A DNA stretch of 64,000 nt from assembly GCA_964658305.1 (NCBI GenBank), contig OZ210884.1, positions 5,952,001-6,016,000 on the forward strand, read 5' to 3'. The notes below the pieces were generated by a model. It saw only the letters and a list, made by a program, of their open reading frames with translations. It was not told where the DNA came from and did no database searches. The stretch is from Leptogorgia sarmentosa (Eukaryota). Each line of letters begins with the position of its first letter. The first letter of the stretch is position 1. Of this stretch, positions 1 to 64,000 are shown piece by piece. Position numbers and translations under genes: made by a program.

Positions 1-134
1 GTGTTAAAATGAGCGACGAGGAGCATTTTGAAAGAGAGTTTTATTACCCAGAGGTTGAAAATGAAGGAAACGAAACTGTATGCCAGTTTTTGTAAGTTTT
101 CGTTTTTAACGAAGAACAATATGATAATAAATGG

Positions 135-275
135 TTATTGACTGAGCGTGAGGTCTGTACTGTGAAATATCAGACCGAGATTTTCAGTATGGACCGAGAG
201 AGGAAGGAGCGAGGTCAATGCAAAAAAACTGAGGTCTGATATTTCACAGTACCGACCGAACAAGCGAGTTCAATA
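135..275. repeat. Imperfect palindromic repeat, probably a non-autonomous element, in copy A intron 2
   Basis: Arms gtactgtgaaatatcagacc and ggtctgatatttcacagtac flank a spacer. Confidence 0.45.
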
Positions 276-986
276 AACTGTTTATTATATGCCTGAATTG
301 GGTATTTGAGCATATGCTTTTCGCGCGAATTAAATCGGCTATCGTCAGTTTCACTGAATAACAGTATACGGTAGACATACATGCTCAATCAAAAATTAAT
401 TTTGTTGTTTGAGATTTTTTTCTGTAAATTTTAAATTGGAAAATTAAAAACAAAAATCTTTTCTATTTGCAAAGCGAAATTTCCAGCCAGATAAACGACA
501 TCCGGGACACCGGTCCAGACACGGAAAATACGGACCACGGTCCGGATATTGATTTTTACCGACCGCTTGTCAACCAATCAGAATAGAGAATTTCGAAAAG
601 CCATATAATAATTGGGTATATTCGTGCATGTTGTCTGGCTCAATTCGAAACGCAGATATGCCATATGATAAATAACGACTTCGACTGTTTAAGCTGTATC
701 GAAAAATATCAAACCTCGGTCTTGCTGCTATTGCTCGATCAATACAGCAAGACCTCAGTTTAATCACATTGTCTCATATTGGTTAGCAAAAGAGTAGGTA
801 ATTATTTCTGATGATCACTTTTTGGAAATAGTGGTTTTTTCGAACAGCTAATTTCTATTCTTACAAGCCGGGTGGGTCAAAACTTGTCATTGACCTTTAC
901 GTATATTGTGGTTTAATACGGTCTAAAACAACAAGTGATAATAGCAACTCGCAAGAGCCTGTCTTAAACAATTTGTGTTGCCGTAC

Positions 987-3900
987 CTTGCTTTCCATAG
1001 CGATGACTATTATTCCAGTTTACATAGCCTTCGGAGAGGATCACTTCCTGTCCATTGTCTTGAACAATGGTAATTTGAAAATATTTTTCTTCACCAGGAT
1101 ATTCTGCCGGCAAAACACGTGTTCTAATTTTATGGGACTCGTTACTAGATAGAGTTAACACATTGGTAAAGGCGACATTGTACGCATCTGGAGGAGTGTT
1201 AGGAAATAAATCCAATGCCATTGCCAATATTATCTCTACGTAAACTGCCGCTGGAATCACAGGATCAGGAATTGCGGAAATTTTGTGATCATGTATGTAG
1301 AAATGATCGTTCAAGTTGATTTCACCCTCCCAAGCACGTAAACCAGAGGATGTTTCGGTCGGGACAGTTTTTCCAAGAAGAGGATGAAAAGAGAGAATAC
1401 GCTCATTTTCTTCTAACCCAGGTTCATTCAAAAACGTGACAAATTGAGACGGCTGCTCATCACGGTACCAAAACTCTGTTTCTTGCCATGGGTATGTTGG
1501 ACGTGGAAAGAATGTTTTCGAACCTAAACCCTGCACTTTGTTCCAGGATATGGGCACACCATGGGTATAGAGATGAGCAACACAATTTTGAAGAAAAGAC
1601 AAGTGCTGATGACTTGCTGTCCGTTTCGGAATAGTTTGAATCACAAAAACCTCATTCGTACGCAAGGACTTTGCTGTTTGACTGCGGAACCACGTCTGGC
1701 GAACATGGTATGAAAGTTGAGGGGCAGCGTTGATTTCAATGAAAAATTGGTAGCCATCAGCAAACATGGTTTTTAAGGCATTCTCAAACAAAACAGGTTG
1801 TCGGATATTTTGCCACCAATGCACCAAGGAGAGAAGCTGACCAGACAACTGGGTGCCTGTTACTGTTGAGTAAAATGGTATATTACTTGGTGTTTGACGT
1901 ACGTGAAATTCACTGGTGGTTTTGTCGAATGGTTCTTTGATTTCTTCCATCTCTAGGCTATGATAGGCTCGTATTGTGGAAAGTTTTTTCCAGAAAACAT
2001 CACTTCGCGCAGTTTTCACGTGGTTTTCAACGATTTCCATTGACGCTTTAGAACCAGATAAGACGATGTTTCCTGGACTATTCATCACTGCAACATCAAC
2101 TTCATTCTCTACCTGAAGTTCCTTCAACAATTTTTCAGCATCAGGTTTTGAAAGACCAATGGCAGCCATACAACCTGTCGGTGAACACTTCTCGTGAAGT
2201 TGCGATCGAAATAAAACTAATTGCAACGCCTTATGTAAACGCAATGCTCCAGAAGCCCAAGCAGCCGATATTTCTCCAAGACTATGGCCAACAACAGCTG
2301 ATGGTGTGACACCCCACGATTCCAGTAATTCAGTTAAGGCGAAATGTACAGCAAACAACGCCGTCTGCCCGATAGGATTTTCGTTTAGGCGGGACGTTTC
2401 TTCCGGCTTTTGAAGCTCATTTAGTAAGGACCACGAAGCTTTGTACCGTTTCAGGAGGTCATCAATCTTTTCAATACTTTCCTTGAACTTTGGCTCATGA
2501 ACTAACAATTCCTTTGCCATTCCAAACCATTGAGCTCCTTGACCACCATACAGAAAGACAACTTTATTACGGGATGTAGTTACGTGACCAGTAGTTACTG
2601 AGTCTTCAAACCCTTCATCCTCATTTGTGAACTTTTCCAAAGCATTTGCCGCGTCTTGAAAAGAAGAAAAACTGACAGCCAAACGATATTGATGTTGAGT
2701 GTATCTCTCATTCAGGGAATAGCAAATGTTGTCCTTGAGAAGTTCGTCATCATCTGGTTTCGTCCTGAAAGACTGCGATACTTTCATGGCTAGGGCTTTT
2801 AAAGCATCTTTTGAAGTAGCGGACAACGTCATAACTCTGTTAGATATTGGTCTAGTAGGAAATACTGAAACAGGTTTCCTGGTAACTTCTCGGACGATAA
2901 GGTGAGCATTAGAACCACCAAAGCCGTAGGATGAGACGGCAGCTGCTCTGCCAGTCCCAGCATTGCAATTCCACGGCTCATTACTAGTTTGAACCATCAT
3001 TCTTCTCTCAGTCATTTTAAGCTGAGGCTTAACTTCATGAACGTTGATTGTCGGAACATATTGAGCATGTTTTATCATAAGACACGTTTTTATCAAGCCA
3101 GCTAAACCTGCAGTTGATTCGGTGTGGTTTATATTAGATTTCACGGATCCTAAGCGAAGTATTCGGCTGCTACTATGCCCGTAAACTGCTGCCAATGATC
3201 CCATTTCAACGACGTCACCAATAGCTGTACCGGTGCCATGCGCTTCAACGTACTGTATTTCATCCTTCGACAAACCAGAATCTCGAAGAACTCTTTCGAA
3301 CAAGACGGCTTGTGTAACTTCGCTAGGAGCTGTTATTGGAATTGCTGTTTGTCCATCGTTATTCACACCACAAGCTAAAACTTCCGCATAAATATCATCT
3401 CGGTCATCCAGAGCTGTTTGAGTTGGTTTAATCAATACAGCAGCAACACCTTCGCCTCGACCATATCCATCTCCTGTTATATCAAAACTCTTGCAACGAC
3501 CATCTTGGGCCAACAGTCCTGCCCTACAAGAAGCCATATGAAATGCTTCACCTGTGAGAAGAATATTTGGTGCGCATACAATTGCCACGTCACATTCACC
3601 TGTTTGTAGGTGTCCAAAGGCAACGTCGAAAGCCACCAAGGATGACGAACATGCTGTATCCAATGTTAAACTGGGACCAGTTAGATTAAATGAAAAAGAA
3701 ATCCGGTTGGCAACAACAGACATGGCACATCCAGTTGGAGAAAATTGATCGATTGTTCGAATGTTAGACGGATGCAAAACAAGTGAACCATATTCTAAAT
3801 TCATTAATCCAACATAAACGCCCGTTCGACAAGTTTGCAAATCTTCAAGGCGCATTCCTGCATCTTCGATTGCTTCGTAAACAACTTGAAGAAGTAACCT

Positions 3901-6841
3901 TTGTTGTGGATCCATTGAGCGTGATTCGGCGGGGGTTATTCCAAAAAACTGATTATCAAATCCAAGAATATTTTCTAGAAATGCTCCAGTGTAGACATAG
4001 TGTTTTCCAGGCGTTTTCGTTCCTGAGTTGAAAGAATCAAGAAATTTATTTGAGTCTGGTCTATTTTTGGGATAAGACCCAATACCACATCGTCCTTCCA
4101 CCAGCATATTCCAAAATTCATCTTTGGAGTTCGTCCCTCCTGGAAAGCGACAACCAATGCCAACTATAGCAGCAGGAATGGGAATTTTGGCTTTTACAAC
4201 ATACTTGGAAGATGTTGTGTCAGTAGTTTCGTAGAATTTTCGCTTTCTTACACGTTCAAACCACTTTATTATAAATGAATCGATGTCCACTTTACGAAAG
4301 TCGAACAGCTTTCCCAGAAGTGTCAGGTACACGGGTAATATAACTAAGCCATGCAGCAGACCAAGAACCACAATGCCAACAAACATCTTGAAGAATGTTA
4401 CAAAGACAGTAGAGGAAGCAAATCCTGTAGGCATCATTCCAAGGAAAGTACCTAGACCTCCAAGAAAAACACTGCCCCCAATTTTGCCAAGTGAGTCAAT
4501 AACACGATTCTCTACAGAGATCTCCTTCGACGAAACAAAATGATAGGCCACATGTGCGTTGTAATCCACGGAAAATCCTAGAGCCATAACAAGATTTATC
4601 ATAGAAATTGAGTTAAGAGAGACATTCCATATGTACATCAGTCCAAGTAGCTCAAGAATAAGAGCTAAAAATCCCCACAAAAGACAAATTATTATTATAA
4701 TATGATTCAGGAACAGGGATGATATAAGAAGAATTGAAACTCCAGCAACGATCAGGTTCCTAATAGTTTCATTGAGGACATTGGCATATTGTTCAAAGAG
4801 CATAAAAGGTAAGGCTACTGGAAATGCATGGACATCTGCCGCACGAGAGAGATCATGTCTTATGCTGAGCATCATATCTCTTTGAAAACTGGATTCAGGG
4901 TTACTCTTGGAGAACAACAACATCCTTGAAGCTGTCAAATGCGTTTTGTTTTTGGAAAATTTCAAATCTTCAGCAAACCTTAAATATTGTGGCAAAGAAA
5001 TAAAATGTAGCAAGGTATTGTAGAAAGTAGTGGTTTCATTTATGTCAATATTCTGTTTGTTTGCCCATGACCTGTATTCTGACATCCAAGAAATACTTTC
5101 GGAAAGAAAATGCGCATTACGTTCAGCGATATTTTGAACTTCTGAATACATTTTTTGAATGTCTTGACTGGATTGGCTCGCCTGTCCGGGGAAGATAACA
5201 TCAACTGGAATAGTGAGATGAAATTTTTCTTCAAAAACGTTCAGGTATTCCCGGTAGTGTGATTTTTCAGTTGTTAGTAACTGTCTGCTAAAACTTTCAT
5301 CAATATTGAGAGCGCCATAAATACCACCAGACAAGAGCAGCAAAGAACAGAGACAGACGACAATTTTTCCTAATGAAGATGTTATTATCTTGCCCCATGA
5401 TCTCATCACGTTGTCAAGTCCATGCGTTTTGAAACCAATACAGCAGCTCCTAGGCGGTCCCACCATTACACAAGGTGCCATATCTCGACGACGCGCGTTA
5501 ATTCGTTTGATATCAAACCACATGCATCCAACAAAAAATGTCATCAGCATAAGAAATGCTGTCCAAATCGTCAGCGCTGCGTATGTGCAAAAATAACGAA
5601 TCGCGGGAAAGATAGAACGACAGCTAACAGCAAATGCTACCAGGTCAGTGAGGGTTGTCATGGTAATAGTTGGACCGCTTCTAGCCATTGTACCGCTAAG
5701 CATATACCTAGCTGGAAGATTTTCACGAACTAATTCGTTCAGTTCATGTAGAATAATAAACACGTCATCAATCCCAATGCTGACGACCAAAAATGGCAAA
5801 ACACCAACCATACTGACAAAAGGAACATCGAAAAACAGCAAGAAGCCAAGCGCCGAGGTGACACCCAAATAGATAGAGAACAAAGCAGTAAATCCCAAAA
5901 GTTGATGTCCATTGCGTGAATCTCCACATCTACCGTTTACTAATCCACTAAAAAATCCCATGATTGTGAACGTCAACGAAAAGAACTTGATATCAGAACC
6001 AGTACTTTCTGCCACTGAATCATCTAGGCTTCGTTCTGCTGCATAAAAAATGTTTACACAAGTTGTGTTTTGTGCAAAAGATGAAACAGCGTTCAAATAT
6101 TCCATCTCCCAGTCCAAAACATGCTTTCTGTTTTCGTCCTCTCTTCTGTATTCTCTCATATAGTAAACAATTCTCAAGGCATCTGCAGAATCAAGTTTAC
6201 CATTCGAAGCAGCTTTTCCAAATATTGCATTGTAGTTATCTTGAAGTCGTCTTCCATTCGTCATTAGAAAAACATCGTTGTCAAGCAATTGCTTGATATG
6301 TTGTTGAATATTGTTCAAGTTATTTCTATGGTAGCCGAAAATTTCTAACAAATTTACGGAGGCACAAGGGATAGTTGGATGTGGTTTATAACAATATTTC
6401 TCGTAAAGCTTTATTTTTGCGATAATGTTGTGTAAATGAATCATTTCGGACAAACATTCCTCCGATAGAACAGACTTGTTTTGTTTTGGTAAAAAAATAA
6501 TCTCCTCTTGTCGCACTTCAAGTTCAAACCCCAAATCTCGTGCCTGGCTTATATCCTGCGATGCTTCGCTGTTTTCTGGCAGGAACAAGTATTTGAAATT
6601 TTCTTCGGGCTCTAACTTCACAAATCCACATGTAAAGACAATGGCAACAAACAGGCATGTGAATATGATATGAAATGGCCGCCGCGAAATAAAGAGGGCG
6701 GTTTTTTCAAAAAGCTTTTCAAGGAAGACAATAAAGAGTTTTTGACACCATGCCCAATGCCGAAGACAACAATTTTCAAACCAAGATTGTGATTCTTGCC
6801 GGTATAAGTATTCGACTTCATTGTAGACATTTGGTTTGTTG
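987..6841 (-). CDS. Copy A exon 2: Patched/NPC1-like 12-TM transporter fused to type I PKS KS-AT-(N-terminal DH); gene continues beyond the left edge
   Basis: ORF 964..6621 stays open upstream to an acceptor (ttttttacttgttAG, 6843-6842). The donor caag|GTacgg at 986 matches the donor position in copy B. Motifs: SIGIDD, GFSVDY, KS DTACSSS/HGTGT/HTES, AT GQGAQW/GHSLG/AYHS, DH HPLLG and IHDHKISAIPDPVIP. Confidence 0.92.
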
Positions 6842-7257
6842 CTAACAAGTAAAAAATAAAAAAAAGATGAGGAAAGCTAGCTTGGAAGAAAGCCCGTATC
6901 CATTCATGAACATGGGTGTAAAAAGCCCTGGATAACTCCAAGGGGACATTGTTGGGCAACCGAACAAAATTTGCTGCCGGGGTAACCCGCTAAAAGTTTT
7001 TGCACAGAGGGTTTCAGGACATTGGGAATATATAAAAACAAACACTTCGAAAAAATTGTGTTGCGTGATGTAAGCCATATTTTAGATCATCCGTACACAC
7101 CAATGGTTTCCACAGCATTTTCCCCTGTTAGGAACGTTAAAACTTTCTTAATTTGTGAATCGCTTAAATAAAATATGTTCGTAGACTATTTTGATTTTGT
7201 TCAAATGCTACTCCTACAATACATTTCTCCCTCAGACTACTTGCGATTCAACCTTAC

Positions 7258-7325
7258 CTGAAACATTTCACTAATTTTACATATTGCACAGCACGTTTCT
7301 TTATACAATTTTTTTTATACATCAT
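7258..7325 (-). CDS. Copy A exon 1 (MMYKKNCIKKRAVQYVKLVKCF)
   Basis: ATG at 7325, cag|GTaagg donor at 7257; 68 nt (phase 2) splices in frame to exon 2. The copy B equivalent differs by exactly one codon in length. Confidence 0.7.
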
Positions 7326-10300
7326 ATACGTTTTATTTGGTAATTTCGTTTACCAAATAAACTTCAAAGGTAGTTTTCAACGTGCGAATATTTAATGCTA
7401 AAAGTTCTTAATTGCGTCAACATTGTTTAGTAAAGCGTTCTTTACGACTGATGACATGATAATAAATGCAAATTTTGATGCATCTCAAAATGGCAGTTTC
7501 TGGTGCTTTGGGAATATTCATACATTCGTGTATGCATGTTTACATACTGAGTAAGCAATCAAATTGTAAAGGATGCTTAGAACATTTATGTATGTTCATT
7601 TTTGGCGCTTAATACGCCACTATTCAAAACATTTTTAGCGAAATTAAAGATGGAGATGGCTATAGTATATAGCTCTGCTGTACAGGGGCGTGGAAAACGA
7701 GTCCAGATTGAGGAGGAGGAGGGAGGGGCCTTGTACAATAATGACCAACTGTTTGAATGAAAGTGACCAACTTTTTCATTGTTGAGTAGTAAAGTTTCAC
7801 TTTGTTATTGGATTATACAAAAGCGTTGTTGTGGGGCTGTGATGTTATGCAGTGATGTTAGTATGAAAACAATAGCTACGTGTTCTAGCGCAGAAAATTG
7901 CTTAAAAATTATTGCTGCACAAATTCCTCCCTTTGTCTATTTATTACTTGGTGCGCTAGGTATTCTCTTCTTGGACATAGCAACGCAATAGTAGTTCCGG
8001 GAAGTTGGAGCCTACGAGACGCAACCATGGTTGGCGGCGACTGAAAAATGTTTTAGAATTTGAGGTTTCAGATAATCGGAAATGGCCTTTTTGGGGTCTT
8101 TTATTCCTCTTTTCTTTGGTTTTGCCCTCATTATTTGCTGGAACGGTGTATTAGATATTAATAGTTAAAAATTTGCAAAATTAGTCTACTTTTCGGGAGA
8201 CATATTCTTGTGGGGATTTTCCTTCATTTTAGTCTTGGTTGCGTCTTAATTAACCTTAAATTGTTACGTGGTCTCAGTTGGTCGCTACGTCCCTGGTGAT
8301 ACCAGGCTAGTCGGCACGAAATTGACCAAGAACTGCAATGTACAGCTATAACGATGAAATTTTAACGTTTATTTAAAATTATATTTGTCACTATATTCAT
8401 TTGAGTAATCTTATAAGACTTTTTTTATGATGATCGTATGCAGTATTAAAGATTTCGAGAATGTATCTCTGCGCCAAAAGCTATAGAATTGTAACATTTG
8501 TGCTGATTTTAAAATTATCTGATGGAATTCACTTTTATTTACATTATTATCCAGACAAGGGTAGTTTATTGGGAACAGGAACCGCATATCACTACATCTG
8601 GTACACAAAGCAACATAGGCCCTTGGCTCCAGAAGGTTAGAGCAGCTAAAAATTAAACCGCGGGGTACAATGGGTGTACTTAATTAAAGGTTATAATAAT
8701 GAGAATATAAATTCTTATGTCGTTGAAGTGATTGAGAATTATCCTTGGCCGAATGGGAATTATCAATTGTCACATGCAATTATTTCAGAAGTTAAATAAA
8801 CCTGCAAGTAAAAGTCAGTCAACATTCTTAAAGTTTCAGTTTTGAATTATCATATTCTTGTAACGTGCATTTATATAGACCGTAATCTTTCTTCAGTAAA
8901 ATTTTCAATGTTTCTCGGTGTCACACAAAATTTTCCCTCTCTCCGTTCCCCCAAGGGAAACTAACACCTTAACCCAGGCGATTTCCCGTTATAAGCAAGA
9001 TATTGAAAAGAGAGTAATATCGTTAGGACAATCCCCCCCCCCCCACGCCAGGAGCAAGGACGGAATTGTTAGAACACTGGAGTCAGGCAAAACGAATTAA
9101 AATGTTCGATAACCAAACTGACCTGTTTTGGGATCCATCACTATTATTCTGAAATTTTGCCATTTGCTTCGTCACCTGTAAATTTAGAATGCAATTATAA
9201 TCTATTAGAAAAAGCAATAAACAATTGTGTCTTCTGGCTCGCATTATATTACTATTTTGTGCAACAATTTACAGTATGTCTGATTCTAATTAAGCTCACC
9301 TTAGAGTTCAACGAGGTGCATTATCGTCGATTTAGTCTTCGCCCTTCATAAAAATCTCAGGCTTGTAATCTAAATACACTGGCCTGAAAGAGCCAAGTGT
9401 TCAAAATTAGGCTCCGTCAAAGATCTCAGATTAGTCGATCACCCGAACAAGAAATGGTAAAAAAGTGGGGAAGAAGGCAGTCATATGGTCGTCGTTTTAG
9501 ATAAGGTAGGGCTTCGTGGACGTGAAACATTTAATTTGATTAACTTTGACAATTAAGTTTGCCGCAAAGCCTATTTTTATGCTTGACGAAAATATAAACA
9601 ATTTTACCAGGTTCTTTCCCACAAGCAGTTCCATTAAAGAATGATATATTATAATAAAACAAACTTTAAATAATTCATTTCGTCTGTATTTTGAACAATT
9701 CAGATATTCGGAATAATTTCAGGCAATTAATATACTCTTAGGCGTGTGCGTGCAAGACATTGTAGGCAATTTAATACGGTTGTGATGAAATATTGAAGCA
9801 GATCAACATACCTTTTCTTTAAAGAATGAATGAATCCAGCGATCCAAAAACCTACAGACTGGATAACACTTCTGCTGTAGTGTCCGGCCCTTTTATACTT
9901 TGTGTAATCCGTTATATTGGATCGTGTGGCTGTTATCCTTCAATATCGGGAATAATCAATAACATGCATATAATGCATATAAAGCCATTATAGCTACATA
10001 TTAATCACATACGTTCATTTTTCCACAATTTACAAAAAAACTTTCTTAAAACTTTCAAATTATTTGGACATTCAATTAATTGTTTAAGATGAACTACTGC
10101 TAAAAAGTTATAAATTAAAACAAATCACTTCTAAGACTTTGTTTTGCCCCTCCCCCCAGCGAAATGTTTTTAAAAAAAAGGACTCATGATATTGAAAAAC
10201 TTGAATGGATAATGGTTTGAGCGGCTCTTGTAACAATGTCTATGTTTTGGTGAATTTTAACAAAACAAATATTTGAATATGGTTGCTAACTTGCAAGCTT

Positions 10301-10374
10301 TCGAGAAATTCCAAATTGCAGAATTGTAGCTATTGCACTTTTCAGTTTTAGCCGCTAAAGCCAAACCCGCTTTG

Positions 10375-10560
10375 CTAACGTTTCGTTGCTACATCACTAT
10401 CATTACAGCTCTGATGATGTTGCGATGTAGCAACGAAACGTTAGTAATATATTTTATATAAAACTGAATGGTTTTAATATGTATGCATTATAAATCGCTT
10501 GCTGGGCACTAATATTCATATTTAGATTAAGATTCCCGCCTGGTATTTCAATTCTGAAAC
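10375..10560 (+). mobile_element. Probable Penelope-like element terminus with inverted repeat and hammerhead-like core
   Basis: 21-bp perfect inverted arms at 10375-10395 and 10424-10444; CTGATGA-t-gttgc..gcaac-GAAAC-gtt. Absent from the paralogous modules at ~11475 and ~12057; second copy at 47871-47940. Confidence 0.4.
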
Positions 10561-12743
10561 GTTGTATTCTTTATCAACAAGAAAGAAGACGCAATGAAAG
10601 GCCATGTCTTGAGACATATAAACAACGAGATTTTATTGCAAATTTTTTTTCTTAAAACTTTCAAGTTATAATGAGGTTGTTGGACATTCAATTAATTGTT
10701 TAAGATGAACTACTGCTAAAGTTATAAATTAAAACAAATCACTTCTAAGACTTGCTCCAAGGGCGGATCTAGGAGTTAAGGAGTAGTCTGATTAGTCACG
10801 CGACAAACGTAAAAAGGGGCATGGGAAAAAAAATTGGAGCAAGGTTTCGAAATTATTTTCCAATTGATTGAAACTCTTCTCAAATTACAATTACGCAATC
10901 AAAATCCATCACACTCCAGCGTTCAACTTCGATCAGTTTTTTGCACACCGATTAGTCAAATAAACGGTATATATTGGATCGTGTGGCGGTTATCCCTCAA
11001 TATCGGGAATAGTCAATAACATATAATATAAAGACATTAGCTACAAAAACATACGTTAATTTTTCCACAATTTACAAGAAAACCCCCTCCTATATTTTCG
11101 CAACGATAGTGGTAATTGCTATAAAGGGGGATGTATATAACTAAGAATGTAAGTGAATCAAGTCTAGATATAAACACTCTCCTCTGAAGTTCTAGCCTAG
11201 TTACGCCACTGCAAACGGTGCTTTTTTCAACTATATATCTGAGGGAGGGGAGTAATTGCCCCCAGGGAAAAGATTTGCCCTCACCCAGAAATCATTGTCG
11301 TGACTACATTAATCCGGTACCGTGTAAAAGTGGATATTGGTTTGACTGGCTCTTGTAGCAATGTTTATGTTTTGGCGAAGACGAATATAACTTGCAAGGT
11401 TTTGAGAAATTCCAAATTGCACAATTGTAGCTATTGCACTTTTCAGTTTTAGCCGATAAAGCCAAATACGCTTTGCTGAACACTGTACAGAAATATTGAA
11501 ATGTTTTTTATTGAAATGTATTTTATTTGAAATGTTTTTTAAAAAGGCTCGATTATGATAAGTAATAGCATGGTTTGAGGGAGATTAGTGATTAAATGGT
11601 CCCGTATAGGTTTGTAATTCCACAAAGCTACCGAGGTAAGGGACCATCACTAATCTCCCGAAAAGCCATGCTATTAGTTTGTAATAGCATAGTTGACCGG
11701 GTTTATTTTGTTTTTACTGGGTCAATTACTAAGTGTTTTGTTGTTGTGTAGAATGTAATTACTTGCATGTGTGGCTCTTAAATCTCTGGTTATATTACAG
11801 AATTTAATGACAACTAATCATAGAAAAAGTTGTAGGAATAGAAATAACCTTAAACTCACCGAAATCATTGTCGTGACTACATTAATCCGGTACCGTGTAA
11901 AAGTGGATATTGGTTTGACTGGCTCTTGTAGCAATGTTTATGTTTTGGCGAAGACGAATATTGGAATATGGTTGCTAACTTGCAGAGAAATTCCAAATTG
12001 CACAATTGTAGCTATTGCACTTTTCAGTTTTAGCCGCTTAAGCCAAATACGCTTTGCCGAACACTGTACAGAATTATTGAGCTCGCTTTCACAGAGGATG
12101 TATAAAAACGGTAATGCAACTTTGGTATCTTATTGCCCGCTAGACATGACGTTTATCGATAAAATTTTTTTATAGCAATAAAATTTGAGCTTTTAGCTTC
12201 TTACTGAACATAGTTCTTCGCATTGGCGGCGGAAGATCGATAATTGTGGGGGGGATATTCATATAGTATTCGCTCATATAGTATTCGTGTTCTGCAAAAA
12301 ATTTCTTTTGAAATCGATTTTATTCAAGGTCTGTGAACACGAATAAATGTGAACTCCCAATCTTCCACCGCCGCTCTGGTTCTTCCTCTTTGTAAAAATA
12401 TGGCTTCATGTGAATCGATTAAAAATTGGCGGTCGAAACTGTCCACGGTTGGGAATTGGGCGCAAACCATTGAAAGTAAATCCCAATGGGAATTGAAATA
12501 ATGAATTCAGAAACGAACGGTAATTATAATAGCTTTCACGGCACCATTATTGACATTATTGTAGAGCTGCGGATGAAATCTCAGATTTAAGTATCCCAAA
12601 GTTTCATTAAAGTCGCCTTATTGAACCGTTTAAGTGAACTTTAAGGCTTTCCTTAAATTGATAGAATCTGGATTTCACGAACATTTAAGGTAACTCTAAA
12701 AGCCTCAAGCGACCCATTTAAGGGCGTAGCTAAAGTTTTACTG

Positions 12744-12832
12744 AAAGTCGCGGGTTCGATTCCCACATAGGCCAAGGTTAATTTTTCAGCCTGCACGGTG
12801 TGGATATATATGCTCAGAGTAACATCACATCA
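12744..12832 (+). mobile_element. tRNA-derived SINE fragment
   Basis: B-box-like GGTTCGATTCCC followed by a non-tRNA body; no cloverleaf. Confidence 0.4.
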
Positions 12833-14039
12833 TAACATAAATAATCACCCTAATTGTTACCTAAATACCACTTAAATCTACGGATTTATTGAAGTTACAT
12901 TTAATTTTGTTTTAAATCCAATGTGCAACTTTACTCTTTAGTGAACCCTAAACCCTTGCGTTTCAGGTTTGTTTCATGCAATATTATTACGCAATTTTAG
13001 TAGAGGAAATTACACGGTTCGAGAAGTATTATTGAAAAATTGCACGCGGGTTTGGCGAAATAATATCAAACAAATCAAATCCATCGTAAATTTATACGAG
13101 AAACAAAAATTTTACCGTAGTTTTACTTGTTTTTAAATTTACCGCTCGCATATCGCGCGCTCGAAACCGTGGTATTTGAAAAGTTAATTACACACCTGTG
13201 TAATTAATGTTTAATTCGCACAGTTGTTGGAGCTTTTTAGCCAATCAGCGTCCAGAAAATTGACTACAATGACATTAATGACCTTAAATTTCCCTAAATT
13301 ACCATAAGCGGCGAAGCGACCGTTTTTGATTTCTTGAATATCGGCTGCGCGGCGTGCATATGCATACTTAGAGGCTGTTTATTTATTTCTTTTGACGAAT
13401 TTCTTTTGATGTAATAGATATAACTTTGAACTTTGCTTAGAAGAAAGTGAGCACGTGCATGGTGAACAAAAAAAACTGGGTATTGAAGATGATCTATTGT
13501 CATAATTTCAATGGCCTTCAACTGAGCTGAATGTGAGCTTTACAAAGATATTTTCATTTGTGAATATCATGTTGCATAATTATCTATTTAGGTGAAATTT
13601 TGCGGAAACTAGACTTTTTAGCCAAATTAATAATATATCGCATAAGAAACTACGTCAGCGATGGGAAAAAGGACAAAAAAAAGCGGATATAATACAATAA
13701 AATGAACCCGCTTGCTAAAATAGTGAAAATTCGTATTTTTCCTCCAAAAAAGCCAAAGTGCAAGGATGAACGATTGTTTACCATTTTCGTCCAAAATCGC
13801 ATGAAAAACATGGCAAAAACTATTTGTGCGAAACAGATCTTGTAAGTGCAATTTCAGCACAATCAAAGCATGTGAAATGCAGTAAAATATCCTGAATATC
13901 CCAACACAGAAAAACTTGAATACTAAAAGCTGAAAAAAAAGTATATAATCACATCAGTGGCAAATATGAGAAATTGTGTTTACAAAAACTGCAATTATTC
14001 GTACTGTATCTCATCTTAAAGACAAAGCCATTGCGAATT

Positions 14040-14219
14040 TGTCCTTGAGATCTCCAGGACAGTTTATATTTTCAAAGTAGCCTAATAATTAAACAATAAC
14101 ACATATTTGTCCTGGAGATCTCCAGAACAAAATATGTCCTTGAGATCTCCAGGACAGTTTATAATTATATTCAACAATATAGGCAGAACATGAGCATGTC
14201 CTTGAGATCTCCAGGACAA
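14040..14219. repeat. Four dispersed copies of a 22-bp near-palindrome TGTCCT(T/G)GAGATCTCCAG(G/A)ACA
   Basis: Copies begin near 14040, 14108, 14135 and 14197. Confidence 0.7.
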
Positions 14220-15152
14220 TCCAGCTACATGATCACGACATGATGTAACTAATAGAATAGAACGTCCATCTTCTGAAAATATCAATTCAGAACATGCAGT
14301 ATGTATATTGAAATATACATTGCATTCAATATACGTTCGTTGTTAAACTTCATACTAGACAGCTTGTTTTGTTACAAACGACATAAAGTGATATACATGC
14401 TTCAATTGCGTGCATATAATAGTCTTGTTCAGAAAACACCCGTTCACTGGTTCAGTGCGTATCCATGAGATGCACAACCACTATACTCTTGAACTGTGAT
14501 AAAATGAGCCAAGCTAGCAACATCTGTAACGCAAGGAATAACTCATTAATTAAAAATGTAGCTAACATGGGTTTTTTTATTTCGCTTCATTTAGTTATCC
14601 CTTTCGTGGCGTTTAATAATAAACGCTGAAATTCATGCATGTTCTATTTTCGTTGAACGTAAGGAAGGTAACGAATTATAACCTGTTGATGTTGAAGATG
14701 ATGACTATCGCTGTTGAGATTACCTATTGCCAATTTTATGTGACTCAGCTCTATACTTGATATATAAATCGTGCGCAATCGTGCAGTATACAGTTTTATT
14801 ATTCAGTTTTCGTAAACTAGTTTTCTGATTGGCCGATTTGTACCACGTGACTTCATTTTACATAACAACAATGCACGGCCGTGCATTATAGCCGTGCGTA
14901 AACTTTTTATTGCACTGCAAGATGGCTTCCGAGTGCGAGAAGTTTTTAGATTTGTCCACCGAGGATATAGAGGCAATAATTTCTGTTTTAATTATAAATT
15001 GTAATTATAAATGTTGTACTATAAAATATATTTTTTGTAATAAATATGAATTGTGTGGCGTTTCTTTTTGCATATTTCTCTATGCATGCTTATAACAATG
15101 TGAAATGCTTGTTCTTTTGTGGTTTACTCAAATTGAATATTAAAACGTTTAA

Positions 15153-15315
15153 AGCACTCTTTTTCGTGCATTATTGGCATTTTCAAGCACTCATTCGCGA
15201 ACAAGAAACTCGAAATTTAACACTGCACTCGGCTGCGCCTCGTGCAGTGTTAAATTTCTTGTTTCTTGTTCGCGAATGAGTGCTTGAAATGCCGATAATG
15301 CACTCAAAGAGTGCT
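15153..15315. repeat. Long fold-back palindrome centred on CTCGGCTGCGCCTCGT
   Basis: Arms of about 70 bp (agcactctt...aacactgcac / gtgcagtgtt...aagagtgct). Confidence 0.7.
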
Positions 15316-15544
15316 GTAATCCTTAAATAAATTAATTAGAAACCGAAAATAAGTAAAAATATGATATGAAAATAGGTTTTTGCGCGTGCAATTATGAAGT
15401 GTGAAAATTGTGAATTTATGAAAATTGACGTATTGGGAATATTGATAGAGAGTTCAATGGTTTGACGAACTTGTTATTTTTCTGTGTCTGCGATTTCATA
15501 TTTTGTGTACAGAATAAGTAAAAGCTTGGCAAGATAAAACTGTG

Positions 15545-15917
15545 CAAAGCGATTTCGTCTTAAATGAATACATTATTCTTTATGCGGGTTCCGTTTTTTT
15601 TGGGACACCCTGTATAAAAAAAGAAAACAGGGGGGGGGGGGGGCGGCTATTTCAGATACTTCAGTGTACGTTCTTGCTTTCACGCGTAATTTTCCAAATA
15701 AGTAAAAGCAAGACAACATAAAAAAAATTTTCCGAATAAGTAAGTGCAAGACAAGATAAAAGTATTGATACAACAAAGCGATTTCTTTTTAAATGAATAC
15801 ATTATTATTTATGCGGGTTCCATTCTTTTTGGGATCCCCTGTATATAAAAAAAGGAACGGGGGAGGCTATTTCAGATACTTCAGTGTACCTTCTTGCTTT
15901 CGCACGTAATTTACCAA
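15545..15917. repeat. Local direct duplication (two ~150-bp copies, period ~230 bp)
   Basis: caaagcgatttc...aaatgaatacattatt...tatgcgggttcc...ggctatttcagatacttcagtgtac occurs twice. Confidence 0.65.
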
Positions 15918-16514
15918 GCCATAAATTTAACTCTGAACGTAGCATTCGTACCCTAACGACTAACAAGAATTCGAAGGAGTAAGAAAAAAAGAAAAAATTG
16001 TAAGAAATTAAAGTAAATTTAGTGGTCTTGCAACTAAAGTAAAACGTTACCCGACCTCGCTTAGGTTTTTTTGCTCGCAGCGGCGGGCTCGCTTATTAAC
16101 ACAGAAAGATAAGGACTGGAAACGAGGTGCTCTGAAATATCTGAAATAGCCATCACCTAAGATTGGCTGTCCAACCAGATTGGTTAAAAAATGATGCGAC
16201 TCTCAAAGCAGTGCAAGTATAGCTCCAAAATTATACGAGTTACGCCGTAATCGCAGTGTTTTTAACAAATATCAGATGCTCAATCGTGCATGATTTCAAA
16301 ATGGGTACAATGACATAGAGTATCAACTTCATTGTGTTACTCACCCAACTCGTTTATCTTTTAAACAATTTTTTGCTACTTCTGCAACTATTATTTTGCT
16401 AACCCACTTTGTCAACTTTCACTCTTTTTCACTTCTGGGTACGAGCAGGGCTTTGACAGAATTTAACCTATGATCTCATAAATCAAGGGCTCGTTCACAC
16501 TTAGCTCACTTGTA

Positions 16515-19340
16515 AATTTCTGTACAATTCCGAGATCTCATTACTGACTTTTTTCTTGAACAAGTTAACCCATTTCCCACACGGAAAAACAACATCCTTG
16601 ACCTAATCTTCACCAAAACCTCTGAGGCTGTTACTGATGTGTCATGTATATCACCAGAGTCTCTGGACATCTACAGTGATCATAATCTTTTGTTCTTCGA
16701 ATTCAATGTGTCAGCAAAGAATTCGCCTTGTGCCACGCGAACAGTTCTAGATTATAGTTCGGCAAATTGGGAGGGTTTGTTCAAGACCCTTTCATCAATC
16801 AACCTTTCTTCGTCAATATCTCCACATGAACCAGACAGCAACAATTCCAACAAACCTACCCACAACTCCAACAACCTAAAAACCAACTCGGGTGATATTG
16901 ATAATGATTGGCAACGTTGGTGTAGTCGTTTCATGGATGCTGTGCATCGACATATTCCCACTAAAGTCATCAAGAAACGCAAGTCTCCGCCTTGGTTTGA
17001 CAACGAGGTCCGACATATATTGAACAAAAAGGAAACAACTAGACGAAGAGCAAAAAGACACCCTAACTCCAACCTCTGGGAAACCTTCCGAGACCTTCGC
17101 CGTACCTGTAAATCCCTTCTGTCACAAAAACGTAAAGAATTCTTCCGAAACCTACCGAAAGCTAATCCCAAGAAATTCTGGTCGTTGTTTAAAACTGTGT
17201 CGATTACGTCCAGTGTGCCGAGTAAAATGACCTGGCAATGTAGTGAAGGCAATGTTACTGCTAATAACCCAGAGGACGTTGCAAACCTTTTAAACAACTA
17301 CTTCCACTCCATGTTTAACCCTCCCTTTTCCCAAGAAGAGTATGATAATTATCCAGCTTCGAACACCTCATCCTGTGATCTGATCACAAATATCCACATT
17401 TCCTCTGACGATGTTAGGCGTGCTCTTCTCTCGCTTGATGTAAACAAAGCCATGGGTCCAGATAAAATTCCAGCGAGGTTACTCATCTGCTGTGCACCCT
17501 ATATTTCGTCATCATTAAGTGATCTGTTCAATAAGAGTTTGAACACTGGAAGAATACCAGCAGAATGGAAGATCTCTAACATTACACCAATTCCAAAAAG
17601 TGGTAAAAAGAACGAAGCTTCAAATTATCGACCCATCTCTCTACTCTCCATTGTATCTAAAGTCTTAGAGCGTTGTATCTACAATCAACTAATTAACCAT
17701 CTGTCCAGTCAACTGCACAACCTACAATTCGGATTCCTCAAGGGAAAGTCTACAACATCACAGTTACTTCAAGTTCTTCATGAGATTGGCGAGTCGCTCG
17801 ATAAAAGAGTTCAAACTGACATTCTTTACTTGGACTTTGCTAAAGCCTTCGACAGAGTGGATCATCAGCTGCTATTAAAAAAATTACGTACTGTCGGTGT
17901 TGGTGGTAACTTGCTTGCCTGGTTTGAAAACTACCTCACTGACCGCCATCAACAAGTAACAGTCCTGGGCAAGACATCGCGACGAATACCAGTCCCGTCA
18001 GGTGTTCCTCAAGGTTCAATCCTTGGTCCATTATTATTCCTTGTTTACGTCAATGATCTACCCAAAAACACCACATCGTCGTCCGTAGCCCTTTTTGCCG
18101 ATGGTACCAAGTGTTATCGTGCGATACGAACAACAGAGGACGTTCAGCATCTTCAATGTGATCTCGATGGAATCTATGAGTGGTGTCAGATTTGGCGTAT
18201 GGACCTCAACAAATCAAAATGTGGTCTTCTCAGTGTGACAAGAAACCGAAAGCAAATTCCGTCAAACTACCACCTGGCCAGTCATGACCCCACCAACACC
18301 TCAACCATCAACAAGCGAACTGTGCAAAAAGACCTCGGAGTTTTCATCACCCCAGATCTCAAATGGAACCACCAGGTATCAGCGGTATGTGCTAAAGCCA
18401 ACAGAACGCTAGGGTTTGTAAGAAGATCTACCCTCAACATGACCTATCCTCGTATCCGTTGTACGTTGTACGTTGTACAAGACCTTGGTACGAAGTCAAT
18501 TTGCCTACAGCTGTCAAGTCTGGTCACCACAGTCTGTTTCACTAATCCTTGAAATGGAAAAGGTTCAAAAACGAGCAACAAGAGTCATCTTGTCGCTGCC
18601 ATATCGATCCGAAACCCACTACAAAGACCGGCTGCTGAGAACAGGGTTGCTCTCATTAAGTTACTGGCATGAATACTTGGACTTAATATATTTCTTTAAA
18701 GCAATGTTGACGAACGACCAAAACATCGCATTTAAATCAAGTAGTCGTGTCACTAGGAGTGAGATAAATAAAGGTATCAGTGTAAATATACCAAGAGTGA
18801 ACACTTTAACTTTTCAGAACAGCTATTATAACAGAACTCCTAGAGTGTTCAACTGTCTACCGTCGCATATCCGTGGATCGAATGTTAACATTGGTCAATT
18901 TAAATCATACTTATTGAACTATTACCATAAGATGACCGAACTAGTATACGACATTGATGTTCCACAAACGTTTAAAACTATATGTGTTAAATGTATTCAT
19001 GTCGTCCATTGTCTAGTCTTGCAGATAAAATGTGTTGTAAGTAGATAGACTGGTTGATTCGCTGAATTCAGAATATTTTCTAAATTTACACATCTGGGAT
19101 CGGTTGATACAACCGACCCCAGGCTTTCGTTGTCAGAATTAACAAAAGTTTAGAAATAGGCTATTATTAGGAAATTTCACTTGTCCTTCATCGCTCCGGT
19201 TATCGTTCTGAGAACAGCGAAACAACTACTATCTTTTAAATATTGTTGTATAAAAATTTAGGTACCCTGTTAATGGAGCAATGTGCTCTGTAGGGATCAC
19301 CGGTCAGGTTTGACGAAGCTTGTAAATAAATAAAATAAAA
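16515..19340 (+). mobile_element. 5'-truncated CR1/L2-type LINE (C-terminal APE endonuclease plus RT), inactivated
   Basis: PTRKNNILDL and SDH endonuclease motifs; RT NYRPISLL, LDFAKAFD, GVPQGSILGP, FADG (expected FADD). Frameshift at 18457-18477; A-rich tail at 19324-19340. Confidence 0.9.
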
Positions 19341-19433
19341 ATTGATTTTGTAAATTCCAATACGATTCAATTCGCTTTCGAGGAGTTGTCGCATTTGGAT
19401 ACTACATTGGAGCTTCATTTTGTATGTAAATAA

Positions 19434-19578
19434 AGAGGTTATATCAGTCCCCCGTCGGGATTAAACAACAAAGAATTTGGCGGCCATGTTGGTGTAACTT
19501 TCAAAAGAATATATTTAATTTAACATTCTTTTGTTTTACTATACCAATATGGCGGCGTGATGTCACATGCAAACGCTC
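19434..19578. mobile_element. Possible short non-autonomous DNA element
   Basis: Internal inverted motifs gccatgttgg / ccaatatggc; family not determined. Confidence 0.25.
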
Positions 19579-20029
19579 CCGGCCATACCTATAAGTCGGG
19601 AAAGGATTTTTTTAAAAAAATGCTGGATAATTGCTGGATAATTACTGGTGGATACTAGCTGACACAGTGTTAACTGTCATGGTAACAAACTGTCAACTCC
19701 ACATCTTGCTATATTTTGAGAACCGAAAGATTAGATTTTCGCCCTGCGAGGGCCAGAAAAGTCGAGAATTCTCGCGTGTTGTTACAAATTCGAACAGAGT
19801 CAAAACTCGACTAACTGTCTCACTGATTTGTGAGCACTTTCAAAAGGGCTGGGGGCAAAATCAAATTGGTAGTGGTTGTAGAGAATGGAAGACCAGACAC
19901 TCATATATAATAATATATATATCAAAATCCGTATACAAAATGCATATTTTAATGAGGTTATGCAATAACCAAGGTTAACAGCTAGGCAACCAGGCCTCCA
20001 TGCGTCAACGCCCCACGTGAAAATTTCGT

Positions 20030-20400
20030 ATGGCATACAAAGAACTCTATCCAATCGTTATTGCGTGTCATCTGTGGGGTCATCGCTGGCGCCACAAACG
20101 AGTACTCTTCTATTGCGATAATGAAAGCGTGGTGGGAATCGTTAATTCGGGCGCATCAAAGGACGACGTCATTATGGAGTTAGTTCGCGAACTGTTTTTG
20201 GTGGCGGCAAAATATGACTTTCGCATTTCTGCCTCGCATGTAGCAGGTAAAAAGAATCTGATAGCTGATGCTTTGTCTCGATTCAACTTGCAGGAATTTT
20301 TCCGGCTGGTTCCCGAGGCACACCCACTCCCCCAGATTATTCCCGAGGAACTGCAAGCCCGCTTGACCTCAAACATTTGAACGAACAGGCAACGTCGCTT
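20030..20400 (+). mobile_element. DIRS/Ngaro-type (tyrosine-recombinase retrotransposon) RNase H fragment
   Basis: YKELYPIV..WG..W..KRVLFYCDNESVV...HVAGKKNLIADALSR; no RT or recombinase intact in the window. Confidence 0.75.
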
Positions 20401-20569
20401 CTGTTTAACAGTTTTTTTGTCAAATTAGGACTGTCATTCCACTACACTTGAGGCACAACTAGGTTTAAATATAGGGTTCAAAACAAATTATCAGACTTTA
20501 TGTGTTATCTTTGGTTGTCATATTTTTCGAAGAATATCGCGCGCGACGCACTTTTTGCTCTGCTCACTC

Positions 20570-20990
20570 TACAATGCGCTATGGTCCGACGGTCTCCATA
20601 GTCGGCCTACGTTAGTGTCCTACAATTCGCGATGGTACGAAATTTACCACAGTTGGGTAACGTCAGTGTTCCACAGTTCGCTATGGTACGAATTTCACCA
20701 TAGTCGGATAACGCCAATGTCCGACAGTTCACTACGGACGAAATTTCACCGTAATTGGATAACGCTAATGTTCTACAGTTCGCTATGGTACGAAATTTAC
20801 CGTAGTTGGATAACGCGAATGCTCTACTGTTCACTATGGTACGAAATTTACCGTAGTTGGATAACGCTAATGTTCTACAGTTCGCTATGGTACGAAATTT
20901 ACCGTAGTTGGATCAGCGCTAAGGTGCCTCAGTTCGCTATGGTACGAAACTTACTGTGATTTACCATAATTGGGCAACGTTAATAACGAT
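20570..20990. repeat. 51-bp minisatellite, ~8 units, each with an internal hairpin
   Basis: Consensus tacagttcgctatggtacgaaatttaccgtagttggataacgctaatgttc; units start near 20570, 20621, 20672, 20723, 20774, 20825, 20876, 20929. Confidence 0.85.
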
Positions 20991-21389
20991 TCATAACTCT
21001 TTATTGTATGAACGTTACCGTAGTTGAATCACGTCTGTAGCTCATAGTGTGTTTTCTGCGTAATACACCGGTGGCTTGCAATTCGTTTTGACAAAATTAC
21101 AGTCTGTCGCAACCCATGAATGCTGTGGGAGCATGCTGTGCAAGTATCAGCTCCACGGGCCCACGGCGGTATAATGGGAGAAGCGCAAAATGACATTCGA
21201 CTCGCCAAAGTCTCCGGATTGTTGCTTGGAGGGGTGATGTATTGTCATCACCCTTGGTGGTCAGCTTAAGATACCACTGGCACGGATCTTAACCTGAGTC
21301 CAAGTAACAACATTTGCCCCAGGCCACCCCTCAGTCATCTGGGCTAACACCTCACCATCCAAACGGGTAAGTATGGTGAACGAAGGTGT

Positions 21390-22783
21390 TAATGCGAAGT
21401 GTTGTGTTGTTAATTTTTAGGGACGCATGTTCTTCGTCTTTGTCACCTGTCATACCTGTCTTCACCATGTCAATTCCATGAGTTGAGGAGTCGCTATCAT
21501 AATCGATGCCGTGAACCGATTTCTTTGCTGGTTTCGATTGTGGTCGATATAGTTTGGCATAGTGTCCTAGTTTTCGACAGTTGTTGCACTTTTTCCCGTA
21601 TGCAGGGCAGGATTTTGGTTGTGAACTCGACCACAATTACCGCTTTGTTTCGATGGGTGCGAGATTGTCCTCTGTAATTGTTTCTGCGCTGGTCTTTTGC
21701 CAATGCATCGACATTGGCGGAATTCTGATCTAGAGACTTCATTTGCTCGTGAGATACTTCAGATGCGCGACATATACCCACAGTTTTTAGGGTTAACTCA
21801 GATTCCCGAAGTAGGCGTTCTTTGATGTGATGGTTTCGAATTCCACAAACTATTCGGTCGCGAATCAGCCCGTCGTGAAGTGTTTGAAATTCACATGTTG
21901 CCGCAAGAGTCCGTAATACAGTTACAAACTGGTCGATGTTCTCGTTTTCTTCTTGATTCCGTATGTTGAATTTGTGCCGTTCGTACGTGATGTTCTTTCT
22001 CAGGTTACAGTGGGTTTTAAACGCTGACTTTAGCTCGTTTGTTGTTCTATTCCACGTTGTCCCACCATCTTCGTCTGTCTCGCTTTCTGGCGTTGCGAAC
22101 GTCAGTGTCTTGTAAACTTCTCGGCCTTTCTCTCCAATGCATAGAAGAAAGTATGAACATCTTTCCTCTTCAGAGCGTCCTTTCAGCTCTGTTTTCTCAA
22201 AGAGCGTCCAGTGTTTCTCAAACTTGCGAAAGTTCTCACTGACGTTCCCGTCTAATTTCAAAGGTTTAGGCGCTGCCCATTGAAGGTTTCCTGTAATCCT
22301 GTTGCCATATTTGCTGCTTGTATGGTATCCCACTCCTGACACCATGTAATACTTCAGTGTGCTTATAGAAATTTATTGTGACTCAATCAAATACATATGT
22401 CTGACTATGTCGAGGTGCTCTAGCGAGTGCCCCGGGTTCCTATTACAATTGCATGTGCTAGTGATTATGTTAAGCTGTCAATCAATTTACTTGAAGTGTG
22501 TACATACAGGGGGTGGACAAAAAAAAGTGGCCCCCAGAACAATTTGGTTCATAAGCGGCAAGCTCCACAACCTTGCAGATTTAAAGAGGATTTAAATTTT
22601 GAGATTTAAATTTGCTAAGGTTGAAAGATTTATAAATTTGCTTAGGTCGTACTCAAACCAAACGGAGTTCTGCATTCCCGATTACTTGAGAGAGATGTTT
22701 TTCAGTAAAAACCGAATTGTTCTGGGGGCCACTTTTTTTTTGTCCTCCCCCTGTATATAGCTACTATATGAGCATATATTACA
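21390..22783 (-). mobile_element. Truncated Ty3/Gypsy LTR retrotransposon: 5' LTR, PBS and degraded gag
   Basis: LTR 22345-22783 bounded by tgtaata/tattaca; PBS TGGTGTCAGGAGTGGGAT at 22344-22327. Gag motifs ERHKFNIRNQ, IRDRIVCG and knuckle CPAYGKKCNNCRKLGHY are split by a frameshift. Confidence 0.8.
22507..22753. mobile_element. Tc1/mariner-type MITE inserted in the LTR
   Basis: TIRs cagggggtggacaaaa..gtggcccccagaacaatt / aattgttctgggggccac..ttgtcctccccctg; TA target duplication at 22505-22506 and 22754-22755. Confidence 0.8.
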
Positions 22784-23191
22784 TCAACCACTCAGATACT
22801 GAGGAAAATTGTGCACAAGTTGTTCAATAGCCTGTAATTTGGGGGAAAAAGCACGTGATTGCCAACAAGCAATTGGAAAAGTAGCTACAGATTTAAATTC
22901 AAAATTTTATCAGGATAAGTTTTTTGATCAGAGTGGATGTGTTTTAAAACGGTCAGAATTTCATGGAATTTGGTTAAATTTAATTCTGCATTTTTGCAAA
23001 TGAAGTATATTAAATGTTAGTGTTGATCGATGTCCAATTAGTGACAACAAGTCAAAACATTATTTCTATCAATATTCCCAATATGTCAATTTTCATAATT
23101 TCACAATTTTCACAATTCATAATTGCACGCTCAAAAACCTATTTTCATATCACATTTCTACTTATTTTCGGTTTCTAATTAATTTATTTAA

Positions 23192-23378
23192 GAAATAGAT
23201 AACGAGTCGCGTGCCATTATGCTGTTATAATGCACGAGGGAAATGTTGCGAGAATGCGAGAGAATCGCGTAAAACACGAGGCGTAGCCGAGTGTTTTACG
23301 CGATTCTCGAGTATTCTCACAACATTGCCCGAGTGCAATTATAACAGCATAATGGCACGCGACGAGTTTTTCTATTTC
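23192..23378. repeat. Long fold-back palindrome centred on ACGAGGCGTAGCCGAG
   Basis: Arms of about 85 bp (tcgcgtgccattatgctgttataat / attataacagcataatggcacgcga). Confidence 0.7.
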
Positions 23379-24787
23379 GTTTATAATATAAGAGAATATT
23401 AGCGCAACAAATAACTTCGTTAGGAAGATGAAAATTACAATTGAAGTAATCAAGCGTGTTCTCAAATGTTGCCAAGCAGCAACACAGCTTCATTCCTTTA
23501 GCTGAGCGAAAGCAAACAATTCAAGCCATTTCTATGGATGTATTTTTAGTATATATGTATTTTTATTGTCTTTTTGTCAAACCAAAGAGTCGCGGGAGAA
23601 ATTTAATAGCTAGATGCGTGCATTACGCTGTTATAATGCACGCTCATTAGCCATGCAATCACGTTGCAGATTTTACCCTACTTATATTATAAAAGCGAGC
23701 TCAATATTTCTGTACAGTGTTCAGCAAAGCGTATTTGGCTTAAGCGGCTAAAACTGAAAAGTGCAATAGCTACAATTGCGCAATTTGGAATTTCTCAAAA
23801 CCTTGCAAGTTAGCAACCATATTCAAATATTCGTCTTCGCCAAAACATAAACATTCATACAAGAGCCAGTCAAACCAATATCCACTTTTACACGGTACCG
23901 GATTAATATAGTCACGACAATGATTTCGGTGAGTTTAAGGTTATTTCTATTCCTACCACTTTTTCTATGATTAGTTGTCATTAAATTCTGTAATATAAAC
24001 AGAGATTTAAGAGCCACACATGCAAGTAATTACATTCTACACAACAACAAAACACTTAGTAATTGACCCAGTAAAAACAAAATAAACCCGGTCAACTATG
24101 CTATTACAAACTAATAGCATGGCTTTTCGGGAGATTAGTGATGGTCCCTTACCTCGGTAGCTTTGTGGAATTACAAACCTATACGGGACCATTTAATCAC
24201 TAATCTCCCTCAAACCATGCTATTACTTATCATAATCGAGTCTTTTTAAAAAACATTTCACTGGGGGGAGGGGCAAAACAAAAACATTACAGAAAGAAAA
24301 ATATTAGGTGTCTAGGTTCGACGAACGAGCAATTCTTAGAAGTGATTTGTTTTAATTTATAACTTTTTAGCAGTAGTTCGTCTTAAACAATTAATTGAAT
24401 GTCCTCATTATAATTTGAAAGTTTTAAGAAAAAAATTTTTGCAATAAAATCTCTTTGTTTATATGCCTCAAGACATGGCCTTTCATTGCGTCTTCTTTCT
24501 TGTTGATAAAGAATAAAACGGTTGGTCTAGATCTTGGGTCATATGAAGCGGTTGGGACACCATTCCGTTCAATTAAACTAATTTATTAATGCTTGATGAA
24601 TAACAATATTACTTAAAGACAAAATGATTGTGCAAGAAGCTATGGAAGGGCATAATCTCATTATCGAGTAAACCAACTGTAACTGTGGCAACAATTATTA
24701 GCAATCATAATATAATTCTGCTTCGCGCTTTCGGGGCAGAAATGGCTTAAATGGCTTTACTGGGTGAGGGCAAATCTTTTCCATGGG

Positions 24788-25125
24788 CATAGGCGTACGG
24801 GACCAAGTCATTTTGGGGGGGCTGGGCAGTTTGCCCAAAAAATCTTCCAAAAATGTCTAAATCTCTACTACCCCTCCCCCCCCCCCGCTCGACAAATATT
24901 GTTAGGAGATAAGTACGTGTAGAAACAGCTGTTATGCCATGAAAGATTTTAGTTATGTTCAATTTTCTTGAACATATTCGACGAAAAACCGGAATATTTT
25001 AATATATTGCCCCAAAAACCAAAATATATTGCCCAAAAATCGAAATATATTGCCCAAAAATTGTCCATTTAATCCAAGCTGGGGGGGCTGCAGCCCCCCC
25101 AGCCCCCCCGCCTCGTACGCCTATG
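24788..25125. mobile_element. hAT-type MITE
   Basis: TIRs cataggcgtacg / cgtacgcctatg; 8-bp TSD TCCATGGG (24780-24787, 25126-25133); empty site in the other arm near 11265. Confidence 0.85.
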
Positions 25126-27595
25126 TCCATGGGGGCAATTACTCCCCTCCCGCAGATATATAGTTGAAAAAAGCACCGTTTGCAGTGGCGTAGCTAGGCT
25201 AGAACTTCAGAGGAGAGTGTTTATATCTAGATTCATTCACTTACATTCTTAGTTATATACATCCCCCTTTATAGCAATTACCACTATCGTTGCGAAAATA
25301 TAGGAGGGGGTTTTCTTGCAAATTGTGGAAAAATTAACGTATGTTTATGTAGCTAATGTCTTTATATTATATGTTATTGACTATTCCCGATATTGAGGGA
25401 TAACCGCCACACGATCCAATATAATTTATTACACAAAGTATAAAACCTCCGGACACTACAGCAGAAGTGTTATTCAGTCTATAGGTTTTTGGATCGCTGG
25501 ATTCATTATTTCTTTAAAGAAAACTGGAAAAGGTATGTTGATCTGCTCCTATTTTTCATCACAACCGTATTAAATTGCCTACTATGTCTTGCACGCACAC
25601 CACTGAGAGTATTAATAATTAATTGCCTGAAATTAGTTCGAATAATTGAATTGTTCAACAGACGAAATGAATTAGTTAAAAGTTTGTTTTACTATAATAT
25701 ATAATTCTTGAAAGAACCAGGCAATCCAGTAATTTCGGGATAATAATCTGAGATCTTTGACGGAGCCTAATTTTAAACACTCGGCTCTTTCAGGCCAGTG
25801 TATTTAGATTACAAGCTTAAGATTTTTATGAAGGGTGGAGCCTAAATCGAGGATAATGCACCTCGTTGAACTCTAAGGTGAGCTTAATTAGAATCAGACA
25901 TACTGTAAAATGTTGCACAAAATAGTTTTATAATACTAGCCAGAAGACACAATCTATTGGAGCACACGTTAGTACAATCGACATCATGTTCACGCCCTAT
26001 TCAAATGTAACCGCATTATAAGCAAGGTAATTTAGGAACCTTACCCACAGCAGTTTAGGCCAATCCATTACTTCATTGATTAATTAATTTTGCTTACACA
26101 ATGGCAATTAAAGGAGGCAATTGTTTATTCCTCTTTCTAATAAATTGCATTCTAAATTTACAGGTGACGAAGAAAATGGCAAAATTTGAGAATAATAGTG
26201 ATGGATTGCAAAACAGGTCAGTCTGATCATTGAATAATAAGTTTTGCTTGACGCCAGTACTAGTGTTCCAACAAATCCGTCCTGGCCCCTGGCGTGGAGG
26301 GGGGGGGGAGATATTCTTAGAGATATTACTCTCTTTTTAGTCTCTTGCTTATTACAGGAAATCGGCCGGGTTAAGGTGTTAGTTTAGGGCTTCAAAATTC
26401 CTAGCAATGCCGCCCCTTGGGGGAACGGAGAGAGGGAAAATTTTGTGTGACACCGAGAAACATTAAGAGTTTTACTGAAGAAAGATTATGGTCTATATAA
26501 ATGCACGTTACAAGAATATGATAATTCAAAACTGAAACTTTAAGAATGTTGACTGATTTTTACTTGAAGGTTTATTTCACTTCTGAAATAATTGCATATG
26601 ACAATTGATAATTCCCATTCGGCCAAGGATAATTCTCAATCACTTCAAAGACATAAAAATTTATGTTCTCATTATTATAACCTTAAATTAAATACACCCA
26701 TCGTACCCCGCGGTTTAACTTTTTAGCTGCTCCAACCTTCTGGGGCCAAGGGCCTATGTTGCTTTGTGTACCAGATGTAGTGATATGCGGTTCCTGTTCC
26801 CAATAAACTACCCTTGTCTAGATAATAATGTAAATAAAAGTGAATTCCATAAGATATTCTTTAAATCTACACAAATGTTACAATTCTAGCTTTTGGCGCA
26901 GAAATACATACTTGAAATCTTTAATACTGCATACGATCATCGTTTTTTTAGCATATAAAAAGTCCTGCTTATAAGATTACTGAAATGAATATACTGAAAA
27001 CATAATTTTAAATAAACAGTTAAAATTTCATCGTTATAGCTTTACATTGCAGTTCTTGGTCAATTTCGTGCCGATCAGCCTGGTATCACCATGGACGTAA
27101 CGACCAACTGAGACCACGTAACAATTTAAGGTTAATTAAGACGCAACCAGGACTAAAATGAAGGAAAATCCCCACAAGAACATGTCTCCCGAAAAGTAGA
27201 CTAATTTTGCAAATTTTTAACTATAAATATCTAATACACCGTTCCAGCAAGTAATGAGGGCAAAACCAAAGAAAAGAGGAATAAAAGACCCCAAAAAGGC
27301 CATTTCCGATGATCTGAAACCTCAAATTCTAAAACAATTTTCAGTCGCCGCCAACCATGGTTGCGTCTCGTAGGCTCCAACTTCACGGAACTACTATTAC
27401 GTTGCTATGTCCATGAAGACTAGAATACCTGGCACACCAAGTAATAAATAGCTAGACAAAGGGGGGAATTTGTGCATTCTCCATCTTTAAATTTGCTAAA
27501 AATGTTTTGAACCATTAAATATTCGCGCGTTGAAAAGAAGCTTTGAAGTTTATTTGGTAAACCAAATTACCAAATAAAACGTAATTGTGAAACGT

Positions 27596-27666
27596 ATGAT
27601 GCATATAAAACGTAATTGTATAACGAAACGTACTGTGGAATATGTAAAATTAGTGACATGTTCCAG
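27596..27666 (+). CDS. Copy B exon 1 (MMHIKRNCITKRTVEYVKLVTCS)
   Basis: ATG at 27596, cag|GTaagg donor, phase 2 in frame with exon 2. Confidence 0.7.
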
Positions 27667-30600
27667 GTAAGGTTGAATCGCAACAAGTCTGGGCGAGAAA
27701 TGTTTTGTAGGAATAGCATTTGAACAAAATCAAAATGGTCTACGAACATAATTTATTTAAGGGATTCACAAAGGACGTTTTAACGTTCCTAACAGCTGTA
27801 CATTACAACATCTTTTTTTTATTTTTTACTTGTTAGCAACAAACCAAATGTCTACAATGAAGTCGAATACTTATACCGGCAGCAAACACAATCTTGGTTT
27901 GAAAATGGGTGTCTTCGGCACTGGGCATGGTGTCAAAAACTCTTTATTGTATTCCTTGAAAAGCTTTTTGAAAAAACCGCCCTCTTTATTTCGCGGCGGC
28001 CATTTCATATCATATTCACATGCCTGTTTGTTGCCATTGTCTTTACCTGTGGATTTGTGAAGTTAGAGCCCGAAGAAAATGTAAAATACTTGTTCCTGCC
28101 AGAAAACAGCGAAGCATCGCAGGATATACGCAAGGCACGAGATTTGGGATTTGAGCTTGAAGTGCGACAAGAGGAGATTATTTTTTTACCAAAACAAAAC
28201 AAGTCTGTTCTTTCGGAGGAATGTTTGTCCGAAATGATTGATTTACACAAAATAATCACAAAAATAAAGCTTTACGAGAAATATTGTTATAAACCACATC
28301 CAACTATCCCTTGTGCCTCCGTAAATTTGTTAGAAATTTTCGGTTACCATAGAAATAACTTGAACAATATTCAACAACACATCAAGCAATTGCTTGACAA
28401 CGATGTTTTTCTAATGACGAATGGAAGACGACTTCAAGATAATTACAATGCAATATTTGGAAAAGCTGCTTCGAATGGTAAACTTGATTCAGCAGATGCC
28501 CTGAGAATTGTTTACTATATGAGAGAATACAGAAGAGAGGACGAAAACAGAAAGCATGTTTTGGACTGGGAGATGGAATATTTGAACGCTGTTTCATCTT
28601 TTGCACAAAACACAACTTGTGTAAACATTTTTTATGCAGCAGAACGAAGCCTGGATGATTCAGTGGCAGAAAGTACTGGTTCTGATATCAAGTTCTTTTC
28701 GCTGACTTTCACAATCATGGGAATTTTTAGTGGAATAATAAACGGTAGATGTGCAGATTCTCGCTATGGACATCAACTTTTGGGATTTACTGCTTTGTTA
28801 TCTATCTATTTGGGTGTCACCTCGGCGCTTGGCTTCTTGTTGTTCTTCGATGTTCCTTTTGTCAGTATGGTTGGGGTTTTGCCATTTTTAGTCGTTAGTA
28901 TTGGCATTGATGACGTGTTTATTATTCTACATGAACTGAACGAATTAGTCCGTCAAAATCTTCCAGCTAGGTATATGCTTAGCGGTACAATGGCTAGAAG
29001 TGGTCCAACTATTACCATGACAACCCTCACTGACCTGGTAGCATTTGCTGTTAGCTGTCGTTCTATCTTTCCCGCGATTCGTTATTTTTGCACATACGCG
29101 GCGCTGACGATTTGGACAGCATTTCTTATGCTGATGACATTTTTTGTTGGATGCATGTGGTTTGATATCAAACGAATTAACGCGCGTCGTCGAGATATGG
29201 CACCTTGTGTAATGGTGGGACCGCCTAGGAGCTGCTGTATTGGTTTCAAAACGCATGGATTTGACAACGTGATGAGATCATGGGGCAAGATAATAACATC
29301 TCCAAAAGCAAAAATTATCGTCTGTCTGTGTTCTTTGCTGCTCTTGTCTGCTGGTATTTATGGCGCTCTCAATATTGATGAAAGTTTTAGCAGACAGTTA
29401 CTAACAACTGAAAAATCACACTACCGGGAATACCTGAACGTTTTTGAAGAAAAATTTCATCTCACTATTCCAGTTGATGTTATCTTCCCCGGACAGGCGA
29501 GCCAATCCAGTCAAGACATTCAAAAAATGTATTCAGAAGTTCAAAATATCGCTGAGCGTAATGCGTATTTTCTTTCCGAAAGTATTTCTTGGATGTCAGA
29601 ATACAGGTCATGGGCAAACAAACAGAATATTGACATAAATGACACCATTACTTTCTACAATACCTTGCCACATTTTATTTCTTTGCCACAATATTTAAGG
29701 TTTGCCGAAGATTTAAAATTTTCCAAAAACAAAACGCATTTGACAGCTTCAAGAATGTTGTTGTTCTCCAAGAGTAACCCTGCTTCCAGTTTTCAAAGAG
29801 ATATGATGCTCAGCATAAGACAGGATCTCTCTCGTGCGGCAGATGTCAATGCATTTGCCATTACCCTACCTTTCATCTACTTTGAACAATTTGCTAATGT
29901 CCTTAATGAAACTGCGAGGAATTTGGTCGTTGCAGGAATCTCAATTCTTTTGATATCATCCCTGTTCCTGAATCATTTTATCATAATAATTTGTCTTTTG
30001 TGGGGATTTTTAGCTCTTATTCTTGAGCTTCTTGGACTGATGTACATATGGAATGTCTCTCTGAACTCAATTTCTATGATAAATCTTGTTATGGCTCTAG
30101 GATTTTCCGTGGATTACAACGCACATGTGGCCTATCATTTTGTTTCGTCGAAGGAGACCTCTGCAGAGAATCGTGTTATTGACTCAATTGGCAAAATTGG
30201 GGGCAGTGTTTTTCTCGGAGGTCTGAGTACTTTCCTTGGAATGATGCCTACAGGATTTGCTTCCTCTACTGTCTTTGTAACATTCTTCAAGATGTTTGTT
30301 GGCATTGTGGTTCTTGGTCTGCTGCATGGCTTAGTTATATTGCCCGTGTACCTGACACTTCTGGGAAAGCTGTTCGACTTTCGTGAAATGGACATCGATT
30401 CGTTCATAATGAAATGGTTCAAACATGTAGGGAAACGTAAATTCTACGAAATTACTGACACAACCTCTTCCAAGTATGTTGTAAAAGCTAAAAATCCCAT
30501 TGCTGCTGCTATAGTTGGCATTGGTTGCCGCTTTCCTGGAGGGACAAACAGTAAAGATGAATTCTGGAATATGCCGGTTGAAGGACGTTGTGGTATTGGA

Positions 30601-33600
30601 TCTTTTCCAAAAAATAGACCTGACTCAGAAGAATTCATGGATTCTTTTAATCCTGGACGGAATACTCCTGGAAAACACTACGTGCTTACTGGAGCATTTC
30701 TTGAAAAAATTACGGGATTTGATGCTCAGTTCTTTGGAATAACTCCCGCCGAGTGCCGTCAATTAGATCCACAACAACGCTTACTTCTTCAAGTTGTTTA
30801 CGAAGCAATTGAAGATGCAGGAATGCGCCTTGAAGATTTGCAACAATGCCGAACCGGCGTTTATGTTGGATTAATGAACTTAGAATATGGTTCGCTTGTT
30901 TTAGAGTCATCCAACATTCGAACCATTGATCAATTTTCGCCCACAGGTTGTGCCATGTCCGTTATTGCCAATCGCATTTCTTTCGCATTCAATCTTACTG
31001 GGCCCAGTTTAACACTGGATACAGCCTGTTCGTCATCCTTGGTGGCCTTCGACGTTGCCTTTGGACACCTACAAACTGGTGAATGTGACGTAGCAATTGT
31101 ATGTGCACCAAATATTCTTCTTACGGGTAGAAAATTTCACCTGGCATGCTGCAGGGCAGGACTGTTGGCCCAAGACGGTCGTTGCAAGAGTTTTGATATA
31201 ACAGGAGATGGATATGGTCGAGGCGAAGGTGTTGCTGCTGTATTGATTAAACCAACCCAAACGGCTCTGGATGACCGAGATGATATTTATGCGGAGGTTT
31301 TAGCTTGTGGTGTGAATAACGATGGACAAACAGCAATTCCATTAACAGCTCCTAGCGAAGTTACACAAGCCGTTTTGTTCGAAAGAGTTCTTCGAGAATC
31401 AGGTCTGTCCAAGGATGACATACAGTACGTTGAGGCTCATGGCACTGGTACAGCTATTGGTGACGTCGTCGAAATGGGATCATTGGCTGCAATTTACGGG
31501 CATAGTAGCAGCCGCATACTTCGCTTAGGATCCGTGAAATCTAATATAAACCACACCGAATCAACTGCAGGTTTAGCTGGCTTGATAAAAACGTGTCTTA
31601 TGATAAAACATGCTCAATATGTTCCGACAATCAACGTTCATGAAGTTAAGCCTCAGCTCAGAATGACTGAGAGAAGAATGATGGTTCAAACTAGTAATGA
31701 GCCGTGGAATTGCAATTCTGGGACTGGCAGAGCAGCTGCCGTCTCATCCTACGGCTTTGGTGGTTCTAATGCTCACCTTATCGTCCGAGAGGTTACCAGG
31801 AAACCTGTTTCAGTATTTCCTACTAGACCAGTATCTAACAGAGTTATGACGTTGTCTGCTACTTCAAAAGATGCTTTAAAAGTCCTGGCCATGAAAGTAT
31901 CGCAGTCTTTCAGAACGAAACCAGATGATGACGAACTTCTCAAGGACAACATTTGTTATTCCCTGAATGAGAGATACACTCAACATCAAAATCGTTTGGC
32001 TGTCAGTTTTTCTTCTTTTCAAGACGCAGCAAATGCTTTGGAAAAGTTCACAAATGAGGATGAAGGGTTTGAAGAAGTGGTAGCTACTGGTCACGTAACT
32101 GCATCCCGTAATAAAGTCGCCTTTCTGTATGGTGGTCAAGGAGCTCAATGGTTTGGAATGGCAAAGGAATTGTTAGTTCATGAGCCAAAGTTCAAGGAAA
32201 GTATTGAAAAGATTGATGACCTCCTGAAACGGTACAAATCTTCGTGGTCCTTACTAAATGAGCTTCAAAAGCCGGAAGAAACGTCCCGCCTAAACGAAAA
32301 TCCCATCGGGCAGACGGCGTTGTTTGCTGTACATTTTGCCTTAACTGAATTACTGGAATCGTGGGGTGTCACACCATCAGCTGTTGTTGGCCATAGTCTT
32401 GGGGAAATATCGGCTGCTTGGGCTTCCGGAGCTTTGCGTTTACATAAAGCTTTGCAATTGGTTTTATTTCGATCGCATCTTCACGAGAAGTGTTCACCGA
32501 CAGGTTGTATGGCTGCCATTGGTCTTTCAAAAGCTGATGCTGAAAAAATGTTGAAGGAACTTCAGGTAGAGAATGAAGTTGATGTTGCGGTGATGAATAG
32601 TCCTGGAAACATCGTCTTATCTGGTTCTAAAGCGTCAATGGAAATCGTTGAAAATCACGTGAAAACTGCGCGAAGTGATGTTTTCTGGAAAAAACTTTCC
32701 ACAATACGAGCCTATCATAGCCAAGAAATGGAAGAAATCAAAGAATCTTTCGACAAAACCACCAGTGAATTCCGCGTACGTCAAACATCAAGTAATATAC
32801 CATTTTACTCAACAGTAACAGGCACCCAGTTGTCTGGTCAGCTTCTCTCCTTGGACCATTGGTGGCAAAATATCCGACAACCTGTTCTGTTTGAGCATGC
32901 CATAAAAACCATGTTTGCTGATGGCTACCAATTTTTCATTGAAATCAACGCTGCCCCTCAACTTTCATACCATGTTCGCCAGACGTGGTTCCGCAGTCAA
33001 ACAGCAAAGTCCTTGCGTACGAATGAGGTTTTTGTGATTCAAACTATTCCGAAACGCACAGCAAGTCATCAGCACTTGTCTTTTCTTCAAAACTGTGTTG
33101 CTCATCTCTATACCCATGGTGTGCCCATATCCTGGAACAAAGTGCAAGGTTTAGGTTCAAAAACATTCTTTCCACGTCCAACATACCCATGGCAAGAAAC
33201 AGAGTTTTGGTACCGTGATGAACGTCCTTTGGAATTTGTTACGTTTTTGAATAAACCCAAAGCAGAAGGAAACGATCGGGTTGTCTCCTTCCATCCCCTT
33301 CTTGGAAATGCAGTACCAACAGAAACGTTTGCTGGCATACGTGCGTGGGAGTCTGAAATGAATTTACATGATCTGCCATACTTGAACGATCACAAATTCT
33401 CTGGTTTTCCTGATCCTGTGATTCCAGCGGCCGTTTATGTGGAAATGGCATTGGCAATGTCATTAGATCTGTCTCCTAATTCAGCGCCAGATATACACAA
33501 CATTGCCTTCAAGAATCTGCTGACTGTATCCAGTATCGAGTCACATATAATTAGAACACGTCTTTTACCAGAAGAATATCCAAGTAAAGAAAATATGTTT

Positions 33601-36600
33601 CAAATTACTATCGTTCAAGACTTTGGTGACGAAGTGATTCTTTCTGATGGTGGCATATATGTAGATGCTTGTTATGGCTATGCGAACCAAGGTATGACAA
33701 GGTTTTAAGCCCCCAGTTACACGATACCGGATTACTATCGGAGCGGCTGTTCCAATGTGGATTTAGCTCTTTTGTGATAATATCGAGAGAGAAGACTGGA
33801 AAGTGTCCTAAATTGATGTCACTCCGATGCAAATCCGCGGCATGGTGTAACTGGGAACTAATAAATCAGATGTTGGACAGTCGTCCAGCGAATTGAAACT
33901 CCTGTTTCGTCGACAACTTATTTAGTAAAAAACGTATCCCCTGATTAAGCAGATATGAAAAGCCGTTGGAGTTCCACATAAAGAATAACCTCCATAATAA
34001 AATGTTCACTGTTTTAAAGTTAAATTAAATGGATACTTTTATATTTAATTTTTCTTTGACTTTTTTTCTAGAAATTTCCCGACAAGGAGATCCTAAGAAT
34101 TTTGACATCTTAAAATCAGCAATGATTCAAAGGTCAAAAGAAGATATAGAGAAAAAACGCGAAGAGTTGAGTTTTGCATTTGGTCCCCAATTTGATTTGA
34201 TAACCGATCCATGGTCAAACGACACAGAAGCACTATCTTGCATAGTCCCGACTGAAGAGATTTTTAAAGAAGCGTCATTTTATGTTATCCACCCGACATT
34301 GATTGATGCGTGTTTCCAAACAATTCTTCTGCTCAGTAATCAAGCTGGTAAATTTGTTCCCCAGAAAGTCACTCGTGTCACCATGCTGCAAAAGCTCTCG
34401 TGTATCGAACAGTTTTATGTCCACACCAAATTGGTGGAATCTGAGAAAACACCAACCTACAACATCACCCTGATGGATCGGTATTCGAGACCTTTATTAT
34501 TCATTGAAAAGCTTATCTTTGCCGAAATCTCAGCAAATAAAAGCAAAATTAGTTTTGAAAACACGTCTTTCACATTCGGGTGGGAGGCAGCAACAATTGA
34601 AACTCCAAAATCGAGTGCACGTGAAGGTAATGTTTGGTTGATTCTCAGGGATCAAAACAAATATGCTGAACAGTTTTCTCACTGTATCCCTGCTGAGAGT
34701 GTTCTTTTTGTTGATATACAAGATACTTCAAACAAAACACGTGAAACATTTTCTGAAGCACTGGATGCAGCCCTGGCAAAAATGGAAAACGAAGAAAAGT
34801 TACTGGTGATGAATTTCTGGCCAGTAGATTGCAGTACCTTTGATGTTGGAACCCAAAACTTCGATGCAACTCATGCCCTTGCATTTGAAAGCTGTCTTTT
34901 AATTTCGCAAGAAATTGCGAAAAGAGAGATAGAAAATATCCAACTAGTCTTTGTCACCTCAGGAGTTGTTACCATTCCTCAGCACAACCGCTATCCAAGC
35001 ATGGATAATTTAGATGCTTTTCCATGGTCTGCTTCTGTGCTTGGATTCAGGAGAACTTTCTCGGAGGAAATCACAGCAATTAACGCTTCTGTGGTGGATT
35101 TACCTAACAATCCCGGCGACGATGATTTTCTATCCCTGGCAGAAGACGTACGAAAAGGGACAATGGAAGAAGAAATTGTCTATAGAGATGGCTTACGATA
35201 TGCCAATCGATTCAGGAAGTTGAGTTTGGGTGAGAGAAAAATTTCGAAAGATGAATCTCCTGTAACGACTGATGGTAAACAAAAGCCTTTCAAGGTGACA
35301 AGCATGTCGGGGAGATGGTTTCTTCAAAAAACGTCTGAAGAACGAATGAATGGAAAAACAAAAATTGACATCCATTTCGCTTGTCCAGTCCTTCAAAAGC
35401 CGTGGTGTGACCTGAAAACGAATGATCGCGTAGCATTTGCAGGAAGTTTATGTGATGGTCAGATCAAAGCACGAAATGGCTTCGTACTCGGCGTTTGTAA
35501 AATTGATGACTTGGGCAGTTGCGTTGACGCAGAAAAATGCTGTTTAACAAAGATAGAAGACAACATCAATGCTCGGCAGGCGGTATCTCTCGGTTTCCCA
35601 CTGGTAATGTCCTATTATATTCTCACCAATCTCGTTAACGATGCACCAGGAAAGAATGTCCTCATCTATCACGAGAACGAGGAGATATGCTGCATTTTTG
35701 CATGCGTTGCGCTGTGCTTTGATGTTAAAATCGTGATTCTCGCCAAGGATCGAAAAAGTAAGGAACGAATAACGAATACATACGATTTAGCGGTTGTAAC
35801 TGCAGATGAAATAGCAAGAGCAGAATGGAATTCGAGCGTGGTGGAATTCGACGCTGTTTGCCTCCTAAGTAAAAACAGCGCATATCTCTACCGTCAAATA
35901 ATGAATCATCTTAAACATGGCGCCAACGTAATCACTCTATGTCGAGATGAAAATATCAAGTTTATCCCGTTTGTTTATGGCAAAAATGTCCAATGTTTTA
36001 TGACCAATTTGCAAAATATCACCGAGAGCTCTAAAAACTTTGAAAAATTGTTGGGCTGCTGTTATACGCTTTTGAGATCAAAAAGCCTTCTGGAAAAACT
36101 TCTAAATATTCCTCAGAGAGTATCCAACATATACGACGTCATGAGCAATGAAATAAGAGAAAAAGAAATCGGTTTGTCCATAGTTTCATTCAAACCTGAA
36201 AATACTCCCGAAAAAGTGGCTTTCTACAGTTTACCACTGGATGCAAACGGTTTGAAAGATGATCGCACGTATCTTGTCATTGGGGGAGTTCGTGGTTTTG
36301 GTTTTGAAGTTGCAAAATGGATGGTTGAAAATGGCGCCAAAACAGTCGTATGTACAGCCCGATCACCGCCCAGCGAGGAAAAGGAAGCCGAGATTCAGCG
36401 CTTAGAGCAAGCGACTGGATCCCAGATTCTACTGAGACAAGCAGATGTTACATCGTGGAAAGACATGAATGTAATAAAGGATGAACTTGAGAGCTTGCCT
36501 GCTGTGGCTGGAATGGTTTTCACCGCTATGGTTCTGGCAGATCAGTTGCTCATCAACGCCGACTTAGAAACATGTAAAAAAGTTGTCGAGACAAAAGTAA

Positions 36601-39600
36601 AAGGTGAATTTTCCAACATATTTAATTATTTATAGCTCCTTTACATGATCAATTTAAATAAACACGGAAAGTCTCTAAATGAATTCCTCACGGTATAAGT
36701 TTTATCAACAATTTAGAATCAAACATTAGAAGAAATGTGGTAGGCTCTGACGGAAAACTGCTCCTCCACGTTTGCCATCGTGATGAAAAAAAGTCTATTG
36801 TCAAGCCGAATGTTTAAATTCGAATGATTTTTCAAGCTGACAAAGCAATTAAGCAACCGTATCGAATACACTCCAGTTGCAACAAAACATTATGTACTAC
36901 TTCACTACACTACTACAGGAGAAGTTCATATTATTGGTTCTTTCAATTTTTCCGTCGCTTTATAAAATCTTGTACTTTGTGACATGAAATTTATCGTTCA
37001 ATGCGGCAAATATTCTCGAGGACCAACACCAACCTACAACATTTATACTATATAAAGAAGTGAAAATCTGTCCCTGCGTTTTATACTACCAGTTTTATAC
37101 TACAGCTAATGCGCTTCATAACAAATTTCTTCATAACGATTTGATTGCCATTAAAGGGAGTGTTGTCCTTCATCAACTCAGTGTATCAATGGATTTGGAT
37201 TTCTTCATTATGTTTTCTTCAATTTCTGGTGTTCTTGGCAATGCTGGTCAAGTCGCTTACTCTGCAGCCAACTCATTCATGGACCAACTTTGCGAATATC
37301 GTCTACACAAACTTGGCCTGCCCGGACTTTCTGTCAACTGGGGACCAATTAGTGGTACAGGAGTGCTTGAAAGAAATACAGATATCACGCCAATACTTGA
37401 AGCAAGTGGATTCCATGTATTACACTACACAACAGGTATTTAGACCCATTCAACGGAACAAATGCTTCTTCATCGGGAGAGGGGTGTAAAAAACTGGGAA
37501 AAATATTACAGTTATCCATTGCATATTGAGATTACTGCATATATCTTTTCGATATGCCGTCATGAAAGAGATAGTGAAGTCTGTTTCTGTGCTTACTATA
37601 ACGCATAATTTAAATTCGTTCATCTCAATTTTGGACTGTATCGCTTATAATGATGGCCGAGGTAATGGATGCATGGGATTGCACTTCTCCTAATACATGC
37701 ACTACTATTAAGCAATTTAAAAATAATGCATTTTGGTTTTAGCAATTGAATTCCTCCAACGTGTTCTCCTCGAGCATTCGAACGAATCTCAAGTTTCCTT
37801 AGCTCCAATAAATTGGCGAGTTTATCTCAAGAAACATACTTCTCCAAGACTGCAGCTGATTCGTGAAGAGACACTGTTAGCCACTGATGAGAGCAAAGTC
37901 ATGACTCTGAAGGAGCTAGCCCTACTACCACTTGAACTCAGAGTGAAGTATGTTGAGGATTTTATCAAACGTTTGCTTTCCTCGTGGTCAGGAGCTGATC
38001 CCGCTGAGCTCGACTTAAACGTTGGGCTGCACAAATATGGAATTGACTCAATTGCCGCAACGAATATGAAACTTCAAATTGAGAATAATATCGGTGCTGT
38101 TTTTGAAGTAAGCATTTCTTTTGTCAAATCGACCTATGAATGCAGTTCGGTAGTATAATATTGCTACTACTAACCTGCACTTTGCTAACGTTCTTAACAT
38201 CATTTACAGACATACTATTTTATTCAACCAAAGACGAGTGGTCTGATTATTATTAACGACATCCTTGAACAAATCGAAAACATTGATGATGATGATGATG
38301 ACGACGGAAAATTTAATGTTATGCAATCGAGTAGCCTATTGTCTGAAAAACAAAATAAAAGTGATTCGTTACATGGGAAAAGCATCGAGCTAGATAATCA
38401 AGCGAATGAAGCCATTGAAGAAGTGGAGATGGTTGAAGAGAACGACGTTCCCGAATCGATCAAGGAAAAAGTCATTCCACTCTATGCTCCAGATGACGCA
38501 GTTGTAAAAGTGTTTATGGTTCATGGCAGCCAGAAGTCAGCGCTGGTATTGGGAACATTCGCACTTGGTTTTCAACAACAGGTAAGCAGATATTTCTTTG
38601 ACTTTAGCATAAACACTCTGCGATATAACAAAGTGCAATGCGTGTCAGTGTTTATACTTTATAGTGACACTTTTGATGCATGAGTCTAATTTTTCCGACT
38701 AGTCTAAAAGTATTGCAAACGAAATTAAAGTTAAGTTAAGTTAAAAATTGTCGAAATTCCACATTTTTCGAACTTTTCCAGGATTCATGAAGCTTTGTTT
38801 TATATTTATTTAAGAGTATACTGCAAGCAGACTGTTCTGAACAGTGATGGATTTTTATTCAGTGTCATATTTTGGAATTAAATTTCGCAGTTCGAAATGT
38901 AGACAAATCTTCTGTGTAGCTATATTACAGATTTGAGTTCCCCTTGAGATTTTTTTAGTGTGAACAGTTAAACTTATCATCCATTAGCAAAAGACACTTG
39001 GAGTCGTTACAGACTAATATTCTTATAATGTGATTGCGTTTGCTATCAACATGCTGAATTTTGTTTCAGACTAAGGTTGCATTGTATGGCATTGGGGTGG
39101 ATGATACCTTTTTGGTGACAAGTCATTATGGTACAGTTTTGACACTCGCTCAAAGATATGTAAATCTGATACAAAAAATCCAGCCACGTGGTCCATATTA
39201 CCTCGGTAAGAGAAAAAATTGTAATATCTAGGCAACTTTGTCACCACTCTTAAAACCACCATTCAAAGTGCATATTTTATAATGCAAGAAGAGCATGTCT
39301 TGCTTATGCCTATATTCCATATGAATTTTTCCACAACAAAACAATATGTGGAAGACTGTTTGTTGTTCGCATAAAAAATACTCAGTCATTACAACATTGG
39401 GCATGAGTGTTATTTTTTCTAGCGGGTTATTCCTTCGGTGGTATGGTAGCGTACGAAATGGCGAGTGAGCTAACACGGAATAACGAATCCGTCGCAATGG
39501 TCTTCATGGTGGATACATATCCCTGGTTTCCCAAAGCATTGACTAATTGCAGTGAATACATTACAAAATGCGTAGAACTAAACTTGAAGATACTGGAAAT

Positions 39601-41660
39601 GCATGTGGTAAATAATATTACACCTAGTGTGAAATATTTAACGATCGACGTGTTAACATAGGATATTTGAATTTACTTTGAAAAACCAACTATTATAATA
39701 ATTTTGATATATGTTATAGCGCGCGTTCTTTGGATTGAAATAACGATGCTAATAAACAATTTGTCATGTTCTTTTTCTTTGCAGACAAGGCGATATATCG
39801 GGAGAATGGCTTTTGTTGCGCTTGGTACGACACGAAATGAGTTGGATAAGATGTACGATGAGTTGGGAGACAGCGAAAAGGTTATAAGTGCTTTGCAGGG
39901 TCAAGCTGCCGAAGCAAACATCGATTTTCCTTTGCAAGAAGGTGTGGACAGTGTTTTGTATGAGCTTAGATCCGCTGCTAAGGCTTACACTGAATGGCAA
40001 CCTTCTACGGTATGTTAAATTACTTCAAGTACCTTGCTCATCCATATTCATCTTCAAAGCAAATGCCTAATACTCTAAAAAAGTTAAAAATTGCTCGATA
40101 TTCCGAAGAGTATATATTATGAAGACTTTTATACAGGTCAATTTGTTATTATTTTTGCACAGGTATGTTATGAGGGCACAATAACATACATATGCTGTGA
40201 TGAAACCAATTCCTTTCCACTGTGGAGCTTACAAATGTGGAAATCATTGGTTGAAAGAATGGACTTTTACTACGTTCCGGGAAAACATTTGCAGACGCGT
40301 GACGAAACTCGTGGCAAGATTAGTGGATCTATAATGATGACAACAGCAGCAATGAAGTATCAATCAGCATTTTCCACATTTAACTTCCAGACTGTGAGAT
40401 CCAGGTCACAAGAACGCTTGGTAGAGTCCCTAAAGCAAGGCTTACACATAAGGATGTTGTCAAGTCCAAGTAAGAGAAAATTAAGTAAGAGGCGAAGAAG
40501 AAAATATTGGAAAATTTTCCGTATTTACTCGTAATTACCGTTTGTGCGCCGCCTTCCAATAAGCGCCTAATGTGAGAGCGAAGAACTTAAAAGACGCCGC
40601 CTACGAATGAGCACCACACTCGTTATCTGCACCATGCAGTGTTTATTCGAAAACACTGTCATAAATATTTAAAAAAACTGATCATACAAAATAACTATAT
40701 GACATTTTAATCCTAAATGAACGTGGAAAATTTATTTTCTTGCACTACAATCCTTTTCAGATAAAATAAGTGCATTTCAAAGCCCTGGTAACGGTTCTTT
40801 TTTTTGTTTATATGTAAAGTTTTGCCGCTGTCCCTGAATAAGCGCCGCATCTTAGACACTGAAAATTTAAAGAGCGCCGCCGCGCTCGAACGAGCAAATG
40901 CGGTATATAGTTTTGATACCACAAAAAATTACCTCGTCTTCATCGAATGCCTATCCACTCATATTCTCCATCTTCTACATGTAGGTTCCAACACAACGAT
41001 GAAAGGCATTCTGTGGTTGGATTCCGAAGAAACCGTGTTTTATTTCAAATATGAATCACTTGGATGTCCCAAGATGCGAAAGATTTTTCTCAAAGGTATT
41101 TCTTCGTTCCCGTCAAGTTATATACTTAATATAAATTTTAAGTTAGTTTATACACAAACACAATCTCAAGCACATTTAAATGACTGCCCCAAACACTAAC
41201 ATTTGAAGCACAAGGATATCGTGTCTGCATGGGTACGGGTGACGCCACACCGCCCACACGCTCCGTTTTGTTGACTTGCAAGGAAGAAATATAAACACGT
41301 CTTCGTGTTTTCTTTATTAGTTAACATGATTTTGGCAAGCGGAACTTGCGCTGGCGATTGCTGTTAAAATAAATATTGAAAAACGTTTTTTTGAATTTCT
41401 TATAGATATTAAAAAAAACCTATACATAGATTTGTATTGAATAATACCAATTTTACCTTTAAGATCTGACCAACGTTGTACCTGGTAGACATGTTGATAA
41501 AATCAGGAAATATCATGAAGGCAAATCTTACACTGATTTCCTCGTGTGTATGTTGAGCAACAAAGGCAAGCTTTACACGTTCAGATGTGAAGATTGGGAA
41601 CAACTTAAGAAACTGATCGATGCCTTGGAAGCTCTCTTTGGAATTCCATTTATCCAGTGA
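27596..41660 (+). CDS. Copy B complete gene model: Patched/NPC1-like transporter-KS-AT-DH-psiER-KR-ACP-TE-PH-like, 3,544 aa, 12 exons
   Basis: Exons 27596-27666, 27837-33691, 34072-36603, 37157-37435, 37743-38107, 38210-38581, 39070-39205, 39423-39607, 39785-40009, 40163-40469, 40985-41095, 41464-41660. All introns are GT-AG with compatible phases; total 10,635 nt ending in TGA. Splicing rebuilds motifs across junctions, e.g. QPRGPYYL|AGYSFGG and TKVK|GSVVLHQLS. Confidence 0.85.
27837..33691 (+). CDS. Copy B exon 2: Patched-like transporter, KS, AT and first half of DH
   Basis: Acceptor AG at 27835-27836, donor GT at 33692. GIDD 28903-28914, GFSVDY 30100-30117, KS Cys codon 31027, GHSLG, HPLLG, LNDHKFSGFPDPVIP. 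Confidence 0.92.
33710..33856. mobile_element. Short MITE in copy B intron 2
   Basis: Inverted termini cccagttacac / gtgtaactggg. Confidence 0.45.
34072..36603 (+). CDS. Copy B exon 3: second half of DH, structural KR, degenerate ER, KR N-terminus
   Basis: HPTLIDACFQ, LGFRRTFSEE, TYLVIGGVRGFG, MVLADQL, TKVK; AG at 34070-34071, GT at 36604. Confidence 0.9.
37157..37435 (+). CDS. Copy B exon 4: KR catalytic region
   Basis: DFFIMFSSISGVLGNAGQVAYSAAN (Ser/Tyr/Asn), SVNWGPI. Confidence 0.9.
37743..38107 (+). CDS. Copy B exon 5: KR end and ACP
   Basis: LHKYGIDSIAA phosphopantetheine Ser motif (codon 38048); gaa|GTaagc donor. Confidence 0.88.
38210..38581 (+). CDS. Copy B exon 6: ACP end, acidic linker (D7), TE start
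   Basis: In frame with ORF 38321; VFMVHG; cag|GTaagc donor. Confidence 0.8.
39070..39205 (+). CDS. Copy B exon 7: thioesterase (missing from ORF track)
   Basis: ALYGIG...LAQRYVNLIQKIQPRGPYYL; tttcAG acceptor, GTaag donor. Confidence 0.88.
39423..39607 (+). CDS. Copy B exon 8: TE nucleophile
   Basis: AGYSFGGMVAYEMA (GxSxG) and VFMVDT (candidate Asp). Confidence 0.9.
39785..40009 (+). CDS. Copy B exon 9: TE lid region
   Basis: Polypyrimidine-gcAG acceptor, acg|GTatgt donor, phase 0/0. Confidence 0.75.
40163..40469 (+). CDS. Copy B exon 10: TE His and start of PH-like domain
   Basis: YEGTITYI...WKSLV...VPGKH; a|GTaaga donor. Confidence 0.8.
40537..40905. mobile_element. Degenerate TA-flanked MITE in copy B intron 10
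   Basis: Termini taccgtttg / caaatgcggta, internal repeated (a)agcgccg motifs. Confidence 0.35.
40985..41095 (+). CDS. Copy B exon 11: PH-like domain
   Basis: KGILWLDSEETVFYFKY...RKIFLK; phase 1/1. Confidence 0.68.
41464..41660 (+). CDS. Copy B exon 12 (terminal; missing from ORF track): PH-like C-terminus
   Basis: ttttacctttaAG acceptor; DLTNVVPGRHVDKIRKY...KLYTFRCEDWEQLKKLIDALEALFGIPFIQ*. Confidence 0.68.
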
Positions 41661-42233
41661 GATGTGACTTACCATATAATACCATATATATATTACTTTA
41701 TTGACTTTTTATAGTTATGAACCATTATAAAAATTGGGATAGAATTGGATTAGTAGTATTATCATTGGGGAAAATAGTGTTAGCTACTGTATGCATGGGA
41801 TGAATACGATAATATAATTTCTTGATTGTGGTGAAATAATTGGGCTGAGTAGTTCTTGTCACAAAATGCAATTTAGCATTTTAATTTCTCATTTATATTT
41901 GTGTTCAAATCGTTAGCTCTAAGTACTCATTTACTTCACGCAGGCTATGTGACGAGGCCTTAACATTCCAATCCCAAATTCATTTTTTCATCAAGAGATA
42001 AAAAGTTACTTGTTTTCCTCGTGAACAATTGTTTGACGGTTAGGATTAGGGTCAGGTCAGATTTAAAGAAATGTTCTAGCTGCCTCTAATCCTCAAACAC
42101 GAGGTGATTACAAGCTCGTGTTCACTGAACCACAAATCGGAGGGTTGAGAAATTAACCAGGAACAGGCCATCGGGAGCAATTTACGATTAGAGGGCTGAA
42201 AATCCGTATTAGTGATTACGTTTGCGGAAGGTT

Positions 42234-42523
42234 TGCAAATGCTTTGGAAACGTTCACAATCAGGATGAAGATCCTATGAGACGGCAGCTGCTCTGCCAGT
42301 CCCAGCATTGCAATTCCACGGCTCATTACAAGTTTGAACCATCATTCTTCTCTCAGTCATTGAACATATTGAGCATGTTTTATCATAAGAAACGTTTTTA
42401 TCAAACCAGCTAAACCTGCAGTTGATTCGGTGTGGTTTATATTAGATTTCACGGATCCTAAGCGAAGTATTCGGCTGCTACTATGCCCGGTATACATAGC
42501 GTTGAGGCTCATGGCACTGGTAC
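42234..42523. pseudogene. Scrambled patchwork of KS and KS-AT linker fragments in both orientations
   Basis: Pieces match B 32029-32066 (+), A 2931-3016 and A 3054-3181 (KS on -), and B ~31420-31452 (+). Confidence 0.85.
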
Positions 42524-42750
42524 ACCAAATCAATGTTGATTTGTCGGAACATAAGAGAAAACAAACTCCGAAAATGAACATCTCGTAAACTCAAGATATG
42601 AGCTGTTATAAAACAAGACACAATATTCAAGGTGATATTTCGACTCTATTCCAAAGTCATTGTCAAACCTAAATAATTATTTACAAGCTTGCTATGATCT
42701 TTAGCTTAGACCGGAAGAGTGATAACGTAAATCAGTGAGATGACATGATT

Positions 42751-43640
42751 CTAAGGAAAAACTATAAGTTCCTCTGATGCCTTTAAGCCGCTATTGAGTT
42801 CTGGCTTTTTAAACGTTATATGCAGTGCCTCGAGAAATAACAACAGATTGGAATTGGTGTAATTGAGAGACTGAAGTATTTTAGTATTGTTAGGTACGAG
42901 TTCAGCGTTTGAATAGGAAGAGTTAGAATCATTAAGGTTGTCAAAAAGATTGTTCATGTTGAGTAGGTAGTTAGCAGGAATTTTATCCTTTTTAGAAAGA
43001 AATAGGAAATCTTTTTGGTTTGGTATATCACGATGAATTTAACCGGCTCTGTTAGATTACGTTGAAGTTTTTTAATGAGTTTTTTAATTAAAAAATCACC
43101 TTGCTTACCCAAGAAAGGGATCCTTATCCACATTTTTTGCCTACTGTCCTCTGAATTTTCCAATTTTTGCGGACGCCGTATTTTCAATTTGAGGGTCTTC
43201 ATTGTGATCGACCGCATATCTTTGTTTCAGTTTATGAATCATTGACAAGCGAACATTTGCGTTAAAACCATTCCAGGCCATAAATTTTGAGATTTGCGAG
43301 ATTTGTTTGTTTAGAAAGGCTGAGTTGGTACAAATTTTAACCGCACGGAAAAAGAGATCCACGCAGTTTTGCGTGCCCACGGCTCAAAACTATCAAAATG
43401 TGTATACTGACCTGCGTGTGTGTACATTTTCGAAAAATATCAATGCTCGAACTAGTGATTTCTAAGTTTAAAAAATGTACTTTGTCATTTTCAAAAGTGT
43501 CTACGGTGAAGTTCAGTTTTTTGTCAAAAACTATTAAATCTAGTGAGAACAAGAGGTATATCAGCGGGTTTTATCAACACAATTGTCTCATCAACATAAC
43601 GGCGGTAAAATTTTAGGATGCCGGATCGTATTAAATCATC
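42751..43640 (-). mobile_element. Degraded Penelope-like retroelement (RT C-terminus and GIY-YIG tail)
   Basis: LNFTVDTFENDKVHFLNLEI..IFRK.THT, WIRIPFLG and LLFLEALHI..KKPELNSGLKAS..L.VF spread over several frames. Confidence 0.78.
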
Positions 43641-43709
43641 AACTATGACTTTTTCAAATTTAGTAAGGATGATATCCTGCTAACCGGACTAGCACTTCCA
43701 TGTAATCAC

Positions 43710-44416
43710 CAAGGGCGTCAATCCGTGCCCAAAAAGTAGGGGGGGGGATCATAAGCGTACGGGCTACATTTTTTCAGGGGGGGGCAGAAAGATGTTTGAA
43801 CTTTTACAACCTCTTAATTGCCGGAAACGGCGATTTCCGAGCCCTATAAACTCCACATTCTTGCTCTAATTTTGAAAGTTGAAACCTCATGCACAAATGC
43901 CATTTTCAGGGTTCTGGGGACGAGTTTTACTAAAATAATGCCGCCGAATTTCTTGCCTAAATTATATGAAATTTTTGTCGATGTCGAATGTGTACACGTT
44001 TTATTTTTAATAGCTAAAACAATAAAGATTTGAATCGCAAATGAAATGATTTCTTTAACAATTATATCAATTGTACATACAACGATCAATAAAAACTAAA
44101 GCAAATTTGAACGTGTGTACGTGGCTGAGATCCGTTTATTGCCTTTCCAATTATAGGATTTCATTCGCAGAACTATTCAAAGGCTCCGAATAGTTTTCTT
44201 CTGATCTCAGATTGTTGATTGTACTTCATGTCTTTATCTTATTAAAAGTCTTCGTTCCAACCACAATTCACGATGTATAGCATACAGCATGGGGTTTTAA
44301 GAATTACCAAAAACATTTTTTTTTAACATGATAAAAAGGGGGGGGGGGATAATTAGATATTAGCCCCCCAAACTTCGATGCGTCCCCCCCCCATCCCCCC
44401 AGGATTGACGCCCTTG
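43710..44416. mobile_element. Non-autonomous hAT-type element
   Basis: 15-bp TIRs caagggcgtcaatcc / ggattgacgcccttg; 8-bp TSD GTAATCAC (43702-43709, 44417-44424). Confidence 0.88.
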
Positions 44417-46619
44417 GTAATCACCCCCTCACAATGCAGTTCAATTTTTTACAAGGACCTGTTTTTCCAAAGAATAATAAATATACTGTTATTTTTTACG
44501 GATTTTATTTTTTACAATGCAATGGGCCATAAATGTATAGATAGAGATAACACAACAACACAACATATTTTTGGCGACGTAGCGTGATGACTGAAGAGAA
44601 TAAAAGATCACAGCACTCGGCCTCGTCTGACTGTTATGGGTCTTTCCATGCGAGTGCATTACGATTTTATTTGTATGTGCCTATTACCATAACCAAGGGT
44701 TAGGGTTAGGAGTTCGATTAAGTTGAAGGTTAGTGTGCGGGTTGGATAGAGTGAACAAGAATTTTGATCAATATATAGCCGCCATCGATCTTGAAAACCT
44801 ACCTGTAGTCCATCCCCTTTAGCATGCAACGCCGGATATTGTTAACATTGTGATTTTATACCATTGCGGCATATATCGACATTTTCTATTAAAAGAAGTT
44901 CTTGGCAATTAAGTATTTTATTGGAGCTGCATATAAAATAAAATATACTTGATTTTGTCGAAATAGAGTTATGGTACTTGTGTAAGACTTTTCCGTAATA
45001 AACAGCTCCTATCTAAATAGATATTGGTTATTTTTCATTTTCAAGTAATTAATCTACACTGAAGACAATATATTTCCATTCTGAACCTATACATTAAGCT
45101 GGTTGAGATAAAATGAACTATATTGCCTATATATTGCAATGTTTTGTCTGCTTTGCTTTATGTATGTTCGTATTCTGTTTTGCGTTTGTTTCAATGTTAC
45201 AGGCCACTAACGTAAGTGGCTCACGCTCACAATTTCTCTTGCGCTCCAACTGCCAGTACTTTATACTTTAAAATTACCGATTTTTTCATTACAGACTTTT
45301 CACTGTGAAAATAAACATTAGTTACTGTTAAAGAACAGTGGCAATCAAGCTTGCAGTAGTTTTTACTGTAAAATTACAGATTTTATTTTTATAAATTACA
45401 GCGTATTCGAATTCAGAGCAGTTGCACGGTTGGTTGAATTTAATGAGACGAACAGGCTGCCTGCTGCACAAGTAAATCTAACATACAACGCACCTGTCCT
45501 GATGAACAAACTGATATAATTATGATGCGCATCATAATGCCGACTTAACAAACCTTGAATATGGATTTTTTCATACATACAGTGCATTTCAGCAACTGCA
45601 TGGCTTCATGTAGTACTCAATACTGATAAGAATTCTACACGGAGCTTTTATACACACTATAAAAACGATAATTACACAACAATCAACAATATTGACTATA
45701 TTTGTTTGTCGGCGTGTTCCATCTTTATCGGCTGAATCACCACCAGAATTTTTTTCATTCTGGCGCCTGATAAGAGACACAAAATCTAGCCAACAGACAC
45801 ACATATTGACCAATTGACTGGGGCAAACAATATTGCATATCAGCAGGTAATTTTAATTTCGTGAATAAGTTTCTTAAAAACAAAAGGTACAGTTATACAG
45901 TGCAATCGAACATTGACATTGTTAAGATTAAAGATATTATTCGGGGACGATATATTAAATCAAATTTGATATAAATATGTATTTCAAAGAAAATGGTTTT
46001 TTTTTCATGCATACATACGGATATAGCAAAGTATACCTGTAGACGTACATAGCAACCAAGTTCCTATTTAAAAAATATTAAACGGTTAATGCGGCATGAG
46101 CTTGGGGAATAGATTACCGTCTGGGCGCGTTTGAGGTGCGCCGCTCTTCAAATTTTCATGGAGCTAATCCGAGGCATTTTATTTATGAATGATAACGAGA
46201 ACTGTTAGCAGTGGTTTGAATTGCACTCATTTCAACAGAAGGGGAATGTAATATATTGTTTTTTTAGAATTTATTGAAATGTCTTGAGCTCGCCTTTATG
46301 TTAGCTGTTGACTAATTGTGACAGTGGCGCTCAGAAGAATTGCTACCGTAATTTATTCCAGTCATTTGTGAATTTTTGCCCTATACTTCAGATATTAGTT
46401 CTGGTTTAATAGTTCTAGTTTAACTACTGATAACAAAGTGTTAAAATATTAAAAGCAATGCGTGTCTTGAGAATGAAATAGCAGTGACTTATCAAATTTT
46501 TGCTTGTTAACACCATATTATGATATAGTTGATAATTAAAAATATTGACTGCCATCATAGTATCGCAGTGCGGCATCCGCTCTAAACAATATCACCCAGT
46601 CTACGAATTGCAACCCTCA

Positions 46620-46985
46620 GAACTCAGACATCCTTGTACACTAGATAGATTTTGATTTGTTATTGGGCTACATATAGTGGGAACACTAACGCCTCAATAC
46701 ACATTAAGTACATTGTCATTTTTACTCCTAATTCTCAATTGAACTACATCCAACTTTGCACTTCACTAGCCTCACTCTGACCAAAGGTCTTAATTATCAC
46801 TCTCTCTGATCTTATTGCCTTCAACTTCAGCCTATTCCGAACCTTTTCTGATATATATGTCCGCTGACTGCCACTGTCGAATAGTATTCTAGTACGTACT
46901 AATATAACTTCCTCAGACTCATCCATGGGGAATATATCTGCTCTGGCTGTCTGCAATAATATCCCATTCTTGTCGCAAGTAGTGT
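46620..46985 (-). mobile_element. BEL/Pao aspartic protease fragment
   Basis: ILLQTARA...RILFDSGSQRTYISE...L.L....I.TFG. Confidence 0.75.
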
Positions 46986-47321
46986 GGCCTGCAAAATCCT
47001 GTCTTTTATTTTCCTTATATATTATCTATCAGAAGTACAAATAGAGCAGCAATTGACCAACAATTTGGTTACTATATTTCTGAAAGTTCACACAAGCCAA
47101 TCAGAGGAGACGTTCTTTACTTTACGTTGCGCCAAAATAATCCAATCACATCCCTCCATTCTAACTGCAGAATAATTGTAAAAAATTCCCTGCTTTAGTC
47201 AAAATTTCGCAATCGTTAGTCAAAATCTTTTTGACCAATCAACACGCCTGTAATGGTGGCTAGAGCAAATTGGACCAATCAAATTGCATGATCTAAAAGC
47301 AGATTAGTCAATTTTCATTCG

Positions 47322-50207
47322 AATACCGTTTATTTGACAAATCGGTTGACTGTCAATCGCTGGCTCAATGTGCAAAAACTGATCGAAGTTGAACGCTGGA
47401 GTGTGATGGATTTTGATTGCGTAATTGTAATTTGAGAAGAGTTTCAATCAATTGGAAAATAATTTCGAAACCTTGCTCCATTTTTTTTTCCCATGCCCCT
47501 TTTTACGTTTGTCGCGTGACTAATCAGACTACTCCTTAACTCCTAGATCCGCCCTTGGAGCAAGTCTTAGAAGTGATTTGTTTTAATTTATAACTTTAGC
47601 AGTAGTTCATCTTAAACAATTAATTGAATGTCCAACAACCTCATTATAACTTGAAAGTTTTAAGAAAAAAAATTTGCAATAAAAGCTCGTTGTTTATATG
47701 TCTCAAGACATGGCCTTTCATTGCGTCTTCTTTCTTGTTGATAAAGAATACAACGTTTCAGAATTGAAATACCAGGCGGGAATCTTAATCTAAATATGAA
47801 TATTAGTGCCCAGCAAGCGATTTATAATGCATACATATTAAAACCATTCAGTTTTATATAAAATATATTACTAACGTTTCGTTGCTACATCGCAACATCA
47901 TCAGAGCTGTAATGATAGTGATGTAGCAACGAAACGTTAGCAAAGCGGGTTTGGCTTTAGCGGCTAAAACTGAAAAGTGCAATAGCTACAATTCTGCAAT
48001 TTGGAATTTCTCGAAAGCTTGCAAGTTAGCAACCATATTCAAATATTTGTTTTGTTAAAATTCACCAAAACATAGACATTGTTACAAGAGCCGCTCAAAC
48101 CATTATCCATTCAAATTTTTCCATATCATGAGTCCTTTTTTAAAAACATTTCGCTGGGGGGAGGGGCAAAACAAAGTCTTAGAAGTGATTTGTTTTAATT
48201 TATAACTTTTTAGCAGTAGTTCATCTTAAACAATTAATTGAATGTCCAAATAATTTGAAAGTTTTAAGAAAGTTTTTTTGTAAATTGTGGAAAAATGAAC
48301 GTATGTGATTAATATGTAGCTATAATGGCTTTATATGCATTATATGCATGTTATTGATTATTCCCGATATTGAAGGATAACAGCCACACGATCCAATATA
48401 ACGGATTACACAAAGTATAAAAGGGCCGGACACTACAGCAGAAGTGCTATCCAGTCTGTAGGTTTTTGGATCGCTGGATTCATTCATTCTTTAAAGAAAA
48501 GGTATGTTGATCTGCTTCAATATTTCATCACAACCGTATTAAATTGCCTACAATGTCTTGCACGCACACGCCTAAGAATATATTAATTGCCTGAAATTAT
48601 TCCGAATATCTGAATTGTTCAAAATACAGACGAAATGAATTATTTAAAGTTTGTTTTATTATAATATTAATATCATTCTTTAATGGAACTGCTTGTGCGA
48701 AAGAACCTGGTAAAATTGTTTATATTTTCGTCAAGCATAAAAATAGGCTTTGCGGCAAACTTAATTGTCAAAGTTAATCAAATTGAATGTTTCACGTCCA
48801 CGAAGCCCTACCTTATCTAAAACGACGACCATATGACTGCCTTCTTCCCCACTTTTTTACCATTTCTTGTTCGGGTGATCGACTAATCTGAGATCTTTGA
48901 CGGAGCCTAATTTTGAACACTTGGCTCTTTCAGGCCAGTGTATTTAGATTACAAGCTTGAGATTTTTATGAAGGGCGAAGACTAAATCGACGATAATGCA
49001 CCTCGTTGAACTCTAAGGTGAGCTTAATTAGAATCAGACATACTGTAAATTGTTGCACAAAATAGTAATATAATGCGAGCCAGAAGACACAATTGTTTAT
49101 TGCTTTTTCTAATAGATTATAATTGCATTCTAAATTTACAGGTGACGAAGCAAATGGCAAAATTTCAGAATAATAGTGATGGATCCCAAAACAGGTCAGT
49201 TTGGTTATCGAACATTTTAATTCGTTTTGCCTGACTCCAGTGTTCTAACAATTCCGTCCGGGGGGGATTGTCGGGGGGGATTGTCCTAACGATATTACTC
49301 TCTTTTCAATATCTTGCTTATAACGGGAAATCGCCTGGGTTAAGGTGTTAGTTTAGGGCATCAAAATTACTACGAATGCCGCCCCTTGGGGGAACGGAGA
49401 GAGGGAAAATTTTGTGTGACACCGAGAAACATTGAAAATTTTACTGAAGAAAGATTACGGTCTATATAAATGCACGTTACAAGAACATGATAATTCAAAA
49501 CTGAAACTTTAAGAATGTTGACTGACTTTTACTTGCAGGTTTATTTAACTTCTGAAATAATTGCATGTGACAATTGATAATTCCCATTCGGCCAAGGATA
49601 ATTCTCAATCACTTCAACGACATAAGAATTTATATTCTCATTATTATAACCTTTAATTAAGTACACCCATCGTACCCCGCGGTTTAATTTTTAGCTGCTC
49701 TAACCTTCTGGGGCCAAGGGCCTATGTTGCTTTGTGTACCAGATGTAGTAATATGCGGTTCCTGTTGCCAATAAACTACCCTTGTCTAGATAATAATGTA
49801 AATAAAAGTGAATTCCATAAGATAATTTTAAAATCAGCACAAATGTTACAATTCTATAGCTTTTGGCGCAGAGATACATTCTCGAAATCTTTAATACTGC
49901 ATACGATGATCATAAAAAAAAGTCTTATAAGATTACTCAAATGAATATACTGACAAATATAATTTTAAATAAACGTTAAAATTTCATCGTTATAGCTGTA
50001 CATTGCAGTTCTTGGTCAATTTCGTGCCGATCAGCCTGGTATCACCATGGACGTAGCGACCAACTGAGACCACGTAACAATTTAAGATTAATTAAGACGG
50101 AACCAAGACTAAAATGAAGGAAAATCCCCACAAGAATATGTCTCCAGGAAAGTAGACTAATTTTGCAAATTTTTAACTATAAATATGTATCTAATACACC
50201 CCTCCAG
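47322..50207 (+). repeat. Third copy of the upstream region (distal part), near-identical inverted copy of ~8145-10970
   Basis: For example, ORF-track peptides 48966..49160(-) and 9157..9351(+) are identical; the match resumes at 54803 after the transposon. Confidence 0.88.
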
Positions 50208-53200
50208 AACAAGGGGGAATTTCATTTCGAACCAATCAGCGCGTTTGTTGACATTTTCGTAATAGACCAATCAGAATGCGCCAAACGCTAATATATAAAC
50301 AAACGGAGTGAGAAAATAACACCTTTTTCAAAACCCTCCGTGAGCTTTGCTTTTGAGTTTTTCATTTTAAAACTCACAAATTCTAGTTCAGCGGCACCTT
50401 CTCTATAAATTCCTCGTGTAATTCTTTAAAATTTCAACTACAACCGAAATTATCGACGTCGAATCATATGCATCGAAAAGCATATTTGAGCTGGCGAAAT
50501 AAAAATTATTTCATCTGTGTGTCAATTTCCTTGGGTATCTGGTGAATTGTGTCATTTACGGGATCTACACAATTTTAGATTAACAAGCTACCCAAATAAT
50601 AGTTTTTTGAGTGAATGATGTGATAGCAAATTTGCACACCCAGGCCCCATCGAATATTCGAAAGAACGTATTATATACTTTTTGAATTTTACCGCCATGT
50701 TCGCAATACAGAATTATGCAGTAAATAAGGCTTTTTGGCGCCAATATAATAGGCGAACAAAAGGCGGGAAAATATATTCTTAATCTCTACAACAACTACT
50801 GGAAAACTCCAAAGCAAAATATGCCTAAATTTAAGAGGTGTTGTGGTAATCCCTTTCATGAGCAGTGGACAAATAATGATGGGGGACTAGTCGTGAACCT
50901 TACTGCACGGGGTTTGCTTTCTCTGTCGAAGGTTTTCGAGAGTTTTGTCGAGGCAGAAGTGGGCAAAAAGGCTCCCCGTGGTGTAAAATTTATTTGCACT
51001 TCGTGTCTTGGACTATGTTTTAAAAAACGAAAATTCACAAGATTTCTCCCAAAGGATTCGCCTGAACTTGAGAGGAAAGTTCAAAGACAGGTATGCAAAG
51101 TTGTGATTATTTTCAGAAAAAAATTACTGAAATTATTAAAAAAAATTCAGAAAAAAAACACAAGTTTTTCGTGAGTTTTAATTACATCTTTGAAGTTTCA
51201 ATTAGGATTGCAAATTATATTCATTTCTTAATAACTGGTGCAACAACACAACATTGGTTAAAGTGTTGAACCCAATATATAAGTAAGTCTATACAAACTG
51301 ATATCTACTTGGCTCAGACACTTATACCACTCAGGCCTTGTCTATGAAAATACATGTCCTTTTTATGCACCATTTACCCTTTAGCTCAGTAACATGGTTA
51401 GCACCACAGAAACACCAGTACCTGTTCAGAATGAGCAATTGAAAGCAAAAGATGATCCATCTTGCTCTGGCAGCCAGCTAGGTGATGTATTAGTCAGTAC
51501 CCTTGAAGAACAACAAAATCTTGAAAGACTGCAAGATCCTGAATACAGCAATAGTCAGCTAAGTGATGAAACAACCGTTACTGCAAGTTCTCACAGCCAG
51601 ACAACTACTGTGGACAGTCAGGACTCCACTTTTTTAAAAACAGCATCAAAAGTCTATGCTGATGTTGAATGCCAGACAACAGATGGTGTTTTCTTGTCAG
51701 GTGAAGAATACAATGAGCTATTAAAACAAGCATCACTCTGCCCTGATTTTAAAAAGAATCTGAATAACATCAGATCACATTTGCAAAACGTGGAACAGCC
51801 TGAAATGGATCCAGAAGGATTTCAAAAAATTTGCAGAGACAGTAATGCTGAGAATCTGTATTTTTGTATTTATGATGCCATATGCACAGATCAGATGTCA
51901 GATGAGCGCAGAAATTTGGCTAAAATTCGTACAATGGTGATTATCTATATTATGGTATACTCACAATCACAAGGGTGTAATTCATTCCAGATTGCTCTGT
52001 CCAGAACACTCCAACAGTTTGGAATCAGTGAAAAGGGACTGGAATCCTTACGCAATCTTGGTATCACTGCACACCCTCGTACAGTGAAAGTTCAATCAAA
52101 GTTGTCATCCTCTGTACATTTGGATACTGTTCAGAGCTTCATTGAATCGGCTATTGAAAATGAGCATCTGCTTATATTTCTGATTGATGACTACCATAAC
52201 ATTCACACGAAGCATCGTCCTGAAGCAAAAAAACAAACACAAGACATTCACATGGCAACCCTTCTCTTGAAAGTATTTCCTGAAGTTAAAGCTATCCCCA
52301 AAAATGTTGACTTACATCCCAAAAGTCCTGTAACAATTCCGGAACTCAAAGCCTTCTTGTCAAGTAACATGGACAATCTTTCAAAAACATATGCAGAAAT
52401 TATGCCTGATTGGGTTGTTGCAAAATACTTTGACCGTGAAGAGGAGAGACAAAGACTATTAGTTCACGACTATCAGCAGACTGAAAACCAGCAAATGAGG
52501 TGCATGCATAACACAAAACTTGTTGACAGCCTTGAACTACCTCTAAAGTGTTGTGACAATGTTCTGACAGCAGTTAAAAAAGTCCTTGCTAGTGGACTAG
52601 AAATTTACCTTGATAAATTTGTTGCTGCCTTTGTTGGTGACTGGCCCATGCAGTTCTATGTTCGACAACTGGTTTACTCCACATCTCCCAGCACACCAGC
52701 TGTTCTCAAGAATGTCATTCCACTAATTGGACCACTCCACATTTCCTTGAATGCCAGAGAATGTGTACTGCTAATTTTCCATGAGATCTTTGCAGACTTA
52801 TACAAATTCATCTTTGGGGAAAATGCCAAGCTGGCAAAAAAACCAAAACCTTGGAGGATTTCCTTGTTGCTGGAAATAATCTATGGTGGATGGACTCTCA
52901 TACGAGATATGGTTCTCTCAGTTTTTTTCAAGTGTAAAGACATTGAGTACTTAACACTTATCAATCTTCTCGATAGCTATGTTCCACTGGTCTTGAGTAT
53001 TTACTCTATTGTATTCAAGTGCAACAAATATCAAGAATTTTCACTCTCATTGCTGCAATGTTGGGTCATGTGTGTTAAATAAAGCACTTTTGGTGTCCTT
53101 GTCCATATTCCATCATTGGCAAAAAAACTCCCCAACAATGTATGAAATCTTGCACAACTACTTAGTTGCACTAGATGAATACCCAGTTGAAAACTTTCAC

Positions 53201-54802
53201 TCTGTTTTACGAGGACGAACCAAGGAAACCGATTCACCAGAGCAGATAGCATTTAAAGCCAAAGAAATTGATGCCTGCAAACACATGTTACAGTCATTCC
53301 AGTCAGCATTTGTACCACCGAGAAAGTTTACCTTCAGCAGGAAAAAAATTGATGTGCTCAAGGCAAAAGCTGCTGAATTCCTCACCAATATATTTGAGAC
53401 CCTTCATGACAACCCAAACATGGCAGTTGAGCTTCCAAGAAAACCACGAAAGGCCAAATACATGACGAAGTGGAAGCTTCCTAATTTGTTCGGCGAAAAG
53501 GTTGTAACTAACCAAGTGCTCCCATTGGGATTCACATCTGTTCAGAATTCCCCAAACCCAGCAAGGTAATGGTCAATTGTATAGTACCAAAGGTTCCATA
53601 TAACTAGAATACCTAAGACTAAGTTTCCTTTTTAATATAGCAGCTTAGAGTGCACAATCCTAATATCAGCAGCTATGTAGTTGTTTGTTGTATCCACAGT
53701 TATTTGTTGTAATAGACCTTCCAATTCCATATATTTAGTGGTTGTTTTCCTACCAGTTTAAAACAAACAAAATGTCAAATCAAGTGCCTAGGTATTCTAC
53801 AGTTATCGAATCCTTTGGTTGTATACCAAGCTAGAATACTCTGTTTATATACGAGGTTTCATAGGGCACATATTCACTTGTTAGTTGTAATGTTATTGTA
53901 AATCCGTTGCAGAAAATGCGACATACCAGAATGCACGAAGAATAGCCTGCTCTGGACAGTGTTCCGAGGTTGTGGTCATTCATTCCACGTGGAATGTCTT
54001 CTCCCAGATGTCAGCATCTGCAAGATTTGTGAGGCGACTTTGCTGTCCAAGATCGAAGATCTTGGAAAAACGGCAAATGATGCCGTGCTGAATAGCGGTT
54101 CCCATTCCAGTGAAGATGGTGACGAGAACACAAGTGACGAGGACGAATCAGACGACGAAACAGAATGCTTATACGAGAACGAACAACTCCAACAACTGCA
54201 AAGTGTGGACACTCTGTTGCGAAGAATAAGTTTGTGGCAAAGACCAGAAGTTCCACAACAATAGTGCATCGTAGAAAACTACTGTTTGCGTCTTCTTCTG
54301 GATTTTATTGCAGCTGGCTGGGATATAACCCTTATAATTTGTACATAAAAACAAACAATTTTCGCCGATCGAAATTTACAATGATATTTGGCAACAGCGA
54401 CTGAGGAGACCGGAACAGTCGTTTCCAGACCATTTTCAACATACATAAACATGACGAAAGGTATTAAATATTAACTTTTTCATATGCATGAATAGAAATA
54501 TCAGGCATTCTATAGGTAGGACATTCTGTTTAAAAGACCGCTGTTCTTCGACGTCGATAATTTCGGTTGTAGTTGAAATTTTAAAGAATTACACGAGGAA
54601 TTTATAGAGAAGGTGCCGCTGAACTAGAATTTGTGAGTTTTAAAATGAAAAACTCAAAAGCAAAGCTCACGGAGGGTTTTGAAAAAGGTGTTATTTTCTC
54701 ACTCCGTTTGTTTATATATTAGCGTTTGGCGCATTCTGATTGGTCTATTACGAAAATGTCAACAAACGCGCTGATTGGTTCGAAATGAAATTCCCCCTTG
54801 TT
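50208..54802 (+). mobile_element. 4.6-kb DNA transposon with 256-bp TIRs (KDZ/Dileera-like or Mutator-related; family uncertain)
   Basis: TIRs 50208-50463 and 54547-54802 look identical by eye. TSD CCCCTCCAG (50199-50207, 54803-54811), or 7 bp if the terminal G/C belong to the element. Empty sites near 8145 and 27240. Confidence 0.9.
50821..54264 (+). pseudogene. Three-exon transposase-like gene with N-terminal Cys/His motif and C-terminal RING-H2; frameshifted near 53075
   Basis: Exons 50821-51090, 51385-53565, 53913-54264. Motifs CCGNPFH..ICTSC, IDDYHNIH, VGDWP, IGPLHISLN, EYPVENFHS, C-x4-C..CGHSFHVEC..CKIC. The frame changes between ORFs 51394 and 53009. Confidence 0.75.
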
Positions 54803-55150
54803 CCCCTCCAGCGAATAATGAGGGCAAAATCAAAGAAAAGAGGAATTAAAGACCCCAAAAAGGCCATTTCCGATCTAGAAACCTCAAATTCTAAAAAAAA
54901 TTTCAGTCGCCGCCAACCATGGTTGCGTCTCGTAGGCTCCAACTTCCCGGAACTACTATTGCGTTGCTATGTCCAAGAAGAGAATACCTGGCGCACCAAG
55001 TAATAAATAGACAAAGGGGGGAATTTGTGCATTCTCCGTCTTTAAATTTGCTAAAAATGTTTTGAACCATTAAATATTCGCGCGTTGAAAAGTAGCTTTG
55101 AAGTTTATTTGGTAAACCAAATTACCAAATAAAACGTAATTGTGAAACGT

Positions 55151-56486
55151 ATGATGTATAAGACGTAATTGTATAACGAAACGTACTGTGGAATACGTAA
55201 AATTAGTGACATGTTCCAGGTAAGGTTGAATCGCAACAAGTCTGGAGTGGAGGAGCAATGTATTGTAAGAGTAGCATTTGAACAAAATCAAAATAGTCTA
55301 CGAATATAATTTATTTAAGCGATTCACATACGAAGTTTTAACGTTCCTAACATGCAACCTGGGAAACATGCTGTGGAAACCACTGGATGGTGTGTACGGA
55401 TCTAAAATATTCCATACATGACGTAACACCATTTTTTCGAGATGTTTGTTCTTATATATGCCTACTGTCCTTAAACCCTCTGTGCAAAACTTTTATGTTA
55501 CCCCGGGAGCAAATGTTGTTCGGTTGCCCAACAATGTCTCCTTGGTTTATCCAAGGCTTTTTACACCCATGTTCATGAATGGATACGGGCTTTCTTCCAA
55601 GCTAGCTTTCCTCATCTTTTTTTATCTTTTACTTGTTAGCAACAAACCAAATGTCTACAATGAAGTCGAATACTTATACCGGCAGGAATCACAATCTTGG
55701 TTTGAAAATGGGTGTCTTCGGCACTGGACATGGTGTCAAAAACTCTTTATTGTCTTCCTTGAAAAGCTTTTTGAAAAAACCGCCCTCTTTATTTCGCGGC
55801 GGCCATTTCATATCATATTCACATGTCTGTTTGTTGCCATTGTCTTTACCTGTGGATTTGTGAAGTTAGAGCCCGAAGAAAATGTAAAATACTTGTTCCT
55901 GCCAGAAAACAGCGAAGCATCGCAGGATATACGCAAGGCACGAGATTTGGGATTTGAACTTGAAGTGCGACAAGAGGAGATTATTTTTTTACCAAAGCAA
56001 AACAAGTCTGTTCTTTCGGAGGAATGCATGTTTGTCCGAAATGATTGATTTACAGGAAACACAATTTTTATGATTATGTTGTGTAAATCAATCATTTCGG
56101 ACAATGATGCTCAGTTCTCTGTTCTTTGGAATAATTCCCACCGAGTGCCGTCAATTAGATCCACAACAACGCTTACTTCTTCAAGTTGTTTACGAAGCAA
56201 TTGAAGATGCAGGAATGCGCCTTGAAGATTTGCAACAATGCCGAACCGGCGTTTATGTTGGATTAATGAACTTAGAATATGGTTCGCTTGTTTTAGAGTC
56301 ATCCAATATTCGAACCATTGATCAATTTTCGCCCACAGGTTGTGCCATGTCCGTTATTGCCAATCGCATTTCTTTCGCATTCAATCTTACTGGGCCCAGT
56401 TTAACACTGGATACAGCCTGTTCGTCATCCTTAGTGGCCTTCGACGTTGCCTTTGGACACCTACAAACTGGTGAATGTGACGTAGC
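55151..56486 (+). pseudogene. Copy C: pseudogene of the Patched-PKS fusion
   Basis: Exon 1 (55151-55219) is 2 nt short and out of frame. A 4-bp insertion near 56026 is followed by a ~2.5-kb deletion joining the first luminal loop to KS. The KS fragment (DTACSSS) is cut by an LTR at 56487. Confidence 0.9.
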
Positions 56487-59400
56487 TGTGGCGTACAAAC
56501 CACTTAACTGACTCAATTTATGCTGGTTCTCTGTGTAATTAACCTCTTGATGACTCGATTGCAAAGGATTGTATTATTTAATATCTCAATTTTCAAACAT
56601 ACAGAAAATATGAACCTTTCGCCTTCGTTTTACTTTTCGTACCGTTTCTTTGTCCAGCGGTCATTATTATTATTATTATTTGAAACTTAATGTTATATTA
56701 CTTTGTTCGTTCACAGGCTCCCCGCCTTTCGACAGCTTTGTCGAAACTACTGGTCCCCTGATTTTTCCAATATACATATCTTGGTAGCGGGGCGTTTACA
56801 AATGCCATGCTTCGTCTTGACCTCTACTGACCGCACTATTCCATCCTGTGCCGTATGTAACGCCTGCACTTTTCCCAACAGCCATTGTCCACGGGGTTGA
56901 TTGGACTCAATCACCAAAACAACGTCCCCAATCTGTAAATTTTCTTGGTCCGTTTGCCATTTCTTTCTTCGCGTGAGTCCTGCCACTCGCTCGAATCTCC
57001 GCTCTGGCCATTTTTCCTCTCCTTCATGCAAGAAATCTGGACCACTTTGCCATCTACTCGTGGGTCCAAGCTTACACAGTTGAAGGCCTCTCGTTGCATC
57101 ATCGGCTGGGTTCAGTGCGGAAGGAATATAGCGGAAATATGCGTTTCCTTCACCAAACATTTCTTTCAAACGAGCTAGTGTGTCGTCTATTTCGGCGACT
57201 CTATTTCCTACGAACGTATGGAAGCAATTACTTGATTTCTGAAGCCATTGTAACACTATAGCTGAGTCTGACCAGAGTATAACGCGATGTATGTGTGTCT
57301 CTAGTTCGTTTATCAATGTCTCCGCCAAACGAACTGCAACCACAGCACCCATCAGCTCTAGGCGTGGAATTGAGAGGCGTTTTAATGGTGCCACTCTGGC
57401 TTTGGCCGCTATCAGCTTACATTCAATCGTACCGTCCTCATAACAGTGCACTAAATAAGCACATGTTCCGTAAGCCTTCTCGCTCGCGTCTGAAAATACC
57501 ATCAGTGAGATAGATGTTGGACAATCCTGTCGTGTGCGAAAAGGTCGGGGAATCACAATATGGGATAACTGTTTTGCTTCTTCGTACCATCGATACCATT
57601 CGATGAGCTTCTCCTCGGGAATGGGAGCGTCCCAATCAACCTTTCTTTCCTTTTTCTGCTGTGAATTATCAATCCATAACTTCTGCAGAAACATCTTCGC
57701 TCGGATAATGAATGGGATGATCAAACCACGAGGATCCCAGATGGCGAATACTTGGCTTAGTATTTTTCTGTGAGTATTCCCAGGTGCCGACATTTCCACC
57801 TTGTAGCTAAACGCATCTGCTTCTGCATCCCAGTATGTTCCCAAGGTTCTTTCGACAGGAAGTTGATCCCCTGAAAGGTTATGCACTTTCGCCGATCGCT
57901 CGGATTCTGGAACTGAGCGTAGCACTTCTTTCGAATTTGATAGCCATTTGTGCAGGCGGAATCCTGCCTTGGCCATCAGTCCCGTCAGCTGTTGAACCAC
58001 TCGAACTCCTTCTGATACCGAATTAACTGAACCCATAGCGTCATCCATGTAGAACCATTTGTCCACGATAGAGCTCACCAGCGGATACAAATGTTGATGG
58101 TCTTTGGCTGCGAGACGGATGACATAATTGGCTCGTGCAGGGGCTCCAATTTCTCCGAATAGCATGCACTCGAACTGATACACTTCCACGTCTGCAGATG
58201 GTTTCATCCGCCAGAGAAATCGTAATGCAGCTTTATCACGTTCAGGAACCGCGATTTGGTGATACATTTCTTGAATATCGGCAGCGACAGCGATAGGTTT
58301 TTCGCAAAATCGAAGCAATACACCAAGTAGTGATGGGAGTAAATCTGGTCCTTTGTACAAAACGCTGTTGAGGGACGATCCATTAAATACTGCAGACGCG
58401 TCATATACTCGGCGCAGACGTTCTGGTTTGCGTGGGTTGACAACGGGATGATGGGGTAAATACCAGGACACAGGGCTCGGAGATTTTGCCTCTTCTGGTG
58501 AAAGTTTTCGTATGTAACCCTTTTGAATATCCGTTTCAATTGACTGTTGATATCTCTTCCTCAGTGCTGGATCCTTCTCTAATTTCTTCTCCAGGGAAAA
58601 TAATCTTCTCATGGCACCTTCTTTGTTGTCAGGGAGTTTGGGCTCGTTTGACTTCCATAACAATGGAGAAACGTATGCGTCTCTATTTGGCAATTTGTGT
58701 GTTGTTGCTTTCATCATTCGAAAGGCTCGCGCATCATCTTTAGATTGTGTGACCGCACGGTTATCTTTGATGCCCAAAATATCGATACTCGTACTAGACT
58801 CAATTACGTCCATAAGTTTCCTGTTCTCGTCAGTTTCTACTCTTGCTCTGAACGCGGAAAACTGGTGGGATTTGGTTGTACCGGGTAAACAATTAACAGC
58901 AACCCATCCGAGAGGTGTACACAATGCAATTGGCAGCCGAGCAGTTCCGGGTCCGGGTGCTGGTTGAACAATCTCCGAGGGAATGAGGAGCCTGCCGTTG
59001 TTCGAACCGATCAGTATGGAAATCTCTTCCCCATTAACATCGGGTAGATCAACATCACAAAGATAATTCAGATCTGGTTTAACGTCGGACCACTTCACAT
59101 GATAGGAGGGGCCTGGCAAGGCTAAAATGGTTTGCACATCATACAAGGCGAACTTTCGATAAGGATCTTTTACCGACGACAAATAGACTGGTTGGGAGAT
59201 GGTAATGGACTCTACCGTGTTAGCCCCATTGACTCCAGTAATAGTAACTTTCTGTGAATTTCCATGATCTTGCACAAGTCCCAGCTCGTGGGCCTTATTT
59301 TCCGACATTAATGTACAGTCACACCCGGAATCCAACATTGCTAAAACTTCACTTTGTTTTCCATCTTTACCATGCACAATCACAGGCAACACTTGTAACA

Positions 59401-59829
59401 AGGCTCTCTTCGGCTGGTATCCATAGCAAGCTGTTCGACGTGTTTCTTGTCCCAAGTCTGCTTCCGCTGTGCTTAGCGCTTTTGGTGTATTCATTTGACT
59501 GGAATTGTCTCTTGGTGTGAAACTCGGGGCTATGGGACTGACACCTTCTCGTTTACGAGCTGGGGATGGTTTGCTTCGTAAGGATTGAATGTCGTGTAAC
59601 AACTTATGGTGGTTATCTGTGCACCCATCTGTACCACACTTCATTTTCCGATTGCAGCTTCTTGCTAAATGATTACTCTTAAGGCACCCAAAACACAGTT
59701 TAAACTTGCGGATAACGTTTTCCTTCTCTTGAGGTGACATCTGCTGAAATGCTTTACAACAATCGAGTGTATGGTTACGTGAATTATGAACTGGGCAGCT
59801 AATGCTAGTTTCTTCTCTAGTATAGCTTG
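56487..59829 (-). mobile_element. BEL/Pao LTR retrotransposon (3' part), integrase core deleted, interrupted in gag by Gypsy
   Basis: 3' LTR 56487-56715 (TGTG...CACA) follows a purine tract. ORF has knuckles CFGCLKSNH..C, protease LDSG, RT YMDD, RNase H FSDASEKAYG/IPRLEL, and integrase tail GDVVLV..PRGQW. Confidence 0.92.
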
Positions 59830-60437
59830 TGTGACCGGATGATGCGTATCCGTATTTACTTATTTTGTTAGTTAAATGGCGTAGTTAGGCCACAGTAATT
59901 TCCTATGCAAACCCCAATTACGCAAATAGTTTCAAGCTCATCCAAGGTCATAGCTTAAGGGAAGTCAAAACTGCAGAATCATGCTTCTAGCATTATCTTG
60001 CGACGCAGATCCTGTTTTTGTGGTTAATTTTCTGTAACGTAAAGTTGCTTTCAGCATGAGTGAGCAACCGCAAATCTTCCTTTTACCACGCATTTTACGC
60101 AAATGCTACGCACGCGAAAATTGCTAATCTTCCTGTGTGTGATTATAAATTGAGCGCACAAAAGTATAATACTGATTCAGTCGCTGTTGCGCAGTCACGG
60201 TTAACGCGTATAATGTACGGAATCTACGTGTATATTGGTCGTTCAATGTGGATATACGACGTATGTTTGTAAGAAACCTCGCGGAGTCAAGCCTCGGGTG
60301 ACATTAGTGTTCAATTCGTTCTCGTTTATTCGTTTATTGTATTCGTTTATTGTATTCTGGTTTGTAATCGCTTATTAAAGTCTTTAAAAACTCACTCGTA
60401 TCTTTGTGCGTAACCCGACCGTACCGGCCGTCTTACA
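59830..60437 (+). repeat. 5' LTR of Gypsy element
   Basis: Begins TGTGACC where BEL coding ends and finishes ..TCTTACA just before the PBS; left edge uncertain by about 2 bp. Confidence 0.7.
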
Positions 60438-60440
60438 TTT

Positions 60441-60458
60441 TGGTGTCAGGAGTGGGAT
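60441..60458 (+). other. Primer binding site (probably tRNA-Leu)
   Basis: TGGTGTCAGGAGTGGGAT, 3 nt after the LTR end. Confidence 0.75.
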
Positions 60459-60525
60459 ACGAGTTGTTCTGTTTGAGAAGCTTGATAAGAATAATACAAA
60501 ACGAGAACGAATTAGCACTGTAGGT

Positions 60526-61551
60526 ATGGCAACAGAAGAAGCTATTAAGGCGCTGGCCGATAAACTGAAGGAGTTGGAGACTCAACTTGCACAATCCCAG
60601 CCTGGACCGATAACGGTAAAAGTTCCAAGAGACAGGAAGCTACGAAGGTTCACGGGAGTACGGGACGATAGCCTTCTCGAGGACTGGATCGTAGACGCCG
60701 AGCGGTCAATAGCTGGACAAACCGATGCCGACGCGGTGGATTTCCTGATGTACCATTTGGACGGTGCAGCGAAGGACGAGATACGACTGACACCGGCTGG
60801 GGAGAGAGAAAGACCTGCACAGCTGTTTAAGATCCTGCGTGATAGTTTCGGCGAGGGGCTAACCAGTACACAAGCCATGCGGAAGTTCTTCGAGCGTAAG
60901 CAACGGGATCGAGAGACGGTACGGGACTTCTGTCATGCGTTAATGCTCCTGTTGGCTCGTGTAGAACGCTTGCAAGGTACGGACGTCCCGAACAAAGATC
61001 GACTCCTGCAGGATCAGCTTCTGGAAAACCTCCGTGATGCTAGCCTTCGACGCGATATCAAGCGCTGGGTGCGTGATCATCCCGATAAATCGTTCCAGCA
61101 AATACGCGAAGAGGTTCAGCATTGGATTGACGAGGATGGCGGTAACTCCCGGTCGGCGCGTGTACGCGAAGTGGCGCAGGTAGAAGATGATGCTACCACG
61201 TGCGAGTCCACGCAAGCGGCACCCAACCTCCAGAAGGTAATCAACGATTTAGTCTCGGGGCAGCGGATCTTGACGGAAAGCCTACAAAAGCAGCAAGATC
61301 TACTGACGGACCACATCGAGCGGCAGCGTAGGGCCACGAAGAGAAACGAACGGGCTATCGCGGAGTTGCGCGCGGGCAAACGAGAGCCACAAGACCGTAA
61401 GAGACTCGAGTGTTATGGTTGCGGTAAAGTCGGACATTATCGGCGAGATTGTCCCAACGAGGAGCAAAATCGTGTTCCGGGCGGCGGAAAGGCGGACGAG
61501 AGGAGTGGCCGAAGGAAGTCGGCTTTAAACGAGAACGCTCCACGGCAGTGA
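60526..61551 (+). CDS. gag: Ty3/Gypsy Gag
   Basis: First ATG after the PBS; KLRRFTG, FFERKQRDRETVRDF, CCHC knuckle CYGCGKVGHYRRDC. Confidence 0.88.
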   Translation: MATEEAIKALADKLKELETQLAQSQPGPITVKVPRDRKLRRFTGVRDDSLLEDWIVDAERSIAGQTDADAVDFLMYHLDGAAKDEIRLTPAGERERPAQLFKILRDSFGEGLTSTQAMRKFFERKQRDRETVRDFCHALMLLLARVERLQGTDVPNKDRLLQDQLLENLRDASLRRDIKRWVRDHPDKSFQQIREEVQHWIDEDGGNSRSARVREVAQVEDDATTCESTQAAPNLQKVINDLVSGQRILTESLQKQQDLLTDHIERQRRATKRNERAIAELRAGKREPQDRKRLECYGCGKVGHYRRDCPNEEQNRVPGGGKADERSGRRKSALNENAPRQ

Positions 61552-61584
61552 GCCATGCCGTGGAGAAGGATAACAGTGGCTCAT
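61524..61584 (+). promoter_or_regulatory. -1 programmed ribosomal frameshift signal: slippery T TTA AAC plus H-type pseudoknot
   Basis: Heptamer 61524-61530, 7-nt spacer, stem 61538-61547/61556-61565; loop tgagcca pairs with tggctca at 61577-61583. Confidence 0.85.
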
Positions 61585-64000
61585 ATCCTCACAAAAACTG
61601 TTGCAGACGAACACTTTTAGTGGGCGAAACACCTACTTTAACGGTGAAACTAAACGGCATCGAAGTACCGTGCGTGATAGATACTGGCTCGATGGTATCC
61701 TTCGTTACGGAAGAATTCTATAAGAAGAAACTCCAACAAACCTGTGGTCGCATTGAAACTGGGCACCTGATGACCCTCCGGGCTGCTAATGGGTTGCAAA
61801 TTCCATATATGGGATACATTGAACTAGACGTTGAGGTTGACGGGGTCAGAATTCCGGGTTGCGGAATATTGGTCTTAAAAGACACCCCTGCTGCTGTTAG
61901 TAATAGACGGGTCGCCCCTGGTCTCCTTGGAACGAACGTGTTGGCACACCTACCGAAGTTTGCAGAAATACTCCAGCCTTCATCACTTAGTAAACGGCGA
62001 AGTCTAGCGACGAAATCGTCCGGATTCGTTCGAGTTTCGGGAAGAGATGCTGTCCTGGTACCGGCAAATTCCGTAGCCAACGTGAACGTGAATGGTACAC
62101 CGTGCGGGTCGTGCGCGTTAGTGGAACCGTTGCGTGGTCCCCTCCCAGGGAACCTGATAATTGCCAATACTCTCGTGGACGCGTCTCGAACTTGTTTTTC
62201 TATTCAGGTTGCTAACCCAACCTCGAAGGACATTTGGCTTAAACCCCGGACACGTCTAGCTGTGGTGTGCAGTATCGGAAGAATCATGACCGGCGAGACA
62301 TTGAACGTCGACGTGCGGACGGACGAGATTATTGTGTCGTGTACTGAGGTAGCGGGACCTCAGCAAGACACTACTGATGGAGACACTGGGACCGTGATCC
62401 TACCTCGTGGTATCGCCTTATCCGATTTCCCTGGCACTCCAGATGAGAAGCAGAGAGCCACGGAGCTATTTAAGAAGTACGCTGATGTCTTCGCCCACGA
62501 TAACATGGACTTAGGGAGGACGACAGCAATTAAACATGGCATTCCAACGGTCGATGACAAGCCGGTGACTCAGCGCCACCGAAGAATACCCCCCAATCAA
62601 TTCGCTGAAGTAAAGCAACACCTGCAAGAATTGCTAGACAAGGGCGTGATACGGCCGAGCCAAAGTGACTACTCTTCGCCAATCGTCCTAGTACGTAAGA
62701 AAAACGGTGACTTGCGACTGTGTGTAGACTACCGTCAGCTAAATGCGAAGGTGAAACGCGATGCGTACCCTCTACCCAGAATCGAAGAAAGTCTCGACGT
62801 GCTCGGAGGTGCGAAGTACTTCTCGACGATAGACTTGGCGGCGGCATATAACCAAGTAGAAGTTGAACCGGATGATCGACGTAAAACGGCATTCACTACT
62901 CCATTCGGGCTGTTCGAGTACAACCGTATGCCATTTGGTTTGTGCGGAGCACCGGCGACGTTCCAACGAGTGATGCAAACCATTTTCCGAGATGAGCTGC
63001 TACAGGTATTGATTGTGTACCTTGACGACATAATCGTGTTTAGCGAAGATATCGGGGAGCATCTTAAACGTTTGGAACTTGTGTTTCGTAAGCTACGAGA
63101 ACATGGTCTCAAGATCGAACCCAAGAAGTGCCAGTTCTTCTGCTCGAAAGTTACATACCTTGGACATGTTGTGTCAGCGGAAGGTGTGGCCACCGACCCC
63201 TCAAAGACTGAAGTGGTGACGAATTGGCCCGAACCGAAAACGTTGAAGGAGCTTCGATCGTTCCTGGGGTTCGCATCTTACTATCGCAAATTTGTCCCTG
63301 GATTCGCTCAGGTAGCGAAGCCGCTACACGAACTTGTCGCTAGCTTATACGATGGCGGGAAGAGCGGGAAACAGAGGAATAAGCCAATCGGAGACTTGTG
63401 GCAAGAACGTTGTCAAGGAGCCTTTCAGAACTTAAAAGCAGCTCTAACCAGTCCACCGGTCCTCGCGTACCCGGTTTACTCCAAACCCTTTATTGTCGAG
63501 GTAGATGCTTCTAATGACGGACTTGGCGCGGTGCTATCGCAGGAACAGGATGGTAAAGTCAGGCCAATTGCGTACGCCAGCCGAGGCCTTAGAGGAGCCG
63601 AGAAGAACATGAGCAACTACTCATCGCGGAAACTAGAACTTCTTGCACTTAAATGGGCAGTTACGGAAAAGTTTCGCGAGTATTTGATCTCTTCTACGTT
63701 CACCGTATTAACTGATAATAACCCACTAACGTATTTGCAATCGAAAAGCAAACTGAAGGCAGTGGAGCAACGCTGGGCGTCCGAGTTAGCGAATTTCAAC
63801 TTCGAGATCAAGTATCGAGCCGGAAAGAGTAACGTGAACGCCGACGCCCTGAGCAGGATGAAGCAGTCGGACGACCGGATCCACGATGTAAATTACGTGC
63901 AGTCGTGCCTCGAAGATAGTACCGGCACTACTATCCTACCAGAAAGATTGCGCGCGAATCTACTGAACTCTGCTACGTTCCTCGCGGATCAGAATCTAGT
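61524..64000 (+). CDS. pol: Ty3/Gypsy Pol (protease-RT-RNase H; runs off the right edge)
   Basis: -1 frame relative to gag: VIDTGS, LRLCVDYRQLN, YLDD (63018-63029, same frame), VDASNDGLGAVL, NYSSRKLELLA, TDNNPL. Confidence 0.92.

Follow-up and report, generated by a model that had tools for sequence, protein, structure and literature searches.

A Patched-type transporter and an iterative polyketide synthase in one reading frame of Leptogorgia sarmentosa: a candidate make-and-export enzyme

Polyketide synthases and their transporters

A one-sentence statement in a 2026 preprint places a patched domain in most cnidarian polyketide synthases (PKSs) (Yoshioka et al., bioRxiv 10.64898/2026.04.08.717340), and a listing by Hojo et al. 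2015 gives the Acropora digitifera PKSs aug_v2a.12941/16843/16847 as 'other-KS-AT-DH-KR-ACP-TE' (PMC4604110). The architecture that we describe here, which the first-pass annotation of this locus had thought possibly new, was therefore already in print as a one-line observation; the functional steps that we add are all inferred. Our literature search turned up neither a characterised PKS or FAS that carries its own RND transporter nor a functional study of a cnidarian Patched-PKS fusion.

The budgerigar enzyme MuPKS (psittacofulvin) produces polyenes in yeast (PMC7036892), and octocorals contain unmethylated polyenals with 6-14 double bonds (PMC13115693). The medaka PKS is apical, and its lipophilic product is secreted without a fused transporter and nucleates otoliths (PMC4604110). 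Acropora has such PKSs, which are absent from Hydra and Nematostella. No mention of a PTCHD3 or patched gene beside a vertebrate PKS was found in the portions covered of two parrot papers and of the supplements of PMC11739604, PMC4604110 and PMC10764717 (11 of 18 files), and polyketides go unmentioned in PMC11959691. In mycobacteria the RND transporter MmpL5 is physically coupled to the acyl carrier protein AcpM (PMC12346298).

Structure of the fused gene

The window, the whole stretch of DNA analysed, is 64,000 nt of Leptogorgia sarmentosa OZ210884.1, and all coordinates are positions within it. Residue numbers are those of the first-pass 3,544-aa model; the corrected 3,534-aa model is numbered 10 lower. 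An exon-by-exon rebuild of the first-pass model gave 12 exons and 11 introns, all GT-AG, and a 3,544-aa product with a single terminal stop.

26176..26216, + strand: RNA-supported first coding exon; ATG, 13 codons plus 2 bases, phase 2 into exon 2
27596..27666, + strand: first-pass exon 1; phase fits, depth 0 in X3, X5 and X6
27837..33691, + strand: exon 2; 5,855 nt in one open frame, with transporter, linker, ketosynthase, acyltransferase and N-terminal part of the dehydratase
27596-27666, 27837-33691, 34072-36603, 37157-37435, 37743-38107, 38210-38581, + strand: exons 1-6 of the first-pass model (rebuild)
39070-39205, 39423-39607, 39785-40009, 40163-40469, 40985-41095, 41464-41660, + strand: exons 7-12 of the first-pass model (rebuild)

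The rebuild thus makes the single frame described earlier a spliced one: the product is continuous with one stop, but it is assembled from 12 exons and its RNA-supported start gives 3,534 aa. That start comes from one contig of one run, X5, with 160 extra letters before the exon-2 acceptor. The last 30 of these are 26185-26214, directly 5' of AG/GT, and an exon from the ATG at 26176 to 26216 is in frame with exon 2. The same exon is also kept upstream of the two neighbouring copies described below. The stretch 27596-27666 had zero depth in all three runs mapped there (X3, X5, X6); the exon placed there is probably misplaced, and at best an alternative exon.

X3, X5 and X6 are RNA-like runs of one study, their RNA nature judged from splice joints only. 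Contigs of X3 and X5 skip three predicted introns at their GT-AG sites, intron 2 in X3 and introns 6 and 10 in both; the same introns are covered in X1 and X4. One X6 contig (30157-30778, 1 difference in 622 nt) bridges TM11-12 to a point 280 nt into the ketosynthase, the splice joints being those of X3 and X5 rather than of X6 itself. None of the RNA-like contigs covers the whole gene.

The proposed fusion of a transporter to a PKS is real: the junction lies within one exon, is bridged by the X6 contig, and recurs in the long homologues, all 30 of which (1,524-4,350 aa) match Patched/SSD as well as KS families. It is not an artefact, because the Patched/RND region, KS, AT and start of the DH share one 5.9-kb exon (Pfam on exon 2: Sterol-sensing E 7.8e-31, Patched 1.7e-26, KS 4e-74, AT 5.8e-57).

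Two other origins were considered and rejected. A gene-model artefact is ruled out by a junction inside a single exon that recurs in 30 homologues, and a bacterial contaminant by the spliceosomal introns, the animal retroelements around the gene and its nesting among cnidarian sequences.

27910..30372, + strand: PTCHD3-like RND transporter; 12 TM, two luminal domains and a sterol-sensing domain (SSD) (Pfam, PDB sequence matches, AlphaFold2, Foldseek, trees)
28909..28914, + strand: TM4 acidic pair D382/D383 (GIDD); D-D-D triad in 28/31 fused proteins
30112..30114, + strand: TM10 acidic residue D783 (GFSVDY) (alignment of fused proteins)
30373..30498, + strand: linker of ~42 aa with a short helix at its start; variable sequence, fixed length, bridged by the X6 contig

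AlphaFold2 predicted 12 membrane-type helices, with pLDDT >90 in most RND blocks, consistent with the 12 TM segments and cytosolic PKS proposed earlier. N-glycosylation sequons reach their highest density in the luminal loops, with 19.0 and 11.7 per 1,000 aa, compared with 0.4 for TM2-6 and 3.5-8.2 for the PKS part. In the model and by Foldseek, the helices form two repeats with two luminal domains, as in the PTCHD3/PTR family. The best Foldseek match was NPC1L1 (E 7.5e-39, TM-score 0.77 on the target), and the nearest solved structures were NPC1, NPC1L1, NCR1 and PTCH1, with SCAP and HMGCR as weak matches. The protein lacks the NPC1 N-terminal luminal sterol-binding domain and the 13th helix, judged by sequence and PDB matches: TM1 is reached at about residue 80, and the NPC1 alignment starts at NPC1 residue 555. 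By sequence and model the transporter is PTCHD3-like rather than NPC1-type, though its predicted fold is NPC1-like. The earlier label 'Patched/NPC1-type' thus suits the fold and the Patched/SSD Pfam families, but not the N terminus, nor the nearest named stand-alone relatives, which are cnidarian PTCHD3-like proteins.

The triad of the TM4 pair and the TM10 aspartate is present in 28 of 31 fused proteins and 69 of 79 other rows; its first residue is changed in 3 of the 31. DISP1 binds Na+ through the corresponding TM4/TM10 residues, also kept in PTCHD3 (10.1101/2020.09.05.284026), and D382/D383/D783 were mapped onto these sites from motif position. The linker is basic and variable, with 3-11% identity in the three most divergent rows, and AlphaFold2 models it at low confidence. 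Between the TM12 motif and the start motif of the KS lie 53-58 residues in every fused protein with a recognisable TM12 motif (11 of 11). The KS of the present gene does not start with a Met. Because the KS portion of the structure model is poorly resolved, the model supports no transporter-KS interface.

30499..31797, + strand: ketosynthase (KS); C1088/H1225/H1263 (Pfam)
32113..33042, + strand: acyltransferase (AT); GHSLG S1544, RAYHS selectivity motif (Pfam, alignment)
33283..34550, + strand: dehydratase (DH); H1876, D2054; split by intron 2
34563..35225, + strand: structural pseudo-KR region, collinear with mycocerosic acid synthase 5bp4
35226..36230, + strand: pseudo-enoylreductase (ER); glycine-rich NADPH loop (~35655-35705) replaced relative to 5bp4
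36258..37353, + strand: ketoreductase (KR); GGVRGFG, Y2854; exons 3-4
37913..38227, + strand: acyl carrier protein (ACP); GIDS S3015; exons 5-6 (Pfam PP-binding E 1e-5)
38465..40372, + strand: thioesterase (TE); S3207/D3234/H3382; exons 6-10
40400..41657, + strand: predicted PH-fold domain of ~125 aa; exons 10-12; intron 10 spliced in X3 and X5 (P0451 tail model, VIA, Foldseek)

Every catalytic motif named in the first-pass annotation is present: KS C/H/H, AT GHSLG, DH, KR Tyr, ACP GIDS and TE Ser/Asp/His. The KS triad is found in 30 of 31 fused proteins, with an alignment gap in one, and the RAYHS motif presumably marks malonyl-like selectivity of the AT. Of the 28 rows covering the DH His, 27 retain it, and the DH Asp is present in both named homologues checked; the His motif lacks the usual spacing. 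Calling the PKS 'complete' is not supported, as the NADPH loop of the ER is lost. It is also altered in the homologues P0093, P0451 and P0030. Pfam matched no ER family in the present protein or the homologues searched, no partner ER gene within the window and no methyltransferase (MT) family in the protein. With its degenerate ER the PKS is not a fully reducing one, and a different product is predicted.

By its domain content, one module bearing the KS Cys-His-His triad, the AT Ser and the ACP Ser, the enzyme is predicted to be an iterative type I PKS; the active ER with glycine-rich NADPH loop of a fully reducing synthase or animal FAS is missing. In a PDB search, judged by scores and not by tree, the KS-AT region lay nearer to bacterial PKSs (E 1e-165 to 1e-120) than to FASN (1e-95) or EcPKS1 (2e-84). 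The rows of the KS tree were cnidarian-type plus 7 bacterial. The combination of intact KR and DH, dead ER and no active MT is that of the polyene-forming MuPKS type, and MuPKS itself reportedly has a dead ER. Loss of the ER loop, shared with three named homologues, together with the retained KR and DH, points to a polyene product, and the enzyme is likely to be an iterative PKS making an unmethylated polyene acid.

The protein is predicted to end in a PH-fold domain that was overlooked earlier. The orthologous P0451 tail folded at pLDDT 79.7 into a seven-strand sandwich closed by a C-terminal helix. VIA aligned it with the N-terminal domain of PLC-gamma1 (Z 12.8, rmsd 3.1, 113 aligned), in a list filled by PH folds, and Foldseek agreed. 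Pfam and the PDB profile search gave zero matches to the tail. Phosphoinositide binding by PH domains uses a basic motif, and the first PH loop has few basic residues in the present gene and more in Sanderia. Atlas PH matches of 0.78-0.79 for the tail are a lead only.

Copies, homologues and spread

964-6876, - strand: copy A; paralogue with an intact exon 2, oriented head to head to the present gene
55638..56486, + strand: copy C; broken remnant with a frameshift, most of the transporter deleted and a short KS piece, then a Pao/BEL element

As noted earlier, the transporter-KS-AT part of copy A is intact; it lies in the same exon and is identical to the present gene (copy B) at 1,791 of 1,951 residues. 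The remaining exons of copy A would fall past the window's left end. Both halves are under purifying selection, with dN/dS values between the two copies of 0.26 (transporter), 0.15 (KS) and 0.21 (linker to AT). The joint of copy C is present in X3, X5 and X6. A joint 28225-30725 in these runs, considered as a transporter-skipping transcript, was ruled out as such and is copy C.

Across the fused homologues the linker keeps its length, and the catalytic residues and the acidic triad of TM4 and TM10 are conserved. In the 27 close homologues the TM blocks, at 84% mean identity, are no less conserved than the KS, at 81%. The model from the jellyfish Sanderia malayensis is a full-length fusion of 3,629 aa, and the transporter-KS junction is also found in Rhopilema, whose RefSeq model ends soon after the KS begins, and in Dendronephthya P0093. 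P0093 begins at TM7, and the Dendronephthya RefSeq model P0451 begins at the KS, with a Met and no Patched domain; soluble or shortened forms may therefore exist, or the models are incomplete. Sequences of the present gene nest among those of Dendronephthya.

The fused transporters form one clade (16 rows, 100/100) with the PTCHD3-like proteins of Nematostella (XP_001632695.3) and Hydractinia (XP_057293421.1), and mollusc and hemichordate PTCHD3-like rows fall outside it. They require 2 changes on the tree; a single origin is not rejected (p-AU 0.305), nor thereby shown. Among the best 150 of 7,166 representatives, 2 carried a KS. Several near matches were single-exon ORFs ending near TM11, which may or may not continue into a KS. 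The matches listed in one protein search (120 of 2,160) were mostly multi-module bacterial PKSs, with 2 named cnidarian rows; those listed in a second (120 of 2,845) were dominated by the same kind of PKS, with 2 named cnidarian rows and P0021. No named hexacoral fusion was among the matches listed in either. The fusion gene occurs in jellyfish and zoantharians, not in octocorals alone, which counts against sclerite pigment as its sole role. In the Yoshioka preprint it goes undetected in 3 of 5 Palythoa genomes (10.64898/2026.04.08.717340), so it is dispensable there.

Possible function and known relatives

Synthesis followed by export remains the best reading of the sequence, and we rate its chances as even: a 12-helix PTCHD3-like RND transporter and a PKS with degenerate ER, TE and predicted PH tail, in one frame, would make an unmethylated polyene acid at the inner membrane face and export it through the protein's own transporter. 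TM1 would serve as signal anchor, leaving the PKS in the cytosol after 12 helices, and dimerisation of the KS, as in type I synthases, would pair two transporter domains. The AT would load malonyl units, and KR and DH acting without an ER would leave one double bond per cycle and so a conjugated chain. The TE would release the acid, with the PH tail perhaps keeping the release end near the membrane. A cation gradient, probably of Na+, acting via D382/D383/D783 would then drive the lipid out of the inner leaflet, either to the cell exterior or into a vesicle lumen. It would likely end up in the surface coat or in the space where sclerites calcify, there serving as pigment or as a mineral-nucleating lipid.

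Some observations run against this. The NPC1-type relatives move sterol, the first triad residue differs in 3 of 31 homologues, and the DH His spacing is atypical. A pigment role is harder to reconcile with a TE that would release an acid, since the reported octocoral pigments are aldehydes (PMC13115693). The wider proposal of a single-chain Na+-driven enzyme, ancestral to cnidarians, that supplies the unmethylated polyene pigments of octocoral sclerites and of precious-coral skeletons or a mineral-nucleating lipid to the calcifying space, is much more tentative, and we would expect it to prove wrong more often than right.

The Patched domain might instead be no exporter, but a membrane anchor with sterol or lipid regulation like the SSD of HMG-CoA reductase, or a route for inward delivery of a starter or acyl acceptor. 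The SSD match (E 7.8e-31) and the sterol movers NPC1, NPC1L1, NCR1 and PTCH1 as nearest structures fit such a role, weak as the SCAP and HMGCR matches are; so do the secretion of the medaka product without a fused transporter (PMC4604110) and the modelling of P0451 without a Patched domain. About five helices would be enough for a sensor, yet selection has preserved the full 12-helix RND between octocoral and jellyfish, including its cation triad and the two luminal domains. We regard this alternative as a minority possibility that deserves to be taken seriously. Make-and-export could also be right with a different cargo, a partly reduced or hydroxylated amphiphilic lipid, formed by a trans-acting ER or by skipped dehydration, for mineral nucleation or a surface coat. 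The atypical DH motif would suit this, as would the otolith-nucleating medaka product, itself not identified (PMC4604110), and the presence of these PKSs in Acropora and their absence from Hydra and Nematostella. Against it stand a DH His in 27 of 28 covered rows, an Asp in both named homologues checked, a window with no partner ER gene by Pfam, and the retention of the gene in non-calcifying Palythoa species (10.64898/2026.04.08.717340). We think this cargo unlikely.

That the halves merely share a frame and act apart, through linker cleavage or an internal start at the KS, so that fusion only couples their expression, seems to us improbable. In its favour are a basic, variable linker modelled at low confidence, the P0451 model starting with a Met at the KS, the Rhopilema model stopping soon inside it, and a transcribed copy C without most of the transporter. 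However, linker length is fixed, the KS start of the present gene has no Met, copy C is frameshifted, and cytosolic cleavage is unsupported here.

The genetic basis of red-coral colour has been called unresolved (PMC11662758), and the present gene makes that question testable, along with two others: the route by which secreted, mineralisation-triggering products of animal PKSs exit the cell, and the cargo of PTCHD3-type transporters. If make-and-export is true, this natural fusion would assign orphan transporters of the PTCHD3 type to the export of polyketide lipids in animals, possibly including the otolith-nucleating product of the fish PKS. A synthase that exports its own product would further offer a structural model for hand-over from ACP/TE to an RND transporter and a possible engineering chassis.

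The closest known relatives are the cnidarian PKSs of Yoshioka et al., to whose clade the present gene very probably belongs, by architecture rather than by tree: both join Patched to KS-AT-DH-KR-TE in a cnidarian. The passages in which Yoshioka et al. and Hojo et al. describe such proteins neither interpret nor test the domain, and mention no dead ER, cation triad or PH tail. Like the present gene, budgerigar MuPKS and medaka OlPKS have KS-AT-DH-KR-ACP with no ER by Pfam (PMC4604110), and sea urchin Pks2 has a TE; unlike it, all three are without a fused transporter or PH tail in their listed architectures. The Nematostella and Hydractinia PTCHD3/PTR proteins share the 12 TM, two luminal domains, full acidic triad and lack of an NPC1 N-terminal domain, but stand alone at 869-909 aa, their short tail taking the place in which the fused forms run on into the KS. 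NPC1, NPC1L1, NCR1, PTCH1 and DISP1 have the fold of the transporter (NPC1 sequence E 7e-52) at ~20% identity, and none is joined to an enzyme. Mycocerosic acid synthase aligns with the modifying region of the present PKS. MmpL7/PpsE and MmpL8/Pks2 are further transporter-PKS pairings in mycobacteria. The MmpL proteins are separate bacterial polypeptides with 10-12% identity in the transporter, whereas in the present gene transporter and synthase form a single chain.

The transporter-PKS gene and evidence of its splicing

The main gene (copy B, 26176..41660, +) lies in AT-rich eukaryotic DNA containing retroelements. Its stop-to-stop frames (27793-33708, 1,971 aa; 34029-36635, 868 aa; smaller ones downstream) are connected by 11 GT-AG introns into the 3,544-aa protein of the first-pass annotation, a length that fell to 3,534 aa when a contig of sequencing run X5 set the first coding exon at 26176-26216 (residue numbers here follow the longer model). 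The claimed fusion itself was borne out. A single exon, 27837-33691, holds the transporter, linker, KS, AT and the start of the DH, so the fusion requires no splicing assumption, and the junction recurs in homologues. The product matches the Pfam families Sterol-sensing, Patched, KS, AT, DH, KR, PP-binding and TE. The independent RefSeq model P0451 from Dendronephthya gigantea aligns with residues 915-3544 at 62% identity and takes in exons 11-12, which supports the 3' gene model. Intron 2 contains a high-copy interspersed repeat (33700-33840) that draws many unrelated contigs, and directly downstream of the gene is a short, frameshifted KS fragment (42277-42509, -; residues 1239-1327, ~92% identity).

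Six public runs contain the stretch, none with RNA as its record type. Contigs of four were mapped to 27300-42000 and, in a second mapping, those of X3, X5 and X6, all from one study, to 27550-30900. X1 and X4 contigs cover the introns across 27300-42000, while the depth of X3 and X5 in intron bins there is 0-1.3. Splice joints in X3 and X5 lie at 38581/39070 and 40469/40985, both GT..AG, and in a single contig of X3 exons 2 and 3 are spliced together. No splice joint was seen in X6 within 27550-30900; its contig at 30157-30778 (622 nt, 1 difference) takes in 216 nt of the TM11-12 side and reaches 280 nt into the KS. In X3 the linker and KS start are covered by contigs that fall short, on the TM side, of the 31 letters set by our rule for copy B sequence, and X5 coverage around the junction ends at 30384. 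No contig in the mapped runs spans the whole gene. The gene is real and shows signs of being spliced. At 38282-38453, in the acidic ACP-TE linker, 170 bases are skipped by contigs from each of the first four runs, which hints at a paralogue whose linker is shorter.

Conservation and paralogues

A search with the transporter half, restricted to proteins 1,524-4,350 aa long, gave 30 matches out of 3,190 candidates, every one with both Patched/SSD and KS. Most are unnamed single-exon ORFs with 56-81% identity. The full-length Sanderia malayensis model, P0030, has an identical domain order (transporter 38%, KS 50% identity), Rhopilema esculentum models also contain the junction, and Dendronephthya P0093 joins TM7-12 to the KS (68% and 76% identity respectively). 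Between the TM12 motif and the motif that opens the KS lie 53-58 residues in all 11 fused proteins having the former; one fused and two stand-alone rows lack the pattern and are outside this count. The fused gene is conserved between octocorals and jellyfish. P0451, modelled as starting at the KS and lacking a transporter, speaks against uniform fusion. Public models split this gene variously (P0363/P0364 in Rhopilema, P0451/P0093 in Dendronephthya), under names such as 'patched domain-containing protein 3-like' or 'uncharacterized', and these differing cuts may hide the fusion in databases.

In a KS tree copy B and copy A (a paralogous exon 2, 964-6876, -) cluster with both Dendronephthya proteins (SH 90-99), separate from the Sanderia group, a placement that suggests the host is an octocoral. 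Between the two copies dN/dS is 0.26 in the transporter, 0.15 in the KS, 0.21 in linker-AT and 0.19 in DH-N. Over the aligned part of copy B (27837-33691, +) dS is patchy, at ~0.09 for the transporter and the AT, 0.30 for the KS, 0.57 for the linker and 1.05 for DH-N, a pattern that suggests partial gene conversion. In the KS, the loop that follows CAPNILL varies between the copies and across homologues, and such variation could alter chain length. A third copy, C, is among the remaining features:

Other features of the window
55638-56486, +, copy C: frameshift, most of transporter deleted, short inverted insert, truncated by a Pao/BEL element
56747-59884, -, Pao/BEL element
60388-63998, +, Gypsy-like gag-pol
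16516-19048, +, reverse transcriptase frame, probably LINE
21497-22372, -, gag-like frame
51385-53569, +, frames of 565 and 190 aa that overlap, neither matching Pfam; probably a gene of transposon origin
20568-21033, tandem repeat, period ~100 bp

The joint of copy C is present in three RNA-like runs, and its upstream block (47369-50463) duplicates the region upstream of copy A (8138-10947) at 97%.

Proposed synthesis and export

An AF2 model of the transporter-KS region (100-row alignment, mean pLDDT 81.4; most RND blocks >90, the KS part poor) has the 12 membrane-type helices that had been claimed. The NPC1 likeness held for the fold, where NPC1L1, NPC1, NCR1 and PTCH1 match best, followed by Dispatched and MmpL; by sequence the closest named stand-alone proteins are instead PTCHD3-like, from Nematostella and Hydractinia. 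These and the fused domains group in a single clade (100/100). Within it the tree gives no firm branching order for two fused groups, and an AU test does not reject their having arisen once (p-AU 0.305). The acidic triad of TM4 and TM10 (D382/D383/D783) is retained in 28 of 31 fused proteins; in DISP1 three TM4/TM10 acidic residues coordinate Na+, and PTCHD3 conserves them, according to the portion available of 10.1101/2020.09.05.284026. Because of the fold, the triad and this precedent, the RND domain looks like a working secondary transporter, not a bare anchor.

In the PKS half the catalytic residues of KS, AT, DH, KR, ACP and TE are all intact, as first annotated. 'Complete' was too strong a word, as a non-glycine stretch replaces the glycine-rich NADPH loop of the ER, by comparison with mycocerosic acid synthase, with which mid-exon 3 is collinear. 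The loop is altered likewise in both Dendronephthya proteins and Sanderia, and no methyltransferase domain was detected in the mid-exon 3 region. KR and DH acting without ER leave conjugated double bonds; by this established logic such bonds are predicted here, and the TE would release the product as an acid. The C-terminal 125 residues, folded through the P0451 orthologue (5-row alignment; best pLDDT 79.7, three of five models <50), are predicted to form a PH fold: Z is 12.8 against the N-terminal domain of PLC-gamma1, and the match list is full of PH-type domains.

Our best reading, held with moderate confidence, is of a membrane-embedded iterative synthase that would make an unmethylated polyene acid and use its built-in, cation-driven RND domain as the exporter. 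That the domain serves instead as anchor or sensor, or delivers inwards, seems unlikely. Export of a lipid other than a polyene is less probable still, and it is quite improbable that the halves act separately, as P0451, modelled from the KS on, might suggest.

Jellyfish statoliths are mineral. Sclerite pigment cannot be the sole use of the gene, because jellyfish and zoantharians have copies. Excerpts of earlier papers report unmethylated polyenals with 6-14 double bonds in octocorals (PMC13115693), red-coral colour whose genetics is still open (PMC11662758), a secreted lipophilic otolith nucleator made by the medaka PKS, and a tie between PKS presence in cnidarians and mineralisation (both PMC4604110).

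The architecture is already noticed in print, yet unexplained. It is therefore not new as such: Yoshioka et al. (bioRxiv 10.64898/2026.04.08.717340, in part) state that most cnidarian PKSs have a patched domain, and Hojo et al. (PMC4604110, in part) show three Acropora PKSs with an unnamed 'other' N-terminal domain. The text parts and 11 of 18 supplements of Lin et al. 2024 (PMC10764717) gave no match for patched, and patched/PTCHD3 beside a vertebrate PKS is absent from the available part of PMC10962230 and from the text and readable supplements of PMC11739604. The literature searched, mostly outside subscription journals, held no functional study of a Patched-PKS fusion, nor did the accessible parts of the related PMC7036892, 10.1101/2022.03.23.485437, PMC11959691, PMC12346298 and 10.1101/2021.03.30.437696. 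Among known systems the gene is a variant of the iterative animal PKS that carries an integral transporter and a PH tail.
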